In this document: piece by piece, positions 1 to 64,000 of the stretch
How the letters are laid out: each line of letters starts with the position of its first letter
Position numbering within the stretch: the first letter of the stretch is position 1
Sequence record: MW349128.1
Reading direction: 5' to 3' (one strand)
Length of the DNA stretch: 64,000 nt
DNA from: Staphylococcus phage Machias
The notes under the pieces: generated by a model
Databases searched by the model: none
Told to the model about the DNA's origin: nothing
Seen by the model: the letters and a program-made list of their open reading frames with translations, nothing else
Translations under genes and position numbers: made by a program

Positions 1-194
1 AATGCATGTTTAGTAAAATGGTTCTAGGTAATCAAGGAATTGAATATACAGAAATTAATATTGATGAGGATGAAAAAGCTAAAGAAGATCTTTTATCTAA
101 AGGCTATCAATCTTTACCAGTAATTGATTTCGGTACTGATGTTGTAGTTGGAAACGATCCAGCTAAATTAAATCAAGTATTATCTACATTATAG
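1..194 (+). CDS. Glutaredoxin-like (NrdH-like) redoxin, 5'-truncated at the window edge
   Basis: C-terminal ...INIDEDEKAKEDL...SLPVI...VVGNDPAKLNQVL matches the thioredoxin-fold tail of NrdH/glutaredoxins; the CxxC part would lie upstream of position 1; sits directly upstream of nrdI-nrdE-nrdF. Confidence 0.5.
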   Translation, partial: CMFSKMVLGNQGIEYTEINIDEDEKAKEDLLSKGYQSLPVIDFGTDVVVGNDPAKLNQVLSTL

Positions 195-212
195 AAAGGA
201 TGATTTATCATT

Positions 213-416
213 ATGAATACTATCTTTGAAAATAAAGAATCAGTAGATTATAAAAAACTTGCTGAAATGGTTCAAAACGGTCAAGTTGAAGAATTAAATG
301 ATAAACCTTTATACGAAGGACCTTATAAAGAAAATTTCAGTATTGAAGGTTGGAATTATACCTTTGAATCTGATGGTAGTTTTTGGAAATGGGAATATCG
401 TCAAGTAGGATATTAA
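213..416 (+). CDS. hypothetical small protein (67 aa)
   Basis: ORF with RBS-like aaaggatga upstream; no recognisable motif. Confidence 0.35.
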   Translation: MNTIFENKESVDYKKLAEMVQNGQVEELNDKPLYEGPYKENFSIEGWNYTFESDGSFWKWEYRQVGY

Positions 417-511
417 ATATATGAATTAAAATGATCTATCATAAGGATAACTTATGATGGATCTATTTTAAACCTCAAATTTAGAAAATATAATTAAATG
501 GAGAGATTTTC

Positions 512-934
512 ATGAAATTGGTTTATTTTACTTTAACAGGTAATAGTAAAAAATTTGCAGATAAATTAGACAAAACAATAGTTGGAGAACCTATTGAACT
601 TAATAGAAATAACTGTGAAGAAATAGAAATGGATGAAGATTATATACTTATATGTGGATCTTATAATACTCCTCATGCAATTTATAATCACGTTAAAAAG
701 TTCTTTAGTAATGGAATGAATTTAAGTAGATGTATTGGTATTGTAGGTTCAGGTAATAGAAATCTTAATTATGAATTCTTAACTACACCTAAGAAATTAT
801 GTAATGATTTTAATTTAGAATTATTAATGGGTATAGAATTATTCGGAATTAAAAATGAACATATCGAATTAAATAAAAAATTAAAAGAATTAAATAACTC
901 TAGTATTATAAATAAAGATTTAGAATTAGTATAG
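512..934 (+). CDS. nrdI: NrdI flavodoxin-like ribonucleotide reductase stimulatory protein
   Basis: N-terminal MKLVYFTLTGNSKKFADKL is the typical NrdI/flavodoxin FMN-binding start; position immediately 5' of nrdE; RBS ggagag. Confidence 0.8.
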   Translation: MKLVYFTLTGNSKKFADKLDKTIVGEPIELNRNNCEEIEMDEDYILICGSYNTPHAIYNHVKKFFSNGMNLSRCIGIVGSGNRNLNYEFLTTPKKLCNDFNLELLMGIELFGIKNEHIELNKKLKELNNSSIINKDLELV

Positions 935-954
935 ATATAAGGAGATAGGATAAA

Positions 955-1578
955 ATGCCAAAAGAAATAGATTTAACTTCAGAAAAATTTAAAGATTATT
1001 CATATAACGAATTAAACTCAAGAGGTTCACAATTAAAAGATGGTAATTTAGATTTAGAATTTGAATTAGCTTCAGTTAAAAAATACTTTTTAGATAATGT
1101 AAATAAAAATGTAAGATACTTTAAAACTTATAAAGAAAAAATTAACTATTTAGTAGATAATGATTATATTGATGGAGATATGATCAAAAATTATGATTTT
1201 GAATTTATTAAAGGATTAATGAAAGAATTAATGGCTTATAAACATAGATTCACTCGTTTATTAGGAGCTAAAAAATTCTATGAACAGTATGCAATGAAAG
1301 ATGATGCAGGAGAAATCTTATTAGAACTATATGAAGATAGAATTTTATTTGTAGCTTTATATTTAGCTGACGGTGATGAAGAATTAGCTAGAAATATTGC
1401 TAATGAAATTATTACAGGAACTTTCCAACCTGCCACACCAACATTCCTTAATGCAGGTAGAGTACGTTCTGGAGAATTAGTAAGTTGTTTCTTATTAACT
1501 ATGGAAGACTCTTTATCATCTATTTATAGAAATATCTCTAATGTAGCTCAATTAAGTAAACGTGGTGGAGGCGTAGGT
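955..1578 (+). CDS. nrdE: Ribonucleotide reductase class Ib large subunit NrdE, exon 1 (ends after ...SKRGGGVG)
   Basis: ATP-cone-less class Ib N-terminus; conserved GGGVG block at ~1567-1578; the reading frame then runs into intron sequence (KLYTFH stop); exon ends on a U. Confidence 0.8.
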
Positions 1579-2560
1579 AAACTATATACGTTTCATTAAG
1601 ATTTTTGAAAATTATAAATCTTAAATGATACTAATGCCTACGAAAAATCGTGTGAACTCATACTAAAGGGGTGTCTAATTATAATAATTAGGCTAACGGT
1701 CATAGCAGTTAATTATGCTGGTAAGAGAGACTAAGTCCTATTAAATTGATAGGATAGAGTTAATACCGTGCCAAGCTTTATACTATTCATAGCTTCTAGA
1801 TGGGAGCTTGATAAAATGAAAGAAAATGAAATATTTAAACAATTAGAAGAATTTCCAGACTATGATTTTGGTAGTCATGGAACTATAATATCTTATAAGA
1901 CTAAAAATCCTAGAAAAATTATACCCAAGATTGATAAGAATGGTTATCATGAAGTAGGATTGAGAGATTATACAAATAAAAGAAAATACAGAAAAGCACA
2001 TAGACTTATTCTATTAGCACATAATTATATAGAAAATTCAGAAGATATGCAAGTAAATCATATAAATGGTAAACCAGATGACAATCGTTTATCTAATTTA
2101 GAATGGTGTACATCTAAAGAAAATATGAAACATGCATATAATATTCTTAGTAAAAATAAAGATAATAATAAATTTAAAATAGAAGTTTTGATTAAAGATA
2201 AAAATGATAATATTTTTAATTTTGAATCTATGAGTAAAGCTTCAGTATTTATCAAAAGTTCTGTTGGTGGTCTAAGATCTTTCTGGGTTAGAAGAAAAAG
2301 ACCTACAAATGAATTTATTAAATATAAAGATTATGATATAATGTTTAAGCCTAGTGAAAACTGGATTAAAGAATATGGAAAAGAAATTGTTTAAAGTTAT
2401 GAATAGTAAATTGAAGGTGTAGAGACTATCGAAAAGAAAGTTTAATTACTTTACTTAGTAGAGTAGGTCAGAGATTAGTACTGATCGAAGTGCATGGCAT
2501 ATTATTTTAAATAATATGAAGATATAGTCCACTCATTATAGAAATATAGTGGTTAAAGTG
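1579..2560 (+). mobile_element. Group I intron nrdE-I1 (~980 nt) carrying an HNH homing endonuclease ORF
   Basis: Interrupts NrdE between GGGVG and ISLSNLRA; R-like GTAGAGACTATCG (~2420) and S-like AAGATATAGTCC (~2518-2529) elements, P7 pairing GACTA/TAGTC; 3' end ...aaagtg| ~31 nt after S; internal HNH ORF. Confidence 0.7.
1768..2394 (+). CDS. Intron-encoded HNH (HNH_3 / AP2-like) homing endonuclease; true start may be M at ~1813
   Basis: HGTIISYKT...NGYHEVGL...KAHRLILLAHNYIENSEDMQVNHINGKPDDNRLSNLEWCTSKEN is a classic HNH motif of I-HmuI/I-TwoI-type phage endonucleases; lies inside the nrdE intron. Confidence 0.7.
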   Translation: MPSFILFIASRWELDKMKENEIFKQLEEFPDYDFGSHGTIISYKTKNPRKIIPKIDKNGYHEVGLRDYTNKRKYRKAHRLILLAHNYIENSEDMQVNHINGKPDDNRLSNLEWCTSKENMKHAYNILSKNKDNNKFKIEVLIKDKNDNIFNFESMSKASVFIKSSVGGLRSFWVRRKRPTNEFIKYKDYDIMFKPSENWIKEYGKEIV

Positions 2561-2683
2561 ATTAGTTTAAGTAATTTACGTGCTGACAATGATCCAATTA
2601 AAGGTGTTGAAGGTGCAGCTTCAGGTGTAGTTCCAGTTATGAAAGTATTTGAAGATACTTTATCATATGTAAATCAACTGGGT
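2561..2683 (+). CDS. nrdE: NrdE exon 2 (41 codons: ISLSNLRADNDPIKGVEGAASGVVPVMKVFEDTLSYVNQLG)
   Basis: Not in the ORF track; translation aligns with the universally conserved RNR large-subunit segment (NLSRLRA...GVVPFMKVFNDTARYVDQGG in E. coli NrdA); bridges exon 1 to exon 3 in frame. Confidence 0.75.
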
Positions 2684-2845
2684 TAATTTTAATGGCTCAG
2701 TATAAATATTGTTAATTGCTGGAAAAGTTTACAAGCTTAATCAGCATCAATCAAGATGATTGTTCAACGACTAAATATAATAATACTTATTAATAGTATA
2801 AGATATAGTCTAATCTATATGAATTTCATATAGTTAATATAAATG
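2684..2845 (+). mobile_element. Mini group I intron nrdE-I2 (~162 nt, ORF-less)
   Basis: P ATTAATTGCTGG (2712-2723), Q TTAATCAGCATC (2746-2757), R GTTCAACGACTAAAT (2762-2776), S AAGATATAGTCTAAT (2800-2814); ends ...ataaatG| at 2845; splices VNQLG to QRNGAGALYLNIFH. Confidence 0.7.
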
Positions 2846-4300
2846 CAACGTAATGGAGCTGGAGCTCTTTATTTAAATATTTTCCATAAAGATGTAGTAA
2901 AATTCTTAGATACTAAGAAAGAAAATGCTGATGAAAAAGTAAGATTAAAAACTATTTCATTAGGTTTAACAGTTCCAGATAAATATTATCAATTAGTTAA
3001 AGAAAATAAATCATTATATACATTTAGTCCATATGACATTAAAAAATATTACGATTTAGATTTCGATAGTATTGACTTTAATACTTATTATGATATCTTT
3101 GTAGATGATAAACGTATTAGTAAAGAGAAAATGTATGCTCGTGATTTAGAAACTACTATTAGTAAATTACAACAAGAATCTGGTTATCCTTATATCATTA
3201 ATATTGATACAGCTAATAGAGCTAATCCAATTAGTCATGGTACAATTAAAATGAGTAACTTGTGTAGCGAAATTCTACAAGTACAATACCCTTCATTAGT
3301 TGACGATAATCAACAATATGTTAAAACAGGAACAGACGTTTCATGTAATTTAGCTTCAACTATTGTACCTGGTTTAATGAAATCAAAAGACTTTGGTAAA
3401 TCAGTTGGAACTATGTTAAGAAGTTTAAATTCAGTAGCAGAAAAATCTAATATTGAAGCTGTACCTACAGTTAAGAAAGCTAATGATCTATTCCATACAG
3501 TTGGTTTAGGTGCAATGGGATTACACACTTATTTAGCTGAAAACCATATTCAATATGGATCAGAAGAATCTAAAGACTTTACTAATATTTATTTCATGTT
3601 ATTAAACTATTGGACATTAGTTGAATCAAATAAAATTGCTAAAGAAAAAGATGAGTCATTCTATTTATTTGAAAAAACTGAATATGCTGATGGCTCTTAC
3701 TTTGATAAACGTTATATTGGTAAAAATATTCAACCACGTACTGAAAAAGTTAAAGAATTATTTGAAGATATCTTTATTCCATCTGATAGTGATTGGGAAC
3801 AATTAAGAAATAATATTGTTATGGACGGTCTATACAATCAAAATAGATTAGCTGTAGCACCTAATGGTTCTATTGGTTATGTTAGAGAAGTATCACCTTC
3901 AATTCACCCTATTGTTGAATTAATTGAAGAGCGTGTAGAAGGTAAAACAGGTACTACTTTCTATCCAGCACCAGGTATTACACCAGACAACTTTGAATAC
4001 TTTAAGAAAAATGCATATCAACTGGATATGAGAGATATGATTGATTTATATTCAGAAGCTCAATATCATGTAGACCAAGGTATTTCAATGAATATTTACT
4101 TAATGAATGAACTTGATCCAGATATATATGAATGGAAAAAAGATTCTTTAGATAAAGAAACTACTACTCGTGATATTAGTAGATTACGTAACTATGCTTA
4201 TAGTAAAGGTATTAAATCTATGTATTATACTCGTATTTATTCACCAGACCATGATTCTCAATCTCAAGGAATAGTTGAATGTGAATCTTGTTCTATCTAA
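2846..4300 (+). CDS. nrdE: NrdE exon 3 (C-terminal ~485 aa)
   Basis: ALYLNIFHKDVVKFLDTKKEN..., NLCSEI (active-site Cys region), C-terminal CESCSI tail typical of class I large subunits. Confidence 0.85.
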   Translation, partial: QRNGAGALYLNIFHKDVVKFLDTKKENADEKVRLKTISLGLTVPDKYYQLVKENKSLYTFSPYDIKKYYDLDFDSIDFNTYYDIFVDDKRISKEKMYARDLETTISKLQQESGYPYIINIDTANRANPISHGTIKMSNLCSEILQVQYPSLVDDNQQYVKTGTDVSCNLASTIVPGLMKSKDFGKSVGTMLRSLNSVAEKSNIEAVPTVKKANDLFHTVGLGAMGLHTYLAENHIQYGSEESKDFTNIYFMLLNYWTLVESNKIAKEKDESFYLFEKTEYADGSYFDKRYIGKNIQPRTEKVKELFEDIFIPSDSDWEQLRNNIVMDGLYNQNRLAVAPNGSIGYVREVSPSIHPIVELIEERVEGKTGTTFYPAPGITPDNFEYFKKNAYQLDMRDMIDLYSEAQYHVDQGISMNIYLMNELDPDIYEWKKDSLDKETTTRDISRLRNYAYSKGIKSMYYTRIYSPDHDSQSQGIVECESCSI

Positions 4301-4314
4301 TTGGAGGAAATTAT

Positions 4315-4533
4315 ATGACATTAAAAGAAAAATTTGAAAGTAAATATAGAAATTTAAATAAAGAACCAGAAATTTTAATTGTAGTAATTAAACTACCAAG
4401 TGGAGCTAAGGAAGTAATTTCCAATAGCTCTGACTTGGATAATAAAGTTCATTATTACTTAGAAAATTATGATGATCAATTTAGACATGTTAGAGATAAA
4501 AAAGTAAAGATAATTGATTTTATATTAGTATAA
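4315..4533 (+). CDS. hypothetical small protein (start taken at MTLKEKF, RBS ggagga)
   Basis: ORF between nrdE and nrdF with a good RBS; no known motif. Confidence 0.3.
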   Translation: MTLKEKFESKYRNLNKEPEILIVVIKLPSGAKEVISNSSDLDNKVHYYLENYDDQFRHVRDKKVKIIDFILV

Positions 4534-4554
4534 AGAATAAGGAGAGTTACTTAG

Positions 4555-5628
4555 ATGACAACAAAAGGAAATTTCTTAACAAGTAGTAATGATAATAAAA
4601 GTTATTATAGTCCTATGAATTGGAATAAAGTAGACGATTATGTAGATTTAATGACATTTGATACTTTAGTATCACAATTTTGGACTTCAACACGTATTCC
4701 AGTTTCAAATGATATTAAAGCTTGGAATGGATTAGATGATAATACAAAAGATGTAGTTAATAAAGTATTTGCCGAATTAACTACTCTTGATACACTTCAA
4801 TCACGTGAAGGAGGAGATGCTTTACTTCATCATGCTCTTACACCTATGGAAGAAGATGTATTAAACAACATCAGATTTATGGAAAGTATTCACAATCGCT
4901 CGTATAGTACTATTTTTACTACTTTGTTAAATTCAAAACAAGTAGATGAAAACTTCAAATGGGTAGAAGAAAATGAACATGTTCAAAAGAAAATTAAATT
5001 GATTAATGAAGCTTATCAATCAGGTGATATCCTTAAAGTGCAAGCCGCTTCAGTATTCTTAGAGTCATTCTTATTTTATTCAGGTTTTTATACTCCATTA
5101 AGATTAAAAGATAGTCTTAAAAGTGTATTAGAAATCATTAAATTAATCTTAAGAGATGAGTCACTTCATGGTTCTTATATTGGATATAAATTTGGTAAAC
5201 GTTATGAAAAATTAGAAGAAAATGAACAAAACGAAATTAAAATGTGGGTAACTAATTTACTATTTGAACTTTATCAAGTTGAATGTGAATTCATTGAAGA
5301 AGTTTATACTGAAATTGGTTGGGCTGAAGATGTTAAAATATTCGCTCAATATAATGCCAATAAAGCTTTATTAAATCTTAAATTAGATCCTATTTTCGAA
5401 ACTACTGAAGAAGATGTAAATCCAATTGTAATGGCTGGATTAAAAACTTCTACTGGTAATCATGATTTCTTCTCTCAAGAAGGTAACGGATATCTTATTG
5501 GTAAAGCTGAAAATACTAAAGAAGAAGATTATGATTCAATTGATGTTAATGAACTTAATAAGAATATCATTGATTCATATAAAGATAAAGCAGATGATAG
5601 ATTTAGTCATAGTTACTATATAGATTAA
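4555..5628 (+). CDS. nrdF: Ribonucleotide reductase class Ib small subunit NrdF
   Basis: Di-iron ligand blocks (ESFLFYSGFY, LRDESLHGSY) and overall R2 architecture; RBS aaggagag. Confidence 0.85.
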   Translation: MTTKGNFLTSSNDNKSYYSPMNWNKVDDYVDLMTFDTLVSQFWTSTRIPVSNDIKAWNGLDDNTKDVVNKVFAELTTLDTLQSREGGDALLHHALTPMEEDVLNNIRFMESIHNRSYSTIFTTLLNSKQVDENFKWVEENEHVQKKIKLINEAYQSGDILKVQAASVFLESFLFYSGFYTPLRLKDSLKSVLEIIKLILRDESLHGSYIGYKFGKRYEKLEENEQNEIKMWVTNLLFELYQVECEFIEEVYTEIGWAEDVKIFAQYNANKALLNLKLDPIFETTEEDVNPIVMAGLKTSTGNHDFFSQEGNGYLIGKAENTKEEDYDSIDVNELNKNIIDSYKDKADDRFSHSYYID

Positions 5629-5655
5629 TAAACAAATGTATATGATTAATTTGCA

Positions 5656-5693
5656 GCCCTAACATTTCTAACTGAGATGTTAGGGCATTTTTT
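5656..5693 (+). terminator. Rho-independent terminator after nrdF
   Basis: GCCCTAACAT...ATGTTAGGGC stem followed by TTTTTT. Confidence 0.6.
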
Positions 5694-5736
5694 ACGCACG
5701 AAAATTGAGCTTTAACATTCTTATATTTATGAAATA

Positions 5737-6510
5737 TTGAAGAGAAGGGAGATATATTTAAAATTGAATATTAAAGAATTTAGAAGAGAAGGAAATTCAA
5801 TAATTTTTACTGGTGAAGTATTAGATATTTATATACCAAGAGAACAATTTAAAAACGGTTTAGCTGAACATCGTGGAGAATATATTAATGCTTATGGTAT
5901 GTTCCAATTTGAAATTAAAACTGAAAAACAAGCTGAAGAAGGTAAATCTGGTGAAATTAGAAAGATTAAATATCCTAATAGAATGGATTTCAACTATACA
6001 GAACAGTTTAAATTTGATGGGAAATTATCAGAAGATTTAGATCCAATTCAGTATGACGTATTTAGATTGACTAATGGATGTCAGTTTATGGCTAATGTAC
6101 ATATTGAACAATCAGCTGAAACTGTTAAGAATTTTTTATTTCTATTTCATGCAGGTAAATTACCTTCATTTGTAGATTATAATGATATTATTAAACTTCA
6201 TTATGATGTATTAAATAGTAATAAAGTAAATCTTAAATCAAATTCATTAACTTATGAATTAATTATCGCTGAAATATGTAGATATAAAGGTAATGTAGAA
6301 ATGCCTTATAGAATAGCTTTGAATAAAAAAGATAATGTAGGATCATTAGACTATATTAATTATAATCTTAAGAAATTACCTAATCTTAATTCAACATTTG
6401 CTTCATTTACATTTGAAGGAATGGATGATACAATTGTAAGTTCTATAGGTAGAACTGCTAAGGGTGGAGAAGAAAAACGTACACCTTTAGAAGATGTTAT
6501 GAAATATTAA
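5737..6510 (+). CDS. hypothetical protein (257 aa; start uncertain, TTG in track)
   Basis: Long ORF, no recognisable motif. Confidence 0.4.
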   Translation: MKRREIYLKLNIKEFRREGNSIIFTGEVLDIYIPREQFKNGLAEHRGEYINAYGMFQFEIKTEKQAEEGKSGEIRKIKYPNRMDFNYTEQFKFDGKLSEDLDPIQYDVFRLTNGCQFMANVHIEQSAETVKNFLFLFHAGKLPSFVDYNDIIKLHYDVLNSNKVNLKSNSLTYELIIAEICRYKGNVEMPYRIALNKKDNVGSLDYINYNLKKLPNLNSTFASFTFEGMDDTIVSSIGRTAKGGEEKRTPLEDVMKY

Positions 6511-6530
6511 TAGAAAGAAGTGTTAATAAT

Positions 6531-6725
6531 ATGATATGGAAAATATCAAAGAATTTATTACCTTTGGTAAAATCTTTACTGTTATTTGCTAAATTTAATT
6601 CTAATAAAAAATATTTTAAACCTTATTTAGCATTTTTAGTTTTTCAAAATGAAATAAGTATAGATCAAATACCTGAAGAATATAAAGCTGATGTAGAAAA
6701 ATTAGTTAAAAGTTCTATGGAATAG
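6531..6725 (+). CDS. hypothetical small protein
   Basis: Short ORF, low confidence. Confidence 0.25.
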   Translation: MIWKISKNLLPLVKSLLLFAKFNSNKKYFKPYLAFLVFQNEISIDQIPEEYKADVEKLVKSSME

Positions 6726-6852
6726 TTGCATTGTGTTTCATATATACTTCTGTACTTTAAACATACTATTATAAAATTTATTATATTAAAAATGTCTATT
6801 GAAAAAATAAAATCACATAGATGTAAATATCGAAAGGAAGGTTACAAAAAAT

Positions 6853-9800
6853 ATGGCAGACTTTATGTATCTCCATCCTTCTGTACAAACTCAAGTTAAC
6901 TCTTATCAAAATAACTTCCAAACAGCTGAAGGTCCAGTGACTTTATTTGCAGCTGACACATTTGAAAAAGGTAAAGATGGAGTTATTGACTTTGTTGGTA
7001 CTGAAGAAGAATTTATCTTTAAATATGGTGAACCAAATTACGCAAAATACGGACAAACTGCTTACAACATGGTAAACTGGTTACGTTCTGGTGGTCAAGC
7101 TTACGTATTACGTGTACTACCTCAAAACGCAACTTACTCTCATGCCATTTTAAATGTTCAAAGTAGAGTTCAACGTAAAGGCAAAAAAGTTTTAACAGAA
7201 GCAAATGAATTAGTAGAAATTGATGACGTTAAAATTCGTCCAACTATTGCATTTGTTAAGAAAAATAATAGAAATATTGAAGAATTAGTAAATGAAATTT
7301 CATTAGACCGTACTGCAGAACAAACTGTAGATGGATATAATAATAATTTCTTATTATTAGCTTATCCAAATGGTCGTGGTGAATCTTATAACGATCTAGG
7401 AATTCGTTTAACATTAAATACTTCTTATGACACTAGTGGTCGTACTGAACGTGTTTATAATTTAGAAGTATTAGATTTCGATGAATTTGGTAACGTTAAT
7501 GTAATAGATGGACCTTTCTTAGTAACATTTGATACAGATTCAATTTCTGATACTGGTGAATCAATGTTTATCGAAGAAGTAGTTAATCGTTATTCTAAAT
7601 ATATCAATATTAAATTTAATCTTGAAAATTTCCAAAGATTAGCTGAGCAAATTAATCCATATGTTCATCCAGCTAGTATTGATGTTATTTCTGGACGTTC
7701 TAAAGTAGGTTTAGACGGAAATCCTGAAACATTCTACTCTGAAATTACTAAAGATTCAGAAGATGTTCATGTTTCTTTACAACGCTACAACAATAAAGGT
7801 ATTCCAGTAACTATTAATGGACAACCAGTATTAAATAAACCTGATTTTAACGATCCAGTTGAAAATGCTTTAATTTCATTAGATAATGGTATTCGTGAAA
7901 AATCATTTGTAACAGATTCTGACCGTTTATCTTACATGAGAGATCAATATAAGACTCTACGTTCTGATAAATTCTCTGAATTCAAGTCAATCTTAAATAA
8001 AATTATCGTACCTAATGGTGGACTATTTGTTGATGATGCAGGAGATCTTCCTAAGACAATTAAAGAGAATTTAGTTTCTGATAAATTAACTCAAGAAGAT
8101 GTTACAGCTAATATTGAAGATGAAGAAGCAGTAGAAAAAGAATTAGCTGAAAAATTCAAACCTTCTGAAATTAACTTTGGTGGTAAACCTTCAGGTGTTG
8201 TATCTGAATTGGTTGAAAACTATAAAACTTATTTCGAAGATTCTAATGAAGAAAACTTATCAGCTGTATTAGCTTCTTCTGAAGAAATTGGTTCTTTACT
8301 ATTAAATGAATTCTTAGATAATGGTAATAAACTTAATGCAGCTTATGAATTAGTTTATAAATCTAATTCAGGTATTTCTTCAAATCCTAAATATCAAGCA
8401 GATGTTAAAGAATTACGTGATGTTCTTTCTCAAAAAGACCAAATCCGTATCTTTGGTATTCAACATAAATCTAATATCTTAGATATTACAAATGATATTG
8501 CTGAATTACGTATTGGAATGAAATCTGTAACTAATATTGAAGGTATGAGTAAAGTATTAAACGATACTGAAACTGAACTTAAATATGTTACTGATAATTT
8601 AATTCCTGCTGTTAAAGAAGGATTACCAGAAGATGCTATTAAATTCATTAACACTGTTCCTGATGAAGATGGAGACGGTGAACGTGAAATAGTTTCTCCT
8701 GAATCTATGTTAAACCGTATTGCAGATTGTCAATTATTGATTGATGATGTTCGTGTAGGTTTAATGGAAGATAACGCAACTAATCGTGAAGAAGTTTATA
8801 CTGCATGTAATGAAATTGCTAATCAATTAGTTGACTTAATTAATAGAGCTGTTTCAGTATCTTCAACTTATAAAGTTGCTCGTGCTGTACGTATTGCAGC
8901 TAACACTATCTATTATGATATTGCTATTTTCCGTAAGAACATTGATGAAATGATCCAAACTCGTTCTAACTATACTGAACGTGATATCACTTCAAATGCT
9001 CATCAAAATATTGAATTGGCTGTTGCTAACTTGAATAAAGCTAACTCTAAATACTTCAATACTAACCTTATTGATGTAGCTAGTCCGGTTAAATTCTTAT
9101 TCGGTTCAGATGGTGATTTCTCTTATGAAAATGATTTATCATATAGTGAACGTAAGAATGCAGTTAATCGTGAATTAATTAAAGCTTATAAAGGTTTAAT
9201 TGATGAAGATTTAACAAATACAAAAGCTGTTCCGTTTGATGTTGTTCTTGATGCTCGTTATTCTAACGAAGTTAAGTTCGCTATTTCTGAATTAGCTAAA
9301 AACAACCGTAAGGACTTTGTATTCTTAGCTGATACTGTTACTGATCGTTACCCAGTTAGTCCTGAAGATGCAATTAAATGGAGAAAAGAAGAATTTGCAG
9401 TATCTTCTGAGTACACAGCTATTTACTCTCAAGACTTAACTTACTATGATGAGTATACTGGTAGAGACATTCGTTTCACACCAACTTATCGTTTAGCTTC
9501 AATGATTCCTTATCAAGCAGTTAATTCTGGTTTACACTTCCCTATTGCAGGACCTAGACGTGGACTAGTAGAAGGACATAAAGCTTTATCATGGGCTCCT
9601 AATGAACCTTATAAAGAAAAACTTTATACTTCTAAGATTAACTACATTGAAAAAGATATTGATAGAACTAAATTTGGTTCTCAAATGACATCTATTAAAT
9701 CAGATGGTCCATTATCTAACCTTAATAATATCTTCACATTAAATCAAATTAAACGTGATGCTGAAACATTAGTTTCTGATTACCAATTTGAATTAAATGA

Positions 9801-10002
9801 TGATGAAACTCGTTCTATCATGAATACAGAATTGAATTCTTATTTAACTCGTTATGTATCTAACCGTAGTTGTGAAACTATTCAAGCTGAAGTTAGTGCT
9901 GATGAATATGATAAAGCTCAACGTATCGTACGTGTACGTATTTCTGTTAAATTCAACAATGTTATTGAACGTATCTTCATTGATATCAATGTTGAAAAAT
10001 AA
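6853..10002 (+). CDS. Large (1049 aa) probable virion structural protein (function unassigned)
   Basis: Strong RBS gaaaggaagg; codon usage less AT-skewed (highly expressed look); followed by a strong terminator; no catalytic motifs. Confidence 0.5.
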   Translation: MADFMYLHPSVQTQVNSYQNNFQTAEGPVTLFAADTFEKGKDGVIDFVGTEEEFIFKYGEPNYAKYGQTAYNMVNWLRSGGQAYVLRVLPQNATYSHAILNVQSRVQRKGKKVLTEANELVEIDDVKIRPTIAFVKKNNRNIEELVNEISLDRTAEQTVDGYNNNFLLLAYPNGRGESYNDLGIRLTLNTSYDTSGRTERVYNLEVLDFDEFGNVNVIDGPFLVTFDTDSISDTGESMFIEEVVNRYSKYINIKFNLENFQRLAEQINPYVHPASIDVISGRSKVGLDGNPETFYSEITKDSEDVHVSLQRYNNKGIPVTINGQPVLNKPDFNDPVENALISLDNGIREKSFVTDSDRLSYMRDQYKTLRSDKFSEFKSILNKIIVPNGGLFVDDAGDLPKTIKENLVSDKLTQEDVTANIEDEEAVEKELAEKFKPSEINFGGKPSGVVSELVENYKTYFEDSNEENLSAVLASSEEIGSLLLNEFLDNGNKLNAAYELVYKSNSGISSNPKYQADVKELRDVLSQKDQIRIFGIQHKSNILDITNDIAELRIGMKSVTNIEGMSKVLNDTETELKYVTDNLIPAVKEGLPEDAIKFINTVPDEDGDGEREIVSPESMLNRIADCQLLIDDVRVGLMEDNATNREEVYTACNEIANQLVDLINRAVSVSSTYKVARAVRIAANTIYYDIAIFRKNIDEMIQTRSNYTERDITSNAHQNIELAVANLNKANSKYFNTNLIDVASPVKFLFGSDGDFSYENDLSYSERKNAVNRELIKAYKGLIDEDLTNTKAVPFDVVLDARYSNEVKFAISELAKNNRKDFVFLADTVTDRYPVSPEDAIKWRKEEFAVSSEYTAIYSQDLTYYDEYTGRDIRFTPTYRLASMIPYQAVNSGLHFPIAGPRRGLVEGHKALSWAPNEPYKEKLYTSKINYIEKDIDRTKFGSQMTSIKSDGPLSNLNNIFTLNQIKRDAETLVSDYQFELNDDETRSIMNTELNSYLTRYVSNRSCETIQAEVSADEYDKAQRIVRVRISVKFNNVIERIFIDINVEK

Positions 10003-10023
10003 TAGTTTAATATAAACCCATTA

Positions 10024-10059
10024 TAGGATACGACAATGTAAGTCGTATCCTATTTTTTA
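10024..10059 (+). terminator. Rho-independent terminator
   Basis: AGGATACGAC-aatgtaa-GTCGTATCCT followed by TTTTTT. Confidence 0.7.
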
Positions 10060-10181
10060 TTTATAAATTTTAAAATATAAAAGATATTATCTTATAATTA
10101 TTTATACTAATATGAAGTTAATATAAACTCTTTATTATATATCATTATGGATAAATATTTATGAAAAGGAGAAAATAATCT

Positions 10182-10988
10182 ATGATTTTACCAAGTAAGA
10201 ATCAGCGTGTGTTTGATAATAACATCGCTAAAAATAAATGGTTCTACAATGGCCATATGAACTTACAAACTCTTGAGTTTGATCCGTTCGTAACTGGTTA
10301 CAGCTTTATCGTATGGACTAAAGTTCCTTCATGGGTTGAAAAACAATTCCCTGGATTTAAAGCTATGACTCAAAAGAACTTTAAATCATTCCAAGGTTTA
10401 GAAAATATTGAATTAACTACAAATGATTATATGCATACATTTAACGGTAATAACTATCGTACTGCTGCATCTATCACTAAAGGAAACACTGGTTTCCAAA
10501 TGACTCACCAAGAATTCTCTGGTAGTCCAATTAAAAATATGTATCAATATTGGGTATCTGGTATCCGTGATCCTCGTACTGGTATTGCAACTTATCCTAA
10601 AATTCATAATTTAGAATATGCTGCTAAGAACCATACAGGAGAATTACTATACATCCAAACTCGTCCTGATGCTAATAACACTAGTAAAAATAATATTGAA
10701 TTTGCTGCTTACTATACAGCTGTTATGCCTACTCGTATTAGCATTGATCACCATAACTATACTATGGAAACTCACGAAGAAGTTCAAATTGAACAAGATT
10801 TCGCAGGTAATATGGAAATCTCTGCTCGTGTAAATGACTTCGCTAAGTCTAAACTTAAAGAAGTATACAGCTTCGTTGAACAAGGTATGTTTGATCCTAA
10901 TGCACCTAAAGAAGCAGGAGCTCAGCTTTCTGACTTTGATTATAACAAAGGTGGAATTACAGGTTCAGGTAACGGAGATATTAAATAA
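10182..10988 (+). CDS. hypothetical protein (268 aa), possibly structural
   Basis: Strong RBS aaaggag; follows the large structural-like gene; terminator downstream. Confidence 0.5.
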   Translation: MILPSKNQRVFDNNIAKNKWFYNGHMNLQTLEFDPFVTGYSFIVWTKVPSWVEKQFPGFKAMTQKNFKSFQGLENIELTTNDYMHTFNGNNYRTAASITKGNTGFQMTHQEFSGSPIKNMYQYWVSGIRDPRTGIATYPKIHNLEYAAKNHTGELLYIQTRPDANNTSKNNIEFAAYYTAVMPTRISIDHHNYTMETHEEVQIEQDFAGNMEISARVNDFAKSKLKEVYSFVEQGMFDPNAPKEAGAQLSDFDYNKGGITGSGNGDIK

Positions 10989-11004
10989 TTTTAGCAATAA
11001 AAAT

Positions 11005-11040
11005 CCCCTAACACATTTATTTGTGTTAGGGGTTATATTT
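11005..11040. terminator. Bidirectional terminator between convergent genes
   Basis: CCCCTAACAC-atttattt-GTGTTAGGGG flanked by A/T runs on both sides. Confidence 0.6.
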
Positions 11041-13202
11041 TAATAATTTATTCTAGAGTATATGTGACATAATGTTATAATATCTAAATTCTCAGTTTCA
11101 TTCAATAATCTGTCTTTCCAATTTTCTCCGAGATCGTATATTGTTTCACCAATTTCACTTTCAGTAAAATTCTGTAGCGGAACTAATTTAGCGTCATACT
11201 TATTAAATTTGTTAATATATCCATCATAAGTATAATCTTGACTCAGATATTTAATGGATTCAAATACAAAAGGTTTAAATATCATATATCTATCAAATTG
11301 CATATCATCATGTATCATTAAAATTTTAGGTAAATAATGAGATTTTATTGGGAAAGAAATATCTAAATTCTGTATTGGATTTTTATATCTAATATCGAAT
11401 TCTAATTTTCTAGTGTTATAATCAAATTCATTAATAGCATAATATATAGGAGGTTTTTCTATATAAAACTCAATATTATCTTCAGTATCTATATATTCAC
11501 TAATACTTCTAAATGATCTTGATTTTTCACCATCAATATTATTTAATTCATCATCATTATTTGTTTCTACATAATCCTTAAATATGAAATAATGATCTTT
11601 AAGATTAGGGTATAATAATGCTTTTGGATTGACATCTGAATGTTTTTCAATGGTATTTGAATTTATTATCAATGAGTCAAATAAAAAATTATTTTCATCA
11701 GACACTGTTATTTTAATTTCATTTTCTTTTTTCAGATATACTTCTTTAATACGATCATCTATACCTATATCAGTATTTCTCTTATATAAAGATAATGTAC
11801 ATAAATCATTATGATCTCCATATACTTTAGCTAAGTAATTTTTACCATTTATACTAATTATTGCTTCTTCTTTTTTATTATTAACTTCATTCCTATTTTT
11901 TCTTCTAAACAGTAAATTGAATGTGTACATTCCGGATTCAGTTAATTTGATTTCATTTTTAAGTGTACCTGTTAAAATTGTAAATTTATTGTTCATTCTA
12001 TTAACTTCATCAATAGAAGTTAATTTACCATCTATCTTTACAGTTTCTAAAATATTTCCAGTACCCATATTTAATGAATCATTATCTACATAAAAATCAC
12101 TCATTGGAATTATAGTACGAGTGCCAATCTTAAAGTCGTTATAAGTTTTAACATAAAAAGGATTTTTGGATTCAGGAACTTCAGTCTCTTGAAGTATAAT
12201 AATATCTATATCATTATTTTTAGTAGAGAATCTTTCATCGTATTCAAATTTAAACGTATGTTTTCCTTTTTCCAAATACAATGGTACTTCTTCATAAAAT
12301 TCATTTTCTGAATCTCTATAAAATTCTAATATAGATCTATTCCATATAAATTCCCTATCTGTCGGAGATCTAAAATAGTACCCTACATTATCTACAAATA
12401 CTTTGTTCACTGTACCATTACTAAAATGGTTTCCATTTTTACATCTAATTTCATAATAAGAAGAATTAGGAATATAAATGTTCATTTCCAATATTCCATC
12501 CTCAATAGTTACATAACCTTCTCCAAGAAATCTATCATATCCTGATTTTCTTTTATAAGCTCCATCAAAGTTACTTTCCCTTGTTTTATATATATCACCT
12601 AGATATGCATCATAAAATATCCTACCGTCATCTAATAATCCTTCATGTATTAGTCCATCTATAATTTCAGATTCTTTTAATACTTTACGATTATAAGCAT
12701 AATCTTTAGGATACTTTCTATTATCTTGATATATTGGTGGGTAAGGTTCGATTTTCACTTCCTTTCTTTCTATACTATTAAAAGACAAATCTTCATATTC
12801 TATATTCCCTATGAAGTTTGTGTCATAAATTCTCTCTGTTTTACCTAAATAATTATAGAATATAGTAAATAAGTCATATTTTAATTCACCAATAATTTCA
12901 TAAGGTCTTTCTTCATATACTAAAATATCTGAAGAAATATCCTCTAATCTAAAGGTTGGATTCTCTAAACCATATTCACTTTTGATATAATCTTCTGATT
13001 TTGGAATATCAAGTGTATTATCTTCATTAAATGTAAATTTATTATATTCCTCAGAATTAGATTCCACTCTTAATATTAATTTATCACTTTTCTTTGTTTT
13101 AGTTTCGATTAAAGTTTTATTTTCATTATCTTTAATTTTAGTTATTACAATGTCTCCAGAATTGTGTTTATCAATTAATTCTTCTATTCTATATAATTTC
13201 AT
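11040..13202 (-). CDS. hypothetical protein (720 aa), leftward virion/tail module
   Basis: Long ORF, last gene of the minus-strand block. Confidence 0.5.
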   Translation of the reverse strand: MKLYRIEELIDKHNSGDIVITKIKDNENKTLIETKTKKSDKLILRVESNSEEYNKFTFNEDNTLDIPKSEDYIKSEYGLENPTFRLEDISSDILVYEERPYEIIGELKYDLFTIFYNYLGKTERIYDTNFIGNIEYEDLSFNSIERKEVKIEPYPPIYQDNRKYPKDYAYNRKVLKESEIIDGLIHEGLLDDGRIFYDAYLGDIYKTRESNFDGAYKRKSGYDRFLGEGYVTIEDGILEMNIYIPNSSYYEIRCKNGNHFSNGTVNKVFVDNVGYYFRSPTDREFIWNRSILEFYRDSENEFYEEVPLYLEKGKHTFKFEYDERFSTKNNDIDIIILQETEVPESKNPFYVKTYNDFKIGTRTIIPMSDFYVDNDSLNMGTGNILETVKIDGKLTSIDEVNRMNNKFTILTGTLKNEIKLTESGMYTFNLLFRRKNRNEVNNKKEEAIISINGKNYLAKVYGDHNDLCTLSLYKRNTDIGIDDRIKEVYLKKENEIKITVSDENNFLFDSLIINSNTIEKHSDVNPKALLYPNLKDHYFIFKDYVETNNDDELNNIDGEKSRSFRSISEYIDTEDNIEFYIEKPPIYYAINEFDYNTRKLEFDIRYKNPIQNLDISFPIKSHYLPKILMIHDDMQFDRYMIFKPFVFESIKYLSQDYTYDGYINKFNKYDAKLVPLQNFTESEIGETIYDLGENWKDRLLNETENLDIITLCHIYSRINY

Positions 13203-13236
13203 AATTTTAGTTCCTTTCAGTTATGTTAATTTTAAA

Positions 13237-13809
13237 TTAAGTAAACATATTCAATCCCGGATTATTTGGATGGGGATTATATTGGGATTTATATCCATAA
13301 ATTGCATCATCAATTTGTTGTTGAAAAACTCTTCCTTTAATTACTTGCATACTTCTAGAATATTGAGTTTTCATATTAATTTGAGCTTTATCAATAATGG
13401 ATAGTTGATCTCTTCTAATTCCTGCTAAGCAATCAATATAAGATAATAATCCTGTATTAAATTTCATTCTTTGGAATGATTTAGAAGCCATTAAGTTTGG
13501 ATACATATCTCTAATATTAATAGATACAGTAATTTCTCTTGGGAAACCATCTGCAGTCCATGTACCTTCTTCACCACGAACTATATTCATTGAAGTTATT
13601 ATACCTGTATTACATTCAAATCTACCAGGACAATTAGCTCTAATAATAAACGGTTGCTTATAAGAGAATATTGAATCTTGTAAAGGTAAAGCTAATACTA
13701 ATAATGAAAGAAATGGTAAATATACATTGTCAAATATAGATTGTGGATCTCCATAAGCACTATAGAATTTAAATTCTAGATTATAAGTACGGTCAAAAGT
13801 TGAATTCAT
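13237..13809 (-). CDS. hypothetical protein (190 aa) immediately downstream of the IStron-like element
   Basis: ORF with a weak RBS (caggtttggATG). Confidence 0.45.
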   Translation of the reverse strand: MNSTFDRTYNLEFKFYSAYGDPQSIFDNVYLPFLSLLVLALPLQDSIFSYKQPFIIRANCPGRFECNTGIITSMNIVRGEEGTWTADGFPREITVSINIRDMYPNLMASKSFQRMKFNTGLLSYIDCLAGIRRDQLSIIDKAQINMKTQYSRSMQVIKGRVFQQQIDDAIYGYKSQYNPHPNNPGLNMFT

Positions 13810-13814
13810 CCAAA

Positions 13815-14005
13815 CCTGGTTTGTTAAATCTTGATTTTATATATTAAATATAAAGGCAAGACCTTGTATAAAATACACTTGGCTCAGTGACTAACGTATA
13901 AGGGAACCCTTATACTCCTTGTAAAGCTAATCGGACATTAGCTTATCACCCGTTTATCGTCTCCCGCTACCCGCAGGCGACTCTCATATCTTTTATTTTG
14001 TGAGA
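13815..14005 (-). ncRNA. Candidate TnpB guide (omega/right-end) RNA scaffold
   Basis: Only markedly GC-rich, stem-rich stretch in the region; stems read on the minus strand (as transcribed): AAGCTAAT/ATTAGCTT, GTATAAGGG/CCCTTATAC; lies directly 3' of the tnpB stop, where IS605 omega-RNAs map. Confidence 0.4.
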
Positions 14006-15199
14006 TTAAACATATTTTAAATCTAGAATATTTTTAGCTGCATTTAAATCTCTATCAAGAACTACATCACAATTAGGACAATCATGAGTATCATCACCTA
14101 AAACTAATTTCTCTTTATTAGTTCTAACATAACCACATGATGAACATGTCTGTGTAGTCTTTTTCTTAGTAATAATATTTAATTCATTATCATAAAAATT
14201 AGATTTAAATTTTAATTTTTCTAAAAAATCATACTTACCAAATCTTCTATTAGAACGTCTAAGATTTCTGAATCTATCAGATATTTTATGTGGATATGGT
14301 TCTATATTGATTACTTTATAATTTTTAACTAACCAATTAGTAATTTTGTCCCTATGATCTTCCAACATATCATATTCTCTATTATAAGACTTTCTTAATT
14401 GTTTTAAAAGTTTGTAATATGATTTTGAATAATATTTTTTTCTATCTAATTTAGATTTAATTTTTTCAGTTTTTCTTTCTTGTTTCCATAGAATATTCGG
14501 TATTTTAAATTCAAATACTTGACCGTTTGAGTCTACAGCAGCTAAAGGAGTTTTTATCCCCATATCAATACCAATTGAATAATTATTTTCTCTCTGTTTC
14601 TTATAATTGATTATCTCATAAGTTATAGAGATGTAGAATTTTTCATTCTTTCTGCTTATGGTGTAATATTTAAAATTAATATCGTTAGAGTTAATAAATT
14701 TTAAAGATTCCTTAGTTTTAATAACAAAAGGTTTAATTCCTTTCATTGCAGAAACTCTTATCCATTTTTTAGATAAAAATTTTACAGGTAAACTTAGTTT
14801 ATCTTTAACTATAAATCTAAATGAATCGTTAGAATATTTTTTCTTTTTAAATTTAGGTTTAAATTTATCACTATCTATATAATTTTTAGATTTTCTAGCT
14901 TTACTCTGCATTTCATAGTATTTAGAAAAAGTCTGATTTAGATCTTTTAAAGCTTCTTGTCTAACCATACTATTAACTTCATAAAGATAAGGATAATTTC
15001 CAGAATTTTGAATTTCGTTGTTTAATTTCTTTTGAAAATCAAATCCACTAAATTTCTTATCATCATCAATATTCTGATAATCTTCTAAAGCCATATTCCA
15101 TACTTTTCTTCTTACACCAAAGCATTTATTGAAATAATTCTTTTGGTCTTGATTTGGGTATATTCTAGTTTTGAAAGATTTAACTATTCCTTTTTTCAT
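14006..15199 (-). CDS. tnpB: TnpB (IS200/IS605-family OrfB) RNA-guided-nuclease-like protein, 397 aa
   Basis: RuvC-I GIDMGIKTPLAAV, zinc finger CSSCGY...CPNCD, RuvC-III DRDLNAAKNI; strong RBS aggaggtg; no tnpA present. Confidence 0.85.
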   Translation of the reverse strand: MKKGIVKSFKTRIYPNQDQKNYFNKCFGVRRKVWNMALEDYQNIDDDKKFSGFDFQKKLNNEIQNSGNYPYLYEVNSMVRQEALKDLNQTFSKYYEMQSKARKSKNYIDSDKFKPKFKKKKYSNDSFRFIVKDKLSLPVKFLSKKWIRVSAMKGIKPFVIKTKESLKFINSNDINFKYYTISRKNEKFYISITYEIINYKKQRENNYSIGIDMGIKTPLAAVDSNGQVFEFKIPNILWKQERKTEKIKSKLDRKKYYSKSYYKLLKQLRKSYNREYDMLEDHRDKITNWLVKNYKVINIEPYPHKISDRFRNLRRSNRRFGKYDFLEKLKFKSNFYDNELNIITKKKTTQTCSSCGYVRTNKEKLVLGDDTHDCPNCDVVLDRDLNAAKNILDLKYV

Positions 15200-15249
15200 T
15201 GTTTAATTTCACCTCCTAATCATATTATATAAATATGTTAGGAAATTCC

Positions 15250-15300
15250 TGATATGAATTTTTTATCAGTATTTTATACAATCTCTAAATTAGTAATTTA
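15250..15300 (-). repeat. IS605-type left-end subterminal hairpins
   Basis: Perfect palindromes CTGATAtgaattttttATCAG and CTCTAAATTagtAATTTAGAG just 5' of tnpB. Confidence 0.4.
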
Positions 15301-15304
15301 GAGC

Positions 15305-15410
15305 ACAGACTATATCATACTCATTGATATGAGTGAATATATTTAGTCGTTGGACAAGTCTTATTGACTTGATGCTGATTGAGATAATAATCTATTCCAG
15401 CAATTAATAT
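15305..15410 (-). mobile_element. Group I intron catalytic core (mini-intron family copy) on the minus strand
   Basis: Reverse complement contains ATTAATTGCTGG, AATCAGCATC, GTCCAACGACTAAAT, ATGATATAGTCT in the same order and spacing as the other mini-introns. Confidence 0.65.
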
Positions 15411-15442
15411 TCTTTGCTAATTAAAATTACTTTTAATAGGGA

Positions 15443-16354
15443 CTATTTGTGTGAATAATCCGGATAATACATTGATGCACCATCTAAATGTTCCATAAAG
15501 TTACCTACAATACCACCAATAACTGGCATATTTGCTACCATATCATTAATACTATCTTTAATAGTTCTAGTAATTTTACCTAAAATAGAAGCTCCACCAA
15601 TACGAGCCATTTCTTTTTGTTCTCGTATTTCTTGGTTTTTATTATTAACTTGAGAAGCAATATCAGATTGATTATATTCATGCATTGCAGATTCTGATAT
15701 ACTAGTTGATTTATCTGCATAGTAAGCTAGTCCATAGTTTTTATCATCTTGTAGAGATCCACCTAGATCAAATGATCCTTTTAAACCCATTGATGCATGA
15801 ACTTGAGAAGCCATAGTTTGTACGTATTTATAATATTCAGCCATTTTAGGTTCAAAGCTTATCATACGACCATCTTTAGTATTACCGATACCTACTAAAG
15901 ATAAACCAGAGTTTACTAATCTATCCATTCCTTCACCAAAACTCCATAATTTACCTTCTCCTGGTTTACCAAATAATTTACCATTTAATTTAGGCATACC
16001 CGGCATTATAAATACTAAAGGTAAATCTAATTCAAATGTTCTTTTATATATTCTTCTATTAGGATCATCTAAACTAGAATAGTACATAGGCATTCCAAAT
16101 ACATCTAGTTCACCTTTAACATTTCTTAATTGTTTTTTATCTTTAGCATTTTTATCTGTTAAATATTCAGTTGCTTGTCTTTGATTACCCAAAGCATCCA
16201 TAAAAGCACCAGTATCTTTTTGAGTAGGATCATATTCATGATAGTCATAATCACCTTTTTTCTCATCAGCTTGAGGTATTAAAGCCATATCATCATCTGC
16301 CACTTTTAAAGGTTCTTGTTCCTTAGACTCTTTTTTATCTTTTTCTTCAGCCAA
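15443..16354 (-). CDS. hypothetical protein (303 aa; TTG start) of the leftward virion module
   Basis: ORF from the track; its stop lies ~9 nt before the predicted 5' end of the IStron-like intron. Confidence 0.5.
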   Translation of the reverse strand: MAEEKDKKESKEQEPLKVADDDMALIPQADEKKGDYDYHEYDPTQKDTGAFMDALGNQRQATEYLTDKNAKDKKQLRNVKGELDVFGMPMYYSSLDDPNRRIYKRTFELDLPLVFIMPGMPKLNGKLFGKPGEGKLWSFGEGMDRLVNSGLSLVGIGNTKDGRMISFEPKMAEYYKYVQTMASQVHASMGLKGSFDLGGSLQDDKNYGLAYYADKSTSISESAMHEYNQSDIASQVNNKNQEIREQKEMARIGGASILGKITRTIKDSINDMVANMPVIGGIVGNFMEHLDGASMYYPDYSHK

Positions 16355-16455
16355 TTTATTTCACTTCCTTTTAATAATAAAGAGGATATGACACATAATA
16401 AATGTCATATCCCCAATTTAATTTATTTACTATAAATTTATGTTGCATCAAAATA

Positions 16456-19400
16456 TTATTTTCCTGAGAAAACAGGTATAGCTGGTCTAACGTCAATAAC
16501 AAATCTATCTCCATAAGAATCTCTAATTGCTTCTTGTAAATCTTGATTACCTGTAGATGGATCTTGACTTGAACCATCAGGAGTATAAGGATTATTAGGA
16601 TCATTAGGATTATTAGGGTTGTTTGGATTATTAGGATTTGATTGATTATCATTTCCATTATTATTGCTATTATTTCCATTAGAACCATTAGATCCATTAG
16701 AACCATTATTTCCATTAGATCCATTTTGACCGTCTTTACCGTTATTAATAATATTAGGATTTTCTTTAATAATTTTTTCAAGCTCTTTTTGAATATCTTT
16801 AATAATTACATTACCTTTAGAATCTACTAAATCACCTTTATTATTAATAATAGTATTAGAAATATTTGTTGTATTTCCATCTTTATTAATATTTTTACCT
16901 TTAAAGGACATATCTTTAAGTTGTTCTAACATTTTGGCAGTATTTTTATCAATATTGCTTGTATGTTTAATTATATTATCTAAATCCATACGTTTTTGTG
17001 GATCTACTTTCATAGGTCCTTTATTTTCATAATTTACTTTAGAATTATTATAATTATTAGTAATATTATAGATATTTCTTACTGTATTATTATTACCTTG
17101 TATAGTTTGATTTGTAATGGAATTATTATTAGTTGTAGGTTTACCATTATTATAATTATTATTGATAACCGTAGAACTATTATTTCCTCCATTATTAATT
17201 ATACTAGAATTATTCTGGTTATTATTAACATTTCCTTGACTTCCTGAAGATGATTGATTGTTACCATCAGCTCCAGAACTATATGAAGGTGATGAACCAT
17301 CTTTACCGTCTTTTCCATCAGAACCATCTTTACCAGATGATCCTTCTGAATCGTCAGATGATGAACTTGATCCACTTGAAGATCCAGATTCTGTAGCTTC
17401 CTTACCTGCTTTAGCTTTAAGTTCAGCCTGTTGTTCTTCATCTATCTTTTTAGCTTCTTCATAGTCAATTCCATAAATTCTAGCATAACGTTTCATTAAT
17501 CTATCATTTAAAGCTTCTTGTTCTTCTTCATCCATACGGTTATCATCTCTACCAGTAATAGAACCGTACCAAGTACCATTTTTGAAACTATATTCAGAAG
17601 CTCCAGCAGAAGATCCATTAGAGTCTCCTCCTTCACTATCGCTTCCACCTATTTTATCACTACCATCTAGAGGTTTACCTGTATCATCAGGACCACCGCC
17701 GCCATATCTCATTGTAATACCAATTTGTAATCCCATTTTTTGGTATTTATTTGCAGGAGTTACAGCAACACCATGACCATAATATGATTCAACTTGTTTT
17801 CCTCCACCTATATACATAGTAACATGGTTATCGTTATCACATAAAGTAATATCACCAATTTTTTTCTTAGTGCCTTTACTTATTTTTCTAAATTTAGTAC
17901 CACCATCTCTAAAAGTAAAAGTGGTAGCATTAATATCCATTTCTAAACCAGCTTTTTTGAATGAACGAGCAATTAAACTAGAACAGTCAAATGAATTTTT
18001 ACCTTGTCTATTTGACTGAGAGTATGTTGCACCATCTTGAGCTATTGCCCATTGTACTGCTTGTTTAATTTTATCTCTTTCAGATCCACCGGATCCTCCA
18101 CCTTTACCATAAACTCCACCAGTAATAGTAGGTTTTTCTAAAACTAAACCAGTTTTTCCAACTTTTTTATTTTTATTAGATGTAGATGATACCATATTTG
18201 CAAATTGATTAACGTTCGTATCACTATAAACAGTACTAGAACCTCCACCTTTAGCTTTAGTGGATTTCTTAGATGAACCCCCTAGTTTATCTAACCATTT
18301 TTTAGCGTTTGATTGTCTTTCAGGAATAACTTTAACTCCTGCACGTTCATACAAATTCTCCCATACAACTGTTGCTTCATCAACATTCTTAGCTTTCTTA
18401 ATAGCAGACCAAGCAGCAGATTCAGATCCTTGAAGTTCATACCACATGAAGTCTAACTGAGCATCAAGATCAGACCATTTCTTACCTTTCTTTTCAGCAA
18501 ATGCTTTAAGATTATCTTTACGATCATCCCATTGAGCTAGTCCTTTACCTCCGACCCAACCAGAGTTTTGTTCGGCACCGGGATCCATTTTGGATTCACG
18601 TTCAAAGTTACCTAATATACCTGCTATCTGATGATCTTCTAACCCTTTTTCAGCAAAGAAATTCCATACTTTAGATGCAACATCTTTACCATCAACACTT
18701 TCTGCTCCTCCATCAGATGATCCTTCTGAAGAAGAACTTCCTGATGAACCGGCCATGAATCCTGCCATAATATCATTCATCATTCCGCCAAGTTTATCAA
18801 ACCAATCACCAATTTTGTTTACTACTTCACCATCAGGATCAGTTATATCTTTTTTAGATTTTTTCTTTTTCTTCTTACTTAATAAAGAATAGAAAGGAGA
18901 TAATCTTAACATAGTTTCAGCCAATTTTTTAGGAGCTTTTTTAAGTTTACTCATTAAATTATTAGGCATCATTTTATGCATTTTTTCACTAATTTTACCC
19001 ATGATAGATAAAGGAGAATTTTTCATTACTCCATTAACATCTTTCTCGATATTATCTTTAGTTTTATTAGTTGACTCTTCTACTTGTTTTTTAGCATCTT
19101 TACTAGCTTTATCAGACATTCCTTGCATTTCAGCCATTTCTTTCTTAGCTCTTTCAGATGCATGATCTTCAATACCTTCTTGATAAGAACCTAATTCTTC
19201 TTTACTAGCTTCCACCATTTCACGACTTTGATTAGACATATCTTCTTCATGAGAAGAGAATTTGTCATCAAGGAATCCTGATAAGTTTTTAGCTAAGCCT
19301 ATTCCACCTTGAATAAGATTAGAAGTAGCTCCGACCATATTACTAATTCCTTTTCCAGCCATAGCTAAAGGTGCCATTAATAACATTGAAGCTCCACCTA

Positions 19401-22200
19401 CAGCTTTTTTAATTAAACCACCAAAACCTTCAGATTTTTCTTCCATCATACTATCAGTAGAATCACCAAATCCTTTAGCCATTCCAGTAGTTTTTTGTAC
19501 CATATTCATACCTAGACCAAAAGCAGGTTTTACAATTCCTTTATAAAGTCCAACTCCAGCTAATCCCATTAAAGGAACTTGAGCTAATAAAGGATTGTCT
19601 TTAATAAAACTTCCAATTAATGAAGAACTATCTTTATCACCAGTTAATTTAGAATCAACTAAAGGATCAACACTAAATTTAGCATTTTCACCGTTAGGTT
19701 GCTCTGAATCTAATTTCTCTTGTTCTTTTTTCTGTTTTGCAGGGTGATCATTAAAACCTATAAAGCTTCCTAAAGTTTTAATTGGATGTTTAAGAGATTC
19801 AATTGGATGTGCTATAGTACTCATTATTTCAGGAGCAGACAATAATATAGATAAAGGTAATCCTACACCAGTTGCGGCCAGTCCTACTCTTGAACCTACT
19901 TTCAAACCAGCTTTAACTATACCTTTACCGGCTTTAGATCTCATTAATTTACTTCCAACTTTACTTGCACCAAATTTACCTTTAGCTTTATTTCTTAGTT
20001 TAGAACGTAATCCTCTTCCAGCACCAGATAACAAAGCTCCACCAGCAGCAAATTTACCGGCAAGTGATTCACCAGCACCTATAACACTTTTACCAATTTT
20101 AGTATTAGCCATTTTACTATCTAATACTTTTCTTTTAAGTTTATCTTTATCAATATCTTTAATTTTATCTTTAGCTTTTTCTTCTATTTTATCTTTAATC
20201 TCATCTTTTAATGGATTATCTTCTTTTTCTTCTTGTTGTCTATTTACTTCAGAAGCATGAGCTTCATTACTATCTGAGATCAAAGTAGATTTTTGTTTAT
20301 CTTTATTATTTAAATTATTTCCATTATTAGAATTAGAAGAATTATTAGAATTAGAAGACTTAGTATCTTTAATATCATCCAATTTTTCTTTAATTTCATC
20401 AAATTTACTATCTTGTTTTTGACTATCTCCAGATACAATATTATTATTATCATTTTGTGAAGATTGTTGATTATTTTTTCTTACATCTAGTTTATCATTT
20501 ATTCTAGATACAATATTTTTAATTTCACTTATATCGCTATTGATAATATTAAAATTAATGTCAGAAAATTCATTGTTACCTTTAGAAGCATATGACTTAG
20601 GTTTTTGACCTTTATCATTAACTGCATTTATAGTACTTCCGCCAAGATTTTTTCTAATTGATTTAGATTTTTGATTCAATTGCATTCTAGCTTTAGTTAA
20701 ACTAGTTTTTACTTCTTTATCTTCAAATAGCTCTTCTAAAAGACTATTTACATTAGATGACTTAGTTTTAACTTTATCACTATCTTTAGAACTATTAACA
20801 TTTTCACTAATAATATTTTTTACTAATGATTTATAATCTTTAGAGTCTATATTTTTATCTTTAGCTTTACTTTCAACTCTTTTAAAGAATTCAGAACTTT
20901 CAATAGTTTTATCTATAGATTTTTTAATTTCATCATTAATAGTTTTAGATGTTTTAAAAGATCCTGAATCATAATCATAATGAATTTCTTCACCATCTTC
21001 AGAAGTTAAACCAACTATTTTAGATAAATAACCAGGAATAACTGTATTAATAGTACTATGTGTTTCAACATCAAAAGCTACTCTTTCATTTTTATTCTTT
21101 TTATTTGCTGTTGAAATTCCACCATCTATATTATTAAATAATTTATCTATAAGTTTGCTTTTCTGTTTATCTATGAAATCACGATTAGTTTTCTTCTTAT
21201 CTTCTTTATTTTCATCTTTAGTAAATACCGTTGACATATTTGTTAGCTTTTCACTAATTTTATCACTGTTTATTATATCAAAAGCTTTACCTTTAGCACT
21301 GTCTAAAAGTCCACCTTGTATGCCTTTAGTTCTACTCCCAATAATATCTTTAACTAATTCAATACCTTGTTTTTTAGCAAATTCTTTAGCTTTATCTTTA
21401 AAACCATCTGCTTGACTACCACTTAGTATATTAGAAAGAGTTATATTAGATAAGAACAAATCTTCTAAAGAATTACTATTTTTAATTTCACTTATATTTT
21501 TTACAGATGTATTATTTCTAATATCATTACTAGTTTTGATTAAACCTGTTAATCCTTCAAATAAATTCTCTCTAACATTATCATTAGTTTCTCTCATGTA
21601 ATGAAGAGTTTCCATTAAATTATTAAAACCTGTGGCATTAATTTGAGATAAATTAGATATAGAAGAAGTTAAAAGAGCAGAAGATTTAGCTGAAGATGAA
21701 TTATCATTAATTACTGTTGTTGATGAAATGACTTCAGATTTATTACTTTCTTCTTCATCAAAATCATCGAAAGAAAAATCTCCTATTTCATCATTATCTG
21801 AATTTTCATCACTCATATCAAAATCATCAAAGCTACTGAAATCAAAATCATCGCCCATATCCATTGTTCCGCCATCTAAATTGGATGATTTATTTAAAGC
21901 TCCTTTATCTATGATCGTTTCACCAGTTTTTAAAGTTCTTTTAGTACTTTTAAGAGCTTCTTTAGATAAATCTTTCCCAGTTTCAGTTAACTTCTTAAAT
22001 TGTTCTTTTCTATTATCTTTAACTTCTTTGATAGCTTTTAAAGGATTATTGTTATCAATAAGTTTTTTCATATTGTTTGATTTCATGTTATTCAAATTCT
22101 TTTTGAATTCATTATCAATGTATTTTCTAGAAGAATTAGAAGAGGAGTTCCTATTGAACTCTCTTTCTAATTTCTTATTATTAAATTTATCTTTAGCCAA
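16456..22200 (-). CDS. Giant (1914 aa) tape-measure-like virion protein with lysozyme-like and CHAP/NlpC-P60 peptidoglycan hydrolase domains
   Basis: Gly-rich hydrophobic segments typical of tape-measure proteins; GLAQWDDRKDNLKAFAEKKGKKWSDLDAQLDFMWYEL (phage tail lysozyme-like); NSFDCSSLIARSF...HVTMYIGGG (Cys/His CHAP-like); low-complexity S/G/N/D linkers. Confidence 0.75.
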   Translation of the reverse strand: MAKDKFNNKKLEREFNRNSSSNSSRKYIDNEFKKNLNNMKSNNMKKLIDNNNPLKAIKEVKDNRKEQFKKLTETGKDLSKEALKSTKRTLKTGETIIDKGALNKSSNLDGGTMDMGDDFDFSSFDDFDMSDENSDNDEIGDFSFDDFDEEESNKSEVISSTTVINDNSSSAKSSALLTSSISNLSQINATGFNNLMETLHYMRETNDNVRENLFEGLTGLIKTSNDIRNNTSVKNISEIKNSNSLEDLFLSNITLSNILSGSQADGFKDKAKEFAKKQGIELVKDIIGSRTKGIQGGLLDSAKGKAFDIINSDKISEKLTNMSTVFTKDENKEDKKKTNRDFIDKQKSKLIDKLFNNIDGGISTANKKNKNERVAFDVETHSTINTVIPGYLSKIVGLTSEDGEEIHYDYDSGSFKTSKTINDEIKKSIDKTIESSEFFKRVESKAKDKNIDSKDYKSLVKNIISENVNSSKDSDKVKTKSSNVNSLLEELFEDKEVKTSLTKARMQLNQKSKSIRKNLGGSTINAVNDKGQKPKSYASKGNNEFSDINFNIINSDISEIKNIVSRINDKLDVRKNNQQSSQNDNNNIVSGDSQKQDSKFDEIKEKLDDIKDTKSSNSNNSSNSNNGNNLNNKDKQKSTLISDSNEAHASEVNRQQEEKEDNPLKDEIKDKIEEKAKDKIKDIDKDKLKRKVLDSKMANTKIGKSVIGAGESLAGKFAAGGALLSGAGRGLRSKLRNKAKGKFGASKVGSKLMRSKAGKGIVKAGLKVGSRVGLAATGVGLPLSILLSAPEIMSTIAHPIESLKHPIKTLGSFIGFNDHPAKQKKEQEKLDSEQPNGENAKFSVDPLVDSKLTGDKDSSSLIGSFIKDNPLLAQVPLMGLAGVGLYKGIVKPAFGLGMNMVQKTTGMAKGFGDSTDSMMEEKSEGFGGLIKKAVGGASMLLMAPLAMAGKGISNMVGATSNLIQGGIGLAKNLSGFLDDKFSSHEEDMSNQSREMVEASKEELGSYQEGIEDHASERAKKEMAEMQGMSDKASKDAKKQVEESTNKTKDNIEKDVNGVMKNSPLSIMGKISEKMHKMMPNNLMSKLKKAPKKLAETMLRLSPFYSLLSKKKKKKSKKDITDPDGEVVNKIGDWFDKLGGMMNDIMAGFMAGSSGSSSSEGSSDGGAESVDGKDVASKVWNFFAEKGLEDHQIAGILGNFERESKMDPGAEQNSGWVGGKGLAQWDDRKDNLKAFAEKKGKKWSDLDAQLDFMWYELQGSESAAWSAIKKAKNVDEATVVWENLYERAGVKVIPERQSNAKKWLDKLGGSSKKSTKAKGGGSSTVYSDTNVNQFANMVSSTSNKNKKVGKTGLVLEKPTITGGVYGKGGGSGGSERDKIKQAVQWAIAQDGATYSQSNRQGKNSFDCSSLIARSFKKAGLEMDINATTFTFRDGGTKFRKISKGTKKKIGDITLCDNDNHVTMYIGGGKQVESYYGHGVAVTPANKYQKMGLQIGITMRYGGGGPDDTGKPLDGSDKIGGSDSEGGDSNGSSAGASEYSFKNGTWYGSITGRDDNRMDEEEQEALNDRLMKRYARIYGIDYEEAKKIDEEQQAELKAKAGKEATESGSSSGSSSSSDDSEGSSGKDGSDGKDGKDGSSPSYSSGADGNNQSSSGSQGNVNNNQNNSSIINNGGNNSSTVINNNYNNGKPTTNNNSITNQTIQGNNNTVRNIYNITNNYNNSKVNYENKGPMKVDPQKRMDLDNIIKHTSNIDKNTAKMLEQLKDMSFKGKNINKDGNTTNISNTIINNKGDLVDSKGNVIIKDIQKELEKIIKENPNIINNGKDGQNGSNGNNGSNGSNGSNGNNSNNNGNDNQSNPNNPNNPNNPNDPNNPYTPDGSSQDPSTGNQDLQEAIRDSYGDRFVIDVRPAIPVFSGK
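16560..16740 (-). repeat. Short tandem repeats (CCATTAGAWCCATTAGAACC-type units) encoding (GSN)n and (PNN)n
   Basis: Visible 9/15-nt periodicity; protein C-terminus GSNGNNGSNGSNGSNGNNSNNNGNDNQSNPNNPNNPNNPNDPNNP. Confidence 0.5.
17300..17620. repeat. ~300-bp dispersed repeat copy A, shared between the two giant genes (partner at 22680-22940)
   Basis: ~85-90% nucleotide identity; encodes EYSFKNGTWYGSITGRDD(N/R)RMDEEEQE(A/E)LNDRLMKRYA(R/K)IYGIDYEEAKKID... in both proteins. Confidence 0.6.
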
Positions 22201-22221
22201 TTTTTATTCTCACCACTCTTT

Positions 22222-25200
22222 TTATTTTAATTCTTCTAAAAGTCTATCTAATTCTTTAGTAGAAGCTAATGTATTTCTATCTATATTTGACAACATTTTA
22301 ACGAGGTCATCTGAATACCAATATTGCTCATAATCATATATATAATCTGTATTACCATTAGTTACAGTTGAATTTTTATAATTATTTACAATTTTATTAT
22401 AATGATTTGTAGTTTTATTTTTACCTTTTACAAATTCTTGTTTTACATCGGTATTATTAACAGTACTTCCTTGACCTTGATTATAATTATTATTTGTTGT
22501 ATTATTACTTGTATTACCTTGATTATTTTGTGTTGATTTATTACTATTAGAAAAACCACTATTCTCTAATGTTGGTAATTGGAAACCATTACCTAATTTA
22601 GAAATTTGACTACCTGCTTTTTCAATATTTTCTTTAGCTTTATCCTTAGAAGAACTTGCAGAAGATCCAGAATCTTTATCGTCTCCATCTTTAGATGAAC
22701 TTGATCCGCTTGAAGATCCAGACTCAGTAGCTTCTTTACCTGCTTTAGCTTTAAGCTCTTCTTGTTGTTCTTTATCTATTTTCTTAGCTTCTTCATAGTC
22801 AATTCCATAGATTTTAGCATAACGTTTCATTAAACGATCATTAAGCTCTTCTTGTTCTTCTTCATCCATTCTTCTATCATCTCTACCGGTAATAGAACCA
22901 TACCAAGTACCATTTTTGAAACTGTATTCTCCGGCTCCGGAACCTGAAGAAGAATCAGAACTATCACTATCAGAAGATTCACCATCTTCATCTTTAGAAA
23001 CTTTAGATTCAGATCCTTTTTCATCTTCATCTTTATTATCTTTTTTATCAGCTTTAGATTTTTCTTTTTCTACTTCTTTATCAATTTTTTCTTCTGCTTT
23101 TTTATCATCAGAAGAACCTCCACCACCAATATAAGGATTTACATACATTTTTATTAAATCTACTAATATCATTCTACCTTTATTAGTTGGCATATAACCA
23201 TCTTCTTTAACTAAAACAGAATTAGCTTTACTAAACCAGTCAATTATATTAGCTGCACTAGCATTAATTGATTCATTGACTGCATTCATCAAATCAGTTA
23301 AATCTAAACTAGTACCGTTTTTATTACTATTGAAATAAGTATTAACGAAATATACATTAGCTTTATCATACATATTCTGTATTTCTGATATTTCTCCTGT
23401 AGATAATCCTCCGTTTAAACCTAATTGGATGACTATTGCTACACCTGTTCTGTTATACTCATCAATATTATTCTGTAATATTCTTCTACCAGATTCAGAT
23501 CCACCAGAATATTGTTTCCCTACAGAAGCTTCTATTTTAGCACCTTTAATTTTAATTCTAAGATCATTTGAAGCATCTTTAGTTATTTCATCACCTATAA
23601 TCAAAATTTTATTAAATTGATTTGATGATCTTAATATTCCAGTTTGTTTTTTCTCTTTACTTTCTTTAATTGCATTAAATACTTTATTTACTTTTTTAGC
23701 TTTTTCTTTAACTTTATAATCATCTTGCTTATTGATTCTATTTATTTGTGTATTAATTTTATCTTGCTCTCTCTTTTGTTGAGCAATTTCTTTTCTTCGG
23801 TTCTGCATATCTTGGATGCTTTTCTTCTTAAGTTGTCTTTGCATAGATACAGAATTCATATCACCTACTAGTGAATGACCTCCACCTTTATCTTTTTCAC
23901 CTTTTTTACTACTTCCACCTTTAGAACTACTCTTATCGTCATCATCATCTGAACCTTTACCTTTTACTTTAGCAAATACATAAGGTGCTGGATCAATTGC
24001 AGTTTCATTTGAAGGTCTTCCTTTCATGACCTGGAAGTGCATATGTGGTGCAGTAGTTTGAGCCCCTGTATTACCAGAGACGGCAATTTTTTGACCTACT
24101 CCTACTTTATCACCTTTTTTAGCAGTTATTTTACTATTATGCATATACCAAGTGTAGATACTACCGTTTTTGACCTCAACGATATTACCTCCACCAACGT
24201 CTTTAATTATATTACTTACTGTACCAGGTACAATAGCTAATATATCTGTTCCTGTAGGCATACCAATATCTATACCCCAGTGTTTTGAACTTCCGTTAAA
24301 TGATAGTCCTTGATAATTACCAAATGGTTGCCAGAATTGGTGTTTCTTAATCCAAGCACCTGCAGCATTATCAGGTATTTTATTCAATACAGATTGTGAT
24401 GTAATAGAAGGTGCATTTTTATCTATTTCAATTTCATCACCTTGTAATTGTCCACTACTGCTACCTGATGAAGATGATGAATCTCCACCTGAACTAGAGT
24501 TTTTCATTTTAGACATGGCAACTACCATTTCTTCCATTTTAACTAAGAAACGTGCAAACCAATCACCAATTTCTCCTCCACCTTTAGTAGAGAAATCTAT
24601 TCCACCTTTTGCAATTTGATATAAACTACCTAAAGGAGTATCATAGAACATATTTTCTTGTATTTCTTCTTCAGCTTTAGGACCTGACTTCATTTTATTA
24701 TCAGTTATTGTTTTAAACATATCTCCACCAACTTTTGAAATTGGGAATAAAGGAGATGATCTAAACATCATTTTAGAAGTAGATAATATTAATCTTCCTA
24801 AACCTGTTTCATCTTCATTTTCTTTTTCTTCTTTTTCTCTAGCCTCAAGATTATCTCCTGGGTGTTTAGACAATCCGAAAAAGCTTCCTAAAGTTTTAAT
24901 TGGATGTTTAAGAGATTCAATAGGATGTTTTATAGTTTTGATAATATCTGGTGCCCACATTGCCGCACCTATAATAGGACCAACAATAGGTATAAAAGGT
25001 AATGCTGTTTTTAGACCAGCTTTTAAAGCAAATTTTCCAGCAGCTTTCATACCGCCTTTACTGAATAATTTATTTTTAGCTTTACCTAAGAATCCAAAAG
25101 TTTTTTTACCCCCATTTTTTATAGAGCTAAATATACCTTTACCTATAGAACTAGCTTTTTTAAAACCTTTACCTAAAAATTTACCCGTTTTAGTTAATCC

Positions 25201-28146
25201 CTTAACTGCAAATGATTTTACTTTAGGTAACTTTTTAGCACCCCATTTTACTACAGATGCACCTGTATTGAATGCACCTTTACCAAATTTAACAGTTTTA
25301 TTGAATACACCTTTACCAAATTTAACAGTTTTTCCAAATATATTTTTACCTAAATTTCCAATACCTTTTATTAAATTTTTAGTTTTCCCATAAAAGTTCT
25401 TTCCTATATCTACAACTTTACCAATAGCACCTTTAACTTTACCAGGTAGTCCTCTAACTACATCAAGCATTTTCATTGCACCTTCAGGTAAGAATTTCTT
25501 TAGTATCTTAGGTAAGAATTTTGCTGCTATAGCACCTCCACCTAACATTAAACCAGCTTTACCTAAAAATCCTAATCCTGTTCCAACACTACCCATTAGA
25601 CCTTTTTCTTGATCTTTTTTCCTTTTACCGTTCATTAATTTAGCCAAAACAGTAGCAGATAGTCCTGCAAAAGCAATTGTTCCTGGTTTACTAAAATCTA
25701 ACATTGAGTTCATTAATTTCTTAGTACCTGTTTCTTTTTCAGCTGCTCCACCAGAGCCAAATTTAAGAGTTCCTCTTAAATCTTCAGCAACCTTTGTTTT
25801 ACTAGATCCTGATAATTTTGATATAACGTCTTCACCAGTCTCAGCAGCATTTGCAGTTGATAAACCTTTTTTCATTTCATCTAATTTTTTATTATCATCA
25901 GATTGATTCATGTCGTTTATCATAGTTTTACTTTGCTTAGGATAAGCAGTGCTAATTAAATTTTCAAGATATTTTCTAGCTTTAGATTGCTTTTCTTCTC
26001 TAGATAAATCATCAATACTTTTAGTTGGTTCTTTATTTAAATCAACTTTATTATTACTCTGAGGTCCTTTAATATTCTTTATTAAATTCATTAAAGGATG
26101 ATTATCTGTATAGTTATTATCTATGATACCAGAATTATGATCTTCATTATTACCATTATTATTAGTGTTTTCTCTTAAAATAGATGAAGGATCTTTACGC
26201 ATATCATTAAATTTATTAACAGAACTTGATAGTTTACCTAATTTGTCTTGAACTGATTTTGTTTTTTCATTAGATAAATAACTAGGTAAATTAAACTTAC
26301 TAGACGAATCTATAATACTATTAATTTTTCCTATTTTATCATTTACATAATCTTTATTATTGCTTATATTTTCTGGATTAATATCGTCTAATTTACTTTC
26401 TATTTCTAAGAATAATTTTTTAAGTTCATCAAGATCATCATTCTTCCATTCGATATCAGAATAATCTTTAACTTCATTAATTTTATTTACTCTAGCAGAA
26501 CTTGATTGAGTTTCATTATTTCTTCTTTTTAATCCTTTAATATCTGTAAATGACATTAATGTTGAATCATCTTTACCAATCTTGTTATACTCAGAGCCTA
26601 TTGATTTCTTAATATTAAAAAGATCAATATTAAATTTAGATATATCATTATTGAAAATATTTTCAATAATATCTGAATAATTTATATCCTTAGTATGCTT
26701 AGATAATTCATCTTTATTTTTTACTGGTTTATTAATTTTACTTAAAGAGAGTAAGATATCTTTAATTTCTTCATCTTCAATACCATTATCAGATAAATCT
26801 TTTCCTAATTTAGTATCTTTAAAATTAAATAATGATTTTTCTTTTAATTTATCATTTATATTTTTTCTAGTATTCTCTCTACTATCCCAAGTTCCTTCAG
26901 AATAGTTATATATACTACCTAATTCACTATTATTAACTAAACCGTTAGATTTTCCTTCTCTTTTAGCAATTAGGTTACCTTGTAATCTAGATAAAAGATC
27001 TGGTATAGCTTTATTAATAGAAGTATGACTTTCCCTATCAAATTGAACCGGAGTACTTTTATCTCTTTTATTCTTAGTTGATATTGTTCCATCACTTAAA
27101 ACGTTATCTTTTAAATTTCCGATTCTTTTATTAAGTGCTTCACCTAAATTAGAAATATATTTATTATCATTACCTTTAAGTTTATCTAAGGTATTTGATA
27201 ACCTTCCTTCATCATCAGTCAGTTCACTTACTAATAAAGAACCTAAATTATTAGGATCAAATTTTCTATTAAGTCTACTAAATATACCTTTATTTTCAAC
27301 ATCATCTGGATCGTATCCTGAAGTACTTCCATACATCAATTTCTTCATGCCCATTTGAGCACCTGTAGTTAATGCTAATTCAATAGGATTTTTTGCAAAT
27401 CCCATTAATATATTCTTAAGTCCTTCAGAACCACCTAACATACTTATCATTGAATTATTTTCAATATTTGTTTTATTATCTAAATATTTTAATAAACTTA
27501 TATTGCCATTAAGTATCTCAAATAGTTTACTTTGTTTTCCTCTTTTAGTGTTTTCTTCAAGTAAGGTATTTTGATATATAGAACTCTGTATTGATGCTAA
27601 ATTCGATACAGCTGAATTCATTAAAGTACTTGTAGCCTCATTTGATATCGCTAAATTTCTTAAAGCTATATTAGTTCCTGTAAAACCTTTTTGGTTAATC
27701 GTAGCGAGATTATTAAAAGCAATTAAAGGGGAATTTACTAGACTAGATTTCTTTTTATCTGAAACATTTATTATTTCAGATTTTGTACCATCATCATTAT
27801 CAATTATTTCAGTAATTGTTTCATACTCAGGTTTAGAATTTGATAGTTCTTCACTTTCTTCTGAAAATATATCATTTTCTTTTGAACTAGATTTAATGCT
27901 TTTTATTAAATTCTTAGTGGAAGATTTAATTTCAGAAACGTTTTTAATTCTTCTTTCTTCTTTATTCATTAAATTTAATCCATCAGAACCAATAACACTA
28001 TCTAATGCTGGATTTGATTTAATAAATGCATTGAAAAGAATACGACTAGTATTTTTAGAAGCATTTTTAATTATCTCTGATTTATTATTTTTTTCTAGCC
28101 TCTTTATATTCTTTTTATTATTATCCATTACTTTTAATTTCACCAC
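22222..28146 (-). CDS. Giant (1974 aa) tape-measure-like virion protein with M23 peptidase and SGNH/GDSL-like hydrolase domains
   Basis: HWGIDIGMPTGTDILA...HMHFQV (M23 HxxxD/HxH); ILIIGDEITKD...GLNGG (SGNH-like); Gly-rich hydrophobic segments; shares IIKTIKHPIESLKHPIKTLGSF and the EYSFKNGTWYGSITGRDD module with the neighbouring giant gene. Confidence 0.75.
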   Translation of the reverse strand: MVKLKVMDNNKKNIKRLEKNNKSEIIKNASKNTSRILFNAFIKSNPALDSVIGSDGLNLMNKEERRIKNVSEIKSSTKNLIKSIKSSSKENDIFSEESEELSNSKPEYETITEIIDNDDGTKSEIINVSDKKKSSLVNSPLIAFNNLATINQKGFTGTNIALRNLAISNEATSTLMNSAVSNLASIQSSIYQNTLLEENTKRGKQSKLFEILNGNISLLKYLDNKTNIENNSMISMLGGSEGLKNILMGFAKNPIELALTTGAQMGMKKLMYGSTSGYDPDDVENKGIFSRLNRKFDPNNLGSLLVSELTDDEGRLSNTLDKLKGNDNKYISNLGEALNKRIGNLKDNVLSDGTISTKNKRDKSTPVQFDRESHTSINKAIPDLLSRLQGNLIAKREGKSNGLVNNSELGSIYNYSEGTWDSRENTRKNINDKLKEKSLFNFKDTKLGKDLSDNGIEDEEIKDILLSLSKINKPVKNKDELSKHTKDINYSDIIENIFNNDISKFNIDLFNIKKSIGSEYNKIGKDDSTLMSFTDIKGLKRRNNETQSSSARVNKINEVKDYSDIEWKNDDLDELKKLFLEIESKLDDINPENISNNKDYVNDKIGKINSIIDSSSKFNLPSYLSNEKTKSVQDKLGKLSSSVNKFNDMRKDPSSILRENTNNNGNNEDHNSGIIDNNYTDNHPLMNLIKNIKGPQSNNKVDLNKEPTKSIDDLSREEKQSKARKYLENLISTAYPKQSKTMINDMNQSDDNKKLDEMKKGLSTANAAETGEDVISKLSGSSKTKVAEDLRGTLKFGSGGAAEKETGTKKLMNSMLDFSKPGTIAFAGLSATVLAKLMNGKRKKDQEKGLMGSVGTGLGFLGKAGLMLGGGAIAAKFLPKILKKFLPEGAMKMLDVVRGLPGKVKGAIGKVVDIGKNFYGKTKNLIKGIGNLGKNIFGKTVKFGKGVFNKTVKFGKGAFNTGASVVKWGAKKLPKVKSFAVKGLTKTGKFLGKGFKKASSIGKGIFSSIKNGGKKTFGFLGKAKNKLFSKGGMKAAGKFALKAGLKTALPFIPIVGPIIGAAMWAPDIIKTIKHPIESLKHPIKTLGSFFGLSKHPGDNLEAREKEEKENEDETGLGRLILSTSKMMFRSSPLFPISKVGGDMFKTITDNKMKSGPKAEEEIQENMFYDTPLGSLYQIAKGGIDFSTKGGGEIGDWFARFLVKMEEMVVAMSKMKNSSSGGDSSSSSGSSSGQLQGDEIEIDKNAPSITSQSVLNKIPDNAAGAWIKKHQFWQPFGNYQGLSFNGSSKHWGIDIGMPTGTDILAIVPGTVSNIIKDVGGGNIVEVKNGSIYTWYMHNSKITAKKGDKVGVGQKIAVSGNTGAQTTAPHMHFQVMKGRPSNETAIDPAPYVFAKVKGKGSDDDDDKSSSKGGSSKKGEKDKGGGHSLVGDMNSVSMQRQLKKKSIQDMQNRRKEIAQQKREQDKINTQINRINKQDDYKVKEKAKKVNKVFNAIKESKEKKQTGILRSSNQFNKILIIGDEITKDASNDLRIKIKGAKIEASVGKQYSGGSESGRRILQNNIDEYNRTGVAIVIQLGLNGGLSTGEISEIQNMYDKANVYFVNTYFNSNKNGTSLDLTDLMNAVNESINASAANIIDWFSKANSVLVKEDGYMPTNKGRMILVDLIKMYVNPYIGGGGSSDDKKAEEKIDKEVEKEKSKADKKDNKDEDEKGSESKVSKDEDGESSDSDSSDSSSGSGAGEYSFKNGTWYGSITGRDDRRMDEEEQEELNDRLMKRYAKIYGIDYEEAKKIDKEQQEELKAKAGKEATESGSSSGSSSSKDGDDKDSGSSASSSKDKAKENIEKAGSQISKLGNGFQLPTLENSGFSNSNKSTQNNQGNTSNNTTNNNYNQGQGSTVNNTDVKQEFVKGKNKTTNHYNKIVNNYKNSTVTNGNTDYIYDYEQYWYSDDLVKMLSNIDRNTLASTKELDRLLEELK
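22680..22940. repeat. ~300-bp dispersed repeat copy B (partner at 17300-17620)
   Basis: Same as copy A. Confidence 0.6.
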
Positions 28147-28204
28147 CGCTCATATTTTCTTAATACAAATATGTTCCATCAAGTTATATGATTTGATAAT
28201 AATT

Positions 28205-28268
28205 TACAAAAAAAAACAAAAATTTCCCTAACACAAATACTCCATTTAAGGAATATAAGTGTTAGGGA
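28205..28268 (-). terminator. Terminator-like hairpin for the minus-strand gene 28275-28937
   Basis: TCCCTAACAC...GTGTTAGGGA inverted repeat with a T-run on the minus strand (aatttttgttttttttt). Confidence 0.5.
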
Positions 28269-28274
28269 AAATAA

Positions 28275-28937
28275 TTATTTATTTTTAACTACTTCTTGAA
28301 TTTTATCTAATACTAAATCTACATCTTTTTCTAAAGATAATTTTTCAAATAACATAGTTAATAAGAAATCTATTGTTTTATGGTTAATAAAGAAAATAGA
28401 ACCAATAATATGATTCATTTCTTTTTTACTGACTTTTTTATTTTCTTGATGATATTTTCTATTAGGTGTTAATCTTCTTATATGACCACCATTATTAACC
28501 ACTGTTTTACTTACAGAATCAATTATTGTTTGATAGAATTTATCATCACTAACTTTTTCACCTGTATTTAATACAAAATCTTTACTGAAATTTAAATCAT
28601 TTAATTCTATTACATATTTGTATTCTAAATTATACTTCTCAATCAAAGTAGAATTTATAGAAACAAAATAAAGAATTATATCTAATAATTCAAGAGAAGC
28701 TAATGAAGTTAATTCATAGCGTTCCTTAATATTATCAGTCTTTAATAAATTATACATTTCAATATTAAACTCATAAGATTCTTCAATTATTTGAGGTAAA
28801 AATCTATCAATCATTTGATGTAATTCTTCGTCACCAAAATCATAACGTTTAATTACATCAATATGATTTAAATATAGATTCTCTATATTAATATTAATAC
28901 TTCTTTTCTTATTGTAAAAATGCTTCATTAATATCAT
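28275..28937 (-). CDS. hypothetical protein (220 aa) upstream of the tape-measure-like genes (possible tail assembly chaperone position)
   Basis: ORF; function assigned by synteny only. Confidence 0.45.
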   Translation of the reverse strand: MILMKHFYNKKRSININIENLYLNHIDVIKRYDFGDEELHQMIDRFLPQIIEESYEFNIEMYNLLKTDNIKERYELTSLASLELLDIILYFVSINSTLIEKYNLEYKYVIELNDLNFSKDFVLNTGEKVSDDKFYQTIIDSVSKTVVNNGGHIRRLTPNRKYHQENKKVSKKEMNHIIGSIFFINHKTIDFLLTMLFEKLSLEKDVDLVLDKIQEVVKNK

Positions 28938-28949
28938 CCAATCTATTTA

Positions 28950-29867
28950 TTATTGAAATTTATTTTTAAACTCTTTTTCATACTCTTCATTAACTTTATT
29001 TAAATCGATTTCTTCACCATCTACTGTTCTAAATTTATCAGCAGATAATTTCTCACCTTTTAATACTTCTTTATCATCAGATTCAACTTTAGCTTGCATA
29101 ACTATATGTGGAGTTACATATGAAGGTGATTTAACTGTATCTAATTTAGGTGCATGAATACGAGCTTTTTGTAATTTACGTGTAAAGTTGATGTTATTAA
29201 TTGAAATTGTTTTACCCTCTTTTAAAGCTGATGTACGTAATGAATCTGCTAATGTTACAATATCTTTTAATTCTTTTTTACTGTATGCTTCATTTCCTGA
29301 TTCATCTACAAGATTCATTAATAAATCATTTAATAATTCATCTTTAGTGTATGATTTATCACTGTATTTCTTTTTAGTAGTTTTCTTAACGTCTTTTTTA
29401 ACTCGATTAACTTTAATTTTTTCCACTTTATTATCATCCTTTTTACTTGTTTTAGTTTTTGTACTAGATTTCTTTTTAACTGGATTCTTAACTTCTTCTA
29501 CTTTTTCTTCTTTAACTTCTTTTTCTTCTTTAATTTCTTTTTCTTTATCAGGATTAATTCCTGAAGCTGTAATAGTTACATTATCATATTCTGTATCTGT
29601 TGGAATATCCTTTAATTTGATAATTACATCTTTTAATTCATCAGAAGCAATATTAATTTCATTCTTATTGTAATTAATTTTGATTACATTATCATCTTCT
29701 GGGATTAATACTAAATTCTTTCTATCATATTTTTCTGGAATTGTTTCAATTTCAAAAGTTAATACGTCACCTTTATAACCTTGTTCTTCACTTACTTTTA
29801 ATTCTGCTGATTCTAATACACTTAAATCCTTAGTTTCATTAGTTACTTTTCTTCTTGTAATTGCCAT
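28950..29867 (-). CDS. hypothetical Lys-rich protein (305 aa), first gene of the leftward module
   Basis: ORF with RBS ggagaga; central KKxSxKxK low-complexity region. Confidence 0.5.
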   Translation of the reverse strand: MAITRRKVTNETKDLSVLESAELKVSEEQGYKGDVLTFEIETIPEKYDRKNLVLIPEDDNVIKINYNKNEINIASDELKDVIIKLKDIPTDTEYDNVTITASGINPDKEKEIKEEKEVKEEKVEEVKNPVKKKSSTKTKTSKKDDNKVEKIKVNRVKKDVKKTTKKKYSDKSYTKDELLNDLLMNLVDESGNEAYSKKELKDIVTLADSLRTSALKEGKTISINNINFTRKLQKARIHAPKLDTVKSPSYVTPHIVMQAKVESDDKEVLKGEKLSADKFRTVDGEEIDLNKVNEEYEKEFKNKFQ

Positions 29868-30222
29868 ATCCTATTCTCTCCTTATATTTTTATATATTTG
29901 AAATTAGTATTTAACCTAATCTCATTAAAATAATATATATTTAAAATATTAGTTGTAATTTTTAATTTTTTCTATGATCCAAATTAAGTTTATTTATAAG
30001 TATTTTTCTTTAATTTTAATTACTTAATTTTTAATAACATTTTTAATTACTATTATTTTTTATAATATATTTATTAATTAATAAAAAATCTATTATTTAC
30101 AAATATATAAATAATATATTGTGGTGGATTTCAAATTTTTTATAAAGAAAAAATTATTAAACTGAATTAACCAATAATTATTAAATTACAAAGTAAATGA
30201 TTTACAAAAATAATCGAGGTGT
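29868..30222. promoter_or_regulatory. Ultra-AT-rich (~10% GC) divergent regulatory region between the leftward and rightward gene blocks
   Basis: 355 bp non-coding; genes diverge from both sides; multiple TATA/TTTAAT runs. Confidence 0.4.
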
Positions 30223-31446
30223 ATGAATTTCATGGGATTAAATAAAAAACAAGAAGAAGGATTAATGAAGGCTAAGCACTGGTGGAATAATGATACATCA
30301 AGACCTTTTGTTTTAGCAGGAATTGCTGGAAGTGGTAAAAGTTATTTGATGACTAAAATAATAGATACTTTAGGATTACATGAATCTCAAGTATCATTTA
30401 TAGCATATACAGGTATGGCAGCAGGAGTATTAGTTAAGAGAGGTATAAATGCTACTACCATTCATAGAACTATTTATAATCCTTTCGTAGATGAAAAAAC
30501 AGGTGAAGTTAGATTTGTTTTAAAAACTAAAGAAGAATTTGATCCTGAAATTAAATTAATAATCATTGATGAAATATCTATGGTTCCTGATAAAATGATT
30601 GAAGAGATTAAACAATTTGAAATACCTATATTAGTTTGTGGAGACAAATCTCAATTGACACCAGTTTTTGGTACTAATTCATTAATAGAAAATCCAGACA
30701 TATTCTTAGATGAACCTGTTAGACAGGCATTAGATAACCCTATTCTTAAAATGGCTAATGAAGTTCGTAAAGGAGAAGATATTGAATATGGTTCTTATGG
30801 AGATAATTTACAAGTAATAAATTCAAATGAATTAACAATAGATATGTATAAAAATGCAGATCAAGTTCTTATGAGTTATAATAAAACAGTTAATCAATTT
30901 AATAGCTTCTATAGAAATCAAGTTGAAGGAATTGACATTGAATCAAATCCTTTTCCTAAAGCAGGAGAAAAAATTATTTGCTTGAAAAATAACTGGAATA
31001 AAGTTATTACTGAAGGAAATATAAATCAATATCTTACAAATGGTTTAATTGGAGAAATAACAAGATCTGGTAAGAAAAATAGTTTTACTGCTTCAACACA
31101 ATTAGATTTTAAGCCAGTAGGTTTTGATAATGAAAGATTTAGTAGAATATATTATGATGATTTAATTTTCAATGGAACTATTAGAGATCAACAAGAATTA
31201 TTTGAATTAAGAAAGACAGATAATGAAATTAATAAGATCTTTAAAAAACGTTATGTAACCACTATGAGTAATTTTAGTATGAAAGTTAATCCTTTTAATT
31301 ATGCTTATGGAATAACTGTTCATAAATCTCAAGGTTCTGAATTTGATAACGTTATTGTATTCGATGAAAATTATTCTAAAGATAGATACAAATCATTATA
31401 CACTGCAATTACTCGTGCTAAAAAGAATTTAATTATAGTTAAGTAA
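30223..31446 (+). CDS. Dda/RecD-like SF1 DNA helicase
   Basis: Walker A GIAGSGKSY, Walker B IIIDEISMV, motif VI GITVHKSQGSEFDNVIVFD. Confidence 0.8.
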   Translation: MNFMGLNKKQEEGLMKAKHWWNNDTSRPFVLAGIAGSGKSYLMTKIIDTLGLHESQVSFIAYTGMAAGVLVKRGINATTIHRTIYNPFVDEKTGEVRFVLKTKEEFDPEIKLIIIDEISMVPDKMIEEIKQFEIPILVCGDKSQLTPVFGTNSLIENPDIFLDEPVRQALDNPILKMANEVRKGEDIEYGSYGDNLQVINSNELTIDMYKNADQVLMSYNKTVNQFNSFYRNQVEGIDIESNPFPKAGEKIICLKNNWNKVITEGNINQYLTNGLIGEITRSGKKNSFTASTQLDFKPVGFDNERFSRIYYDDLIFNGTIRDQQELFELRKTDNEINKIFKKRYVTTMSNFSMKVNPFNYAYGITVHKSQGSEFDNVIVFDENYSKDRYKSLYTAITRAKKNLIIVK

Positions 31447-31459
31447 AGGAGATCTTTCA

Positions 31460-31690
31460 ATGACTAATAATAATAATCAAATTACTCAGGTTTCAAATCA
31501 ATTAAACACTGCATTGAATAATATTGCTAAAGCAATAAGAGGTCAGGATAAAATTGATGAAATTGAAGAGTTGAAACGAGAGAATAAAGAACTTCATGAA
31601 TTTCTCTTTAAAGTTTATCAGAATAATGAAGTTGATAGAAAAAAATTAAAGAAAATACTTTTTAAAGATATTAATAGTAAATTTATATAA
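31460..31690 (+). CDS. hypothetical small coiled-coil protein
   Basis: RBS aaggagat; heptad-like charged sequence. Confidence 0.4.
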   Translation: MTNNNNQITQVSNQLNTALNNIAKAIRGQDKIDEIEELKRENKELHEFLFKVYQNNEVDRKKLKKILFKDINSKFI

Positions 31691-31701
31691 GGAGAATTAC
31701 A

Positions 31702-32157
31702 ATGACAAGTGAAAAGAAAATTGCATCAGAATTAACTTTAGATCAGAAAATTAAATTATTAGAACCTAAAATACAAGAAGAATCTTATTTAAGACCATTG
31801 AGTCAAGTTGATGAGTCTTTTTATAATGAAGTTATTAAAGATGAATTAATGGATCAAATTAATAAAGAAAATCATAAATTCGAAAATAGCTTTGACTATC
31901 ATATATTTAAAAATGGCCCTATACAGTTAATGGGTTTCATATACAAGTTTGAATTCAACGAACAAGATTTAAAAGTTAAAAAAGAAAAACCTAGAGAAGA
32001 AAATATTTACTTTGGAAGTTTTCTTTTAAATAATAAAAACAAAAAAGATGATCCAATTTACTTGTTACAAGTGGATAGTAGTCTGGTTGATTTCAGTTTA
32101 ATTGAAAATAAAAAATATAAAGAATTTGGACGTAATTTATTTAAATTAATTAAATAG
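31702..32157 (+). CDS. hypothetical protein (151 aa)
   Basis: RBS aaggagaa. Confidence 0.4.
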   Translation: MTSEKKIASELTLDQKIKLLEPKIQEESYLRPLSQVDESFYNEVIKDELMDQINKENHKFENSFDYHIFKNGPIQLMGFIYKFEFNEQDLKVKKEKPREENIYFGSFLLNNKNKKDDPIYLLQVDSSLVDFSLIENKKYKEFGRNLFKLIK

Positions 32158-32168
32158 GAGTGATATAA

Positions 32169-32447
32169 ATGGATAAAGAAATCGAAGATTTAGCAGGAGG
32201 AATAAATAATCTAGAAATTGACCTTAAAGGGATGAATTACAGATTATCTAATGATAAACAAGTTATTGATTTTGAAATAGAGAAAATTAATGGATATATT
32301 AAATTTTTACATGAAGAAAATCAAAGCATCAAAAAAGAAAATATGTTGTTAAAAGAAGCAATAGTATCTATTTCTAAGCATACAGGATTTAATAATGATT
32401 ATATAAATAAATTGTCTAACGAAATTATCAAAGAAAACTTTAAATAA
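32169..32447 (+). CDS. hypothetical small coiled-coil protein
   Basis: RBS taggagtg. Confidence 0.4.
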   Translation: MDKEIEDLAGGINNLEIDLKGMNYRLSNDKQVIDFEIEKINGYIKFLHEENQSIKKENMLLKEAIVSISKHTGFNNDYINKLSNEIIKENFK

Positions 32448-32467
32448 TAAAGAGATGTGATTTTATT

Positions 32468-32743
32468 TTGAATAATGAAAAAAGTTTAATTAAGCGTATG
32501 GAAGATTTAGAAGAACGTACTAGAATGAATGAAATTAAATTAAATACTATGAAAGATAATTATCATTATATAAATGACATTATAGGTACATTAATTAATA
32601 GAATAGATAATTCTAATCAAACTAATGAAAAGAAATTGGATGAGGTAAGATTAGAATTAGTTCGTCTTTCTAACGAATTAAATTCACATTCTGAAGTAAC
32701 TAAAAAGTATATAAAGAATTTTATCAGAGATAATCTTAAATAA
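32468..32743 (+). CDS. hypothetical small coiled-coil protein (TTG start)
   Basis: ORF packed in an operon. Confidence 0.35.
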   Translation: MNNEKSLIKRMEDLEERTRMNEIKLNTMKDNYHYINDIIGTLINRIDNSNQTNEKKLDEVRLELVRLSNELNSHSEVTKKYIKNFIRDNLK

Positions 32744-32747
32744 AGGA

Positions 32748-33029
32748 ATGAAGTGTATGAAAGCTATTAAAAGAATAATTGGTTCAGAAGAATTTATTAA
32801 CACTGTAAAGAAAACTATAGCTAGAACTAAGAAAGCAGAAGAGAAATTTTATGATTTAAATAATAGAGTTGATAAAGCTGTATCTTTAGCTAGTAAAGTT
32901 GTTGAAGATAATAAAGAAAAAGAAAGAAAAATTAAAGAACTAAAAGAAGCTTTATCTAAAGAGAAAATTAATAATAGAAGTATAAAATCCAGATATAATA
33001 GATTATTATATAAAAATGAGGGAAAATAA
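32748..33029 (+). CDS. hypothetical small coiled-coil protein
   Basis: RBS aaaggaatgaag. Confidence 0.4.
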   Translation: MKCMKAIKRIIGSEEFINTVKKTIARTKKAEEKFYDLNNRVDKAVSLASKVVEDNKEKERKIKELKEALSKEKINNRSIKSRYNRLLYKNEGK

Positions 33030-33031
33030 TT

Positions 33032-33259
33032 ATGAATCCAAATATTAATTTTAATGATAATGGAAAATCTATGGATGAACTTTATTCAAAGTTACAATTT
33101 TCATTTGCTAAACAAGTAGAAAAAGATATATTGGAAGATAATGAAAAAGATTCTCTAGAAAAAGAATTAAAAGAACTTAGAGAGCTTATTTTCGAAGTAG
33201 CTAAAAAATATGACGTTAAAGAAGTAAAAGATTATTTAGTTAGAAAAAATATGAAATAA
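33032..33259 (+). CDS. hypothetical small protein
   Basis: RBS gagggaaaa. Confidence 0.4.
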   Translation: MNPNINFNDNGKSMDELYSKLQFSFAKQVEKDILEDNEKDSLEKELKELRELIFEVAKKYDVKEVKDYLVRKNMK

Positions 33260-33263
33260 ATAA

Positions 33264-33292
33264 GAGGTAATGACATTAATTTGTCATTACCT
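33264..33292. terminator. Bidirectional terminator hairpin
   Basis: GAGGTAATGACA-ttaatt-TGTCATTACCTC between convergent genes. Confidence 0.55.
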
Positions 33293-33305
33293 CAATTATA
33301 CTTCT

Positions 33306-35534
33306 TTAGTCATCATATTTATCTCTATATTCATAATAACTATCATATTGAACTTCTAAACCTGAGAAAGCTGAAATGAATCCCATATGCCCTTCCATAT
33401 TGATATTTTCAATATCTTTAATATCAACATCAGGTTCTCTATAATTAAAATCTTTATTTTTATCTATAAAAATTCTAATTCTATTTTCATTCTTTATAAT
33501 CTTAATATATTTATTATTAATATCTAAAGGTACATGATTAGTTACATATAGCTGTTTTTCTTTTTCATCTTGGAATATTTCTTTAGGTTTTCCAAATACT
33601 TTATCAATTTCATAGAAACCAGTTTTCATTACACGATCAGGATCATCCATCACATCTTTATCATCTAAATCAAAATAAGGTACATCCCAATTTTCTTGTT
33701 GAGAAGCTATCCACAACATATAACCTGAGTTAAGATTAGAATTATAATCAAATACAATACCTGCTCCACCAGTATTATTTTTATTAATAACTTTAAATGT
33801 CATAATATAATTTTTAGGGAATTTGAAATTTTGACTATATACATAGTTTAAAGAATCATCATCAAATTTAGTTGTTCCATCTTTAAAACTAATGTAACCA
33901 TAGTTTCCTAATGATTGTTTAGTAATTGATTTATTGTAAAATCCTGTATATGTCTGTGTATCAACTGGATAAGTTCCATAAGAACGTAAAGCAACTATCG
34001 TAGGATTAAAGAAGATTCCTGAACGACTCTCATCAAAGAAATACTGTGACCCATCTGGATTTTTTAATGAATAGTTGTATTCCAATTCTACATCATACCA
34101 ATCTTCTTTAGTCACTATAAATGTGTTATTAAATTCTTCATGACTAATTCCAGCTATTTCAAGTTCATCAAGACTAACTTGTATAATTTCATTTGGATCA
34201 ACTTCATTATCAAAATTAGTTAATTTAACTTCTATCTCCATTTTTTTAATATTCTTCATATTATACATCATATGCTTAAGATAAGATTTTTGACCTTGAG
34301 TATTATAATTTTTATTAGTTGAAGGGAATATGTTTTCAACTTTCTTAACTTTACCAGTATTAGAAGTTAATGTAATATCATAAACTAATTTAGCTGTTGG
34401 ATGATTATTATCTTTAAAATTAGTTGAATAACCTAAATTAAATGCAAAGAAATCATATTTAAGTAAACGCTTAATATTCATTCTAGGATTTTCATTTTCA
34501 TCATCTAAAGTTATCTTGACAAAAGAAGCTGAATCACCTTCTTCTTTATCTGATTTACTGAACATATCTCCTTTAACTTCATAAAGACCAGTTTCTTTAT
34601 TAAAACTTACCGAAGATAATCTAGTTGATTCTAAATTAGAATGCTGTACATCTTCATCATTAGCTTTTCTTAAATCAAATATAGCAGTTGGAGCTTTAAA
34701 TTGGTAATTTTCTGTAGCATTAATTATATTAAACCCTTTACTATCTGTTATATTTAATTTAGAAGTTCCGTTTTGTAATGGAGCAAATAAGTATTTTTCA
34801 CCAGGTTTGAAATACATCTTACCTTTAAATTTACGAGAGAAACCTTTCTTATAAAAGATATGAGGTAAAGTTTTTAAACCATCATTATTAAGTGTAAAAG
34901 GTTCAACTAATTCTTTATTATCTGTATCAGGTCTATAGAATTTGTGTTCATGAACTTCATATCTTTCTCTTAAATAGCGATCTGAAGTAATATCATTCAA
35001 TTTATCATCAAAGTCTAATTCAGGTACAAAAGGTATAATTTTAGGATTTCTGTATTTAGGTGTTACTCTGTCTGAATCTTCTTCAGTACTTTTAATCATA
35101 TGTTTATATATTGGTTTAGGATTAGTTTCAGATCCTAATACATCGTTTTCACTATTGATAATCTTATTTAAATCGTTAATTACAGTTTCTGTGAATACTT
35201 TAACAGTATCTGTATTAAATTGATCCACTGTCTGCATATCATTTACGAATAATAATAAATACCATAGATCTGTTGTTCCATATAATTCATTGGAAAGATA
35301 TTCAGGTTTATAATGATATGCTTTATCTAATTCATAATCTATCAAATCTGCCTTTAATACATTTTCATATTTCTTTAATAATGGAAAACCGAATACTGAT
35401 TGCTTTTCAAATATATACCATTCAGATATATTATTTAATAATAGTTTATTTGATTTGGAATATTGTATTTCTTCAGCCATTTCAGGAACATCATTCTTTC
35501 CCATATTCGAGTTCCCTACGTTACGTATAAGCAT
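33306..35534 (-). CDS. hypothetical protein (742 aa), lone minus-strand gene; possible carbohydrate-binding/fibre-like protein
   Basis: Long ORF; function speculative. Confidence 0.45.
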   Translation of the reverse strand: MLIRNVGNSNMGKNDVPEMAEEIQYSKSNKLLLNNISEWYIFEKQSVFGFPLLKKYENVLKADLIDYELDKAYHYKPEYLSNELYGTTDLWYLLLFVNDMQTVDQFNTDTVKVFTETVINDLNKIINSENDVLGSETNPKPIYKHMIKSTEEDSDRVTPKYRNPKIIPFVPELDFDDKLNDITSDRYLRERYEVHEHKFYRPDTDNKELVEPFTLNNDGLKTLPHIFYKKGFSRKFKGKMYFKPGEKYLFAPLQNGTSKLNITDSKGFNIINATENYQFKAPTAIFDLRKANDEDVQHSNLESTRLSSVSFNKETGLYEVKGDMFSKSDKEEGDSASFVKITLDDENENPRMNIKRLLKYDFFAFNLGYSTNFKDNNHPTAKLVYDITLTSNTGKVKKVENIFPSTNKNYNTQGQKSYLKHMMYNMKNIKKMEIEVKLTNFDNEVDPNEIIQVSLDELEIAGISHEEFNNTFIVTKEDWYDVELEYNYSLKNPDGSQYFFDESRSGIFFNPTIVALRSYGTYPVDTQTYTGFYNKSITKQSLGNYGYISFKDGTTKFDDDSLNYVYSQNFKFPKNYIMTFKVINKNNTGGAGIVFDYNSNLNSGYMLWIASQQENWDVPYFDLDDKDVMDDPDRVMKTGFYEIDKVFGKPKEIFQDEKEKQLYVTNHVPLDINNKYIKIIKNENRIRIFIDKNKDFNYREPDVDIKDIENINMEGHMGFISAFSGLEVQYDSYYEYRDKYDD

Positions 35535-35720
35535 TTAATTTCACTTCCGTTCATTTTATTGGTATAATAAATGGTTGTTAAAGCATTTATCAATATAGAT
35601 AAAAAATTAGAATTTTCAAATAATATTTTAAATATATATTATTTTATTGAGAATGAGTTATTATTAGACTTAATTCTCAAATATAAAATAAAAATTTTAA
35701 TTAAGAGGAGAGATTTGGAT

Positions 35721-37268
35721 ATGTCAGTAACAAAATACAGTGATGTAAAATTAGTAGCAAAATTAAACTTTGAGGCGGATAACTTGGTGAATATCATCGG
35801 ACACGGAGGAATCGGTAAGACTCAATTATTCAAAGAAATTGCTAGAGAAGAAAATATGAACTTCATTACTATTGCAGCTAACAACTTAAAAGAAGGTGAG
35901 CTTTCAATGCCAATGCTTTCACCTAAAGATAATGAAGTTGTATATGCTCCAATGGATAAAATTAAAGAAGCAAATAGACTTTATGAAGCTTATAAAGAAT
36001 ATCAAGCTAATGGTGGAGTTCAATATTCTCAAAGAGATTTAGCTAATATGAAATTAGATGAACTTAAAGAAATTTATAAAGATTTATCTAAAGAAGATAA
36101 TCTAGTTGAATATTATGAAGATACTCAAGAAAACTATGTGAACAAAGTATTTAACAAAGCTAAAGTTAAAAATGTTAAATATACTCATGCAGAATTAAGA
36201 AATAAATCTGTACCAGAATTAGAAGAAATCTTTAAAGAACTTACTGGTAAAGAACTAAAAGATAAATTAGGTAAAGGTTATTATATTAGTAAAGTATTAG
36301 AATTAATTCCTAGACCTTATACACTTCTATTTGTTGATGAAATTGCTCGTACAGATCAACAAGTACAATCTGAACTTATGAACTTCTTATTAGAACGTCA
36401 AGTTAATGGATATCATTTACCAGACAATGTTAAAATTGCTCTAGCACAAAATCCAAGTTCTGATATGCCTGGTTTTGAAGATACAGATTATTCTTCAACA
36501 TCTATGGATAATGCAGTATCTTCTCGTTTACTTCATATTCATATGGAACCAGATATGACTAGTTTCGTACAATATGCAACTCAATATAAACCAGATTCTG
36601 AAAAACAAAATATTCATCCTTCTGTATTAGAATTTATTACTGAAAAAGAAAGTTATGAATATTTATTCAATCCTAATAAAGAGGCGAATGTTGACTTTAA
36701 CGATACTAACCCTCGTTCTTGGGAAATGTTAAGTAATCTTGTATACACTATTGAAGATAGTGATTTATTAAAAACAGGAAGTCCAGAAGAAAATAGACGT
36801 AATAAACAAAAAGCATTACAGATTTCTGCAGAGGGTAAAATTAATATGTCTTTAGCTAATAAATTTACTAAATTCTATATTGATAATCAAGCTAAGCTTC
36901 CAAGACCTTCTGATATTCTATTTGAATATGATAGAGGAGTAATGACACCAAGAAAAGAATTATTGAAACAGCACATTGAAGTTATTGAAGGTCAATCTAC
37001 AATTCGTCAATTGACATTGAAAACTGCAATTATTAACTATCTTAAAAATAATCCAGATTTAATTGATGAGAAAGTTATTCAAGTTGCAGTAGAAGCTTTA
37101 TTATTAGGTAAAACTGAAACTAATGCTACATCAGTAAGATTAATTAGTAGATTATCTGAATCAACAGAAGATACAGATCAAATTCTATATGATAAATTTA
37201 CTGATAATGATTTATATAGTGAAGAAGCATTTAAACTATATGAAAAAATGACAGGTTCTTTAGGATAA
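35721..37268 (+). CDS. AAA+ ATPase of the MoxR/CbbQ (AAA_5) type
   Basis: Walker A IIGHGGIGKTQLF, Walker B LLFVDEIARTD, sensor ...IALAQNP; start re-assigned to ATG at 35721 with RBS aagaggag (the track's N-terminal 50 aa span a promoter-like region). Confidence 0.7.
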   Translation: MSVTKYSDVKLVAKLNFEADNLVNIIGHGGIGKTQLFKEIAREENMNFITIAANNLKEGELSMPMLSPKDNEVVYAPMDKIKEANRLYEAYKEYQANGGVQYSQRDLANMKLDELKEIYKDLSKEDNLVEYYEDTQENYVNKVFNKAKVKNVKYTHAELRNKSVPELEEIFKELTGKELKDKLGKGYYISKVLELIPRPYTLLFVDEIARTDQQVQSELMNFLLERQVNGYHLPDNVKIALAQNPSSDMPGFEDTDYSSTSMDNAVSSRLLHIHMEPDMTSFVQYATQYKPDSEKQNIHPSVLEFITEKESYEYLFNPNKEANVDFNDTNPRSWEMLSNLVYTIEDSDLLKTGSPEENRRNKQKALQISAEGKINMSLANKFTKFYIDNQAKLPRPSDILFEYDRGVMTPRKELLKQHIEVIEGQSTIRQLTLKTAIINYLKNNPDLIDEKVIQVAVEALLLGKTETNATSVRLISRLSESTEDTDQILYDKFTDNDLYSEEAFKLYEKMTGSLG

Positions 37269-37277
37269 TATAATAAA

Positions 37278-37320
37278 GATAATGGAGATTAGGTTCTCCA
37301 TTATCTTATTTATTTTTTTA
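37278..37320 (+). terminator. Rho-independent terminator
   Basis: GATAATGGAGA...TCTCCATTATC followed by a long T-run. Confidence 0.6.
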
Positions 37321-37337
37321 TTTATAAATATTAGGAG

Positions 37338-39281
37338 ATGAATTGGATAATGGAAAAACGTACTATTAAAGTTATTAGAAGAGATATACTTGATGAAGTT
37401 CAAGATTCTATTAGAGAAGATAGAAGTTATGATAAAGAAAAATTAGTTAAACTTGGTAAAGAATTAATGGAGAATAGTATATTTGTATTATATACTTCAG
37501 ATGTAGATATCTATGGAGTTATGTTAATGACTGTAGAAAAGATTATTGATTTAGAAGTACCTGAAGCTACATTTTCAGTATATGATGAAGATAAAGGATA
37601 TAGAATTGGTATTAATCCAATACTATTAGCTACTACAGTTGATAAAGATGAGGAAATTATTTCTATGTTCCTACATGAAGCTATGCATGTTGCTCATGGA
37701 CATTTGATTGAATTTAGAATGTTAAAGAATAAGGAAGATCAACAATTGAAAATGATAAGTCACTTAGGTATGGATTTATCTATATTTGAAATTGAAGAAG
37801 ACTTCCAATTAGGTAAACGTGAAGCTAATACAAGTAAAAAAGTATTACCTGAAATTGCACCTAATGTAGATAAGATTGAAAAGTACATTCAAGATAAATT
37901 TAATAAGACAGATTTTAAATTAAATCACAAAGATGGTTCTCATTATTATATTAAAGAATTAGTAGATGTATATAGAGAAAATGAAGAAGAAGATTTGTTT
38001 GAATCTATGGGACAATCTATTCAAGATATGATTCAAGAAGCTTCTGAGAAACAAAATGAAAGAAGTGAAGAATCATTAGAACAAGAAAATGAACAGTTGA
38101 AAGATATGTTGGATAAATTAAAAGATATAGAAGAAAAGAATGATTTATCAAAACAACTTTCCAATAATAAAATTGATGATTCAGATATTGATGACTTTGA
38201 AAAACAAGCTCAAGATTATATGAATCAGTTAGATGATTTGAATGGTAATAATGAAAAAGAAAGTAATGATACTAAAAGTCAAAAAGAAATTGAAGAAAAG
38301 ATGAATGATTTATTAGATTCTATGAAAGATAATAGTAATAATAATGATTTTGATCAATCTAATAATTCTGATTTATCTGACAAAATTCAAGAAATGAAAT
38401 CAAACTTATTAAATCAGATGATTCAAAATAGTATGCAGCAAGGTTCTGAAGGTATGCAAGGTGAAGATAGTGGAATGAGCAATGGTCAAAATATTAGTGA
38501 AATGGGAAGTAATATGACTATGTCTTCTTCATTAGAAGGTAATAAAAAATATGAAGATAGATTTGATGTTAATCCATTACAAAATGATGCTACTGAAGAA
38601 AGAATGAAAGATCAACTTCATGAATTATTAACTAACGCTGTTAGCAATAGTAGAGGTGATACTCCAGCTCATATTAAAGAACAAATTGAAATACTGAAAC
38701 GTAAACCAAAAATTAAATGGCAAGATTTCTTAAAATCTAAAGTTGGTAAGAAACGTGCAGACACTAGAAAAACTATTTTAAGACGTAATAGAAGACAACC
38801 TTATCGTAATGATGTTAGAGGAACTTTACCTGGTAAGAAATTAGGAAAAGTGTTTGCAGCAATTGATACTTCAGGTTCAATGAGTAAAACTGAAATTGAA
38901 GAAATTATTGCTGAATTATATTATATCAGTAAAGATATGAAGATTGATTTAGTTTTATTATTCTTCTCTACAGATGTAGAAGAAGTTGTAGAAGTAACTA
39001 GACCTAACCAATTTAATAATTATGTAATGGGTCGAGGAGGAACTTATTTTAGTTCTGTATTTGATTATTTAAATGATGATAATAATAAAAATAAATACAA
39101 TGTAACAAAAGATGACATTTTACTATTCTTCTCAGATGGTTTTGGAGAGCCGGAAGTTGATTATGGTGTATTAAAAGATATTATTTGGGTTATCACTGAA
39201 GATGAGAAAAACTTATCAGTTAATGATCCAAAAGGTAAAGTACTAAAATTAGAAATAGATAATAATCGTAATAATTTCTAA
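37338..39281 (+). CDS. VWA-domain protein with an N-terminal HExxH putative metallopeptidase domain (DUF2201-like), partner of the AAA+ ATPase
   Basis: HEAMHVAHGH (HExxH); MIDAS-like AAIDTSGSMSK; large acidic/Asn-rich linker. Confidence 0.65.
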   Translation: MNWIMEKRTIKVIRRDILDEVQDSIREDRSYDKEKLVKLGKELMENSIFVLYTSDVDIYGVMLMTVEKIIDLEVPEATFSVYDEDKGYRIGINPILLATTVDKDEEIISMFLHEAMHVAHGHLIEFRMLKNKEDQQLKMISHLGMDLSIFEIEEDFQLGKREANTSKKVLPEIAPNVDKIEKYIQDKFNKTDFKLNHKDGSHYYIKELVDVYRENEEEDLFESMGQSIQDMIQEASEKQNERSEESLEQENEQLKDMLDKLKDIEEKNDLSKQLSNNKIDDSDIDDFEKQAQDYMNQLDDLNGNNEKESNDTKSQKEIEEKMNDLLDSMKDNSNNNDFDQSNNSDLSDKIQEMKSNLLNQMIQNSMQQGSEGMQGEDSGMSNGQNISEMGSNMTMSSSLEGNKKYEDRFDVNPLQNDATEERMKDQLHELLTNAVSNSRGDTPAHIKEQIEILKRKPKIKWQDFLKSKVGKKRADTRKTILRRNRRQPYRNDVRGTLPGKKLGKVFAAIDTSGSMSKTEIEEIIAELYYISKDMKIDLVLLFFSTDVEEVVEVTRPNQFNNYVMGRGGTYFSSVFDYLNDDNNKNKYNVTKDDILLFFSDGFGEPEVDYGVLKDIIWVITEDEKNLSVNDPKGKVLKLEIDNNRNNF

Positions 39282-39290
39282 TATTAATTA

Positions 39291-39345
39291 TGTGGTAATG
39301 GGGATTAATTTCTCTATTACCACATATTATATTTTATTTTTTATA
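39291..39345 (+). terminator. Terminator hairpin
   Basis: TGTGGTAAT...ATTACCACA followed by a T-rich tract. Confidence 0.5.
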
Positions 39346-39371
39346 TATTGAAAGGAATGAATATTTAGGAT

Positions 39372-41594
39372 ATGGAAAATTTTGTAAAAGATGAGATAGA
39401 AAAATTATTTAATGTAACTATATATAATAAAGAATTTTGTGATTTAGATGTTATGTACAATAGAAAAGATACGAATACTAGAACCTTTTTAACTGATAAT
39501 TTGAAAAGTAGAATAGAAGAAAATTTAATTAATCTCATTAGATACTCGTATGGTGATGTCAAACAAAAAGTAATGGTTAGAGATAATGAATATAGAAAAA
39601 ATTATAAAGATTTTTTAATGAACCATCCTGATATTAATACAGAAGGTTTATTGGATGAAAATGAAGAAGGTATTTCTATTTTTAGAGATCCGTATGGTGA
39701 TAACAGCACAATAAGAGATTCAGATATTATAAATAATGTAAATAGACGTGAGGATATTTTTACAAATAAAGGTGAACGACTAGATAATGGTACTAAATTA
39801 AAAGATACTTTTGTACTTAGAAATATGTCTATAAATTATAATAATGTAATTACGGATAGATTAGAAACTGATATAAAATTCTTCCAATCTGATTCCTTTA
39901 TTGATGAAAATAATAAAATATCTGAATTATCTTTTGAAAATATATTATGTATTGATGAGACAGTATCTATTAGGGAAAGAAGAAAATGGTATAAATCAAT
40001 AGAAAAAGAATCCATTCCAAATATGAATATCATATATAAATATGTACCAGAGGTAATGAAATTTATAGCTACAGGTATATATAAAACTACTAACTTTAAA
40101 CCAGATATATACCACTTTATTGGATTAGAATATTTATTGTTTGTAGGTGCATATAGAGGATATAACAGAAACAGTTATTATTCTCTTGCAAATCTAATGA
40201 TGTTATTAAATAATTTAATTAGAGTTAATGATATCAATAATATTATTGATGATCAAAAATTAAAATATTCTGATTTTAGAAAAAGATTGGATAGAAATGT
40301 AATTGAAATTAAAAAAGATAAAAATATATCATTAGAAGGATTCATGATACAAAGAAATGATTTAAATAAAAGAATTTTAAGTGAATTTAATGATGTTCTT
40401 AATAAATTAAATAAAAATTTAGATATTAATGAGAATATAAAAATTGGTTTTAATAATACCTTAGATAAATCAATTGAAGAAGTTATTAAAGATAATAATT
40501 CAGGTATTTCTAGTTATACAATTGATAAAGTTAAAGAAAAATACAATAATATATTATCTAGTATTATTGATGAAATTAAAAACTCTATAGGTTATATAAA
40601 TCAAGAAAATATAATTAATTATTTCCTTGATGAAAAAGCTAATGAAAAAGTAGAACAATTAGATGATTTTGAAATTAGAATTTTTAATAAATATAATTCT
40701 TTAACGAATCTAAGCAATGAAGATAAATTTTATATTAAAGATTTAAATGATGAAAATCTTATAAGAAAGTTAATTGAAGTTATTAAAAAATATAATAAAA
40801 AAATAGATATTGACGCAACTAATATTGATTTCAGTAAATTAAAAGATTCAACATATGATTTAATTAGTTCTCTTGAAAATGATAATTTTATGAAAATAAC
40901 GATGTCTCCTTCTTTAGATAATATAGATTATTTCACTAAAATGTGTATTAAAGATATAAATGAATTTGATAGAGATTATTTAATTAAAAATTACAAAAAG
41001 ATTTTTGAAGAAATAGACAGTAAGAAAAATGATCATAAAAATATAATAAGTGTTAGTCTAGACAATTTTATAATTAACTTTAATAAATTTACTGGTTTTG
41101 GATCGAATAATATATTAACTGAAAGTGTTAGAATTATTAATAATGATCTAAGTATTGAGGATGTATCATTAATATTCTTAATTTCAATTAATGGATTTAA
41201 ACAAGAAAATGAAGATTTAGAAATTACAAGTACAGATAATATGATTTCTTCATTTAGAGAGGAAGTAGATTATAAAGGACAAACAACTTCATTGAATGCA
41301 ATTAAAAATATATTTATAGACGGTAATTATGAGTCTATTTCAAATATACTTTTACTATTATTTGGAAATATTAATTTCAACCAACCGTATAATAATTTTT
41401 ATTTAGAAAAGCTTAATACAAGTTCAAAATATTTCTTAAATTCAGAATTTGCTTACAAAGATAATGAAGGTAAAATTAAAAGTGGAAGTTTCAATAATTT
41501 CATTAAAGATAATAAAGATAATTTAAATTCTGAAGTATTGAATAAATTTAGAAAATACAGAACTAAATACCTAGCAAGAAATATATTTTTATAA
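39372..41594 (+). CDS. hypothetical protein (740 aa), extremely N/K/I-rich
   Basis: Long ORF; no motifs. Confidence 0.45.
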   Translation: MENFVKDEIEKLFNVTIYNKEFCDLDVMYNRKDTNTRTFLTDNLKSRIEENLINLIRYSYGDVKQKVMVRDNEYRKNYKDFLMNHPDINTEGLLDENEEGISIFRDPYGDNSTIRDSDIINNVNRREDIFTNKGERLDNGTKLKDTFVLRNMSINYNNVITDRLETDIKFFQSDSFIDENNKISELSFENILCIDETVSIRERRKWYKSIEKESIPNMNIIYKYVPEVMKFIATGIYKTTNFKPDIYHFIGLEYLLFVGAYRGYNRNSYYSLANLMMLLNNLIRVNDINNIIDDQKLKYSDFRKRLDRNVIEIKKDKNISLEGFMIQRNDLNKRILSEFNDVLNKLNKNLDINENIKIGFNNTLDKSIEEVIKDNNSGISSYTIDKVKEKYNNILSSIIDEIKNSIGYINQENIINYFLDEKANEKVEQLDDFEIRIFNKYNSLTNLSNEDKFYIKDLNDENLIRKLIEVIKKYNKKIDIDATNIDFSKLKDSTYDLISSLENDNFMKITMSPSLDNIDYFTKMCIKDINEFDRDYLIKNYKKIFEEIDSKKNDHKNIISVSLDNFIINFNKFTGFGSNNILTESVRIINNDLSIEDVSLIFLISINGFKQENEDLEITSTDNMISSFREEVDYKGQTTSLNAIKNIFIDGNYESISNILLLLFGNINFNQPYNNFYLEKLNTSSKYFLNSEFAYKDNEGKIKSGSFNNFIKDNKDNLNSEVLNKFRKYRTKYLARNIFL

Positions 41595-41603
41595 ATATGA
41601 TTT

Positions 41604-41620
41604 AAATATATATTATAAAA
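41604..41620 (+). promoter_or_regulatory. Conserved promoter-like motif AAATATATATTATAAAA (copy 1 of 5)
   Basis: Exact 17-mer recurring upstream of rightward genes. Confidence 0.45.
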
Positions 41621-41634
41621 ATGTAATAATTAGA

Positions 41635-41662
41635 GTGTAATATCATTAATTTGATATTACAC
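41635..41662 (+). other. Perfect hairpin between the promoter-like motif and the RBS
   Basis: GTGTAATATCA-ttaattt-TGATATTACAC; could terminate the upstream gene or be a 5'-UTR structure. Confidence 0.35.
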
Positions 41663-41692
41663 TATTTTAATTTATAAGGAGATGAAATAGAT

Positions 41693-42937
41693 ATGGTAGA
41701 AGATTTATATGAAAATGATATATTTATCTTTGATTTAAAAAATAATGATTTAAATGAAGATGATAAATATATGGTTAATAAGTTTATTACAAATTTGTTC
41801 TATAGATATTCACTTGCAGAAGGTATAGATAATTTGAATATTTTAAATTCAAAAGAAGTAAAAATAAATGATAATATTAAGATTATCAAAATAAGAAATT
41901 TTAATAATTTAAAAAATGGTGACATATTAGCTTCATTAATATTAAATTATTACCATACTGAAAATTTAGATTTAAAAGAAATATTAAAGGATAATTTAAT
42001 TAAAGAAATAAATATGGAAGATAATTATTATATGAATAAAGATATAAATGTATTAATTAAATTTATGTATATCAGTAAATTTACTTATGATAATGATTTA
42101 AATGAAATTAATATTGATATAGATGAATATTTCTCTAACGAAACAGATATTGCATATATAGTTAAATTAATAAAAGATGAAGATATGAACTTCTTTAAAG
42201 AGAACACACATATAATGAGTTTAAAGTATATTAATGAAATAGGTATAACTCAATTATTTAATAAAATATTTTATACTAAATCTTTTAATAAAGATAAAGA
42301 AGAAAAATTTATTAAAACCGTAATTGATTATATTTATACTGGAACTAAAAATAAAACGTACAGTAATAAAATATTAATTATGAATGAGTTGTATGGTGTA
42401 TTTGGAAGAAAATATAAAAAACCTAGTAACGATATATTAAATTATATTGAAAATACAGTGGATAATATCATTAAGAATAAAGTTAAAGATAGTAAATATA
42501 AAGAATTTGATAAAAAGTATTTAATTGAAAGAATAAGAATTTTTAATAGAAATATAAAAGATATAGGTGTTTATAATAGAATAGATAATTATTTAAAATA
42601 TGATAAAGAAACTTACTTAGGTGATAATGATGATATAGTTAAAGCATTCTTTTTCAATAATTATCAATATGATAGTATTTTTCGTTTATGTGTAATATTT
42701 AAAAATAAATTACCTGAAAAGGAAAATGTTGAAGAATTCTTTATTAAATTATTAGATTTAATTAATAAAAATACAACTACAACAGAGAAGAAAAAACTTA
42801 TGAAAGATATTTTAAACCCTAGTTTTAATAATATTGATAAATTTAAATATAACGATCCAAGCTTTTTAGTTAGTAAATCTAAAGGAGAGCTTAAGAGAAT
42901 AATCATGCACAATACAGTTAAGAAAACATTTATTTAA
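41693..42937 (+). CDS. hypothetical protein (414 aa)
   Basis: RBS aaggagatg. Confidence 0.45.
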   Translation: MVEDLYENDIFIFDLKNNDLNEDDKYMVNKFITNLFYRYSLAEGIDNLNILNSKEVKINDNIKIIKIRNFNNLKNGDILASLILNYYHTENLDLKEILKDNLIKEINMEDNYYMNKDINVLIKFMYISKFTYDNDLNEINIDIDEYFSNETDIAYIVKLIKDEDMNFFKENTHIMSLKYINEIGITQLFNKIFYTKSFNKDKEEKFIKTVIDYIYTGTKNKTYSNKILIMNELYGVFGRKYKKPSNDILNYIENTVDNIIKNKVKDSKYKEFDKKYLIERIRIFNRNIKDIGVYNRIDNYLKYDKETYLGDNDDIVKAFFFNNYQYDSIFRLCVIFKNKLPEKENVEEFFIKLLDLINKNTTTTEKKKLMKDILNPSFNNIDKFKYNDPSFLVSKSKGELKRIIMHNTVKKTFI

Positions 42938-42956
42938 AAGAAAGAGGTTATGCGAT

Positions 42957-43679
42957 ATGTTAGTAAAGGAGAATAAAGAAGTGAAGTTAAAGAATAGAGA
43001 CAGTATACGTATAGATCAATTAATGACAATTAATTTAAATGATCCATCTTCAAAGAATATTATTACTTTTCAGTTATTACTGGAAAGTAATATTTTAAGT
43101 TGTTATATTAAAGATAATCTAGATAAAACGTTATTTACTAAAAATGAGTTAAACAAATATGAAGAATTTATAAATTATACCATAGACAATTTTGAATCTG
43201 AAGGTATAAGAATTAATGGAAAAGAGGATAAATTTTTAACTGATCTATTAAGAAAAGCATCAATTAAAAGATTAGTTAAAATGGTAGACTCTGATACTAT
43301 GATTATTAATGATAAATATCTATTTATTAATCGATTAATTAATATAGGAACTAAAATTAAAGAAGATGATTCCAAGTATATTTCGGATGTAATATACATC
43401 AATTTTAAAGATGAAGTTAATCAAAATAAATTAAATAAAATTATATTAAATCCTAATTTACAATCTGTAATAGAATATCTAATTCATAGGAATTTAATTA
43501 AAGAAATTGATGAAAAAATATTATACAAATGGATTATGTTTTTAGATGAGAATATTAGTAAATGTAAAAGTACTGTATATTATAGGTTAAATCATAGCTT
43601 AGTTAGTTTAATAAATAAGTATAATAATATACAAGAAGCTAAAGGTTATTTAGGATATGAAAGATTAGAATTAGAATGA
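42957..43679 (+). CDS. hypothetical protein (240 aa)
   Basis: RBS agaggtt. Confidence 0.4.
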   Translation: MLVKENKEVKLKNRDSIRIDQLMTINLNDPSSKNIITFQLLLESNILSCYIKDNLDKTLFTKNELNKYEEFINYTIDNFESEGIRINGKEDKFLTDLLRKASIKRLVKMVDSDTMIINDKYLFINRLINIGTKIKEDDSKYISDVIYINFKDEVNQNKLNKIILNPNLQSVIEYLIHRNLIKEIDEKILYKWIMFLDENISKCKSTVYYRLNHSLVSLINKYNNIQEAKGYLGYERLELE

Positions 43680-43733
43680 TTTAATATTTTTAGATATTAT
43701 TATAGATAACTTTAAATAAGGAGAGAATAAATA

Positions 43734-43946
43734 ATGAACCCATCCAGTCCAACTAGTCCTCTAAACCCAGCTAATCCAGCTAGTCCAACTAATCCTGCAA
43801 ATATGTCAGATCATAATAATAATAGCCTTAACGAATCATTATTTAACTTTCCAGATTCTTTCTTAGAGTTTATAATAACGTTTGGTGTGTTAACAATTAT
43901 TTTATTTGGTATTTTCTTTGCAATTTCATTTATTAGAAATTATTAA
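43734..43946 (+). CDS. Small membrane protein with N-terminal Pro-rich tandem repeats and one C-terminal TM helix
   Basis: SPTSPLNPANPASPTNPAN repeats; FIITFGVLTIILFGIFFAISFI hydrophobic segment; RBS aaggagag. Confidence 0.45.
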   Translation: MNPSSPTSPLNPANPASPTNPANMSDHNNNSLNESLFNFPDSFLEFIITFGVLTIILFGIFFAISFIRNY

Positions 43947-43954
43947 AATATATT

Positions 43955-43990
43955 CCCCTAATACTATTAATTTAGTATTAGGGGAAAATT
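43955..43990. terminator. Bidirectional terminator
   Basis: CCCCTAATACTA-ttaatt-TAGTATTAGGGG. Confidence 0.6.
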
Positions 43991-43998
43991 ATTATTTT

Positions 43999-44274
43999 TT
44001 ATTTCTTACTGTCTAATTCAGCTAATTTTAATTTAGCTTTAGTCGCATATTTTTGACGGATTATATCACGCCATTTTTTACGAGCACGAGCAGCTTTTTG
44101 ATATTTAAAGTAAATTGGATCTTGAGCTTCTTTAGCAGCAACTAAAGCTAATTGGTTCAATCTACGTTTACGTTTAGTTTGTTCATCTAAACGCATGATA
44201 TTTTGCTCACGTAAAAGAGCTTCATCAGTAGCTTTCATAATTTGCTCTTCTAGTGGAGATAAATTATTAGACAA
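43999..44274 (-). CDS. small basic protein (91 aa)
   Basis: K/R-rich ORF on the minus strand. Confidence 0.4.
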   Translation of the reverse strand: MSNNLSPLEEQIMKATDEALLREQNIMRLDEQTKRKRRLNQLALVAAKEAQDPIYFKYQKAARARKKWRDIIRQKYATKAKLKLAELDSKK

Positions 44275-44406
44275 AATATTTCACATCTCTTTCTTAGATT
44301 TATTTAGTTTATTAATAAATAGTATGTTTTGTTAATGATAGTTTAAAAATTTTAATAATAAAGAATAACTAGATTTTTATAATTATGTAGGAGGTTAGTA
44401 AACCAA

Positions 44407-45430
44407 ATGACAACAGAATTAAAGAATAAAGAAGAAAGAAAAAGAGCTTTAACTGGATATTTAGAACAATTGGTATGGATGGTTCAAAAGAATAATCCTG
44501 ATTTTGATAAAGAAGAAATATTAAAAGAATGTAGAGAATTTGTAAAAGAAAATGTTAAACCTGTTATGACAGAGGTATCAGGTCAAGAAATGAATGTTGA
44601 TTCTTTATTACGTACAGTTATTAATTCAAATTTAATAGTAACTGGATCAGGTTCGATTTATCAAACACAATCACAAAGAAAAAATTTAAATGCAGAGATG
44701 TTAAAAGACTTCATTGATTCACGTAAAGTAGCTAAACATAATATGTTTATAAGTAAAGGTGTAGACGATGTTAAATATCATAAATATATGAATGAACAAA
44801 AAACAATTAAGATCTTGGCTAATAGTTACTATGGTGCTATGATACAAGGAAATAGTATTTTCTATGATCCTTATTCAGGACCTGCTATCACATATAGTGG
44901 TGTTGATATTGTTACGACTTCAGCAATAGCTTTAGAAAGATTTATAGGTAGTAAAATATTCTTTATGAATATTAGTGAGATTTATAATTATATCGTAAGA
45001 ATATGTCAAGAAGAATATAAAGATCATGATATTAAGATAAATTCAGTTCCTACTGATAATGAAATATTAAAAGGTTTATTGGATAACGTAGAATATAATT
45101 TCTCTGAAGATGAAGAAAATGATTTAAAAGAATTCTTTAGTAATTTAACTCAAGATGAGAAAAATAGAGTTTATTTTAAAAATAATCTTTATGGTTTATT
45201 AGATCACACTGATATATTTGATAATAAAATTAGTAAAATGACAGGTAGAGAAGATTTCTTAGATCCGAACGAACCACCTGAAGATATGATACCATTATTA
45301 GATGAATTATTTGATATATTAGAAGACTGGGTTATTTATAATTATCAAGATTACAATAGAATGTATAGAATGAATTATAAAAAACGTAGAAGTGTACTTA
45401 CAATCGATTATGATAACATGGTCGCTGCTT
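44407..45430 (+). CDS. Family-B DNA polymerase, C-terminal half, exon 1 (motif B to motif C); no exonuclease/motif-A region in this gene
   Basis: Kx3NSxYG motif KILANSYYGAM; following IFYDPYSGPAITYSGVD (compare RB69 FRYYDLRNATAITTFGQ); motif-C-like VLTIDYDNM at the very end; strong RBS taggaggt means it is an independent start. Confidence 0.65.
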
Positions 45431-45591
45431 AAAGTAATTTAAGTTGATTCACATTATTAATTGCTGAGAAAGTATTTATTAAATTAATCAGCATCAATCA
45501 ATATGATTGTTCAACGACTAAATATAATGATACTCATAAAGAGTATATGATATAGTCTATTTTATATTTAAAAATATAATATTAAAGACAG
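45431..45591 (+). mobile_element. Mini group I intron polB-IA (3' end uncertain: 45591, 45603 or 45612)
   Basis: 5' aaagtaatttaagttgat..., P TTAATTGCTGAG, Q TTAATCAGCATC, R GTTCAACGACTAAAT, S ATGATATAGTCTAT; the in-frame continuation has no stops. Confidence 0.6.
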
Positions 45592-45840
45592 ATAGTAACT
45601 TCGTACATTTAGATCCATTATATCAAAAAATGAAAGAAAAGAAACCTGAAGATTTCCCTATTGCAGAAAATGGTTTAGAAGATAAATTAGAACAACGTGT
45701 AGGTAATATATCTATTATTAACTATCAAATTACTAAATTGCTAGAATTATCTTATCATAGATTCTGTAAAGATTTAGGATTAGAAGATGAACATTTAGGT
45801 GTTATATCTATGAAAAATGAGTATGTAAATGCTCCAGTAT
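45592..45840 (+). CDS. DNA polymerase B exon 2 (~83 aa)
   Basis: Open frame ...LDPLYQKMKEKKPEDF...NEYVNAPV joining exon 1 and exon 3 in frame. Confidence 0.55.
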
Positions 45841-45996
45841 ACAGTAATGTGTATTAGTAAATATTATTAATTGCTGAGACAAAATAAAATTAATCAGCAT
45901 CTTCAAATAATGAAGTTCAACGACTAAATATAATAATTCTTAATAATAAAGAATATGATATAGTCTAGTCTTATATTTAAAATATAAGTATAAACG
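45841..45996 (+). mobile_element. Mini group I intron polB-IB
   Basis: 5' acagtaatgtgtatt..., full P/Q/R/S set; 3' end ...ataaacG|; the E2(t)+tt+E3 junction reads ...NAPV-F-LLDKQ in frame. Confidence 0.65.
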
Positions 45997-46697
45997 TTTT
46001 ACTTGACAAACAGTTAACAACAGATAAAAAGAAAACTTATGCTTCATCAGTAATTCAACAAGAGGGTAATTTAGTTCAACCACCAGACTTAGATGTTAAA
46101 GGTATGGCTATTAGAAAAGTTAATACTAATAAACGTATTAGAGAATTATTTACTGAAATATTACAAAAAGATATCTTAGAAAATAAAACTGGAATTGATA
46201 GAATTGGAATTATACGTAAATATAAAGAAATTGAAGAAATGATTAAAAAATCATTAGAGAATGGTGATATTGAATTCTTAAAACCTGGTAAAGCTAATAA
46301 CGCAGAAGTATATAAAGATCCTTATACACAAATGAATTATAGAGCAGCTTTATCATGGAATTTAATGTATCCAGATAAAGAAATATCTCTTCCAGCAAAT
46401 ATCTTAATGGTTAAATTAAATATTAAATCATTTGGAGATATTAAGGATAAAGTTGATGATGAAGAATTATTAGATAAATTTAGAGAAGTATTTAGAAACG
46501 AAAGATTAGTTAAAAATGGAATGAATGTAATTGCAGTTGAAGGTAATACAATTCCTGAAGAATTTAGACCTTTTATTGATTATGATTCAATGATAGAAGA
46601 TCATATTAAACCAGGTAAAGATATTATTGAATCTATTGGAGTTAAAGTGTTAGAATCTTCAAATAGTTCTTTCGTATCAAATATGGTTAAATTTTAA
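45997..46697 (+). CDS. DNA polymerase B exon 3 (C-terminal thumb; KGxxxRK = KKRY-like motif)
   Basis: ...PPDLDVKGMAIRKVNTNKR... in the same frame as the track ORF 46104-46697, open upstream to the splice site. Confidence 0.6.
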
Positions 46698-46720
46698 AAA
46701 AAAAAAGGAGGGTATATTTA

Positions 46721-47224
46721 ATGAGATACTTTTTATTTAAACCTAAAAAGTTTCAAGAACTATTTGAAACTGAAAAGAAATTATCATCTGTCTTTGAATA
46801 TTATAGAGATATGAAAAAAGATATTGTATTTAAAGTTGATGAAAATGATGATATTTTTATGATGTTATATAATATTTTAAGTGATGAAATATTACCTTTT
46901 ATAAGATGTAAAGTATACAATAAAAAAGATGGAGAAATACTAAAAGCATCAGAATTATATGTCCCTATTAGTTTGGATATTCATAAAGAAATAAATATAA
47001 ATAAAAATAGTATAGAGTATGATTCTAACATGCCTTATAAACATGGTTTAATTGAATGTCCATCTATTGACGAAGATAATACTAACAATTATCTTCGTTT
47101 AAATTTTCAATATAATGACAAAGATGATTATTTTTATATTTACTTAAATGATATTTATGCTATTTTTGAAGAGATAGATAAAACAGAATTTATGAAAATA
47201 GAAACTAAAAAGAATTTTATGTAG
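46721..47224 (+). CDS. hypothetical protein (167 aa)
   Basis: RBS aaaggaggg. Confidence 0.45.
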   Translation: MRYFLFKPKKFQELFETEKKLSSVFEYYRDMKKDIVFKVDENDDIFMMLYNILSDEILPFIRCKVYNKKDGEILKASELYVPISLDIHKEININKNSIEYDSNMPYKHGLIECPSIDEDNTNNYLRLNFQYNDKDDYFYIYLNDIYAIFEEIDKTEFMKIETKKNFM

Positions 47225-47283
47225 ATTGAAAAAATTTATTATTTTCATATAAAAATTCTTGCTTAATTTTTAATTTTATGTTA

Positions 47284-47300
47284 AAATATATATTATAAAA
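47284..47300 (+). promoter_or_regulatory. Promoter-like motif AAATATATATTATAAAA (copy 2)
   Basis: Exact 17-mer, 62 nt upstream of the 47362 start. Confidence 0.45.
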
Positions 47301-47361
47301 ACGAGAATATGTCACTATTAAAATTAAACTTATTCTTAATAAATTTGGAGAGTGAAAAGAA

Positions 47362-48672
47362 ATGGCAAAACAATCAGATGTATTTAGTAAAAAGAAATCA
47401 TTATATAGAAAAAATGGTAGAAAAATACCTTCTAAGTTTAGAAAGATGGATGTAGATGGTACTTGGTTTTATAGATTTGATCATAATAGATTTATCATTG
47501 ATAATTTAACTAGATTTATGGAAGATAAAGAATTAAAAAAATTATTAAATGATTATAGAAATAATTATGATAATAAAGAAAAATTTAATAATGATTGTTA
47601 CTTCTTTGAATTAGATAAAGATATACCTAAATTAAATAAATCTCAATTAAAGATATTCTTCACTCATTTATCTAGAAAACATATTGGAAAAGATTTCTTA
47701 AAAAATATTACTTTGAAAGATAATTCTAAATTAGAAATAAAAGAATTTGATGATTTAGAAATATGGTCAAGAGAACCTGATAAAGAAGAAGTATATGACG
47801 TTGGTTATCTTGATATGAAAGATTATAGAATGATTGCTCATATTGATCATGAAAATGAAGAAATTGTTATTCATACAGATATTGAAGAAGAAAATCCAAA
47901 ATCATATAGTACTTTAATTAGTTCTTTAGAATCAATTGAAATTGATGATTATTATGAAGATATTAGCTCTGATGAAATAAGAATTAAATTAAATGACTTT
48001 AATTTAAGAAAAGTATTTAATAAGACTAATAGTAAAATATTTAAAGTTATTTTACCAGTTACTTATAATTATGAAGGTTTTGATGATCAAGTGTCCTTCT
48101 TATTTGATAATTTCAGTAAAACATATATTAAACAACTTGAAAAAGAAGAATACGATAAGAAAATGCCTATCGGAGGACAACCTTATCATTTAAGACCTGA
48201 AAATAGACCTTATTATGCTAAACGTAGAATAATTAAAGATTGGAATATTTATGAAATATTTGATGAAGATAAAGATGGATATAAATTATTCAGTGTTAAA
48301 GATGATCAAGGGTTTATTTATTTAATATACTATATTGGTAAGAATTATCATGGTAAAGGTATAATAGTTAACGGTAAAGAATCTCCAGAACTTCAAGATC
48401 CGTCTAATTATAGAAAATCAGTTAAATTAAAAGATATTTATTACAGTGTATTAATTTCACAAGCTAAATATAATCTAATGAAGAAAAATAAATTTGATAT
48501 TTATACAGCTTTTGATACATCCAACCCTAAATATATGACAATTTCAGATGAAGAAAATATTCATACAACTGATTTCTTAATACCTGAAAGACCATTTAAA
48601 ATTAGACAAACTAAATTTAGAGAAGATAAAATATCAAATTTAAAAGATAAATTCGTAGAGGAGTTTGAATAG
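47362..48672 (+). CDS. hypothetical protein (436 aa)
   Basis: RBS ggagagtg. Confidence 0.45.
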   Translation: MAKQSDVFSKKKSLYRKNGRKIPSKFRKMDVDGTWFYRFDHNRFIIDNLTRFMEDKELKKLLNDYRNNYDNKEKFNNDCYFFELDKDIPKLNKSQLKIFFTHLSRKHIGKDFLKNITLKDNSKLEIKEFDDLEIWSREPDKEEVYDVGYLDMKDYRMIAHIDHENEEIVIHTDIEEENPKSYSTLISSLESIEIDDYYEDISSDEIRIKLNDFNLRKVFNKTNSKIFKVILPVTYNYEGFDDQVSFLFDNFSKTYIKQLEKEEYDKKMPIGGQPYHLRPENRPYYAKRRIIKDWNIYEIFDEDKDGYKLFSVKDDQGFIYLIYYIGKNYHGKGIIVNGKESPELQDPSNYRKSVKLKDIYYSVLISQAKYNLMKKNKFDIYTAFDTSNPKYMTISDEENIHTTDFLIPERPFKIRQTKFREDKISNLKDKFVEEFE

Positions 48673-48675
48673 TAT

Positions 48676-49410
48676 ATGGAGGATAATGAATATATGTATA
48701 CAGAAGATGAAATGAATACAGGTCATATAGTTGCGGATTGTGATGAAGTTTTAGTCAATATATCGCCAAAGATAGTTCAATTAATGCATGAAGATTATGA
48801 ATATTATAATCAATTCTTTAGATTATCTGAAGATTTTGATTATAATAAACATTATGATGTAATATTAAGTAGACCTGAATACTATATAGATCAATGGTTA
48901 GTTAGAAAAGATGTTTATAATAACTTTTCAGAAAAAGAAGTTAATGAAGCAAGAGAAAGACTACAAAATGAAATTATATTTAAAAAAGATTTATATGATG
49001 AACTTCAACCAACTAATTTAGGTAGAAGTTTATCATATACCATTAATACACCGTTAATGAATAAATTAACTATCGTTACTAAAACTTCAGATAATAATCT
49101 AAAATCTAAAGAGAAGTTTTTAAAAACTTTATTTAGAGGAAGTATGGATAAAGTTGATATATTCTACTTAGAACCAGATGAGAAAAAATCTGATGTGATT
49201 AATTCTTTAGGATATGTTACTAGAATATATGAAGATGAAGTAAGTAATATTAGTGATATTATAAAGAACTGTCAAAATGTAACACAAACAGGAATTGATA
49301 TTCCTTCATTGGGATATAATCAAGATATCGATGAAGGAACGATATTAAAAGCTAAAGAAAAGAAAATTGATTTAAACTATTTCAGTTATATGGGACAAAG
49401 TATTAAATAA
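48676..49410 (+). CDS. HAD-superfamily 5'(3')-deoxyribonucleotidase-like protein (NT5C-like)
   Basis: N-terminal HIVADCDEVLVNISPKIV resembles HAD motif I (DxDxV) of NT5C-family enzymes. Confidence 0.4.
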   Translation: MEDNEYMYTEDEMNTGHIVADCDEVLVNISPKIVQLMHEDYEYYNQFFRLSEDFDYNKHYDVILSRPEYYIDQWLVRKDVYNNFSEKEVNEARERLQNEIIFKKDLYDELQPTNLGRSLSYTINTPLMNKLTIVTKTSDNNLKSKEKFLKTLFRGSMDKVDIFYLEPDEKKSDVINSLGYVTRIYEDEVSNISDIIKNCQNVTQTGIDIPSLGYNQDIDEGTILKAKEKKIDLNYFSYMGQSIK

Positions 49411-49419
49411 ACAAATAAT

Positions 49420-49470
49420 CCATGTTTGACAAATTCAAGTCAAACATGGATTTATTATAATTTTTTTTTT
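49420..49470 (+). terminator. Rho-independent terminator
   Basis: CCATGTTTGAC-aaattcaa-GTCAAACATGG followed by T10. Confidence 0.65.
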
Positions 49471-49508
49471 ATAAAAATTGACATTGAGGAAGGAAATTAA
49501 AATGAAAA

Positions 49509-49802
49509 ATGGACATTAAAGATTTCATAATAGTTTTTTCTTTATTCTATCTTATTTTAGTTGCTATACCGTCTGTAATATTCTTAAGTAAAATTAATTA
49601 CAAAAAGAGTAATAAAATTATTATATTATTCTTTAATATAATAATCGTTTTATTTATATGTATTACTGTATTACTGTATAATTTATTTAATAAAGAAGAT
49701 AATAAAGAATCACTAAAATATTATAATAAAGAAGAAAATATAATAGATTATTATATCGAAAAAGATATTAATCCATTATTAAAAGAAAGTGATGTGAAAT
49801 AG
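49509..49802 (+). CDS. small membrane protein (2 predicted TM helices)
   Basis: FIIVFSLFYLILVAIPSVIFL and IIILFFNIIIVLFICITVLLY. Confidence 0.4.
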   Translation: MDIKDFIIVFSLFYLILVAIPSVIFLSKINYKKSNKIIILFFNIIIVLFICITVLLYNLFNKEDNKESLKYYNKEENIIDYYIEKDINPLLKESDVK

Positions 49803-49805
49803 TAA

Positions 49806-50979
49806 ATGAAAGTAGATATGATAGATATTGAACAAGTCATAACTGATACAAATGCTAAAGAAGTAACCAATCCTGTATTTTTCGATTCAGGTATACTACC
49901 AAAAGAAGATGGTTTATTTTCATATGATATATTTGGTTTAATAGGTACTCCTGAAAGAAAAACCAATTTAGGTTGGATTAATTTAAAGGATAAATACCTT
50001 AATCCGGTGGCTTATAAAGCATTAAAAGATTTAGATAAAAATATTGAACTATGTATTCAGGGTTCAGAGTATTTTAAAGTAGAAAAAGGTCAATTAGTTC
50101 CTTCAGAAGATGGAGATACTGGACTGAATTTCTTATATGAAGTATTTGATGATTTAAAATTTAGAAAGAATGATTCTCGTATTAGATCTGAAAAAATTGA
50201 TATGATTAAAAATACAGATAAGCAAAAAATATTTGTAGATAAATGGCTAGTAATACCTGCTTTTTATAGAGACTTTAATCCTAATGAAACTTCAGGAGAA
50301 ATTCAAGATACTGAAGAAGTTAATAATATGTATTCTTCTATTATACGTTCTGTAGATGCTATTAGTTTTAATTCTTTTGGTTTTATTGCTAACAGTACTA
50401 AATATAATATACAAAATACATTATTTGAAATATATCAGAAATTTACTTCAGGAGAATTATCAGGTAAAACTGGTTTTATGCAAAAACGTATATTGGGTAA
50501 AACAGTAGATAATAGTACTCGTGCAGTTATTTCTTCACCTAAAATTAATTCGAATAGATGGGATGAAATGCAGATAGAGTTTGGTGAGTTAGGTGTACCA
50601 TTAACTCAATTAGTTACCTTATTTTTACCATTCTTTAATAAGTATATAATTGATTTTATTGAACTTCATAAAGATGCTTTCCAAACAGCTACTGGAAATG
50701 ATGAGAAAGAATTATCATTAGAAGAAGTGTATGAACAATTCGATGATAAATCTATTAAGAATATGCTAGAATTCTTTATTAAAGATCCTAATGAAAGATT
50801 TAGTCCTATATATGTAAATGATAGAGAAGGTAAACGCCATAAAGTTAAATTATTTGAAAAAACTTTGGGTAGAGATTTTACTGTAATTGATTTACTTTAT
50901 ATTGCTGCAACCGAAATAGTAGAAGATAAGCATGTTATGTATTCAAGATATCCGATTAATAAAATGGTCGCTGCTTAAA
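49806..50979 (+). CDS. Multisubunit RNA polymerase beta-prime-like subunit (N-terminal half), exon 1
   Basis: LPKEDGLFSYDIFG (compare KPERDGLFCERIFGP), GWINLKDKYLNPV (compare GHIELASPTAHIW), KRILGKTVDNSTRAVISSP (compare GKRVDYSGRSVIVVGP); no Zn finger, as in phiKZ/AR9-type phage RNAPs. Confidence 0.7.
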
Positions 50980-51140
50980 GTGATTTAAGTTGATAAACAT
51001 TGTTAATTGCTGAAATACTATTAATAAAGTTAATCAGCATCAATTAAATATAATTGTTCAACGACTAAATGCAATGATACTATTTAATAGTATATAATAT
51101 AGTCTAATTTATATAATACTTATATAAATATAATAAATGC
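50980..51140 (+). mobile_element. Mini group I intron rpoC'-IC (3' end uncertain, 51139-51156)
   Basis: 5' aaagtgatttaagttgat..., P/Q/R/S set, S at ~51100-51108, ...ataaatG at 51139. Confidence 0.6.
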
Positions 51141-51341
51141 GAAAATTTCTTGAACGTAGCACCTGCTAAAATTAAAATATTAACTACTGTTGATACTATT
51201 CCAGAAATAATTTTAGATGATATAGTATTAAAAGATTACCCTAAAGTAGTAAGAGAGTATCCTGTTGATGAAGATATTTTCTTAGATACTGCAATCATAC
51301 ACAATTCATATGCTCAAGCACTTGGTGCAGATTTTGATGGC
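51141..51341 (+). CDS. beta-prime-like exon 2, ending in ...HNSYAQALGADFDG (first part of the catalytic NADFDGD motif)
   Basis: ADFDG followed by an intron; the frame is open back to ~51120. Confidence 0.6.
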
Positions 51342-51491
51342 AAAATTTTATATTACCATCATTAAATAATATTAATTGCTGGAAAATCTAATAAGATAAT
51401 CAGCATCAACTTAATAAAAGTTGTTCAACGACTAAATATATTACTAAAGAAGATATAGTCTAATTATATGTAAATACATGTATATAAAATG
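51342..51491 (+). mobile_element. Mini group I intron rpoC'-ID, splitting the DFDG|D catalytic motif
   Basis: P ATTAATTGCTGG 51372, Q, R GTTCAACGACTAAAT, S AAGATATAGTCTAAT ~51450-51464; ends ...aaaatG| 51491; next exon begins DMISIRSLWSVEA (compare [14 protein letters not shown]). Confidence 0.65.
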
Positions 51492-51617
51492 GATATGATT
51501 TCAATACGCTCTTTATGGTCTGTAGAAGCAAATAAAGAAGCTGATAAACTTATTAATAAGAAAACTAATTACTTAAACTACACAGGAAATAGTATACGTG
51601 GAGTTGGTAATGAGAGT
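51492..51617 (+). CDS. beta-prime-like exon 3 (42 codons DMISIRSLWSVEANKEADKLINKKTNYLNYTGNSIRGVGNES)
   Basis: Completes the NADFDGD-like motif and aligns with the segment after it in bacterial beta-prime; not in the ORF track (<60 aa). Confidence 0.6.
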
Positions 51618-51759
51618 AAGTTTGTATGCTCTCAATAAATTTCATTAATTGCTGGAAAAACAAAATTAATCAGCATCAACTTAATAAAAGTTGTTCAACG
51701 ACTAAATATGAAAATGATTTAAATATCATAAGATATAGTCTAATTATCATAAATATATG
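51618..51759 (+). mobile_element. Mini group I intron rpoC'-IE
   Basis: 5' aagtttgtatgctc..., P AATTGCTGG 51647-51655, Q, R, S ~51730-51744, ...aaatatatG|. Confidence 0.55.
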
Positions 51760-51792
51760 GTACAAGCTTTATATTCTTTAACTAAAGAATAA
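51760..51792 (+). CDS. beta-prime-like terminal mini-exon (VQALYSLTKE-stop); boundary tentative
   Basis: In frame with exon 3; resembles ...AERLYRSGLA; followed by a terminator. Confidence 0.35.
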   Translation, partial: VQALYSLTKE

Positions 51793-51803
51793 TTTAAAAA
51801 TTC

Positions 51804-51840
51804 AGAGTAACGGTCTAATATAGATCGTTACTCTTATTAT
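51804..51840 (+). terminator. Terminator hairpin after the split beta-prime gene
   Basis: AGAGTAACG-gtctaatatagat-CGTTACTCT then TTATTAT. Confidence 0.55.
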
Positions 51841-51866
51841 ATTGCTTTTATACAAAATACTTATTT

Positions 51867-51883
51867 AAATATATATTATAAAA
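51867..51883 (+). promoter_or_regulatory. Promoter-like motif AAATATATATTATAAAA (copy 3), heading the paralog array
   Basis: Exact 17-mer 30 nt upstream of the 51913 start. Confidence 0.45.
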
Positions 51884-51912
51884 TAGAAGTATATTAAAAT
51901 ACAAAAGGAGAA

Positions 51913-52545
51913 GTGATTATTTTGAATATTAATGATTATAGATATTTTAAAATGGATGATGGATTAATGCAAATCCATAAAGATAAAATTAAAGGAAATA
52001 TTACAGACTTGATAGGAATGTTGCATATTGATGTAGATCGTATCAAGGAAGATAATTTTCTAAATTTAGGTTTAGAAAGATTAAATATAAATATTTCTTT
52101 TGATAATCTTGAATTGGTATGGGAAAATATAAAATTTCAATTTAGTTTGTCGATAATTATTTTTGCTGAAAAACAAGAAAATGAATTAAATGAATATACA
52201 AGTAGTATAAGATTTTTTTATGATAATGAAGAAAGACAAATGGAGAGTGATAGATTTAAAAAACTTATATTAAATGTTGATTATATAAAAAATTTTGTAA
52301 GTTTAATGGTAGATGATAAAGAAATCGATGATTTAACAATTTCTATTTTTAATTATGATAAAAATGATTTTCATTTAAAATGTTCTGATATTGTAATTAG
52401 ATACTTATACGATTTAGAAAGAAGATTTAATGATAAAGGTTATGATTTGTTATTAAATGGTAAGAATATAAATGAATTAGAAGACAATGAAGAAAAAGAT
52501 ATTGATAAGATTAAGAAATATTTAGTGAAAGAAAATTTTAAATAA
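51913..52545 (+). CDS. C-tail family paralog 1 (210 aa; ...KIKKYLVKENFK)
   Basis: RBS aaaaggagaag; conserved C-terminal tail. Confidence 0.6.
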   Translation: MIILNINDYRYFKMDDGLMQIHKDKIKGNITDLIGMLHIDVDRIKEDNFLNLGLERLNINISFDNLELVWENIKFQFSLSIIIFAEKQENELNEYTSSIRFFYDNEERQMESDRFKKLILNVDYIKNFVSLMVDDKEIDDLTISIFNYDKNDFHLKCSDIVIRYLYDLERRFNDKGYDLLLNGKNINELEDNEEKDIDKIKKYLVKENFK

Positions 52546-52556
52546 GGAATGATAAA

Positions 52557-53219
52557 ATGGATAATATAAAAGTATACAATAATACAATAACTAATCAAAA
52601 ATTTTCTTTAGATAATAATGAAATTGATAATGGTAGATTCTTATATAAAGCTATGGAACAAGTAACAAATAAAAATCAAAAGAATATTGAATTTCTTGAT
52701 AGTAGTTTTCTAGTAAATAATATGCAGATGAATTTCCATTTTTATATTTACTCGGATTTTATTATAAACTTTAAAAATCTAACTGGAAAAGATAAAAATA
52801 TATTAATTAATGGTAATAATTCTGATATAACAAGGGCTTCATTTGTCTGTTTTTATGACAATATTGATAATGAAAGAATATTCCAAATTTATCTAAAAAC
52901 AAAGAAATCTAAAAAGATAAGAAATATATTAAAAGATTATGAAAGTGAGAAATATTTAATTGAAAGAATAATGTTAATTGGTGAAGATATATCTTTTAAA
53001 GTAGATTTTAAAAAAGAATATTTAGATAGTATAGAAGATAATGAATATAAGTCTTTAGACAGTTTGATTCACTATATATTAAAAGATATGTTAATTAATA
53101 TAGATGGAGAATTTATACCTTTTATGGAATTTATTAAAAATTATCTTTATTCTATATCTAAAGAAATTACTGATGAAAAAGAAATTAAGAAATATTTAAT
53201 TAAAGAAAATTTTAAATAA
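52557..53219 (+). CDS. C-tail family paralog 2 (220 aa; ...ITDEKEIKKYLIKENFK)
   Basis: RBS taaggaatg; conserved tail. Confidence 0.6.
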   Translation: MDNIKVYNNTITNQKFSLDNNEIDNGRFLYKAMEQVTNKNQKNIEFLDSSFLVNNMQMNFHFYIYSDFIINFKNLTGKDKNILINGNNSDITRASFVCFYDNIDNERIFQIYLKTKKSKKIRNILKDYESEKYLIERIMLIGEDISFKVDFKKEYLDSIEDNEYKSLDSLIHYILKDMLINIDGEFIPFMEFIKNYLYSISKEITDEKEIKKYLIKENFK

Positions 53220-53236
53220 TGGAGTTGAAATAGATA

Positions 53237-53722
53237 ATGATATATTACAAAAATAAAGTAAATGGTGAAATATATGAAGTTAATAATATTCATAGAAAAG
53301 ATGATGCTTTTTATTATGTGTTTGGTAATGAATTTAAAAAAGAGAATTCGTCTTTTTATAGATCTGATGGTAAAAAGATTGACCTATATGATGAAGATGT
53401 AGGAAGTATAAAATTGGAGTTTTTCTTAATTTACGGTTTTATTAATCTTCATTTAACTACGCACATTTCTTGGGATCTTAATAGTATTCCTTTTATACCT
53501 AAAAATATAGATTTAACAAACCAAAATCTTGTCATATCAGACTCTTCAATTGATCTTTATTATTTATTTTATAAAAGATTATGTTATGCGATAGATGTAA
53601 ATATGACACATTATAATATTCCATTAGAAAAATTTAATTTTGATAATGAAGATATATTTGAAATAATTTCAGAAGATTGCAAAGAAGTAAAAGATTTTAA
53701 AGTTAGAAATCATTTTAAATAA
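53237..53722 (+). CDS. C-tail family paralog 3 (161 aa; degenerate tail ...KEVKDFKVRNHFK)
   Basis: RBS aatggagttg; tail diverged. Confidence 0.5.
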   Translation: MIYYKNKVNGEIYEVNNIHRKDDAFYYVFGNEFKKENSSFYRSDGKKIDLYDEDVGSIKLEFFLIYGFINLHLTTHISWDLNSIPFIPKNIDLTNQNLVISDSSIDLYYLFYKRLCYAIDVNMTHYNIPLEKFNFDNEDIFEIISEDCKEVKDFKVRNHFK

Positions 53723-53735
53723 GGAGGAATTATTA

Positions 53736-54407
53736 ATGGAAGGTTATGATTTTGATTTATATATAACAAATAGGGATTTGAAAGATAATCATTTTATGAA
53801 AATAAATAAAGATAGGTATAATAATGATAGAGACTATATTGAAAGAGTAAATACTATCAATATGATAAAATTATTAACTCATGTCTCTTATCCTGATTAT
53901 GAAAATATTATATCATTTAATGTTGACTGTAAACTGAAATTAAGAGGTTTTAATGATTATAAAGATATTAAGTTATCTTATTATCAAGAAGTAGAATCAA
54001 AATCAACTATTATTGCCGGAATATCATTTGTAAAAACTGAATTAAATTTAATAAGTAAAGAGAAAGATAATAGATATCTAACAGATGAATTATTGTATGA
54101 GTATGATATGATGAAAATAAATACAAGTATAAATAATAAACTTAATACAATTAAATTAACTAAAAATGAAGCCACTGCTTTGAATAGTATTAGTCAGAGA
54201 AGTCCTAAATTTCATTTATCACTTGATAAGTTTAGAAGAGAATTCTTAAAGATGATAACTGAATTAAATAAGTATGAAGATATACAGTTTTTAATTGATG
54301 GAACGTATTATAGTTTAGAAGATATCAATTTATACAATAAAGATTTATTTAGAACTGCTACTGATAAGGAATTCAAGAATTATTTAGTTAAAGAAGGATT
54401 TAGATAA
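53736..54407 (+). CDS. C-tail family paralog 4 (223 aa; ...TDKEFKNYLVKEGFR)
   Basis: RBS taaggaggaa. Confidence 0.6.
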   Translation: MEGYDFDLYITNRDLKDNHFMKINKDRYNNDRDYIERVNTINMIKLLTHVSYPDYENIISFNVDCKLKLRGFNDYKDIKLSYYQEVESKSTIIAGISFVKTELNLISKEKDNRYLTDELLYEYDMMKINTSINNKLNTIKLTKNEATALNSISQRSPKFHLSLDKFRREFLKMITELNKYEDIQFLIDGTYYSLEDINLYNKDLFRTATDKEFKNYLVKEGFR

Positions 54408-54410
54408 AAA

Positions 54411-54427
54411 AGTGTATTAAATATATA
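54411..54427 (+). promoter_or_regulatory. Promoter-like motif AAATATATATTATAAAA (copy 4), internal to the array
   Basis: Exact 17-mer. Confidence 0.45.
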
Positions 54428-54502
54428 TTATAAAAATGAGATAATGAATCTAACAGAGTTCATTATCTCTAATAATATCTTAAATAGAGGAGATGAAGTT
54501 AA

Positions 54503-55145
54503 TATGGATAATAATGAATATATAAATAATCATGAATTCTATAAAGTTGATAGTAGAGGACAAATAATAGTAACTAATAAAGATGTTACTAAAGATGAAT
54601 TAAATGTTAATCTATTCAAAGAATTATTTAATTTTAATAATGTTAAGAAAAAAATAGATGAAATTGGTTTATTTTCATTAAAAACCAATAGTATTTTGAT
54701 AAGGGACAAAAATACTTATTACAGAACTAAGAATTCTTATATAGATATAACAGACATGTGCAATAATAATTATTTTGAATTATATTTTGTATTTTCATTA
54801 TTAGATAAAAATGAAAATGGATGCAAGAATATAGGACCTTTTAAAAGTTCAATTAGCAGTCAAGTATTTTCATATACAGCTAAAATTCAAATTAAAAATA
54901 GAGACAATTTGGAACATGAATTAATTTCAAATATAATTGATCTCTTTAGTAGTAAAAAAGAAACAAATTTAATAATATATACAGTTGATTCAGTAGAGGA
55001 TGATATTGATTTTATGACAAGTCGAGAATTTAAGAAAGATTTAATTTTAGAAGAATATACACTCGATGAAATATACAAGGTCTTAGAAAAATTAGAAAGT
55101 GAAAAAGAAATTAAACAATACTTAGTTAAAGAAAATTTTAAATAG
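54503..55145 (+). CDS. C-tail family paralog 5 (start re-set to ATG 54503; ...SEKEIKQYLVKENFK)
   Basis: RBS agaggagatg upstream of 54503; the track start at 54444 would overlap the promoter motif. Confidence 0.55.
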
Positions 55146-55151
55146 AGAGGA

Positions 55152-55697
55152 GTGAAATATATGGATTTAAAAAATTCTAGATTTTTAAGAAAAAGTAAAC
55201 ATCATAAAATAATACAATTTAAGCATAATAATATAAATAATGATCATGTATTAGGATTATCTTTATTAATATTATTTACTAATGTTTATATAAGAAGTGA
55301 TTCTGATGATATTAGTATTTATGATTATTTATCAAATGTATACATGAAAATAGATGGTTATTTAAAAGGTCCTTTATCAATAACGCATGGAGACAATAAT
55401 AGCGTATTAGTATATTCTAGAATTAGATTACCATTAGATCTATTTAAATTAAGAGAATACAATGTTAATACTAGATTATACACATATATTCTTCTTGATA
55501 ATTATGAAACTGATAAAGGAGATTTAATTCAATCCGTTGTTAATGCTTCTGATTATATTATTAAGAATGATAGAATTAAATTAAAAATAATTATTGATGG
55601 AATTGAAAAAGATATTGGTGGTATATTAAAATACTTTGATGAAGTTAAAGATGAAAAAGAAATTAAGAAATATTTAGTAGAAAAAAATTTTAAATAA
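55152..55697 (+). CDS. C-tail family paralog 6 (181 aa; ...KDEKEIKKYLVEKNFK)
   Basis: RBS tagagaggagtg. Confidence 0.6.
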   Translation: MKYMDLKNSRFLRKSKHHKIIQFKHNNINNDHVLGLSLLILFTNVYIRSDSDDISIYDYLSNVYMKIDGYLKGPLSITHGDNNSVLVYSRIRLPLDLFKLREYNVNTRLYTYILLDNYETDKGDLIQSVVNASDYIIKNDRIKLKIIIDGIEKDIGGILKYFDEVKDEKEIKKYLVEKNFK

Positions 55698-55714
55698 TGA
55701 AAGAGGTAATTAAA

Positions 55715-56332
55715 ATGAATGAATCATTATATGTATCTGATATTTTAGAATATAGTTTCATTGATAAAAAGAGTCTTTCTAGAAAAGAATTATTTGATAT
55801 ATCTTTTGATCAATTTTTCAAACATCCAGGCTGTACTGGTTATGATGTTAAAAATGTTCGTCTTTGGATAAATTCTATGGATGGTCTAATTCTAAGATTC
55901 GGTTATGATATGAATAATCTTTTTTATGTAAATGAATTTGATCTTTTCGTAGATAAAAATGATGGTCAATATGAATTTAGTTTTGTATTAGATATTCCAG
56001 CGTTTTCAAAAAAAGAAGTTCACTGTGAAATAGGACCTTTTGTATCTAGAGAAGGTGAAATTGAATTTTATTTTAATGATACAGAAATATATACTGAAGG
56101 AAAAACTTTACTAGACAAAGCTAAAGAATACTTGACTAGAGATATATTTAATAAAAATGGTTCTGCATTTAATGTCTTTTCATTAAATAACGAAGACAAT
56201 ATTCATGATTACAAAATAAGTAAAGAGGATATAAAAGAAATCTATAATTTAAATATTATAGATGAACTATTTAAAGAAGTAACGGATGAAAAGGAAATTA
56301 AAAATTACTTAGTCAAGAAAGGTTTTGAATAA
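55715..56332 (+). CDS. C-tail family paralog 7 (start likely ATG 55715; ...VTDEKEIKNYLVKKGFE)
   Basis: RBS aaagaggtaa before 55715; the track start is 55697. Confidence 0.55.
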   Translation: MNESLYVSDILEYSFIDKKSLSRKELFDISFDQFFKHPGCTGYDVKNVRLWINSMDGLILRFGYDMNNLFYVNEFDLFVDKNDGQYEFSFVLDIPAFSKKEVHCEIGPFVSREGEIEFYFNDTEIYTEGKTLLDKAKEYLTRDIFNKNGSAFNVFSLNNEDNIHDYKISKEDIKEIYNLNIIDELFKEVTDEKEIKNYLVKKGFE

Positions 56333-56333
56333 T

Positions 56334-57011
56334 ATGATTGATTTTAAATTATACAAAAATATAGATAATGGAAAATATATAGAAGCAAAAGATGGTATAG
56401 AAAAATATATTAGATCTTTTTCATTTATTAACTATGTGGATGATAATCTATACTTAGTGAAGCATGAAAAATATACAAAAGACGACTATATATTGAGACA
56501 TCAAGGAATGACTAGAAATTTCATTGTAATTAATCACAATAACATTATGTATAGAATAAAACACATAGAATTGACTATTCGGTTGAAGCTTAATCATGAA
56601 GCTATAATTAATATTAAACTTACACCTACAGCTGCAACTCTTAATAAATTTGAAAGTGTTGGAAATTTCACAAAAGTAAGAAACTTATTTTATAACCGGA
56701 AATTATTTAAATATGAAAATTATCCTAAATTTGAATATGATTATAAAGAAGAAGATCAGATTTTCTTTAGTGAAATGTTTGAAGCGGTATTAAAAGAAAT
56801 TGAAAATGATGATATTGATTTTTATGTAATTAATGAAGAAATTATAGAAGAATTTGAAGAAAATAAGAATAAAATAAAACTAGAAAATTTCTCGAAGTAT
56901 AAAGATGGTACATTAGAAGATTATAATATATTAAATTTCAGTAAGAAATTTATTGAAATTAAAGATGAGAAAGAAATTAAAAACTATTTAGTAAATAAAA
57001 ACTTTAGGTAA
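56334..57011 (+). CDS. C-tail family paralog 8 (...IKDEKEIKNYLVNKNFR)
   Basis: ATG at ~56334 right after the upstream stop; the track start is 56325. Confidence 0.55.
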   Translation: MIDFKLYKNIDNGKYIEAKDGIEKYIRSFSFINYVDDNLYLVKHEKYTKDDYILRHQGMTRNFIVINHNNIMYRIKHIELTIRLKLNHEAIINIKLTPTAATLNKFESVGNFTKVRNLFYNRKLFKYENYPKFEYDYKEEDQIFFSEMFEAVLKEIENDDIDFYVINEEIIEEFEENKNKIKLENFSKYKDGTLEDYNILNFSKKFIEIKDEKEIKNYLVNKNFR

Positions 57012-57057
57012 TTTAATTAACTTACTTTTATAATATATGAAAGAAGTGATTAACTAA

Positions 57058-57843
57058 ATGTCTAATGAAAATAACGGAATTGATTTAATTTCACAAATTA
57101 ATGATATGATGGAAGAATATAAAATGCTAGTTGGATTTAAATCTAAAATGGAACGTAAAGAAATTCAATTAGAAGAAAGAATTAGAGATTTAACTAAGAA
57201 TCTGAAATATCCTAAACATACATTTGTATCTAATATGGAAGCTAATATTATTAGTGTAGAAAAAGAAATTAAAGACACTATTATGCAAATGAAAAATGTT
57301 AAAAAAGATATTATTGACTTAACTATGAAAGCTCAGAAAATGGCTGAAGATGATGAATCTGAAGATAACTATAAAGTGCTTGCTAAAAATGTACTTAGTC
57401 AGCTTAATAATATGTCTAATAAAGATATATTAAACAGCATGACAGAAAATGAAGAAGATACTGCTGAAGATGAAGAAGATTTGAAAGATAAATTAGATCA
57501 AACTTTAGAAAATCTAAATAAAGATATAGATGAAGATGAAAAAGAAATTGAAAAAAGAGAGGAATTACAAAAAGAAGTTAATGAACTTAAACATCAAGAC
57601 TTAGCTTCTATTTTAAAAGTATATAAAGGCACATTGCAATTCTTTGTATTAGGTGATACTCCAAATGAATATGAACTAGTAATTGCTGATAATGAAATGA
57701 ATATCATTGAAGAAGATGAGCTTGAAGATGAATATCCAGAATTATTTACTATGACTAGAGATCTTATCTTTGAAGATGTTGAAGGTAATGATGAAATAGT
57801 TAAAGATGAATTTGGAAATATTTATCAAAAAGCAGAATTTTAG
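57058..57843 (+). CDS. acidic coiled-coil protein (261 aa) embedded in the array; lacks the family tail
   Basis: Highly charged, E/D/K-rich. Confidence 0.5.
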   Translation: MSNENNGIDLISQINDMMEEYKMLVGFKSKMERKEIQLEERIRDLTKNLKYPKHTFVSNMEANIISVEKEIKDTIMQMKNVKKDIIDLTMKAQKMAEDDESEDNYKVLAKNVLSQLNNMSNKDILNSMTENEEDTAEDEEDLKDKLDQTLENLNKDIDEDEKEIEKREELQKEVNELKHQDLASILKVYKGTLQFFVLGDTPNEYELVIADNEMNIIEEDELEDEYPELFTMTRDLIFEDVEGNDEIVKDEFGNIYQKAEF

Positions 57844-58040
57844 ATTATTTTGCCCATAATATATCGCATTAATATATTATGGGTATTTATTATATAGGAG
57901 ATGAATTAAATATGTTAAAAAGATTATATGAATTATTAACTAGAAAAAGATTTGAAAAGAAACTATATGAATTTAAATTTAGTTATCAAGACCATGAGCA
58001 TCTTAATGAAGTTCATGAATTTAGTAAAAACAATTAAGGA

Positions 58041-58451
58041 GTGATATTATTGCTATCAGAATACAGATTAAATAGTAATAAAGAAAATATTAAACAACTA
58101 TTAAGAGATTATGGTTTTAGAAAAGATTCTTATACTAAAGCGTTATTATATAGAAAGCGTGTGACTGATCCAAATGATATTTTGTTCATAGAAGCTGAAG
58201 TGGTTATTGAAACTAATTCAGATCTAGTTAAATTAAATTATTATGATAATAAACATAATAGATTTAATCCTTCTAATGAATCGCCAGAGGTTCAAAAAGG
58301 TTTAAGTATATTAGAAGACATGAAAGAAAAAGAATTATTAATTGAACCAGAATTAACTCAAAATAAAGAAGAAAAAGAAGTTCTTGATAGACTTAAAGAA
58401 CAACGTGAAGAAATGGAAAATGGACAAGTATCACCTAATTCTGAAGATTAG
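58041..58451 (+). CDS. hypothetical protein (136 aa), no family tail
   Basis: RBS taaggagtg. Confidence 0.45.
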   Translation: MILLLSEYRLNSNKENIKQLLRDYGFRKDSYTKALLYRKRVTDPNDILFIEAEVVIETNSDLVKLNYYDNKHNRFNPSNESPEVQKGLSILEDMKEKELLIEPELTQNKEEKEVLDRLKEQREEMENGQVSPNSED

Positions 58452-58454
58452 AAT

Positions 58455-58471
58455 AAATATATATTATAAAA
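58455..58471 (+). promoter_or_regulatory. Promoter-like motif AAATATATATTATAAAA (copy 5)
   Basis: Exact 17-mer 61 nt upstream of the 58532 start. Confidence 0.45.
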
Positions 58472-58478
58472 ACGTTAT

Positions 58479-58503
58479 CCCAATACTATTAAATTAGTAT
58501 TGG
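58479..58503 (+). other. Hairpin between the promoter-like motif and the RBS
   Basis: CCCAATACTAttaaatTAGTATTGGG; same promoter-hairpin-RBS layout as at 41635. Confidence 0.35.
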
Positions 58504-58531
58504 GATTATTATAATAAAAGGAGTTAAATAA

Positions 58532-59311
58532 ATGGAGAAAATTAACAAATACTATGCTAGTAAATCTGAAAAAGAATTTATGGAATTAACTTTCAATGAA
58601 AATGAAACAAACTATTTTGACTTTAAATGGAAAGTTTTAAGCAAATTATTCGCTGAAATGCAGTTAAAGTATAATGAAAGATTTTTCATAACTCATGAAG
58701 AATATGATGATAATGATGGCTTATTTGGTGTTAGATTATTTTTTGATGCTTTCCCTACAGTAAAATATAAATATAAGGGTAAAAAAAATAAAATGGAACT
58801 TCTCTTTTACGCTACAATACGTTTTAGTTTAAAAGAAGAAGACGATAACTATATTAAGATTAGAGCTTTCCCTGTATATAATAATAGTAAGATAGGTAAA
58901 AGATTATTTAGTAAAAGATCTGGTATATTTGATGATGATGGTGAACTATATTTACATCATAGCTTTAATGAAGAAATTATATCTCGATTTTTAAAATATT
59001 ATAAAAGTCATATACAAAAAGGAAAAAGAGCTGTAGAACTCAAAGATGATTTATATAAAATATTTAATGATACAAATAAATTAATCTTTGAATTACTGGA
59101 TCAGATACAAGACCATTCAGATATTGAATTTCTTATTGCACCGGATTGGGATTTTAGCGTTAAGGAAAAGGTAAAAGAAAAAGGTTTTAGTTTTGAAAAA
59201 GAATATGATAAGTATATCAGTTTAAATGATTTTGACGCTGATGCATATTTTAGAGAAATAACTGATGAGAAAGAGATTAAAAAATTTAAAGTCAAGAAAG
59301 GATTTTCCTAA
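58532..59311 (+). CDS. C-tail family paralog 9 (259 aa; ...ITDEKEIKKFKVKKGFS)
   Basis: RBS aaaggagtt. Confidence 0.6.
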   Translation: MEKINKYYASKSEKEFMELTFNENETNYFDFKWKVLSKLFAEMQLKYNERFFITHEEYDDNDGLFGVRLFFDAFPTVKYKYKGKKNKMELLFYATIRFSLKEEDDNYIKIRAFPVYNNSKIGKRLFSKRSGIFDDDGELYLHHSFNEEIISRFLKYYKSHIQKGKRAVELKDDLYKIFNDTNKLIFELLDQIQDHSDIEFLIAPDWDFSVKEKVKEKGFSFEKEYDKYISLNDFDADAYFREITDEKEIKKFKVKKGFS

Positions 59312-59312
59312 T

Positions 59313-60122
59313 ATGAAAAATAATACAAAATATTTTATAGATAAAGAAAGAGACGAATTAATTGAAATTGATAGAAATTATCTTAACCGATATGAATATA
59401 TTGCATATGTATTAACCACTATGGATATTAATAATATTTTAAGTAGTAAAGGATACGCTAAATCTTTCATAGATAATATTTCTAAAGAAGAAGATTATAT
59501 GAATTTTCATTATAAAGAAATTGATAATGATATTTATTTTATAGACAAACATAATAAAAATGATGCTTTTAAAAGATTTAATACTAATTTTCATATTAAT
59601 TTCAATACTGGTAGAATGGATAAAATTGAAACTGGAGAATTTAAATTAGATTTTCATTTTGATAATTCATTATATAAAGAATATTTCAATACAATTACTA
59701 ATGGTTTAGTAAATGAAAATAATTTAGTTAATGAAGGAATAAATGAAAAAATGAGATCTCTTGTAAATATTGAATTATTTGAAAAGAGTTTATACGAGAT
59801 CAAATATAATAATGAATCATTTATGGATTTAAGTTTTTCAATATCGGCATTTGAGAAAAATCCTATTATTAAATTTATAGAAGATTTTAAGGATTTATTC
59901 TTTATAATATTATATCAGAATAATCTTAGTGTATTAATGTCTCTTTATGAGATTAAATATATGTATAAAGATGATATAGAATTTTATATTAGTTTCTCCA
60001 GTAAGGGTGGCGGTTTAATTAATTTATTACATCTAATAGAAAGTGATGAAAATGATTTATTCAAAGAATTAACAGATGAAAAAGATATTAAAAATTTTAA
60101 AGTCAAGAAAGGATTTTCATAA
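59313..60122 (+). CDS. C-tail family paralog 10 (start re-set to ATG 59313; ...LTDEKDIKNFKVKKGFS)
   Basis: ATG directly after the upstream stop; the track start at 59265 overlaps the previous gene. Confidence 0.55.
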   Translation: MKNNTKYFIDKERDELIEIDRNYLNRYEYIAYVLTTMDINNILSSKGYAKSFIDNISKEEDYMNFHYKEIDNDIYFIDKHNKNDAFKRFNTNFHINFNTGRMDKIETGEFKLDFHFDNSLYKEYFNTITNGLVNENNLVNEGINEKMRSLVNIELFEKSLYEIKYNNESFMDLSFSISAFEKNPIIKFIEDFKDLFFIILYQNNLSVLMSLYEIKYMYKDDIEFYISFSSKGGGLINLLHLIESDENDLFKELTDEKDIKNFKVKKGFS

Positions 60123-60859
60123 TGGAATATAATAATTATTATAGATATAAATTAGATGGAAAAATACTTCACTTTAATATGGATAGAACTGACTTGCGTA
60201 GAGATATATTGGCTGAAATATTTACTAAAATGCAGATGGAATATATTTATAAAAATGAAGAAATGATCATCAGACCAAGAAACTTTAGACATCGATCTGT
60301 ACTTTCTTTAGTTTATTCTCTTTTTAATGATAAAGTAGTTAAAATCGAACAAATTTCTAAAATATTAATTAAAGATCATGCAAGAGATTTATTAAAATAT
60401 AATACGAATTTTAATTTAGAATTTAATTCTATTTTAGATAAAGGAATATTTAAAAAAGATTTTCCAAAGGAATCTTTTCATGACAAAACAGAAAGTAATA
60501 TGAATGGATACTCAATTTTAAGTGATAATATAAGACATACTAGTGAAAATTTTGTTAATCTAGAAGATAGAGATCGTATTTTAAATTTTGGAGAAATAGA
60601 ATTTCTAGTCAAAGAATTTAATAGAGCTCTTTTAAATTATCTTATGGATTTAGTGGAATATGGAGATTTAGAATTAAATGTTAAGAAATCAGAGTTAGCA
60701 TATTTTATGACCGGAATATATACAAAAATGGAAGAACAAGAAGACAAATTATTTTCTATATTCGATTATAAATTTTTACTTAATGAATCTGGGTTATTTG
60801 AAGAGGTTACAGATGAAAAAGTTATTAAAGAATATTTAGTGAAAAATAATTTTAAATAA
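60122..60859 (+). CDS. C-tail family paralog 11 (245 aa; ...VTDEKVIKEYLVKNNFK)
   Basis: Start overlaps the upstream stop (ATAATGG). Confidence 0.6.
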   Translation: MEYNNYYRYKLDGKILHFNMDRTDLRRDILAEIFTKMQMEYIYKNEEMIIRPRNFRHRSVLSLVYSLFNDKVVKIEQISKILIKDHARDLLKYNTNFNLEFNSILDKGIFKKDFPKESFHDKTESNMNGYSILSDNIRHTSENFVNLEDRDRILNFGEIEFLVKEFNRALLNYLMDLVEYGDLELNVKKSELAYFMTGIYTKMEEQEDKLFSIFDYKFLLNESGLFEEVTDEKVIKEYLVKNNFK

Positions 60860-60873
60860 AGGAGGATTTTTCG

Positions 60874-61734
60874 TTGAATAAAAATAAAGATTATTATCTA
60901 TATAAATTAGAAGACAAAATGTACACAGTTGAAAATGAAATTGAAGATTTATCGGATATAGGTATAAAGAATTTTATAACTCCAGAAATTAATACTTTAA
61001 GTCATATATTCTCAAATTTACAATTCTCACATAAAGAAAATAGAAACCCTGATAAATCTCCTTTTATGCTTTTTAATATTTTTAAAGAGGAACCAAGACA
61101 TATTAAAGGAGCTATTATAGATATAATGCCATTTCTACCTTTTTTAGCTTATAATATAAACGATTCAAAAATATTAAATAATTTTAGTATAAATTTAAAT
61201 TCAGATGTCAAATTTCATGAAAAAGGTGAATATAAAGATAAAGACGATAATGATATTTATGTACTTAAAAATGGCATTGATCTTAGTTTAGAATTGAGTA
61301 TTTCAAATCTTGGAACTGAATTAGACAAAAAATTATTTAATGAATCATGTGGAAATGTCTTTGAGTTTAAAGGAGAAAATAATACATTAGTATTTAAAAT
61401 AAATAAATTTATACCTGAAGAAGATCCAATTCAACTATATAATGCTTTAAAGAAAAATAATCTAGGTCATCATAGGATGTATAAATTTCTTCTAAATATA
61501 AATAATGAAATACTAACATTATTGAATAAAATAACCAATCATCTTAATATAAATTTTTATTTAAATGAAAGATATTTTTTAGAATTTAGCAAAGATGATT
61601 TAAAAATAAAAGAAGAAGATATTAAAGATAAATATGTAGAATTATTTAGTTATATAGATGAAACAGATACATTTGAGAAAATTAATGATGAAAAGATTAT
61701 AGCTAAATATAAAGTAAGAGATAATTTTAAATAA
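60874..61734 (+). CDS. C-tail family paralog 12 (286 aa; ...INDEKIIAKYKVRDNFK)
   Basis: RBS aaaggagga; TTG start in the track. Confidence 0.55.
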   Translation: MNKNKDYYLYKLEDKMYTVENEIEDLSDIGIKNFITPEINTLSHIFSNLQFSHKENRNPDKSPFMLFNIFKEEPRHIKGAIIDIMPFLPFLAYNINDSKILNNFSINLNSDVKFHEKGEYKDKDDNDIYVLKNGIDLSLELSISNLGTELDKKLFNESCGNVFEFKGENNTLVFKINKFIPEEDPIQLYNALKKNNLGHHRMYKFLLNINNEILTLLNKITNHLNINFYLNERYFLEFSKDDLKIKEEDIKDKYVELFSYIDETDTFEKINDEKIIAKYKVRDNFK

Positions 61735-61796
61735 AATTAAAATTCTATAATAACGGAAAATTATAGTAGTATAACTAGGAGATGAAATTAGATAAT

Positions 61797-64000
61797 GAAA
61801 ATTAAACGATTAAAGTTAGTTAACTTTATAGGTATATATGCTGGGACAGGTCTTAAAGAAATTGAGATAGACTTCAGTAAGAGTAAAAATAATATGATAA
61901 TGCTACTTGGAAATAACGGATCTAGTAAGACTGTGATACTTTCACAACTAAGTCCGTATAGAACTTCTAATGATAATCGTAAGACAATTACGATTGAAGG
62001 AGAAAAAGGAGTTAAAGAAATCGATTATATTAAAGGTAATGATGTATATAAAATTAAACATCATTATGGTAAAAATAGTTCTCAGAATAAATCATTTATT
62101 AAAAAGAATGATGAAGAATTAAATGAAAATGGTGGCATTAAACTGTTTAATGAAATAGTTGATAATGAATTAGACGTATCACAAGAATATTTCACAGTAG
62201 GTAGATTAGGAGATAATGTATCTAACTTTATAGACTATACTACAGGTGATCGTAAAACATATATTAACAAATTTGTACCTAATATTGATAAGTATTTAGA
62301 AGCTTATAAAGTTGCTAATGAAAAGAAAAAGCTTATTGATAAAGATCTTAAGTCATTAAGATTTGATTTAGATAAATATAAAGAATTTGATGAAATTAAG
62401 AAAGAAAAAGAAGTACTAGAAAATTTAATTAATGAAATTCAAGATGAATTAGATAATGCTAATAAAGAAAAGACTTCTAATGAGACCAAATTAAATTCTA
62501 TTATGGAAGAAAAGTATAATGAAATTCATCCAACTCAATTAAAAGAAAATTTAATTAATGAACTTCATGAACTTGAAAATGAATTAGAAAAAGAAAGAAA
62601 GTTAAAAGAATCTAATGAAAATCTAAATAATTATACATTAGAATCTGCTAATGAAAAGAAAGAAAAAGTATCTTCTATACTTAATGAAGTTCATACAAAT
62701 TTAACATCAACTAAAAAGGATAAAGAATCTAATCAAGATAAATTAGATGATTTAATTAGTAGAAAATCTAAAATTGAATCTAGAATGAATGCTATTAAGT
62801 TCAATGAAGATTATGATGCTTCACAGGAAATTGATGAAATTCTTCAATCATATAAAGATGATCTAACTGATTTAGATAATGATATAGATGTTGCTAGAGG
62901 ATCCTATTTCAATAACTTTAATATTAAAATTAAAGATAATATTGAAGTTAATACACTTAATTTATATATAGATAACCTATTAAATAAAGTTAATAAATTC
63001 AAGAGTCTAGTTAATGATAATAAATTTAAATATAATGATATTCATGGAGATTTTGAAACTGAAATTAAATCTAATAAAGAAAAAATTTCTATGAACCTAA
63101 ATGAAGCTAATGAACTTAATACAAGTCTTAATCAAATTAAAGGTAAATCAGATTTACTTAAAATATTAGAACAAAAAGATCATGAACATTATAAAGAATG
63201 TGTATTTGTACCTTTAGTAGTTGATTTTAAAGATAATGAATATGATTCAATTGATAAATTGGAAACTAGAGTTAATGAACTTTATGAAGAAAATAATCAG
63301 TTAGAAAATGATAATGAACTTCTTTCTAATCATATCGATATATTAAATCAATTTAATTATATTAAAGAAGATGTCGATTCATTAAACGAATATTTAGGTT
63401 TTGATATTATTACTATGGATAATATTAAAGAGATATTTATTAATAATAGCTCATTTACTAATGAAGAAAATAGCTTGAAATCATTATCAGATAATGTTAA
63501 TGAAATTAGAACATCTGAACGCAATAGAGATGAATTATCTAAAGAATTGGAAAGAAAAAGATATGCGTTTAAAGAAGATCATTCTAATCAAAAATTAATG
63601 AATCAATATAACGAAGATAAAGCTGAATTAGAAAAGCAGATTGAAGAAGTTAAAAGTAATAAAGATAATATCTTAGAGAATCTTAATGAACTTAATGCAA
63701 AGAAAGATAAAGGACAAAATACTTTAGACATTATTAATGAATTTATTAATTTAACAGAAAAGTCTGATGAAATTAAATCTAACATTAAAGATAAACAATC
63801 TAATATTGATGAAGTTGATAAAGATTTAAATAATTTAAGTAGATTATATGAACTTAATCAACAATCAGATAGTAAGATTAATTCTATTAAAGATAATTTA
63901 ACTATGAAGAAAAATGATTTAGAATCTACTAAAGAAAAATACTTTACAGTAAATACGATTATTAATAAGATTGATGATATTGAGAAAGTATTATGGAAAT
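61797..64000 (+). CDS. SbcC/Rad50-like (T4 gp46-like) recombination/repair ATPase, 3'-truncated by the window end
   Basis: N-terminal Walker A LLGNNGSSKTVILSQL followed by >600 aa of uninterrupted coiled-coil-type sequence; RBS aactaggagatg; no stop before 64000. Confidence 0.65.

Follow-up and report, generated by a model that had tools for sequence, protein, structure and literature searches.

How does a phage make the large subunit of a ribonucleotide reductase (RNR) from an nrdE gene that lies in three pieces? The question is raised by a 64-kb stretch of DNA (64,000 nt; hereafter the window) from Staphylococcus phage Machias (MW349128.1), a MarsHill/PALS_2-like jumbo phage of ∼265 kb. The RNR operon in this window has the order nrdH, a small IsaA-like ORF, nrdI, nrdE, a small ORF and nrdF; Pfam searches identified the neighbours of nrdE as a glutaredoxin-like NrdH (6-194), the NrdI flavodoxin (512-934) and the RNR small chain (4555-5628). 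The nrdE locus itself is composed as follows.

955-1578, + strand: nrdE exon 1, 208 codons ending ...RGGGVG; Pfam RNR_N, Ribonuc_red_lgN and RNR barrel positions 1-33
1579-2560, + strand: intron 1, a predicted 982-nt group I intron in phase 0, with an in-frame TAA at 1597-1599 and G as its last base
1816-2394, + strand: putative HNH homing-endonuclease gene within intron 1, 192 aa plus stop, with the RBS GGGAG at 1802-1806
2561-2683, + strand: nrdE exon 2, 41 codons, ISLSNLRA...YVNQLG; Pfam barrel positions 34-74, E=3.4e-10
2684-2845, + strand: intron 2, a predicted 162-nt, ORF-less minimal group I intron in phase 0, starting with TAA and ending in G
2846-4300, + strand: nrdE exon 3, 484 codons plus stop; Pfam barrel positions 75-523, E=8e-114

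Excision of two insertions restores a full-length class Ib NrdE

The initial annotation had proposed that nrdE is split twice, and its exon coordinates were borne out when the junctions were set by alignment to intronless alleles: exons 1 and 2 are contiguous in AH12, PB50, LY01 and PALS_2, and exons 2 and 3 in PALS_2, L014 and L015 (L014 and L015 being Logan contigs). Excision of 1579-2560 (982 nt) and 2684-2845 (162 nt) turns the three pieces into a 2202-nt ORF, exactly the length of the uninterrupted PALS_2 nrdE, and the predicted product aligns gapless to PALS_2 NrdE over 733/733 aa with 98.6% identity. It scored 942.6 bits (cutoff 750) on TIGR04170 RNR_1b_NrdE, covering profile positions 2-698 of 698, while on the RNR barrel (PF02867) the exons take up positions 1-33, 34-74 and 75-523 with neither gap nor overlap between them. 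The full-length match to an NrdE-specific model and the nrdH/nrdI/nrdF neighbourhood mark the gene as class Ib. We consider it very probable that this class Ib nrdE of a Staphylococcus jumbo phage is split by two independent group I introns.

The assignment of segment 2561-2683 to the RNR large subunit was upheld by its barrel match. This exon had also been called invisible among the ORFs, which is correct at the usual threshold, but with a lowered length threshold it appears within a 45-aa, GTG-started ORF (2549-2686). Likewise, the placement of both insertions in the most conserved catalytic region stood only in part: both sites abut conserved N-terminal barrel motifs, but the NxCxE motif (NLCSEI) lies in exon 3, which also contains the C-terminal CESCSI.

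In GenBank records of relatives, each nrdE piece has a CDS of its own, named 'ribonucleoside-diphosphate reductase subunit alpha', and split multisubunit genes, e.g. for RNAP subunits, are normal in this phage group. Both facts would fit a decaying or split nrdE whose insertions stay in the RNA and whose fragments are non-functional or form separate polypeptides, the host RNR being used instead. We regard this as very unlikely, given that excision restores an ORF that is gapless and as long as those of relatives, that the 41-codon exon 2 has neither a start codon nor an RBS of its own, that the exons match uninterrupted alleles in their conservation (95.8% nt identity, zero frameshifts), and that the predicted group I core of each insertion comes with a guide able to pair with its own exon. 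Even further from being credible is the idea that the insertions represent inteins or artefacts of assembly, which the sequence already refutes. This phage group does have inteins (gyrA), but in-frame stops occur at codon 7 of intron 1 and codon 1 of intron 2, i.e. within 1-7 codons of both insertions; these cannot therefore be translated through. As to artefacts, separate assemblies from two sequencing runs (L014 and L015) both yielded intron 1, and intron 2 was also found in AH12 and LY01.

Both insertions carry the marks of group I introns

By their sequence features, both nrdE insertions belong to group I. In either case the upstream exon ends in T/U and the intron in G (2560 and 2845), and searches of 1.4 kb with Rfam Intron_gpI matched intron 1 at 39 bits (E=4.5e-8, over 2442-2551) and intron 2 at 37.7 bits (E=1.1e-7). 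With 39.0 and 37.7 bits, both failed the RF00028 gathering threshold of 50 bits, and Rfam searches of the whole 64-kb window returned zero matches; some of the peripheral elements built into the model are missing here or broken by the ORF.

We infer that both introns are self-splicing. In the proposed pathway, the intron guide would pair with the 3′ end of the upstream exon (P1, with a terminal U.G wobble), external guanosine would attack the 5′ splice site, and the freed exon would then attack past the terminal G of the intron, so that the exons are ligated into a single mRNA for the 733-aa NrdE. The early in-frame stops would keep ribosomes off the ribozyme in both introns.

Intron 1 is a predicted group I ribozyme with a guide fitted to its exons

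The following RNA elements were assigned in intron 1; the evidence for its 3′ catalytic part comes from the Rfam alignment and from RNAalifold of ORF-deleted homologues.

1630-1642, + strand: internal guide sequence, ACTAAT facing ATTAGT of the 3′ exon (P10) and GCCTACG facing CGTAGGT of the 5′ exon (P1)
2417-2560, + strand: 3′ catalytic part, identical in L014
2417-2431, + strand: R element GTGTAGAGACTATCG (5′ strand of P7)
2437-2452 and 2466-2486, + strand: hairpins with compensatory changes relative to the Sextaecvirus homologues
2499-2517, + strand: P8-like hairpin
2518-2530, + strand: S element GAAGATATAGTCC (3′ strand of P7)
2529-2552, + strand: P9 hairpin; terminal G at 2560

The 5′ strand of P1 consists of the final 7 nt of exon 1 (CGTAGGT, 1572-1578). 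All seven P1 pairs can form, the terminal one being U.G, as can all six of P10, and one contiguous guide supplies both helices. The intronless exon of PALS_2, in contrast, would offer this guide only 3/6 pairs in P10 and 3/7 in P1. RNAalifold gave 15 pairs showing compensatory change, from three homologues of which two are nearly identical; on these three, the assignment of helices P3-P6 is provisional.

Judged by site, core and ORF, intron 1 has its true homologues in the Sextaecvirus phages PMBT8 (MK893987) and PG-2021_4 (MZ417338), ∼90-kb phages of another family rather than ∼265-kb jumbo phages. There, nrdE introns that are not annotated as such occupy the identical codon boundary (GGGxx|I..L). 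Their nucleotide identity to the intron 1 RNA core is ∼71%, with the R and S elements and the hairpins shared and compensatory changes within them, and the same loop likewise holds an HNH ORF (aa identity 35-44%). Their guide GGAGATG fits their own exon CATCTCT (GGAGAUG/CAUCUCU in the RNA), giving four compensatory P1 pairs relative to intron 1. Unlike intron 1, they have neither a P1 extension hairpin nor the P8-like hairpin found here at 2499-2517, and the PMBT8 HNH protein lacks the catalytic stretch.

Intron 1 encodes a predicted HNH homing endonuclease

The first insertion had been described as an ∼1-kb group I intron with an HNH gene after GGGVG, and its 982-nt length, its HNH_3 match and the existence of empty-site alleles agree with this. 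The HNH ORF sits in the peripheral loop 1777-2412 and scored 41.5 bits on Pfam HNH_3 (PF13392; cutoff 24.8). Its match to NUMOD4 (PF07463; 17.8 bits) is under the 23.4 cutoff, and this domain is present in more distant homologues (P0003-P0007). The ORF also matched the PHROG 59 HNH endonuclease (1.4e-31), and a 98% identical protein (P0001) occurs in the same context. Of the two enzymes with which a comparison had been suggested, both gave a match: I-TwoI with 38% identity over 106 aa (E=1.5e-17), and I-HmuI, the intron-encoded nicking HNH enzyme of SPO1, which was the only solved structure matched (1U3E, E=4.2e-8, residues 17-112). The match to I-HmuI does not extend beyond the N-terminal half with the catalytic residues, and zero Pfam families were matched by the last 80 residues of the ORF product. 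H82, N94 and N103 align to the His...Asn...Asn motif of I-HmuI, whereas the residue preceding the catalytic His is Asn (VNH) instead of Asp (VDH). By these matches the ORF product is an I-HmuI/I-TwoI-family homing endonuclease, and it would be expected to act as an endonuclease of the nicking kind.

The two introns move or are lost independently

Precise empty sites were found for both insertions. Insertion 1 is absent from PALS_2, AH12, PB50 and LY01, and is present with 99% identity in L014 and L015; insertion 2 is absent from PALS_2, L014 and L015, and present in AH12 and LY01, while PB50 carries the intron 2 ribozyme with an HNH ORF in P8. All four presence/absence states of the two introns thus occur among relatives, which indicates that the introns move or are lost independently. 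The natural alleles (intronless, with intron 1 or intron 2 alone, with intron 2 plus an HNH ORF, and with both introns) offer a ready system for studying homing, co-conversion and the gain and loss of endonucleases at two sites 123 nt apart.

Two observations bear on the history of intron 1. First, the 24 nt spanning its junction are the most divergent stretch of nrdE relative to PALS_2, with eight mismatches (gene-wide mean 1.0, sd 1.3). Second, compared with L014, the intron differs at 10/982 nt (99.0% identity) and exon 1 at 24/624 nt (96.2%), a difference (chi-square about 14) which argues for a more recent origin of the intron than of the gene it sits in. The HNH ORF shows the marks of residence in a mobile intron: a location in an intron loop, occupied as well as empty sites among close relatives, a higher identity to L014 in the intron than in exon 1, and a co-conversion-like tract at the junction. 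Most likely, the HNH protein would nick intronless nrdE near GGGxG| in a mixed infection, and repair would copy intron 1, together with a few guide-matched flanking exon bases, into the recipient; this route of spread is inferred.

Alternatively, intron 1 could be an immobile relic whose HNH protein is inactive or re-purposed (as a maturase or competition factor), its distribution reflecting loss and ordinary recombination. An internal deletion in the PMBT8 homologue removes the HNH catalytic stretch, so such ORFs do decay; only 5 nt distinguish the HNH gene from its L014 copy, and with one synonymous and four nonsynonymous changes these show no sign of purifying selection; the catalytic His is preceded by Asn in place of Asp; and the phage genome is mosaic, which implies frequent recombination regardless of homing. 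Set against this are a full-length HNH ORF with its H...N...N motif and RBS, the closer relationship to L014 of the intron than of exon 1, and guide-matched exon changes that are tightly clustered at the very junction, as co-conversion predicts. We therefore hold a relic to be improbable and favour a mobile intron 1.

Intron 2 belongs to a family of miniature group I introns

The second insertion, predicted by the initial annotation to be a mini-intron 41 codons downstream of the first, was confirmed as an ORF-less candidate group I intron by its Intron_gpI match and by covariation. Its predicted elements, from which P2 is absent, are the following.

2695-2701, + strand: guide GCTCAGT
2707-2712 with 2777-2782, + strand: P3
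2717-2722 with 2741-2746, + strand: P4
2725-2738, + strand: P5
2748-2762, + strand: P6
2769-2773 with 2806-2810, + strand: P7
2783-2799, + strand: P8
2815-2833, + strand: P9

The final 7 nt of exon 2 (ACTGGGT) provide the 5′ strand of P1, which forms 7/7 pairs with a terminal U.G (ACUGGGU/GCUCAGU). Guide and exon co-vary: this pairing, which is shared by AH12 and LY01, is replaced by AUUGGGU/GCUCAAU in PB50. Intron 2 scored 182.7 bits on R1, a covariance model of its family built here, and its minimum free energy had z=-2.57. Its G+C content of 22% and the missing P2 raise the question whether it folds unaided.

The initial annotation had assigned intron 2 to a multi-copy family, and this was corroborated by seven copies in the 64-kb window and 10-33 BLAST places per related genome. 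The six copies measured are 142-183 nt long and without P2, and the G+C content of family members is 19-27%. In a MAFFT alignment of nine copies, 87.6% of cells were paired, compared with 29-46% for slid partners, and compensatory changes were seen at 5/6 pairs of P3 and 4/5 of P8. When 23 copies were fitted to the model, 93.8% of cells were paired (slid partners, 27-44%) and 34/49 pairs were compensatory, with 0/500 shuffles scoring as high; RNAalifold by itself recovered P4, P6, P7 and P8. The family hence displays the parts of a group I catalytic core, maintained by covariation: helices P3-P8, the P3/P7 pseudoknot and the P4-P6 domain.

The mini-introns interrupt genes for nrdE, DNA polymerase, virion RNAP (beta-prime) and virion proteins. 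Our tentative reading, which we put at somewhat under even chances, is that they are a lineage-restricted, actively proliferating family, perhaps the smallest complete natural group I ribozymes, that would spread without a resident homing endonuclease. Intron 2 itself is best explained as a stripped-down ribozyme (P1, P3-P9) with no gene of its own, which we propose persists because it splices; a trans-acting or formerly resident endonuclease (compare the HNH ORF of the PB50 copy), or co-conversion, may have spread it.

The small size (142-183 nt in the six measured members), the missing P2 and the low G+C content (19-27%) could also mean that mini-introns are too reduced for autonomous splicing and need a phage or host protein cofactor or chaperone, the more so as the 'compact' standard of the field, the Azoarcus pre-tRNA-Ile intron, has 205 nt (PMC13168695). 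We consider this rather unlikely, in that P3-P9 are all present, including the P3/P7 pseudoknot, and kept by compensatory change, and that the family interrupts DNA polymerase, virion RNAP beta-prime and nrdE, from which its removal must be efficient. A cofactor would touch catalytic autonomy only, not the nature of the mini-intron. Like the Azoarcus intron, intron 2 appears to be a reduced group I ribozyme without several peripheral domains; it is 43 nt shorter (with family members down to 142 nt), lacks P2, is AU-rich, lies in a protein-coding host gene and is known from sequence. If our reading of the family as autonomous ribozymes is true, it would set a new lower size limit for the self-splicing group I core, and mini-introns could serve as a very small natural scaffold for ribozyme structure work and RNA circularization tools.

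Comparison with other nrdE introns

Phage nrdE genes interrupted by group I introns, whether or not these encode an HNH endonuclease, are textbook material. To such genes, the present finding adds an example and no new principle; the more interesting part is the mini-intron family, which is unusually small and overlooked by standard annotation.

The initial annotation had drawn a parallel to phage Twort, whose nrdE introns I1 and I2 (I-TwoI) are covered by record NC_007021 and by the passages of PMC3984707 that cite Landthaler et al. (2002). As far as these describe them, the arrangement is of the same kind: the nrdE of a staphylococcal phage holds two group I introns, of which one is ORF-less and the other has an I-HmuI-type HNH enzyme, both in phase 0 and adjoining conserved motifs. 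The order is reversed, however, the ORF-less intron coming first in Twort, and the sites differ. Twort I1 (429 nt by junction reconstruction) interrupts NQG|GKREG, one codon upstream of site 2 here (NQLG|QRNG), and I2 lies far downstream near APNGSI, whereas intron 1 is at GGGVG. The best blastn match between the two pairs had E=0.02, which is not significant, and model R1 found no match in the Twort locus; homology to the Twort introns was rejected on these grounds.

Group I introns at several alternative nrdE sites, and in nrdF, are known from the Bacillus cereus group and SPbeta-like prophages, with in-frame stops at or near their start, asymmetric co-conversion tracts at occupied sites, and versions of one intron with and without a homing-endonuclease gene (PMC2504315). 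These strains carry one nrdE intron each (PMC2504315), compared with two here, 123 nt apart. Rfam-based screens report zero introns (PMC10638138); together with the split nrdE CDSs in GenBank, this suggests that the intron load of these related jumbo phages is underestimated and that their essential genes are mis-annotated.

Two further members of the mini-intron family deserve mention. One interrupts the catalytic DFDGD motif, and its 5′ splice site has an apparent C in place of U. Another is fused to a TnpB element and represents an IStron.

Two insertions in the phage nrdE gene

This part of the window holds the class Ib ribonucleotide reductase (RNR) operon of a Staphylococcus jumbo phage, with the following genes:

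6-194, glutaredoxin-like NrdH
213-416, small IsaA-like ORF
512-934, NrdI
955-4300, nrdE, followed by a small conserved ORF before NrdF
4555-5628, NrdF

The nearest public genomes (PALS_2, S6, DC4, MarsHill, Madawaska, AH12, PB50, SA1 and LY01) match at 92-96% nucleotide identity; at most 72% of 900-4400 is covered by any of them, as they are missing one or both insertions. The genome is a mosaic: 900-4400 is nearest to PALS_2, S6 and DC4 (∼96%), and the polymerase/RNAP region (44300-52800) to PB50 and AH12 (96-98%, versus 80-84% for PALS_2 and S6).

According to the initial annotation, nrdE was interrupted twice, with an RNR exon at 2561-2683. On the Pfam RNR barrel profile, the three pieces (955-1578, 2561-2683 and 2846-4300), the middle one included, occupy positions 1-33, 34-74 and 75-523 with neither gap nor overlap. 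Joined, they form a 2202-nt ORF of the same length as the uninterrupted PALS_2 nrdE; the 733-aa product is 98.6% identical to PALS_2 NrdE without gaps and covers the whole NrdE-specific TIGR04170 profile (942.6 bits, cutoff 750). Since the spliced ORF is gapless and of equal length, the coordinates of both interruptions are correct to the base:

1579-2560, insertion 1 (intron 1), 982 nt, between codons
2684-2845, insertion 2 (intron 2), 162 nt, between codons

The exon before each insertion ends in T, and each insertion ends in G. Read on in the nrdE frame, insertion 1 has TAA as its seventh codon and insertion 2 as its first, leaving no contiguous unspliced frame; inteins and read-through are therefore excluded for both insertions. 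Both are very likely to be group I introns that would be excised from the nrdE transcript. The initial annotation is correct in its observation and in its interpretation.

Group I features and an HNH gene in insertion 1

Insertion 1 had been described as a group I intron with an HNH gene, and an Rfam match, exon pairing and a Pfam match agree with this. In a search of 1500-2900, Rfam Intron_gpI matched 2442-2551 (39 bits, E=4.5e-8; gathering score 50), spanning the conserved ...GAAGAUAUAGUCC... element plus P9. A contiguous guide, ACUAAU|GCCUACG (1630-1642), pairs with the first exon 2 bases to form P10 (6/6 pairs) and with the last exon 1 bases to form P1 (7/7 pairs, with the canonical U.G at the end), whereas only 3/6 and 3/7 pairs are possible with the equivalent PALS_2 exon sequence. 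In the PALS_2-type intronless nrdE, junction 1 reads GGAGGAATTGGA|GTATCTTTA. Relative to PALS_2, nrdE diverges most in the 24 nt across junction 1 (8 mismatches; gene-wide mean 1.0, sd 1.3), a pattern that marks either co-conversion or selection for guide complementarity.

The HNH ORF (1816-2394, preceded by GGGAG at 1802-1806) lies inside a loop, 1777-2412, flanked by conserved RNA segments. It encodes 192 aa matching Pfam HNH_3 (41.5 bits, cutoff 24.8), with a sub-threshold NUMOD4 match. Comparison with the two endonucleases named in the initial annotation showed that the protein is related to both: it shares 38% identity with I-TwoI of Twort across 106 residues, and I-HmuI (1U3E) is its only solved relative (E=4.2e-8, His...Asn...Asn motif aligned). 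It is fairly likely that this protein is active as a homing endonuclease, probably a nicking one, and responsible for the spread of intron 1.

Relatives of intron 1

The closest relatives of intron 1 in characterized genomes are found not in Twort but in the ∼90-kb Sextaecvirus phages PMBT8 and PG-2021_4/67/68, whose nrdE introns occupy the same codon boundary (GGGIS|INL...) and are ∼71% identical to intron 1 in their RNA parts. Unlike intron 1, they carry the guide GGAGAUG, complementary to their own exon CAUCUCU. The HNH ORF is intact in PG-2021_4 (194 aa), whereas its catalytic stretch is missing in PMBT8. When the homologues were folded with RNAalifold after deletion of the ORF, 15 pairs showed compensatory change, P1 contributing four; helices were assigned by eye and with RNAalifold from three sequences, and P3-P6 are not secure. 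In PMBT8 (L005, 4385-5697), the NrdE match ends at about residue 588, and two 'hypothetical' ORFs (4517-5029 and 5183-5665) come after it, which suggests at least one further unannotated intervening element in that gene.

A search of 5.8 billion proteins returned an HNH protein 98% identical to that of the window (P0001); the exact HNH protein itself is not on record. A second homologue, P0002, is 88% identical, with no contig on record. P0001 is encoded on two contigs from public sequencing runs, L014 and L015, in the same nrdH-nrdI-nrdE context, within intron 1 copies of 97-99% identity (blastn) that have the same guide-matched exon flanks. Between the window and L014, intron 1 differs at 10/982 nt and exon 1 at 24/624; the intron is therefore more similar than its host gene, as would be expected of a recently mobile element. 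Related nrd operons also contain additional ORFs of 237-247 aa (L014, 2261-3004 and 3449-4162; the related phage locus L004, 779-1492), placed in the intervals that separate nrdI from the IsaA-like ORF and from nrdE. Neither of the L014 ORFs has a Pfam hit on record, and the window operon lacks such ORFs; they are another variable cassette in the nrd locus.

Twort is a known case of an nrdE gene with twin introns, one of them carrying an HNH nicking endonuclease. The parallel drawn with Twort in the initial annotation holds in kind, but the sites differ and no homology between the introns of the window and those of Twort was detectable. Twort junctions reconstructed from the sequence record place the ORF-less I1 after NQG|GKREG, one codon before NQLG|QRNG of the window, and the I-TwoI intron near APNGSI. 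The abstract of the Twort nrdE paper reportedly gives an intron length that agrees with the reconstructed 429 nt. The arrangement in the window works like the Twort case and is not homologous to it. In the Bacillus cereus group and SPbeta-like prophages, nrdE introns are known at multiple sites, with in-frame stops and co-conversion tracts. The nrdE introns described here belong to a well-known kind of element.

Insertion 2 as a minimal group I intron

Rfam Intron_gpI also matched 2675-2833 (37.7 bits, E=1.1e-7). Intron 2 has no P2, and its helices are:

P1, ACUGGGU with GCUCAGU, U.G at the end
P3, 2707-2712 with 2777-2782
P4, 2717-2722 with 2741-2746
P5, present
P6, 2748-2762
P7, 2769-2773 with 2806-2810
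P8, 2783-2799
P9, 2815-2833

In a MAFFT alignment of nine family copies, 87.6% of cells were paired, compared with 29-46% when partners were slid, and compensatory changes were seen in 5/6 pairs of P3 and 4/5 pairs of P8. An alignment of 23 copies, which was fitted to the structure and is thus biased towards it, gave 93.8% versus 27-44%, with compensatory changes in 34 of 49 pairs (0/500 shuffles reached the observed value). RNAalifold independently found P4, P6, P7 and P8. Exon and guide covary as well, being ACUGGGU/GCUCAGU in the window, AH12 and LY01, and AUUGGGU/GCUCAAU in PB50. The seven copies in the window support the earlier assignment of insertion 2 to a genome-wide mini-intron family. 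Intron 2 probably splices without the help of a protein.

Occupancy of the two sites in related phages

Occupancy of the nrdE insertion sites:

PALS_2: site 1 empty, site 2 empty (checked at the nucleotide level)
S6, DC4, MarsHill, Madawaska, SA1: site 1 empty, site 2 empty (by coverage and a single nrdE CDS)
AH12, LY01: site 1 empty, site 2 with an ORF-less mini-intron
PB50: site 1 empty, site 2 with the same ribozyme, its P8 loop carrying a zinc-finger-type HNH ORF
L014, L015: site 1 with intron 1, site 2 empty
Window: site 1 with intron 1, site 2 with the mini-intron

This mixed occupancy means that each intron is gained or lost independently of the other, despite a spacing of only 123 nt. 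At site 2 the classical cycle is seen, with endonuclease-bearing and endonuclease-free forms of one intron. The PB50 intron (L002, 2306-3013) consists of the intron 2 ribozyme and a 179-aa cysteine-rich HNH ORF, whose stop overlaps the 3′ strand of P7 and whose product is unrelated to the HNH protein of intron 1.

Run on all 64 kb in gathering and E-value modes, Rfam returned nothing despite seven mini ribozymes and intron 1; both intron matches surfaced only when the search was restricted to 1.4 kb. The whole-window searches fail because speed filters drop AU-rich, reduced introns, which explains the published reports of no introns in relatives. The DC4 paper found none with Rfam, a failure that our whole-window runs reproduce. 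The MarsHill paper predicted introns by protein alignments in RNAP, DNA polymerase, TerL, gyrB and protease genes; its passage on these introns neither names nrdE nor describes the RNAs.

The mini-intron family

The miniature ribozyme family is of greater interest than the nrdE case itself. Searches with BLAST and with R1, a covariance model built here, recovered exactly seven members in the window, and a core pattern gave the same seven matches, with none expected by chance. With junctions set against uninterrupted PALS_2 genes, the copies in the polymerase and RNAP genes are:

45409-45587, +, family B DNA polymerase intron, 179 nt
45823-45996, +, family B DNA polymerase intron, 174 nt
50957-51139, +, virion RNAP beta-prime intron, 183 nt
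51342-51491, +, virion RNAP beta-prime intron, 150 nt
51618-51759, +, virion RNAP beta-prime intron, 142 nt

After splicing, the polymerase and RNAP products show no gaps against the PALS_2 proteins; the beta-prime subunit is 503 aa, as in PALS_2. Two other signals were discarded: an intron 2 BLAST match at 11417-11449 is a chance match, lacking the core and missed by R1, and the motif AAGATATAGTC by itself, with 10 hits versus 4.6 expected, is not significant in a window so rich in AT.

The intron at 51342-51491 interrupts the catalytic ADFDGD motif of virion RNAP beta-prime. A T|...G| junction was rejected here, as the product loses DFDGD; the only junction that restores it, C|...G|, has a 5′ splice-site C (GGC|) rather than U, opposite a guide A (ACCAUCA), which would be an unusual non-U.G splice-site pair.

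One copy lies within an IStron-like element:

13816-15457, -, IStron-like element, a 1642-nt insertion missing from PB50 and AH12

This insertion splits the gene of a virion protein into exons 16354->15458 and 13815->13237, with the junction ...CCGGAT|...ACCAG|GTTTGG. It consists of a mini group I core at the 5′ end (15438-15263), a 397-aa TnpB ORF (15199-14006; Pfam OrfB_IS605, HTH_OrfB_IS605 and Cas12f1-like_TNB) and a comparatively GC-rich tail of ∼190 nt. Excision yields a 491-aa virion protein, with 490/492 translated positions matching PB50. A survey has documented IStrons in phages of Clostridium botulinum (PMC4227781); its text makes no mention of Staphylococcus. Polymerase intron 1 (45409-45460, +) and RNAP intron 1 (50957-51010, +) share a near-identical P1 loop and guide (..AUGGUCGCUGCUUAAAGU.AUUUAAGUUGAU..) and follow ...CGAT|; the TnpB-bearing copy (15457-15400, -) follows ...GGAT|. 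The shared targets hint at spread to look-alike sites, possibly via a transposon route.

In exact-pattern scans, neither nrdE intron was found in IMG/VR, and the mini-intron family pattern was missing both there and in 185,579 bacterial and archaeal GTDB genomes. The family pattern was found in four short contigs of one metagenome, Ga0079226 (L010-L013). These are packed with mini-intron copies (e.g. three in 2.5 kb in L011), which points to an unsequenced relative with even higher intron density.

What the first reader, a model, noticed from the sequence alone, without database searches (positions are those of the whole stretch)
2684..2845. Family of unusually small (~150-165 nt) ORF-less group I introns spread to at least seven sites
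There are copies at 2684-2845 (nrdE), 15305-15442 (minus strand, IStron), 45431-45591, 45841-45996 (polB), 50980-51140, 51342-51491 and 51618-51759 (beta-prime gene). All share ATTAATTGCTGR ... TTAATCAGCATC ... GTTCAACGACTAAAT ... (A)AGATATAGTCTA, i.e. textbook group I P, Q, R and S core elements with P4 (TGCTG/CAGCA) and P7 (GACTA/TAGTC) pairings, within ~160 nt. That is at or below the size of the smallest known self-splicing group I introns. They may therefore lack peripheral domains and depend on a protein cofactor, or some may be splicing-defective remnants. Their number and similarity point to recent intragenomic spread.
Basis: partly seen in the sequence, partly recalled or inferred. 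Interest (0 to 1): 0.7.

Follow-up and report, generated by a model that had tools for sequence, protein, structure and literature searches.

The report
Miniature group I introns, jumbo phage
Six essential-gene interruptions in this Staphylococcus jumbo-phage window are real group I introns of only 142-183 nt, about half the usual ribozyme size, and a seventh copy is the ribozyme part of a transposon-intron hybrid; similar small introns were recently reported in gut jumbo phages, so this is a compact variant of a known kind.

Summary
The window is from a Staphylococcus aureus jumbo phage, 95-98% identical to AH12 and PB50. It has exactly seven copies of one compact group I core.

Intron-less alleles in phages S6 and PB50 fix the exact boundaries:
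- nrdE 2684-2845 (162 nt)
- polB 45409-45587 (179 nt) and 45823-45996 (174 nt)
- virion RNA polymerase beta-prime 50957-51139 (183 nt), 51342-51491 (150 nt) and 51618-51759 (142 nt)

The seventh copy is the 5' ribozyme of a 1,642-nt IStron (15457..13816, minus strand) that carries TnpB.

P3, P6 and P8 covary, and P4 and P7 are invariant. Of the cells, 99.5% are paired, and 11 of 27 pairs show compensatory changes. All seven end in G. Six follow a U that pairs with G in P1. Removing the introns restores intact NrdE, PolB and beta-prime reading frames.

Individual copies lack P2, P5, P8 or P9. Rfam scores them at 22-38 bits, below its threshold of 50.

Relatives carry about 10-34 copies per genome, and copies differ in presence between near-identical phages. 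Hundreds of similar cores occur in uncultured 200-400 kb phages.

Small jumbo-phage group I introns (about 206 nt on average) with transcript support were published in 2025-26. I therefore rate this a new variant of a known kind. Self-splicing remains untested.

The parts
2684..2845 (+). nrdE mini-intron, 162 nt, no P2. P1: 2678-2683 (CTGGGT) with 2695-2700 (GCTCAG). P3: 2707-2712 with 2777-2782. P4: 2717-2722 with 2741-2746. P6: 2748-2762. P7: 2769-2773 with 2806-2810. P8: 2783-2799. P9: 2815-2833. Terminal G at 2845.
   Evidence: Rfam Intron_gpI scores it 37.7 bits. The spliced NrdE is 733 aa with no stop. Pfam Ribonuc_red_lgC matches positions 1-33 in exon 1 and 75-523 in exon 3, which leaves 41 positions for the 41-codon exon 2.
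45409..45587 (+). polB mini-intron 1, 179 nt, with a P2 hairpin (CTTAAA-GTAA-TTTAAG). P1 is CGAT with GTCG. It splits the polymerase TID|TDS motif.
45823..45996 (+). polB mini-intron 2, 174 nt, with a P2 hairpin (TATACA-GTAA-TGTGTA). P1 is GAGT with GCTC. There is no P5.
   Evidence: It is precisely absent from PB50, which is 96-97% identical in the flanks.
50957..51139 (+). Virion RNA polymerase beta-prime mini-intron 1, 183 nt, with a P2 hairpin (GUGA loop). P1 is CGAT with GTCG, the same guide and target as polB intron 1.
51342..51491 (+). Beta-prime mini-intron 2, 150 nt, with no P2 and no P8. It splits the catalytic ADFDG|D motif. The last exon base is C rather than U, giving a C.A mismatch opposite the guide.
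   Evidence: (34.2 bits)
51618..51759 (+). Beta-prime mini-intron 3, 142 nt, with no P2, no P5 and no P9. P1 is GAGAGT with GCTCTC. P10 is GTAC with GTAT.
   Evidence: (27.8 bits)
13816..15457 (-). IStron, 1,642 nt, in a virion-protein gene. The ribozyme module of the same family (P1 GGAT/GTCC, P2 with GUAA loop, core 15412-15305) lies at 15457-15305. The TnpB ORF is at 15199-14006. A GC-rich stretch that resembles a guide RNA lies at about 14000-13880. A 3' hairpin and the terminal G (13816) close the element.
   Evidence: OrfB_IS605, Cas12f1-like_TNB; PB50 empty site TATCCCGAT|GTTTGGATG

Best explanation
**What they are.** These are miniaturised group I introns, reduced from the IA2-like type common in phages. 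They are transcribed inside essential phage genes and removed from the pre-mRNA by the standard group I pathway.

**Splicing mechanism.**
1. The last 4-7 exon bases pair with an internal guide to form P1, with a U.G wobble at the cut site.
2. A stripped-down core holds a guanosine pocket in P7. The core consists of:
   - P3 (6 bp) stacked on P8 (5-6 bp);
   - P4 (6 bp) with a vestigial or absent P5;
   - P6 (4-6 bp);
   - P7 (5 bp), pseudoknotted with P3.
3. Free guanosine attacks the 5' splice site.
4. The terminal G of the intron then takes its place, and the exons are joined.

**Shown versus inferred.**
- Shown: the family, its structure with covariation, its exact boundaries, and the in-frame restoration of the genes.
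- Inferred: that splicing occurs, and that it follows this chemistry.
- Open (roughly even odds): whether the RNA splices alone or needs a phage or host helper. The RNAs are about 20% G+C. The P2-less copies have no recognisable peripheral tertiary clamp.

**Spread.** The family is mobile on a short evolutionary timescale. The likely routes are recombination between co-infecting phages and occasional moves to new sites that match the 4-6 nt guide.
For: **Family and structure**
- Exactly seven copies occur in the window.
- On the seven cores, 99.5% of cells pair, against 24-52% when the partner strand is slid by 1-3 columns. Of 27 pairs, 11 show changes on both sides: P3 5 of 6, P8 4 of 5, P6 2 of 5. 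No shuffle out of 500 reached the observed values.
- The same structure holds in 50 distinct sequences from uncultured phages: 95.8% paired, 17 of 22 pairs compensatory.
- Minimum-free-energy folds recover P1, P2, P4, P6, P7/P8 and P9 unaided, with z-scores of -3.4 and -2.4.
- Rfam Intron_gpI aligns P1 to P9 end to end at 27.8-37.7 bits for three copies, and partially (model positions 50-157) at 22.4 bits for a fourth. E-values on the short stretches run from 4e-8 to 3e-3.

**Boundaries and host genes**
- Boundaries come from intron-less alleles.
- All seven elements end in G, and six follow U paired with G.
- Spliced NrdE (733 aa), PolB (645 aa), beta-prime (503 aa, zero gaps against the 503-aa S6 protein) and the virion protein (491 aa) are all open.
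- The introns cut catalytic motifs (TID|TDS and ADFDG|D), so the gene pieces cannot plausibly work unjoined.

**Comparison with other phages**
- Normal-size phage introns share the same P, Q and R motifs and the same P2 hairpin.
- In gut jumbo phages, 37 of 76 predicted small group I introns had junction reads in metatranscriptomes (PMC12880540).

**Mobility**
- polB2 is absent from PB50.
- The IStron is absent from AH12 and PB50.
- AH12 has an extra beta-prime copy not in the window.
Against: - There are no transcript or in vitro data for this phage.
- Every copy scores below the Rfam gathering threshold (22-38 bits against 50), and the whole-window scans found nothing.
- bp2 lacks P8 and has C instead of U at the cut site. 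bp3 lacks P5 and P9. polB2 lacks P5.
- P1 is only 4 bp in the P2-containing copies.
- The helices are almost all A-U, so stability is marginal.
- P10 is weak or absent in four copies.

Any one copy could be inefficient or dependent on a helper.
Confidence: 0.85

Rival explanations
1. They are group I-derived introns that no longer self-splice. Removal would depend on a phage- or host-encoded protein (a maturase-like factor or RNA chaperone) that replaces the lost peripheral RNA domains.
For: P5 extensions, P7.1/P7.2 and P9.x are lost, and in single copies P2, P5, P8 or P9 is also missing. G+C is 19-22%. P3 is made almost entirely of A-U pairs. P1 is 4 bp in four copies. There is no GNRA loop or receptor pair in the P2-less copies.
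Against: The catalytic core junctions (J3/4, J6/7, J8/7) and P7 are strictly conserved. From memory, small engineered derivatives of the phage T4 sunY intron of about 180 nt keep activity in vitro. No candidate cofactor gene was identified.
Confidence: 0.4
2. The P2-containing copies (polB1, bp1 and relatives) are non-autonomous derivatives of the IStron. They would move as DNA through IS200/IS605-type machinery to short target sites (CGAT or GGAT), and the ribozyme would serve only to make insertions harmless.
For: The IStron ribozyme belongs to the same family (114 bits). polB1, bp1, an AH12 copy in the second beta-prime gene, and the PB50 empty site of the IStron all have insertion after CGAT. 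Published group A IStrons also insert after a short pentanucleotide and end in CAG-like sequence (PMC4227781). The 3' hairpin of the IStron resembles the P9 hairpin of polB1.
Against: The shared CGAT is equally explained by the shared guide GTCG, which splicing itself requires. The mini-introns do not share the 3' end of the IStron (AAAG, AATG or AACG against CCAG). No TnpA transposase was seen in the window. The IStron carries only TnpB.
Confidence: 0.15
3. They are splicing-dead remnants, and the interrupted genes are expressed as separate polypeptides. This would resemble the naturally split RNA polymerase subunits of jumbo phages.
For: PB50 and AH12 annotate the pieces as separate CDSs. 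Three introns end in an in-frame ATG (nrdE, bp2, bp3).
Against: The breaks fall inside catalytic motifs (ADFDG|D and TID|TDS). No ribosome-binding sequence is apparent ahead of the terminal ATGs, read by eye. The last beta-prime piece would be 10 aa. Exon phase is preserved at every junction. The core shows purifying selection with compensatory changes.
Confidence: 0.04
4. They are a chance or low-complexity AT-rich repeat, or a dispersed regulatory repeat, with no RNA function.
For: The window is 25% G+C, and the Q motif alone is not enriched (11 matches against 11.2 expected).
Against: The R motif is enriched. The model separates seven hits at 92-116 bits from background at 21 bits. Covariation is strong. 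Insertion sites are exact relative to empty alleles.
Confidence: 0.01

Closest known systems
Phage group I introns of subgroup IA2 (T4 td/nrdB/sunY, Twort nrdE and orf142, SPO1/Bastille polymerase introns)
   Same: Same P, Q, R and S core motifs. Same kinds of host gene (ribonucleotide reductase, DNA polymerase). Insertion at catalytic motifs. The same GNRA-capped P2 hairpin is seen in normal-size relatives from IMG/VR.
   Different: They are half the size or less: 142-183 nt against a non-coding part of 350 +/- 108 nt in Bastillevirinae (PMC11878797). The defining IA2 hairpins P7.1/P7.2 and the extended P9 are missing. P5 is vestigial or absent. There is no endonuclease gene. All score below the Rfam threshold.
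Small group I introns of gut 'Jug' jumbo phages (Sci Adv 2026, PMC12880540)
   Same: They are ORF-less, numerous (18.5 per genome there; about 10-34 blastn matches per genome in the Staphylococcus relatives) and sit in essential genes of jumbo phages. About half had transcript support for splicing. My model finds 256 matching cores in 700 kb of uncultured 200-400 kb phage contigs.
   Different: That paper reports a mean of about 206 nt, gives no secondary-structure analysis, and likens the introns to GIR1-like ribozymes. The host phylum differs (Bacteroidota against Staphylococcus). I did not verify that the IMG/VR contigs are Jug phages.
IStrons (CdISt1 of Clostridioides difficile and relatives; PMC4227781, PMC10690162)
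   Same: One of the seven copies is an IStron: a 5' group I ribozyme, then TnpB and a guide-like RNA, inserted after a short target and ending in CAG.
   Different: Published IStron ribozymes have P7.1/P7.2 and P9.0-9.2, and that survey found no free-standing copies of the intron part. Here the ribozyme is the mini type, and free copies outnumber the IStron 6 to 1 in the window. This IStron sits in a lytic phage.
Azoarcus pre-tRNA-Ile intron (about 205 nt, from memory), usually cited as the smallest natural self-splicing group I intron, and the engineered sunY mini-ribozymes (about 180 nt, from memory)
   Same: A compact core with few peripheral elements.
   Different: Azoarcus is G+C-rich, subgroup IC3, and is held together by two tetraloop-receptor clamps. 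The phage introns are about 20% G+C, 20-60 nt shorter, and some lack P5, P8 or P9.
Degenerate 56-81 nt 'group I-like' insertions in fungal rDNA (PMC3160393)
   Same: Much smaller than the norm.
   Different: Those have lost the catalytic core. The phage introns keep P3-P4-P6-P7 and all the core junctions.

Membership tests
Group I intron | Core helices P3, P4, P6, P7 and P8, with P3 and P7 forming a pseudoknot | tested here: met
   99.5% of cells paired and 11 of 27 pairs compensatory. One search shows the same in 50 distinct relatives. Exception: bp2 has no P8.
Group I intron | Conserved P, Q, R and S sequence elements in the canonical order | tested here: met
Group I intron | 5' splice site after a U that forms a U.G wobble with an internal guide in P1 | tested here: met
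   Six of seven copies, read directly at boundaries fixed. bp2 has C opposite A instead.
Group I intron | Intron ends in G (omega G) | tested here: met
   Seven of seven copies
Group I intron | Match to Rfam RF00028 at or above the gathering score (50 bits) | tested here: not met
   No hit on the whole window. Scores are 22.4-37.7 bits on short stretches. This is a threshold set on normal-size introns, not a structural criterion.
Group I intron | Guanosine-dependent self-splicing | not testable with these tools
   Needs in vitro transcription and splicing assays.
Subgroup IA2 | P7.1 and P7.2 hairpins between P3' and P8, and an extended P9 (P9.0-P9.2) | tested here: not met
   Only 6 nt of P3' plus a single P8 hairpin lie between the two P7 strands. 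There is one P9 hairpin or none. The sequence affinity to IA2-type phage introns is real, but the structural hallmark is absent.
IStron | A group I ribozyme at the 5' end fused to an IS200/IS605- or IS607-family element, the whole unit bounded by splice sites | tested here: met
   This applies to the minus-strand copy only. TnpB domains are, the exact empty site is, and the spliced host ORF is intact. The six mini-introns have no IS part.

The most novel reading that the evidence does not exclude
These would be the smallest natural group I ribozymes that still work. The set includes forms with no P8 (bp2) and forms with no P5 and no P9 (bp3, 142 nt).

They would multiply within and between jumbo-phage genomes by guide-directed reverse splicing into any transcript that carries a matching 4-6 nt site such as CGAT. 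The retron-like reverse transcriptase that MarsHill-like phages encode would then copy the product back into DNA.

Where copies pile up they leave micro-exons: 15 nt in AH12, and 12-28 nt in an uncultured 400-kb phage. One short exon must then serve both the P10 of the upstream intron and the P1 of the downstream one, which would force an order on splicing.
Probability: 0.25. Interest if true: 0.8.

Novelty: new variant of a known kind. Interest (0 to 1): 0.55.

Why it matters
- **A tractable minimal ribozyme.** If these RNAs splice, they set a new lower size limit for a natural group I ribozyme, in a phage that can be grown on S. aureus. They also offer natural 'deletion mutants' lacking P2, P5, P8 or P9. 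These could show what the minimal core needs and what a helper protein must supply.
- **Annotation.** Standard tools miss them. Rfam finds nothing on the whole window, and GenBank records of AH12 and PB50 list the gene pieces as separate proteins. Intron load and gene content in jumbo phages are therefore being mis-stated.
- **Mobility.** Related introns sit at unrelated sites that share only the guide-matching tetranucleotide. This is the kind of circumstantial evidence for reverse-splicing transposition so far reported mainly for rDNA introns (PMC3984707).
- **Origin of IStrons.** An IStron built on the same mini-ribozyme links free introns and transposon-intron hybrids within one genome.

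Tried and rejected
- **Whole-window Rfam scans** (gathering threshold, and E-value up to 10) found no group I hit. Only short stretches gave sub-threshold hits.
- **Apparent odd intron at 2395-2560.** I first read it as a second, permuted mini-intron in nrdE. It is the 3' part of a conventional intron (1579-2560) that carries an HNH endonuclease gene.
- **Automatic splice-site inference** for the AH12 copies, using P1 pairing plus open reading frames, was too ambiguous to give a size distribution. Only copies with an intron-less allele or an obvious motif were used.
- **Link to temperature sensitivity.** These phages fail to grow at 37 C, and I considered whether the A-U-rich ribozymes explain this. 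I rejected the idea because intron-poor phage S6 shows the same sensitivity (bioRxiv 10.1101/2020.12.14.422802).
- **Bacterial and archaeal genomes.** The strict pattern scan found nothing. A relaxed scan hit many ordinary group I introns, but only 3 of 80 loci matched the model, and those had 155-160 nt cores.
- **Literature.** Seven size-related phrase variants in two searches found no description of these RNAs. The AR9 genome paper and the Twort nrdE paper are not held. The Jug-phage supplements are not held either.
- **P10.** It is convincing only in bp2 and bp3.

Full report
**Source and context**

The window comes from a Staphylococcus aureus jumbo phage. Region 44000-52000 is 95.6% identical to phage AH12 and 98.1% to vB_StaM_PB50. 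It is about 80-84% identical to MarsHill, Madawaska, LY01, S6, PALS_2, DC4 and SA1. S6, PALS_2, DC4 and SA1 cover only 53% of the query. That pointed to intron-less alleles, which S6 confirmed: its polB and beta-prime genes are uninterrupted. The window is 25% G+C.

**Checking the observation**

- The R-element GTTCAACGACTAAAT occurs six times exactly and once with one mismatch, at the seven stated places. With up to 3 mismatches allowed there are 10 matches against 3.1 expected, and no shuffle out of 100 reached 10.
- The S-element and the Q-element sit in register with it. The Q-element alone is not enriched.
- I built a covariance model (R1) from the seven cores and ran it over the whole window with filters off. 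It returns exactly these seven at 92-116 bits, and the next hit scores 21 bits.

So there are seven copies, no more, and far beyond chance.

**Exact boundaries**

I ran tblastn with the uninterrupted S6 PolB and beta-prime proteins and read the junctions directly.

| Intron | Coordinates | Length |
|---|---|---|
| nrdE | 2684-2845 | 162 nt |
| polB1 | 45409-45587 | 179 nt |
| polB2 | 45823-45996 | 174 nt |
| beta-prime 1 (bp1) | 50957-51139 | 183 nt |
| beta-prime 2 (bp2) | 51342-51491 | 150 nt |
| beta-prime 3 (bp3) | 51618-51759 | 142 nt |

- PB50 lacks polB2. Its alignment jumps from window 45820 to 45997 with 2 nt in between, so exactly 174 nt are missing.
They began at a hairpin that is really P2. 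That also explains why polB1 and bp1 seemed to share an 18-nt '5' exon': the sequence is intron.
- Joining the exons gives open frames for NrdE (733 aa), PolB (645 aa) and beta-prime (503 aa). The beta-prime protein aligns to the 503-aa S6 protein with no gap.
- The introns cut TID|TDS in the polymerase and ADFDG|D in beta-prime.

**Structure**

On the seven cores I tested P3, P4, P6, P7 (as a pseudoknot with P3) and P8.

- 99.5% of cells form standard pairs. With the partner strand slid by 1-3 columns the figure is 24-52%.
- 11 of 27 pairs change on both sides. No shuffle out of 500 reached any of the observed measures.
- P3 covaries in five of its six pairs. The seven versions are TATTGT/ATAATA, CATTAT/ATAATG, TATTAT/ATAATA, CATTGT/GCAATG, TAATAT/ATATTA, TTTCAT/ATGAAA and GAATAT/ATATTC.
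- P4 and P7 never vary.
- Unconstrained folding recovers P1, P2, P4, P5 (where present), P6, P7/P8 and P9.

Two layouts exist.

| Layout | Copies | P1 |
|---|---|---|
| P2 hairpin with GNRA loop (GUAA or GUGA) | polB1, polB2, bp1, IStron | 4 bp: CGAT/GTCG, GAGT/GCTC, CGAT/GTCG, GGAT/GTCC |
| No P2 | nrdE, bp2, bp3 | 6 bp |

- Six of the seven follow a U paired with G. bp2 follows a C opposite an A. All seven end in G.
- Individual copies have lost more. polB2 and bp3 have no P5, only an A-rich loop on P4. bp2 has no P8, with 6 nt between P3' and J8/7. bp3 has no P9.
- No copy has a stop-free stretch above 46 codons. G+C is 19-22%.

**Rfam**

The whole-window scans found no group I match at the gathering score or at E up to 10. 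On short stretches the model aligns end to end for three copies: nrdE at 37.7 bits, bp2 at 34.2 bits and bp3 at 27.8 bits. bp1 gets only a partial alignment (model positions 50-157) at 22.4 bits. The gathering score is 50. The family is recognisably group I but falls under the curated cut-off.

**The seventh copy**

The minus-strand copy is the 5' module of an IStron.

- The empty site in PB50 reads TATCCCGAT|GTTTGGATG. This fixes the element at 15457..13816, 1,642 nt.
- It holds a 397-aa TnpB with the HTH_OrfB_IS605, OrfB_IS605 and Cas12f1-like_TNB domains.
- After the TnpB gene come a G+C-rich stretch that resembles a guide RNA, then a hairpin, then ...CCAG.
- The spliced host gene, a virion protein, is open at 491 aa.
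- AH12 and PB50 lack the element. LY01 has five matching places. One LY01 copy has the same guide (GTCC) and target (GGAT), and compensatory changes in P2 and in the 3' hairpin.

**Copy number and turnover**

- A blastn search with the nrdE intron finds 30 places in AH12, 34 in LY01, 21 in PB50, 10 in MarsHill and 12 in Madawaska. It finds none in S6, PALS_2, DC4 or SA1.
- The model finds 20 copies in the first 149 kb of AH12. One is a beta-prime copy that the window lacks. It leaves a 15-nt exon before bp2.
- Copies within the window are 58-82% identical to each other. The family is therefore not young.
- Presence/absence differences between 96-98% identical genomes show current gain or loss.
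- polB1, bp1 and an AH12 copy that splits NAD|YDGD in the second beta-prime gene all sit after CGAT and carry the guide GTCG.

**Wider distribution**

- A pattern demanding a short Q-to-S distance hit at least 120 loci in IMG/VR, on contigs of up to about 400 kb.
- The model finds 256 cores in 700 kb of these loci, often every 170-230 nt. Covariation there is strong.
- In one 400-kb contig the beta-prime catalytic region is broken by at least eight such cores. Read by eye, the exons between them are 12, 28 and 27 nt long.
- The same strict pattern finds nothing in 185,579 bacterial and archaeal species genomes. A relaxed pattern hits ordinary introns, but only 3 of 80 such loci match the model, and those have 155-160 nt cores.
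- A looser P..Q..R pattern in IMG/VR finds normal-size phage introns with the same motifs and the same P2 hairpin. The mini form therefore looks like a reduction of that type.

**Literature**

- Korn et al. reported that MarsHill-like phage genes are 'intron-disrupted'. They judged this from protein alignments and did not analyse the RNAs. They also noted a retron-like reverse transcriptase and failure to grow at 37 C, a trait shared with S6 (bioRxiv 10.1101/2020.12.14.422802).
- The DC4 paper found no intron with Rfam (PMC10638138).
- The Jug-phage paper reports 2,513 group I introns in 136 of 139 gut jumbo-phage genomes. The mean is about 206 nt, and junction reads supported 37 of 76 (PMC12880540). 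It gives no structures. I could not check whether my IMG/VR contigs are Jug phages.
- Typical sizes elsewhere are 250-500 nt (PMC10964413) and 350 +/- 108 nt of non-coding intron in Bastillevirinae (PMC11878797).
- Reverse splicing needs only 4-6 nt of P1 complementarity and still lacks direct evidence (PMC3984707).
- Published IStrons have larger IA2 ribozymes, and no free intron copies were found beside them (PMC4227781).

**Verdict**

The corrections are:
- three 5' ends were misplaced;
- the size range is 142-183 nt;
- the seventh copy is part of a 1.6-kb IStron;
- the family is older than 'recent spread' suggests, though still turning over.

The best explanation is functional, miniaturised group I introns. 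Whether they splice unaided is open. The phenomenon of small, numerous group I introns in jumbo phages is already published. What appears new is the reduced architecture, including copies without P5, P8 or P9. Also apparently new are the link to an IStron and the presence of the family in a cultivable S. aureus phage.

Noticed in passing
window 1579-2560 (+): nrdE carries a second, conventional group I intron of about 980 nt with an HNH endonuclease ORF (1768-2394, Pfam HNH_3). The 5' splice site follows GGT at 1578 (GGGVG|ISLSNLR) and the terminal G is at 2560. Its 3' part scores 39 bits with Rfam. AH12 lacks this intron.
   Followed up: partly
window 13816-15457 (-): A TnpB-carrying IStron sits in a virion-protein gene of a lytic phage. 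It is absent from the two closest relatives and present at five places in LY01. Its guide-like RNA and 3' hairpin are conserved, with compensatory changes, in the LY01 copy (L130).
   Followed up: partly
L131 (AH12) 11409-11685, minus strand: AH12 has an extra mini-intron in beta-prime just upstream of the bp2 site. This leaves a 15-nt exon (GCTGACTTTGATGGC) between two group I introns. The splice site of the extra copy also seems to follow a C.
   Followed up: partly
L088 (IMGVR_UViG_3300008672_000001) 9900-12300, minus strand: In an uncultured 400-kb phage the beta-prime catalytic region is split by at least eight mini-intron cores. Exons of 12, 28 and 27 nt, read by eye, spell ..HFPIQVCEPLNAD|FDGDTVSIR.
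   Followed up: partly
window 955-1578 compared with AH12 (L132 10275-10903): blastn found no match between the window and AH12 upstream of window position 2566. The slice compared did include AH12's copy of nrdE exon 1. Exon 1 therefore seems much more diverged than the rest of the gene (96% identical), which could mark a recombination boundary at the endonuclease intron.
   Followed up: no
window 2843, 51489 and 51757: Three mini-introns (nrdE, bp2, bp3) end in ...ATG in frame with the downstream exon. This is why ORF callers and the GenBank records start separate CDSs there. No ribosome-binding sequence is apparent upstream, read by eye.
   Followed up: no

What the first reader, a model, noticed from the sequence alone, without database searches (positions are those of the whole stretch)
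13810..15442. IStron-like chimera: mini group I intron core fused to a TnpB (IS200/605) gene and a structured right-end RNA, inside a phage virion operon
On the minus strand, the region between genes 15443-16354 and 13237-13809 begins with the same 5' sequence (aaagtaatttt...) and the same P/Q/R/S core (15305-15410) as the ORF-less mini-introns in nrdE, polB and the beta-prime gene. Instead of ending ~30 nt after S, it continues into IS605-type subterminal palindromes (15250-15300), a complete tnpB with intact RuvC-I/II/III and Zn-finger motifs (14006-15199), and a GC-rich stem-loop region (13815-14005). This matches the architecture described for IStrons (group I intron 5' part plus IS200/605 3' part, where splicing and the TnpB guide RNA compete for the same transcript). 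Here the element is phage-borne and built on a locally proliferating mini-intron family. The upstream ORF's stop codon lies ~9 nt before the predicted 5' splice site, so the element appears to sit in an intercistronic part of the transcript rather than inside a codon. That is not certain.
Basis: partly seen in the sequence, partly recalled or inferred. Interest (0 to 1): 0.85.

Follow-up and report, generated by a model that had tools for sequence, protein, structure and literature searches.

The report
Phage IStron splitting a virion gene
A 1.6-kb selfish element made of a very small self-splicing intron plus an RNA-guided nuclease gene (TnpB) and its guide RNA sits inside a structural gene of a giant Staphylococcus phage. 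It is a new, phage-adapted variant of the known "IStron" elements and could be used to study RNA-guided intron spread between viruses.

Summary
The window is Staphylococcus jumbo phage Machias. The element is exactly 1642 nt (13816-15457, minus strand) and is not intercistronic. It splits one virion-protein gene between codons D299 and V300, and the 97%-identical phage PB50 has that gene uninterrupted. The boundaries obey group I rules: U·G at the 5' splice site in P1, and a terminal G. The 5' 175 nt are the best-scoring member of a family of 7 (window) and 34 (phage LY01) mini group I cores. Their P3-P9 fold is strongly supported by covariation. tnpB is intact (D-E-D, zinc finger, dN/dS 0.13-0.23). 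Its 3' UTR is a conserved, covarying scaffold that ends at the 3' splice site, as an ωRNA should. A 13-bp long-range stem closes the tnpB module. A candidate pseudoknot and P9.0 compete for the same nucleotide just before the 3' splice site. Intron-less relatives carry a significant cluster of synonymous changes exactly at the predicted TAM and protospacer. Two further copies in LY01 follow the same CGGAT target. Distant relatives split phage DnaB, DNA polymerase and prohead protease genes. Verdict: a tnpA-less, IS200/605-type IStron with a miniaturised ribozyme, a new variant of a known kind. Splicing and cleavage are inferred, not shown.

The parts
15458..16354 (-). Exon 1 of the virion structural protein gene (codons 1-299, ends ...CCG GAT)
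   Evidence: Matches phrog_20401 positions 24-296. Collinear with PB50 'virion protein' up to D299.
13816..15457 (-). The whole element (intron = IStron), 1642 nt: UAUUCACAC...AACAAACCAG
   Evidence: Exact insertion relative to PB50, with no boundary ambiguity. U precedes the 5' end and G is the last nucleotide. Removing it gives a 491-aa ORF of the same length as in PB50.
15458..15462 (-). CGGAT: conserved 5' target motif, the predicted TAM. GGAU is also the exon strand of P1.
   Evidence: All three full copies follow CGGAT. Only Machias has CCG-GAT at this site; seven other phages have CCC or CCT.
15440..15461 (-). P1: GGAU|UAUU paired with AAUAGUCC, with U15458·G15443 at the 5' splice site. 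The loop CAAAU could pair with exon 2 GUUUG (P10).
   Evidence: Unconstrained MFE fold of the ORF-deleted construct. The intron half of P1 is compensated in the LY01 copies (UGUU/AACA). P10 is read from the sequence only and is not conserved in LY01.
15417..15439 (-).
   Evidence: compensated in LY01: ACUUUUAUA/UAUAAAAGU.
15283..15412 (-). Ribozyme core. P3 15412-15406 with 15343-15342 and 15339-15335. P4 15402-15397 with 15378-15373. P5 15393-15390 with 15385-15382. P6 15371-15355. P7 15348-15344 with 15312-15308. P8 15334-15319. J7/9 15307-15304. P9 15303-15283.
   Evidence: Covariance model R1, top hit at 135 bits. Across 42 copies 93.8% of cells pair against 31-44% in slid controls, and 27 of 41 pairs change on both sides.
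15269..15281 (-). 5' arm of the long-range stem (P9.1-like) that closes the tnpB/ωRNA module: UUGUAUAAAAUAC
   Evidence: 13 bp with 13864-13876. A stem at the same position with a different sequence occurs in 10 of 11 related loci.
15249..15269 (-). Hairpin CUGAUA-N9-UAUCAG, function unknown. Not supported as an IS605 end hairpin.
   Evidence: Sequence. The LY01 copies have an A×A mismatch with no compensation.
15212..15217 (-). Shine-Dalgarno AGGAGG for tnpB
   Evidence: Read from the sequence. Conserved in the LY01 copies and in distant relatives.
14006..15199 (-). tnpB (397 aa), RNA-guided nuclease of the IS200/IS605 type
   Evidence: dN/dS is 0.13-0.23 between copies. 100% identical to 'transposase [Staphylococcus phage Machias]'.
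13877..13985 (-). Predicted ωRNA scaffold. SL1 13981-13959 (loop GGGUA 13972-13968), GAUAAACG, a junction stem, SL2 13944-13924, SL3 13915-13896, and GUUAGUCACUGAGCCAAGU.
   Evidence: Conserved in relatives whose TnpB is 39-48% identical. 12 of 25 pairs are compensated. 96.9% of cells pair against 25-47% in slid controls. The 5' end of the RNA is not known.
13864..13876 (-). 3' arm of the long-range stem: GUAUUUUAUACAA
13827..13863 (-). Terminal hairpin (P9.2-like, the last stem-loop of the scaffold)
   Evidence: Kept in the tnpB-less derivative in LY01.
13816..13826 (-). 3' tail UAACAAACCAG with terminal G13816. C13818-A13817 pair with J7/9 (P9.0). A13820-C13818 pair with the SL1 loop (candidate pseudoknot).
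   Evidence: The tail AACAAGACAG is invariant in relatives.
13796..13815 (-). Predicted guide segment of the ωRNA, which is the first ~20 nt of exon 2 (GUUUGGAUGAAUUCAACUUU)
   Evidence: Inferred from TnpB/IStron biology. Supported by 7 clustered synonymous differences at +12..+27 in the intron-less alleles of PB50 and AH12.
13237..13815 (-). Exon 2 of the virion protein gene (from codon V300)
   Evidence: Matches phrog_20401 positions 300-451. Collinear with PB50.

Best explanation
The element is a tnpA-less IStron of the IS200/IS605 (group A) type, with a miniaturised group I ribozyme. It is inserted in frame in a virion-protein gene of Staphylococcus jumbo phage Machias.

Proposed working:
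1. The gene is transcribed through the element.
2. The 5' ~175 nt (P1-P9) fold into a group I core. A 13-bp long-range stem loops out tnpB and most of the guide-RNA scaffold. This brings the terminal hairpin and the tail UAACAAACCAG to the core.
3. Guanosine attacks after U15458. The exons are then ligated after G13816, restoring the 491-aa ORF.
4. Unspliced or excised RNA is the mRNA for TnpB.
5. In unspliced RNA, the last ~170-190 nt of the element plus the first ~16-20 nt of exon 2 form the ωRNA.
6. TnpB-ωRNA should cut intron-less alleles that read CGGAT followed by GTTTGGATGAATTC... in a co-infecting phage. Recombinational repair then copies the element in (homing).
7. Splicing and guide formation exclude each other. 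Splicing cuts the scaffold from the guide, and C13818 is needed both for P9.0 (splicing) and for a pseudoknot with the SL1 loop (ωRNA).

Shown here: boundaries, folds supported by covariation, an intact and constrained tnpB, multiple copies with one target motif, and a target-site footprint in relatives. Inferred: catalysis, TAM identity, cleavage and homing.
For: Boundaries:
- The insertion is exactly 1642 nt relative to PB50, between D299 and V300, with U at -1 and G at the 3' end.
- The flanking ORFs are halves of one protein family.
- No terminator lies inside the element.

Ribozyme:
- An unconstrained fold gives P1 with U·G at the splice site, and P2, P4-P9.
- The P3-P9 structure with the P3/P7 pseudoknot holds over 42 copies: 93.8% paired, 27 of 41 pairs changed on both sides, covariation score 0.486 against at most 0.09.
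- P9.0 matches the distal 3' site in the window: J7/9 UG with CA before the terminal G. In the same copy it does not match the proximal pseudo-site ...UACUG.
- P9.0 changes in step in relatives (CG with CG-G) and in mini-introns.

TnpB:
- Searches identify it; dN/dS is 0.13-0.23.

3' RNA:
- The scaffold is conserved down to 39% TnpB identity and abuts the 3' splice site.
- 12 of 25 pairs are compensated; 96.9% of cells pair.
- The SL1 loop GUC pairs with tail GAC in relatives. In the window this becomes GGU with ACC in the same register. This is analogous to PK-1/PK-2 of CboIStron.

Mobility:
- Two more copies in other LY01 genes also follow CGGAT, with unrelated 3' flanks and no duplication.
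- The element is absent from PB50 and AH12.
- LY01 holds a tnpB-less derivative that keeps the core, long-range stem, terminal hairpin and tail.
- Eight of 39 Machias-PB50 differences fall at -3 and +12..+27. All are synonymous (p about 1e-4 after correction).

Deep conservation:
- Relatives split phage prohead protease, DnaB and DNA polymerase genes in the same layout.
- The internal guide sequence (IGS, the P1 strand that pairs with the exon) and the 5' target change together: GUCC with GGAU, GUCA with UGAU, GCCA with UGGU.
Against: - There is no experimental evidence of splicing, of an ωRNA or of cleavage.
- Rfam finds no group I intron or any other family, even at E<10 and even in relatives with full-size introns.
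- No tnpA lies in the element, the window or LY01 (a weak test). How the element reached three different CGGAT sites is therefore unexplained.
- The core lacks P7.1/P7.2 and the extended P9 domain said to be common to all described IStrons.
- CGGAT is unlike the T-rich targets of group A IStrons.
- The pseudoknot rests on one lineage's compensatory change. P10 is not conserved among copies.
- The phage DNA is presumed to be uracil-substituted. Whether TnpB cuts such DNA is unknown.
Confidence: 0.8

Rival explanations
1. Nested IS rather than a unitary IStron. A tnpB-only IS200/605 element (about 15266-13816) sits at the 3' end of a mini-intron that once ended at ...AUUGUAUAAAAUAC(A/U)G. The transposon's left end would lie inside the intron. 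The TAM would be the old intron 3' end (..ACAG), and TnpB would defend the IS against excision rather than drive homing into intron-less genes. The composite would move only as an intron.
For: The LY01 copies read ...AAAAUACAG right after the 5' arm of the long-range stem. This has the same CAG ending as the true 3' end and is compatible with P9.0. ORF-less mini-introns end about 10-14 nt after P9 with a similar A/U-rich tail. No tnpA or proven left-end hairpin defines the transposon's left end.
Against: - The window copy has ...UACUG at that place, so the motif is not conserved.
- Relatives at 39-48% TnpB identity have no such motif, yet keep the same layout. Their 5' exon ends match known IS605 targets (TTGAT/ATGAT) and change together with the IGS.
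- The footprint in PB50 and AH12 lies at the exon junction of an intron-less allele. That site is a target only in the unitary model.
- In described IStrons the left and right ends coincide with the splice sites.
Confidence: 0.1
2. A spliced but otherwise inert relic. The intron still splices, so the gene works, but TnpB and its RNA no longer cut DNA, or they have been put to another use such as regulating the virion gene. The element would be inherited only vertically.
For: There is no tnpA. The target is unusual. The genome is presumed to be uracil-DNA. Only one copy lies in this window.
Against: The catalytic D-E-D and zinc-finger residues are intact. dN/dS is 0.13-0.23 across diverged copies. 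The scaffold shows compensatory changes. Near-identical genomes differ by presence or absence of the element with exact boundaries. Synonymous changes cluster at the predicted TAM and protospacer. Purifying selection alone would also fit a domesticated role.
Confidence: 0.08
3. No splicing at all. A dead intron remnant plus an unrelated IS insertion has permanently split the gene into two separately translated proteins.
For: The upstream ORF has an in-frame stop 15 nt into the insert. The downstream ORF has an ATG at 13809, with some purines upstream. Rfam does not recognise the intron.
Against: The boundaries are exactly those of a group I intron, and the exons are collinear with the intact gene to the nucleotide. 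The core is the best-scoring member of a covarying family. The intron, TnpB and scaffold combination is conserved in distant relatives, so it is not a chance juxtaposition. The AR9 orthologue is annotated as a spliced three-exon gene.
Confidence: 0.02

Closest known systems
Group A IStrons (CdISt1 / CdiIStron of Clostridioides difficile and relatives; Tourasse 2014, PMC4227781; Zedaveinyte 2023, 10.1101/2023.11.20.567912)
   Same: A group I intron at the 5' end and an IS200/605-type ORF B (TnpB) downstream on the same strand. The ωRNA lies in the tnpB 3' UTR and ends at the 3' splice site. The element is inserted 3' of a pentanucleotide ending in T, with no target duplication, and its 3' end is ..CAG. 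The ORF region is enclosed by an inverted repeat. The splice sites are the element's ends. tnpA-less and ORF-less derivatives exist.
   Different: - The target is CGGAT instead of TTGAT/ATTAT/TTTAT.
- The ribozyme is about 175 nt to the end of P9 and lacks P7.1/P7.2 and P9.1/P9.2 upstream of the ORF, whereas all described IStron introns are IA2.
- The host is a lytic jumbo phage and the gene is a virion structural gene.
- TnpB is under 30% identical to any other TnpB in the phage collection searched. It was not compared with CdISt1 ORF B itself.
- There is no Rfam group I match.
CboIStron (IS607-type, group B; includes copies in C. botulinum phages c-st and D-1873)
   Same: The logic of competition between splicing and guide formation. 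A pseudoknot partner at the scaffold's 3' end overlaps nucleotides needed at the 3' splice site. Here the SL1 loop and P9.0 share C13818. IStrons carried by phages are already known.
   Different: Group B elements use a serine TnpA, insert after GG and end in CGG, with G as the last exon nucleotide. The window element has U at -1 and CAG at its end. Its TnpB scores higher on the IS200 model than on the IS607 model (166 against 76 bits). The C. botulinum phages are large plasmid-like prophages, not lytic jumbo phages (own knowledge).
Homing-endonuclease group I introns of lytic phages (T4 td/I-TevI, Twort, SPO1, AR9 introns)
   Same: [quoted passage not shown] The R and S elements resemble the T4 td type (GUUCAACGACUA / GAUAUAGUCUG; recalled from memory). 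Spread is expected by cutting the intron-less allele of a co-infecting phage, with co-conversion of flanking exon sequence.
   Different: The nuclease is RNA-guided (TnpB plus ωRNA made from the intron-exon 2 junction), not a protein-only HNH, GIY-YIG or LAGLIDADG enzyme. Target specificity is therefore carried by the transcript itself.
ORF-less BcISt1 variants of emetic Bacillus cereus
   Same: Derivatives that lost the ORFs but kept the inverted-repeat stem and the ends. The LY01 element at 60190-59891 is of this kind.
   Different: BcISt1 is IS607-type and bacterial. The many 174-190-nt mini-introns in the Staphylococcus phages lack the long-range stem and terminal hairpin altogether.

Membership tests
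Group I intron | P3-P9 core with the P3/P7 pseudoknot and conserved P/Q/R/S elements | tested here: met
   CM R1 and pair counts on 42 copies: 93.8% paired, 27 of 41 pairs with changes on both sides, slid controls 31-44%. P7 is invariant and so uninformative.
Group I intron | 5' splice site after U, paired to G in P1; last intron nucleotide G | tested here: met
   Boundaries come from the intron-less PB50 allele. U15458·G15443 appears in the MFE fold. The same holds for a 174-nt mini-intron that is absent from PB50.
Group I intron | Match to the curated Rfam group I model | tested here: inconclusive
   No hit at gathering score or at E<10. Relatives with full-size introns are missed too, so the negative says little.
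Group I intron | Self-splicing activity | not testable with these tools
   Needs RT-PCR, RNA-seq or in vitro splicing.
Subgroup IA2 (the class of all described IStron introns) | P7.1 and P7.2 between P3' and P8, and an extended P9 domain (P9.0, P9.1, P9.2) | tested here: not met
   Only one hairpin (P8) lies between P3' and P7'. P9 is a single hairpin upstream of the ORF. The long-range stem and terminal hairpin may stand for P9.1/P9.2. Relatives L010, L014 and L015 have at least one additional hairpin between P3' and P7' and a longer P5 region.
TnpB / OMEGA nuclease | RuvC D-E-D triad, zinc finger, family-model score above cutoff | tested here: met
TnpB / OMEGA nuclease | Structured guide-RNA scaffold at the 3' end of or after tnpB, ending at the element's right end, with the guide read from flanking DNA | tested here: met
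   A conserved, covarying scaffold abuts the 3' boundary. The flanks differ between copies. That the RNA is made and bound is not tested. No Rfam family matches it.
TnpB / OMEGA nuclease | TAM-dependent RNA-guided DNA cleavage | not testable with these tools
   Indirect only: CGGAT lies 5' of all three copies, and there is a synonymous-change cluster at TAM and protospacer in intron-less alleles.
IStron, group A (IS200/IS605 type) | Group I intron and IS ORF B in one element whose ends are the splice sites, so that removal restores the host ORF | tested here: met
IStron, group A (IS200/IS605 type) | Insertion 3' of a conserved pentanucleotide ending in T, no target duplication, variable 3' flank, 3' end ..CAG | tested here: met
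   CGGAT three times; ends CCAG or ACAG; unrelated 3' flanks. The motif itself differs from TTGAT/ATTAT/TTTAT and the end differs from TCAG.
IStron, group A (IS200/IS605 type) | ORF region enclosed by inverted repeats that form a stem | tested here: met
   A 13-bp stem that changes in step across 10 of 11 loci.
IStron, group A (IS200/IS605 type) | TnpA (Y1 HUH transposase) or its remnant, and end hairpins recognised by it | tested here: not met
   There is no ORF A in the element. tblastn with a recalled IS608 TnpA finds nothing in the window or LY01 (weak). No end hairpin could be shown.
IStron, group B (IS607 type) | Insertion after GG, 3' end CGG, G as last exon nucleotide, serine TnpA | tested here: not met
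   The last exon nucleotide is U and the end is CAG. The IS200_TnpB model scores above the IS607_TnpB model. Relatives L012 and L018 do look like group B.

The most novel reading that the evidence does not exclude
In lytic, presumably uracil-DNA jumbo phages, a lineage of IStrons may have dropped transposition altogether. It would use TnpB-ωRNA purely as an RNA-guided homing endonuclease for a group I intron, competing between co-infecting phages. The recoded TAM and protospacer in PB50 and AH12 would then be the trace of that conflict, either escape or a co-conversion tract centred on the TnpB cut site. The same lineage has shrunk the ribozyme to about 175 nt. It is kin to, and possibly the source of, the 174-190-nt ORF-less introns that litter these genomes (7 in this window, 34 in LY01). 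Those would be among the smallest natural group I introns.
Probability: 0.4. Interest if true: 0.8.

Novelty: new variant of a known kind. Interest (0 to 1): 0.65.

Why it matters
IStrons and the conflict between splicing and guide-RNA formation are known from Clostridia, where the elements are studied as transposons in bacterial chromosomes and plasmids. A 2026 review (PMC13565253) raises homing of a tnpA-less IStron only as a possibility.

This element offers a natural, cultivable test case:
- It sits in a lytic phage, in a gene encoding a virion structural protein that all eight related phages examined retain.
- Isogenic-like intron-less relatives exist (PB50, AH12), and they already differ at the predicted TAM and protospacer.

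It would let one ask three things:
- whether RNA-guided nucleases drive intron spread and marker exclusion between phages;
- whether TnpB works on uracil-containing DNA;
- how small a group I ribozyme can be while still carrying a 1.4-kb cargo.

The compact ribozyme, TnpB and ωRNA set is also a short, self-contained module of possible use in engineering. For annotation, the two 'hypothetical' ORFs flanking the 'transposase' in Machias should be joined into one virion-protein CDS.

Tried and rejected
- Rfam scans of the whole window at gathering score, of 13600-15700 at E<10, and of three related loci gave nothing relevant. This neither supports nor refutes the intron.
- A protein-seeded search of IMG/VR found no relative.
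- The ωRNA signature pattern found nothing in 185,579 bacterial and archaeal genomes. It gave one chance hit in IMG/VR (L016) and one true fragment in JGI metagenomes (L017). The family is rare and so far seen only in phages or phage-like contigs.
- The two other Machias paralogues (P0003, P0005) could not be fetched.
- The c-st phage TnpB locus taken for comparison (CST045) shows no intron core upstream, so it was no use as a reference IStron.
- tblastn with an IS608 TnpA sequence recalled from memory found nothing. This is a weak negative.
- The intercistronic reading was rejected because.
- The 'IS605 subterminal palindromes' reading was rejected.
- The proximal G at ...UACUG (15266) was considered as the 3' splice site. 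It was rejected because it would not restore the ORF and does not fit P9.0 in the window copy, although it does fit in the LY01 copies.
- An automated P9.0 test was noisy because the J7/9-P9 boundary is ambiguous. With fixed positions, 15 of 23 were complementary, and 1 of 5000 permutations reached that.
- Pfam gave no domains for the genes that host the two LY01 copies.
Full report
**Identity of the window.** The tnpB product is 100% identical to 'transposase [Staphylococcus phage Machias]' on a 274,478-bp contig. The DNA around it is 97% identical to Staphylococcus jumbo phages vB_StaM_PB50 and AH12, and about 84% identical to MarsHill, Madawaska, S6 and LY01. These are AR9/PBS1-like phages. 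The paper that describes Machias reports many intron-split genes and presumes uracil-DNA, but it does not mention a transposase, IS605 or an IStron. Full-text searches found no paper on an IStron in these phages.

**Checking the observation.** tnpB at 14006-15199(-) is complete. It matches Pfam HTH_OrfB_IS605, OrfB_IS605 and Cas12f1-like_TNB and NCBIfam guided_TnpB at 179 bits against a cutoff of 100. The IS200-type model scores above the IS607-type model. Alignment to ISDra2 TnpB structures places D (IGIDMG), E (NIEPY), D (DRDLNAAKNI) and CxxC...CxxC at the catalytic and zinc positions. The 5' part of the element matches six other places in the window at 73-83% identity. The 3' UTR is G+C-richer than its surroundings and folds better than shuffles.

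**True boundaries and context.** The flanking ORFs match consecutive parts of one PHROG family of virion structural proteins, at positions 24-296 and 300-451 of 473. PB50 has this gene uninterrupted. Pairwise alignment gives window 16500-15458 = PB50 501-1544 and window 13815-13000 = PB50 1545-2360. The insertion is therefore exactly 15457-13816, 1642 nt, with no ambiguity:

...CCGGAT | TATTCACAC...AACAAACCAG | GTTTGG....

It lies between codons D299 and V300, and removing it gives a 491-aa ORF of the same length as in PB50. The 'stop codon' of the upstream ORF is inside the intron. The element is therefore intragenic and in frame, and the intercistronic reading is wrong. No intrinsic terminator lies inside it. 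The AR9 orthologue is annotated as a three-piece spliced CDS, so this gene is a recurrent intron target.

**The ribozyme.** An unconstrained MFE fold of the element with tnpB removed gives the following:
- P1 (GGAU|UAUU with AAUAGUCC), with U15458·G15443 at the splice site;
- P2, P4, P5, P6, P7, P8 and P9;
- a 12-13-bp long-range stem;
- a terminal hairpin.

I built a covariance model of P3-P9. It finds 7 copies in the window and 34 in LY01, and the element's core is the top hit at 135 bits. On these 42 sequences, with P7 added as a pseudoknot, 93.8% of cells form pairs, against 31-44% when partners are slid. Of 41 pairs, 27 change on both sides, and the covariation score is 0.486 against at most 0.09. 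One ORF-less copy (45823-45996, 174 nt) is absent from PB50 and has exact group I boundaries: GAGU|...G|, with P1 formed by GAGU and GCUC. This shows the family is made of real, mobile introns. Between P3' and P7' there is only one hairpin, so the P7.1/P7.2 pair said to characterise all described IStron introns is missing. Rfam detects nothing, but it also misses the larger introns of relatives.

**The 3' RNA.** I fetched relatives whose TnpB is 39-48% identical, from metagenomic phage-like contigs. All have a group I intron upstream of tnpB. It is full-size, with R = GGUUCAACGACUA and S = GAUAUAGUC. All also have a 3' UTR with the same blocks:
- SL1: GUCGCC..GGGAGAC;
- GAUAAACG;
- two stem-loops;
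- GUUAGUCACAGCG..AAGU;
- an inverted-repeat arm;
- a terminal hairpin;
- the tail AACAAGACAG, directly at the junction with the downstream exon.

RNAalifold predicts 25 pairs in the scaffold, 12 of them with compensatory changes. In my count 96.9% of cells pair, against 25-47% in slid controls. This is what a TnpB ωRNA scaffold should look like, and it sits where the scaffold lies in described IStrons.

A stem between the sequence just after P9 and the distal 3' UTR is present, with different sequences, in 10 of 11 loci. It corresponds to the inverted repeat that encloses the ORFs in known IStrons. A tnpB-less derivative in LY01 keeps exactly the core, this stem, the terminal hairpin and the tail. 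That suggests these are the parts needed for splicing.

**Competition at the 3' splice site.** In all relatives the SL1 loop reads nGUCn and the tail reads aGACag. In the window the loop is GGGUA and the tail is AACCAG. In the same register, G-C/U-A/C-G becomes G-C/G-C/U-A. This is one event, but it involves two double compensations. It points to a pseudoknot between 13971-13969 and 13820-13818.

The two nucleotides before the terminal G (C13818, A13817) are complementary to the last two of J7/9 (U15305, G15304), forming P9.0. That relation also changes in step:
- UG with CA-G in the IStrons;
- CG with CG-G in L012 and L018;
- AU with AU-G, GU with AC-G and UU with AA-G in mini-introns.

With fixed positions, 15 of 23 are complementary, and 1 of 5000 permutations reaches that. 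C13818 is needed by both pairings, so they exclude each other. This mirrors PK-2 of the C. botulinum IStron, which overlaps nucleotides required for splicing.

**Mobility and target.** LY01 carries two more full copies (84% nt identity, TnpB about 81% aa identity) in other genes. All three copies follow CGGAT. Their 3' flanks are unrelated and there is no duplication. They end in CCAG or ACAG. This is the group A (IS200/605) pattern with a different pentanucleotide. In relatives the last exon nucleotides and the intron's IGS (internal guide sequence, the P1 strand that pairs with the exon) change together: GGAU with GUCC, UGAU with GUCA (after TTGAT or ATGAT), and UGGU with GCCA. dN/dS between the tnpB copies is 0.13-0.23. 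PB50 and AH12 have no tnpB of this clade. No Y1 transposase was found (weak), so how new CGGAT sites are reached remains open. The options are TnpA in trans, reverse splicing, or illegitimate homing.

**A footprint at the target.** Eight related phages encode the identical peptide LDGASMYYPD(V/I)WMNSTFDRTY at this site. Only Machias has Pro = CCG, which creates CGGAT; the others have CCC or CCT. Machias and PB50 differ at 39 of 1476 positions in the spliced gene. Eight of these lie at -3 and +12..+27 relative to the insertion site, where 0.8 is expected (Poisson 2e-6, about 1e-4 after correction). All are synonymous, and AH12 shows the same pattern. In this patch Machias resembles the otherwise much more distant LY01, S6 and MarsHill. 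The patch coincides with the predicted TAM and protospacer. TnpB is known to cut at the TAM-distal end of its target (own knowledge). The pattern therefore fits either a co-conversion tract left when the element homed in, or escape recoding in PB50 and AH12. Either way it is indirect evidence that this junction has been a nuclease target. It favours the unitary IStron model over a nested-IS model.

**Comparison with what is known.** The element works like, and meets most defining features of, a group A IStron that has lost tnpA. It differs in five ways:
- the miniaturised, non-IA2-looking core;
- the CGGAT target;
- its home in lytic jumbo phages and in a virion gene;
- its membership of a small, so far phage-only clade that also splits DnaB, DNA polymerase and prohead protease genes;
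- the absence of its 3' RNA signature from 185,579 bacterial and archaeal genomes.

A 2026 review raises homing by tnpA-less IStrons only as a possibility. I therefore rate it a new variant of a known kind.

**Limits.** Splicing, the ωRNA, the TAM and cleavage are all inferred. The pseudoknot rests on a single lineage. P10 is plausible here (GUUUG with CAAAU) but is not conserved in LY01. The 5' end of the ωRNA is unknown. The direction of descent between the IStron core and the ORF-less mini-introns is unresolved.

Noticed in passing
window 45823-45996 (+): An ORF-less group I intron of only 174 nt in the family B DNA polymerase gene, absent from PB50, with exact boundaries (..GAGT | ATGTAAATGCTCC...TATAAACG | TTTT; P1 GAGU/GCUC). 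As far as I recall, the smallest self-splicing group I intron on record is the 205-nt Azoarcus intron, so this would be smaller. That figure is unverified.
   Followed up: partly
window 2702-2838, 45447-45584, 45857-45993, 50993-51134, 51362-51487, 51635-51767 (+); LY01 (L003-L008), 34 places: A proliferating family of mini group I introns sharing one core: nrdE, DNA polymerase (two copies), and three in a row in a gene that PB50 annotates as viral RNA polymerase beta-prime. They have different P1 guide sequences and targets (CGAU, GAGU, GGAU...).
   Followed up: partly
window 2784-2798 versus PB50 record 28770-29309: The nrdE mini-intron has 13 nt in its P8 loop in the window, where PB50 has a 563-nt insertion carrying an HNH endonuclease ORF. 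The same intron thus exists with and without a homing-endonuclease gene.
   Followed up: partly
window 1572-2565 (+): A 994-nt insertion with an HNH_3 ORF (1768-2394) is present in the window and absent from PB50. It is probably a second, endonuclease-bearing intron or a free-standing HEG in or next to nrdE.
   Followed up: no
LY01 record 60190-59891 (-) (L004): A tnpB-less derivative of the same IStron. It keeps the core with J7/9 UGUG, P9, the long-range stem (with two G·U pairs), a remnant of the scaffold, the terminal hairpin and the tail UUUAACAAGACAG. It is inserted after TGGGT and has a matching internal guide sequence, GCCC.
   Followed up: partly
LY01 copies, just after the 5' arm of the long-range stem (window equivalent 15266-15270): Both LY01 copies read ...AAAAUACAG at this place. 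That fits P9.0 and could act as an alternative or ancestral 3' splice site, separating the ribozyme from the tnpB-ωRNA part. The window copy reads ...UACUG.
   Followed up: no
L012 and L018 (metagenomic relatives): Two relatives whose TnpB is 43% identical sit after TGGG|T and end in ..GACGG, like group B (IS607-type) IStrons. Their J7/9 (..CG) changes in step with the CG before the terminal G. L018 has U-A instead of U·G at the 5' splice site.
   Followed up: no
LY01 record 62380-63477, 183049-184152, 230326-231429, 53860-55020: Four further tnpB genes of an unrelated clade (27-30% identity). One lies about 860 nt downstream of a mini-intron core (64256-64336), with a 113-aa ORF between them. 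This may be a second kind of intron-TnpB association.
   Followed up: no
L025 (Bacillus phage AR9, AR9_g205): The AR9 orthologue of the split virion gene is annotated as a join of three pieces, with two small ORFs inside the gaps. The gene is therefore interrupted independently in a distant relative.
   Followed up: no
window 15462-15467 with 13806-13811 (-): In the fold of the tnpB-deleted construct, exon 1 UUAUCC pairs with exon 2 GGAUGA. This would hold the two exons together. It may be chance.
   Followed up: no

Follow-up and report, generated by a model that had tools for sequence, protein, structure and literature searches.

A probable TnpA-less IStron in a virion protein gene of Staphylococcus phage Machias, with a 190-nt 3′ module predicted to serve as both omega RNA and intron end

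What is the role of a short GC-rich island immediately 3′ of a tnpB gene in a genome otherwise rich in A+T? The window analyzed here comprises 64,000 nt of Staphylococcus phage Machias, a lytic jumbo phage of 274 kb, and has a mean GC content of 25.2%. A preliminary description had singled out ~190 nt beyond the tnpB stop codon as a GC-rich, structured candidate for the scaffold of an omega RNA. The compositional contrast is real: positions 13816-14005 are 37.4% GC (98.4th percentile of 190-nt windows), and the core of the island, 13881-13990, reaches 48.2% (99.99th percentile of 110-nt windows). The island lies on the tnpB (minus) strand, as described; it begins directly downstream of the stop codon and stops precisely at the right boundary of an inserted element. 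Its left limit, given as 13815, was off by one base, with the true boundary falling between 13816 and 13815. Comparison with related phages and contigs makes it likely that 13816-15457 (minus strand) is a TnpA-less IStron within a virion protein gene and that its 190-nt island is a dual-purpose RNA, acting as omega RNA and as the 3′ end of a group I intron.

The limits of the element were read from phages that lack it. The closest genomes in the phage collection, PB50 and AH12 (97% identity), are both without the insert, and the comparison of empty sites covers PB50, AH12, and MarsHill. In BLAST alignments, the flanking segments 13000-13815 and 15458-16500 abut at PB50 (L001) positions 1316/1317 with neither gap nor duplication. 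Junction sequences compared with PB50 render the boundaries unambiguous, reveal no target-site duplication, and delimit an insert of 1,642 bp (13816-15457, minus strand). On the gene strand, exon 1 closes with CCGGAU and the element opens with UAUUCACAC; the element closes with AACAAACCAG and exon 2 opens with GUUUGGAUG. The PB50 site is inside a single gene for a 491-aa "virion protein," which the Machias window displays as two ORFs of 303 and 190 aa. Joining exon 1 (15458-16354, minus strand) to exon 2 (13237-13815, minus strand) restores a 491-aa protein with 99.6% identity, free of gaps, to PB50 WPH64086. An in-frame ATG is present at 13809, 7 nt past the 3′ splice site and within exon 2, so gene callers list this exon as a free-standing 190-aa ORF. 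Unspliced transcripts might also give rise to a C-terminal fragment of the virion protein.

Read from 5′ to 3′, the insert opens with 258 nt that hold a compact group I ribozyme, continues with an intact tnpB (14006-15199), and closes with the 190-nt island. The ribozyme is 5′, TnpB is encoded 3′ of it, and the ends of the element coincide with splice sites; its removal regenerates the host ORF. The insert at 13816-15457 therefore has the architecture of an IStron. These elements are defined by a ribozyme that wholly precedes tnpB and a 3′ splice site at the opposite, right-hand end, and variants with only TnpB are common (PMC4227781; bioRxiv 10.1101/2023.11.20.567912). Given that the element is an IStron, the same 190 nt also constitute the 3′ end of a group I intron.

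The ribozyme core (P1-P9) occupies 15283-15467 on the minus strand and matches Rfam RF00028 (Intron_gpI) over the full length of the model. The score, 32.1 bits (E 1.1e-6 in a 291-nt search), is below the gathering score of 50, whereas homologous introns in related elements exceed it (61.7 bits in L166, 61.4 in L157, and 51.6 in L005). Scanning the whole window at the gathering threshold misses the introns that it contains, and short stretches must be searched instead. The core retains the conserved P4/P6/P7 strings AAUUGCUGG, UCAGCA, CAACGACUAAAU, and GAUAUAGUC, arranged in the order AAUUGCUGG...UCAGCA, CCAACGACUAAAU, and GAUAUAGUC. The 8-bp P1 hairpin (15440-15461, minus strand; GGAU/UAUU-CACACA-AAUAGUCC, with the slash at the splice site) was read from the sequence and falls within the Rfam Intron_gpI alignment. 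There, GGAU of exon 1 pairs with GUCC of the internal guide sequence, and the last exon base, U15458, forms a U·G wobble with G15443 at the 5′ splice site. P1 also displays a compensatory change, from UAUU/AAUA in Machias to UGUU/AACA in phage LY01. At the opposite end, the element terminates in G13816, the last intron base and the 3′ splice site. The transcript is predicted to self-splice. A P10 pairing between exon 2 GUUUG and guide-sequence CAAAU can be drawn for Machias and was rejected as unconvincing in the LY01 copies.

The ORF at 14006-15199 (minus strand; 397 aa) is 100% identical to the deposited Machias "transposase" and contains OrfB_IS605, Cas12f1-like_TNB, and HTH_OrfB_IS605 domains (PF01385, PF07282, and PF12323, all above cut-off). 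The RuvC residues D212/E300/D384 and two CxxC pairs are intact. D212, D384, and the four zinc-finger cysteines are invariant in 32 homologues, and position 300 is Glu or Asp in all 32, such that the protein looks catalytically competent from its sequence. A Shine-Dalgarno sequence, AGGAGG, is located at 15212-15217 (minus strand); UAGGAGGUG is kept upstream of tnpB in most relatives, with GAAAGGUGGUG or GAGGGAGGUG in a few. A scan of the window for the HUH+Y (HUH+Tyr) motif, a crude approach, retrieved no TnpA, and no related element examined has room for tnpA (258 nt, tnpB, and 190 nt in Machias, with relatives spaced alike).

The preliminary description had proposed searching other genomes for the scaffold and had named loss of the segment at homologous tnpB loci as counterevidence. 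The search found the opposite: 17 related elements, found at 15 other insertion sites, carry the island along with tnpB, down to a TnpB identity of about 31%. Two close copies (LY01_a and LY01_b) reside in unrelated genes of LY01, with frames open across both predicted splice junctions, and the island is about 93% identical among the Machias and LY01 copies. LY01_a does not share the insertion site of the Machias element, as the flanks are unrelated. More distant TnpB relatives (48-31% identity) derive from metagenomic, viral, and genomic contigs, all with the 3′ module, and several elements are inserted in phage genes, including those for a prohead protease, a DnaB-like helicase, and a divergent DNA polymerase. 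Every relative examined has a group I core upstream of tnpB (by Rfam score for L166, L157, and L005; by motifs otherwise) and a 3′ module that has a hairpin at its start and a tail at its end. In most, the module reads GUCGCC-loop-GGGAGACGAUAAA and finishes with the tail AACAAGACAG, while the most distant relatives carry recognizable variants.

A single-protein search of viral contigs with TnpB gave no relatives. The pattern GGGAGACGATAAAYG matched 210 loci in viral and metagenome collections; hairpin and tail occurred together only in known relatives, and the other loci were dismissed as chance matches. The TnpB loci of Clostridium phage c-st and Clostridioides phage HGP05 have no Rfam intron match at E<=0.01. 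Inspected by eye, their 3′ flanks bear no obvious resemblance to the scaffold, which makes these loci not useful as a direct model. The Machias TnpB is only about 25% identical to the TnpB of a C. difficile phage, whose element is without an Rfam-detectable intron. In the Waltera intestinalis contig that holds L005, further group I intron matches at 1971-2249 (49.1 bits) and 2523-2762 (32.4 bits) lie just downstream of the IStron, which suggests that introns cluster in this (pro)phage-like region as they do in the Machias window.

Does the island form a defined RNA structure? Both stems named in the preliminary description exist on the tnpB strand, AAGCUAAU/AUUAGCUU at 13944-13924 and GUAUAAGGG/CCCUUAUAC at 13915-13896, and the GC-rich run that it quoted is the plus-strand image of a third hairpin, GUCGCCUGC-GGGUA-GCGGGAGAC, at 13981-13959. 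This nexus-like hairpin (SLa, 13959-13981, minus strand) begins 25 nt past the tnpB stop and is the most conserved part of the module. Its loop, GGGUA, spans 13972-13968, and the upper-stem pairs of its GUCGCC...GGGAGACGAUAAA framework covary. Downstream, helix H2 (13881-13950, minus strand) pairs GGU at 13950-13948 with GCC at 13883-13881 in the RNAalifold consensus, enclosing the two named stems (SLb and SLc, respectively) and a conserved GUUAGUCAC at 13895-13887. These are followed by SLd (UGUAU-UUU-AUACA, 13864-13877, minus strand), by the terminal AU-rich hairpin SLe (GGUCUUG..UUUAUAU-UUAA-UAUAUAAA..CAAGAUU, 13827-13863, minus strand), which is present in the minimum-free-energy and centroid folds, and by a 3′ tail, UAACAAACCAG, at 13816-13826 (minus strand).

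Folding the island, as had been suggested, gives five stem-loops, but the energy of the single sequence is only mildly unusual (z = -1.93, with 9 of 200 shuffles as good), and the case for structure consequently rests on comparative data. RNAalifold on seven sequences returned four helices (SLa, H2, SLb, and SLc) in which 12 of the 22 consensus pairs stay paired through two-sided changes. For example, SLc reads GUAUAAGGG/CCCUUAUAC, GUGAGAGAG/CUCUCUUAC, and GUACAGAGG/CCUCUAUAC in the three close copies, and an internal U-A pair of SLe in Machias is G-C in LY01_a and G·U in LY01_b. G·U pairs are found only on the tnpB-sense strand in the 7- and 15-sequence alignments. Searches of 13790-14030 and 13000-16000 gave no credible Rfam match to the 3′ module at E<=10, a result of little weight either way; the scan of the whole window at the gathering threshold likewise returned nothing for the island.

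The modest advantage of the fold over shuffled sequences would fit a chance GC-rich patch, or a terminator or mRNA-stabilizing 3′ UTR of tnpB. We regard such an origin as scarcely credible. The comparisons speak against it, since both the conservation and the compensatory changes extend to TnpB relatives of only 31% identity. Promoter and terminator scans also returned sites no more often than in shuffled sequence, with no terminator-like site at all, and production of the virion protein requires that transcription read through the island.

A pseudoknot links the first hairpin of the module to its last bases. PK-1 comprises G13971, G13970, and U13969 (positions 2-4 of the SLa loop), and PK-2 comprises A13820, C13819, and C13818, just before the terminal AG. 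In an alignment of 15 distinct sequences, assembled by hand under one fixed positional rule, the 3 bp are paired in all 15 by means of four Watson-Crick combinations: GGU/ACC in Machias, L042, and L005; GUC/GAC in most sequences; AAU/AUU in L160; and GUU/AAC in L381 and L004. All three pairs are compensatory. Taking SLa and the pseudoknot together, 97.5% of cells are paired versus 74.9% in shuffles (none of 500 as high), and each of the eight pairs shows two-sided changes. Controls in which the 3′ partners were slid by 1-3 columns were 32-50% paired. The sequences compared do not include the flanks of the other Machias TnpB paralogues, P0003 and P0005.

A second pairing involves the same island. 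Just after P9 lies a 13-nt segment (UUGUAUAAAAUAC, 15269-15281, minus strand) that is a perfect complement of 13864-13876, ~1.4 kb away within the island (GUAUUUUAUACAA, 13876-13864, minus strand). The two would form the arms of a long-range helix enclosing the ORF, as IStrons are known to have (Tourasse 2014, PMC4227781). In 9 of 11 elements (7 of 9 distinct sites), the post-P7 region and the 3′ module have their longest stretch of complementarity at this same relative position, in unrelated sequences; for the remaining two, inspection by eye allows a weaker helix there (10-11 bp, or one mismatch). SLd and the 13-bp duplex use the same bases, so the island has two mutually exclusive folds. 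Competition between omega folding and splicing has been described in IStrons, the omega RNAs of which contain five stem-loops and a pseudoknot with a 3′ strand overlapping the 3′ splice-site nucleotides (bioRxiv 10.1101/2023.11.20.567912; PMC13521648). By analogy, the opposition of an omega-RNA fold and an intron fold in the island matches this published antagonism. The five stem-loops and the loop-to-3′-end pseudoknot of the window island likewise resemble the experimentally established omega RNA of CboIStron.

A rival account confines the island to a 3′ intron domain (peripheral helices, ORF-enclosing stem, and 3′ splice site) with no guide-RNA role, TnpB being a passenger or inactive. In its favor, the 3′ splice site is G13816, 13 nt of the island pair with the post-P9 region in a helix of conserved position, and tail nucleotides beside the terminal G typically serve in 3′ splice-site selection. 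However, the window contains at least six further introns of this ribozyme family that have no ORF, and these dispense with the module, showing no similarity to insert positions 1453-1642. The module is found only beside tnpB, and in every relative examined, and the catalytic and zinc-finger residues of TnpB are conserved. An exclusively intronic role is therefore unlikely.

The omega-RNA reading of the 190-nt island is instead supported by the sequence comparisons: the module (13981-13816) is on the tnpB strand, ends at the right boundary of the element, is co-inherited with tnpB, and has a scaffold of stem-loops with a pseudoknot. Covariation, on its own, cannot separate an RNA structure from one formed by single-stranded DNA of the top strand. 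The hairpins could accordingly be ssDNA signals of an IS200/IS605 right end, acted on by a TnpA supplied in trans. IS200/IS605 ends carry subterminal hairpins, and TnpA typically inserts without duplication next to a fixed pentanucleotide, which is CGGAT at each of the three close copies. Against this, no tnpA fits in the related elements examined, the crude HUH+Y scan of the window was negative, and five stems, a pseudoknot, and a helix of 1.4-kb range far exceed a TnpA end hairpin. Pairing to the internal guide sequence of the intron accounts for CGGAT equally well. We deem it very unlikely that the hairpins are DNA signals rather than RNA, although the two roles could coexist, by analogy with characterized IS605 elements.

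If the island is an omega RNA, as we favor, the guide would be encoded by whatever follows it. The preliminary description had anticipated a guide drawn from adjoining phage DNA near 13800, and similarity among the three close copies does end right after the terminal CAG. The phage sequence near 13800 is exon 2 of the split virion protein gene. Based on the guide lengths of characterized TnpB systems (about 16-20 nt), the predicted guide is the first 20 nt of this exon (GUUUGGAUGAAUUCAACUUU, 13796-13815, minus strand). On the 5′ side, the last bases of exon 1 are CGGAU (15458-15462, minus strand), and CGGAT abuts the element in all three close copies, each in a different gene; this pentanucleotide is a candidate TAM or target motif.

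The empty alleles of PB50, AH12, and MarsHill read CCCGAT or CCTGAT, that is, CCGAT or CTGAT in place of CGGAT. Their proline codon, CCC or CCT, is synonymous with the CCG of the intron-bearing allele and drops the G that belongs to the motif and to the P1 pairing. The lack of CGGAT in the known empty alleles makes present-day homing into them doubtful. One may speculate that the codon is a resistance allele or a trace of co-conversion.

For the Machias element, we infer transcription, splicing, TnpB binding, cleavage, and homing as follows. The element would be transcribed as part of the host virion gene, and each transcript would meet one of two fates. In the omega fold, SLa, H2/SLb/SLc, SLd, and SLe would build a roughly 170-nt scaffold, closed by the GGU/ACC pseudoknot before the terminal AG. 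TnpB would bind and process this scaffold, and the next ~16-20 nt of the transcript (exon 2, GUUUGGAUGAAUUC...) would become the guide, with the 3′ tail holding the junction of scaffold and guide along with PK-2 and the 3′ splice site. Guided TnpB would then cut intron-less alleles bearing a 5′ CGGAT beside the exon 2 target (GTTTGGATGAATTCAAC), and recombinational repair from an intron-bearing genome, for instance between co-infecting phages, would copy the element in, amounting to RNA-guided homing. In the intron fold, the 3′ arm of SLd would pair with the segment after P9, loop out tnpB, and bring G13816 to the ribozyme core, after which exons 1 and 2 would be ligated and the virion protein made. 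Because the two folds exclude each other, each transcript would become either mRNA or guide RNA.

A broader proposal, which we put forward tentatively and hold to be possible rather than probable, concerns the TnpB clade as a whole (about 31-81% identity). This clade may represent a mainly phage-borne IStron lineage that dispensed with its transposase, in which TnpB and omega RNA replace a homing endonuclease and spread the intron among co-infecting phages by RNA-guided homing. One and the same CGGAU would then constrain both the internal guide sequence and the TAM, and CCC/CCT would mark homing-resistant alleles.

Among known systems, the element behaves much like the group A IStrons, exemplified by CdISt1/CdiIStron of Clostridioides difficile, which combine a group I intron with IS200/IS605. 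In both, the whole ribozyme precedes tnpB and the 3′ splice site marks the extreme right of the element. Exon 1 closes with a U that forms a U·G pair in a continuous P1, there is no target duplication, insertion follows a pentanucleotide ending in GAT, and the element ends in CAG. The omega RNA, predicted in the case of Machias, belongs to the right end, and its guide begins where the intron stops. There are also differences. Group A flanks are T-rich (TTGAT/ATTAT/TTTAT), in contrast to CGGAT here; CCAG or ACAG replaces TCAG at the 3′ terminus (the fourth-last base being C or A, not T); and the ribozyme is unusually small, at about 175-185 nt and below the Rfam threshold. No member examined has TnpA, and the host is a lytic Staphylococcus jumbo phage.

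The experimentally characterized group B IStrons (BcISt1 and CboIStron; IS607-type) share the five stem-loops, the pseudoknot over 3′ splice-site nucleotides, and the exclusive folds. They also share a second copy of one arm of the ORF-enclosing stem, the 5′ one, placed immediately before its 3′ partner. Some group B elements are in phages (C. botulinum phages c-st and D-1873). These IStrons insert at GG-ending sites, end in CGG, and follow an exon ending in G, whereas the window junctions end in GGAU and CCAG, and exon 1 ends in U in filled and empty alleles alike. The Machias element also differs in having neither a serine-recombinase TnpA nor a core dinucleotide shared by its two junctions. 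Some distant relatives (L161 and L163) are group B-like, ending in CGG after a TGGG-like flank. Given the group A-like traits, the CGGAT flank, and the group B-like relatives, we file the element as an IStron without assigning a group.

Compared with the omega RNA (reRNA) of ISDra2-type TnpB, from plain IS200/IS605 elements, the module is likewise a right-end scaffold on the tnpB strand with a pseudoknot from an early hairpin to the 3′ end, a guide that would come from flanking DNA, and a candidate TAM that abuts the left end. In contrast to ISDra2, where the scaffold is largely inside the ORF, that of Machias is almost wholly downstream of the stop codon. It doubles as an intron 3′ end, and there is no sequence similarity or Rfam family match. 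The element also resembles phage introns with homing endonucleases (T4 td/nrdB, Twort orf142, SPO1, and AR9), which are self-splicing introns with their own nuclease ORF in essential phage genes and for which homing into intron-less alleles at co-infection is the expected lifestyle. In Machias, however, the nuclease would be RNA-guided TnpB instead of a LAGLIDADG, GIY-YIG, or HNH protein, the ORF follows a complete ribozyme core instead of occupying a peripheral loop, and target recognition would come from the 3′ flank of the intron itself.

Earlier publications cover IStrons, their omega RNAs, and the presence of such elements in Clostridium phages. In the part available to us, a 2026 review raises the possibility that TnpA-less IStrons spread by intron homing and cites no demonstration (PMC13565253). 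The novelty lies in the host, a lytic Staphylococcus jumbo phage; in a virion gene that had not been recognized as split; in the minimal ribozyme; and in a coherent clade that lacks TnpA and occurs mostly in phage-like contigs. The deposited annotation, a "transposase" between two "hypothetical" ORFs, can be corrected to one virion gene with a predicted self-splicing, RNA-guided mobile intron. This extends IStrons to lytic Staphylococcus jumbo phages and mostly phage-like metagenomic contigs. The compact scaffold, with its covariation-supported pseudoknot, would serve a TnpB of roughly 400 aa and could interest genome editing. Machias versus PB50/AH12 also offers a natural system for asking if TnpB can act as an intron homing endonuclease without a transposase.

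The published description of Machias reports introns in polymerase, protease, terminase, and gyrase genes; it mentions no transposase or TnpB and does not list the split virion gene (bioRxiv 10.1101/2020.12.14.422802). The repeated ORF-less introns of the window are in keeping with the large number of introns described for these phages. The window contains further features of note. A second GC-enriched stretch at 17225-17750 (39-41% GC in 150-nt windows) is inside the 1,914-aa ORF 16456-22200, the PB50 counterpart of which is annotated "tail lysin," and appears to encode a Gly/Ser/Asp-rich segment rather than an RNA structure. Two ORF-less compact group I cores of the IStron ribozyme family, at 45418-45605 and 45843-45986 (plus strand), occupy a 670-nt gap. 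The ORFs flanking this gap, 44407-45432 and 46104-46697, both match a divergent family-B DNA polymerase, and the polymerase gene therefore probably has at least three exons. Three tandem mini-introns of about 175-200 nt (~50962-51131, 51305-51480, and 51565-51762, plus strand) lie between ORFs 49806-50978 and 51913-52545. They score 22-34 bits against Rfam Intron_gpI, below gathering, and are invisible in a gathering-threshold scan of the whole window; AT-rich minimal introns of this kind would escape standard annotation. Near the start of the window, an HNH_3 endonuclease ORF (1768-2394, plus strand) is followed by an intron core (2704-2843, plus strand) directly upstream of a ribonucleotide reductase (RNR) large-subunit ORF (2843-4300) that starts at profile position 75. 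The region 1768-4300 thus has the appearance of an RNR gene interrupted by an intron and accompanied by a homing endonuclease of the protein type, next to the intron family that includes the TnpB-bearing member. Beyond Machias, the intron family is highly expanded in the phage clade of LY01 (OR836606), AH12, PB50, MarsHill, and Madawaska.
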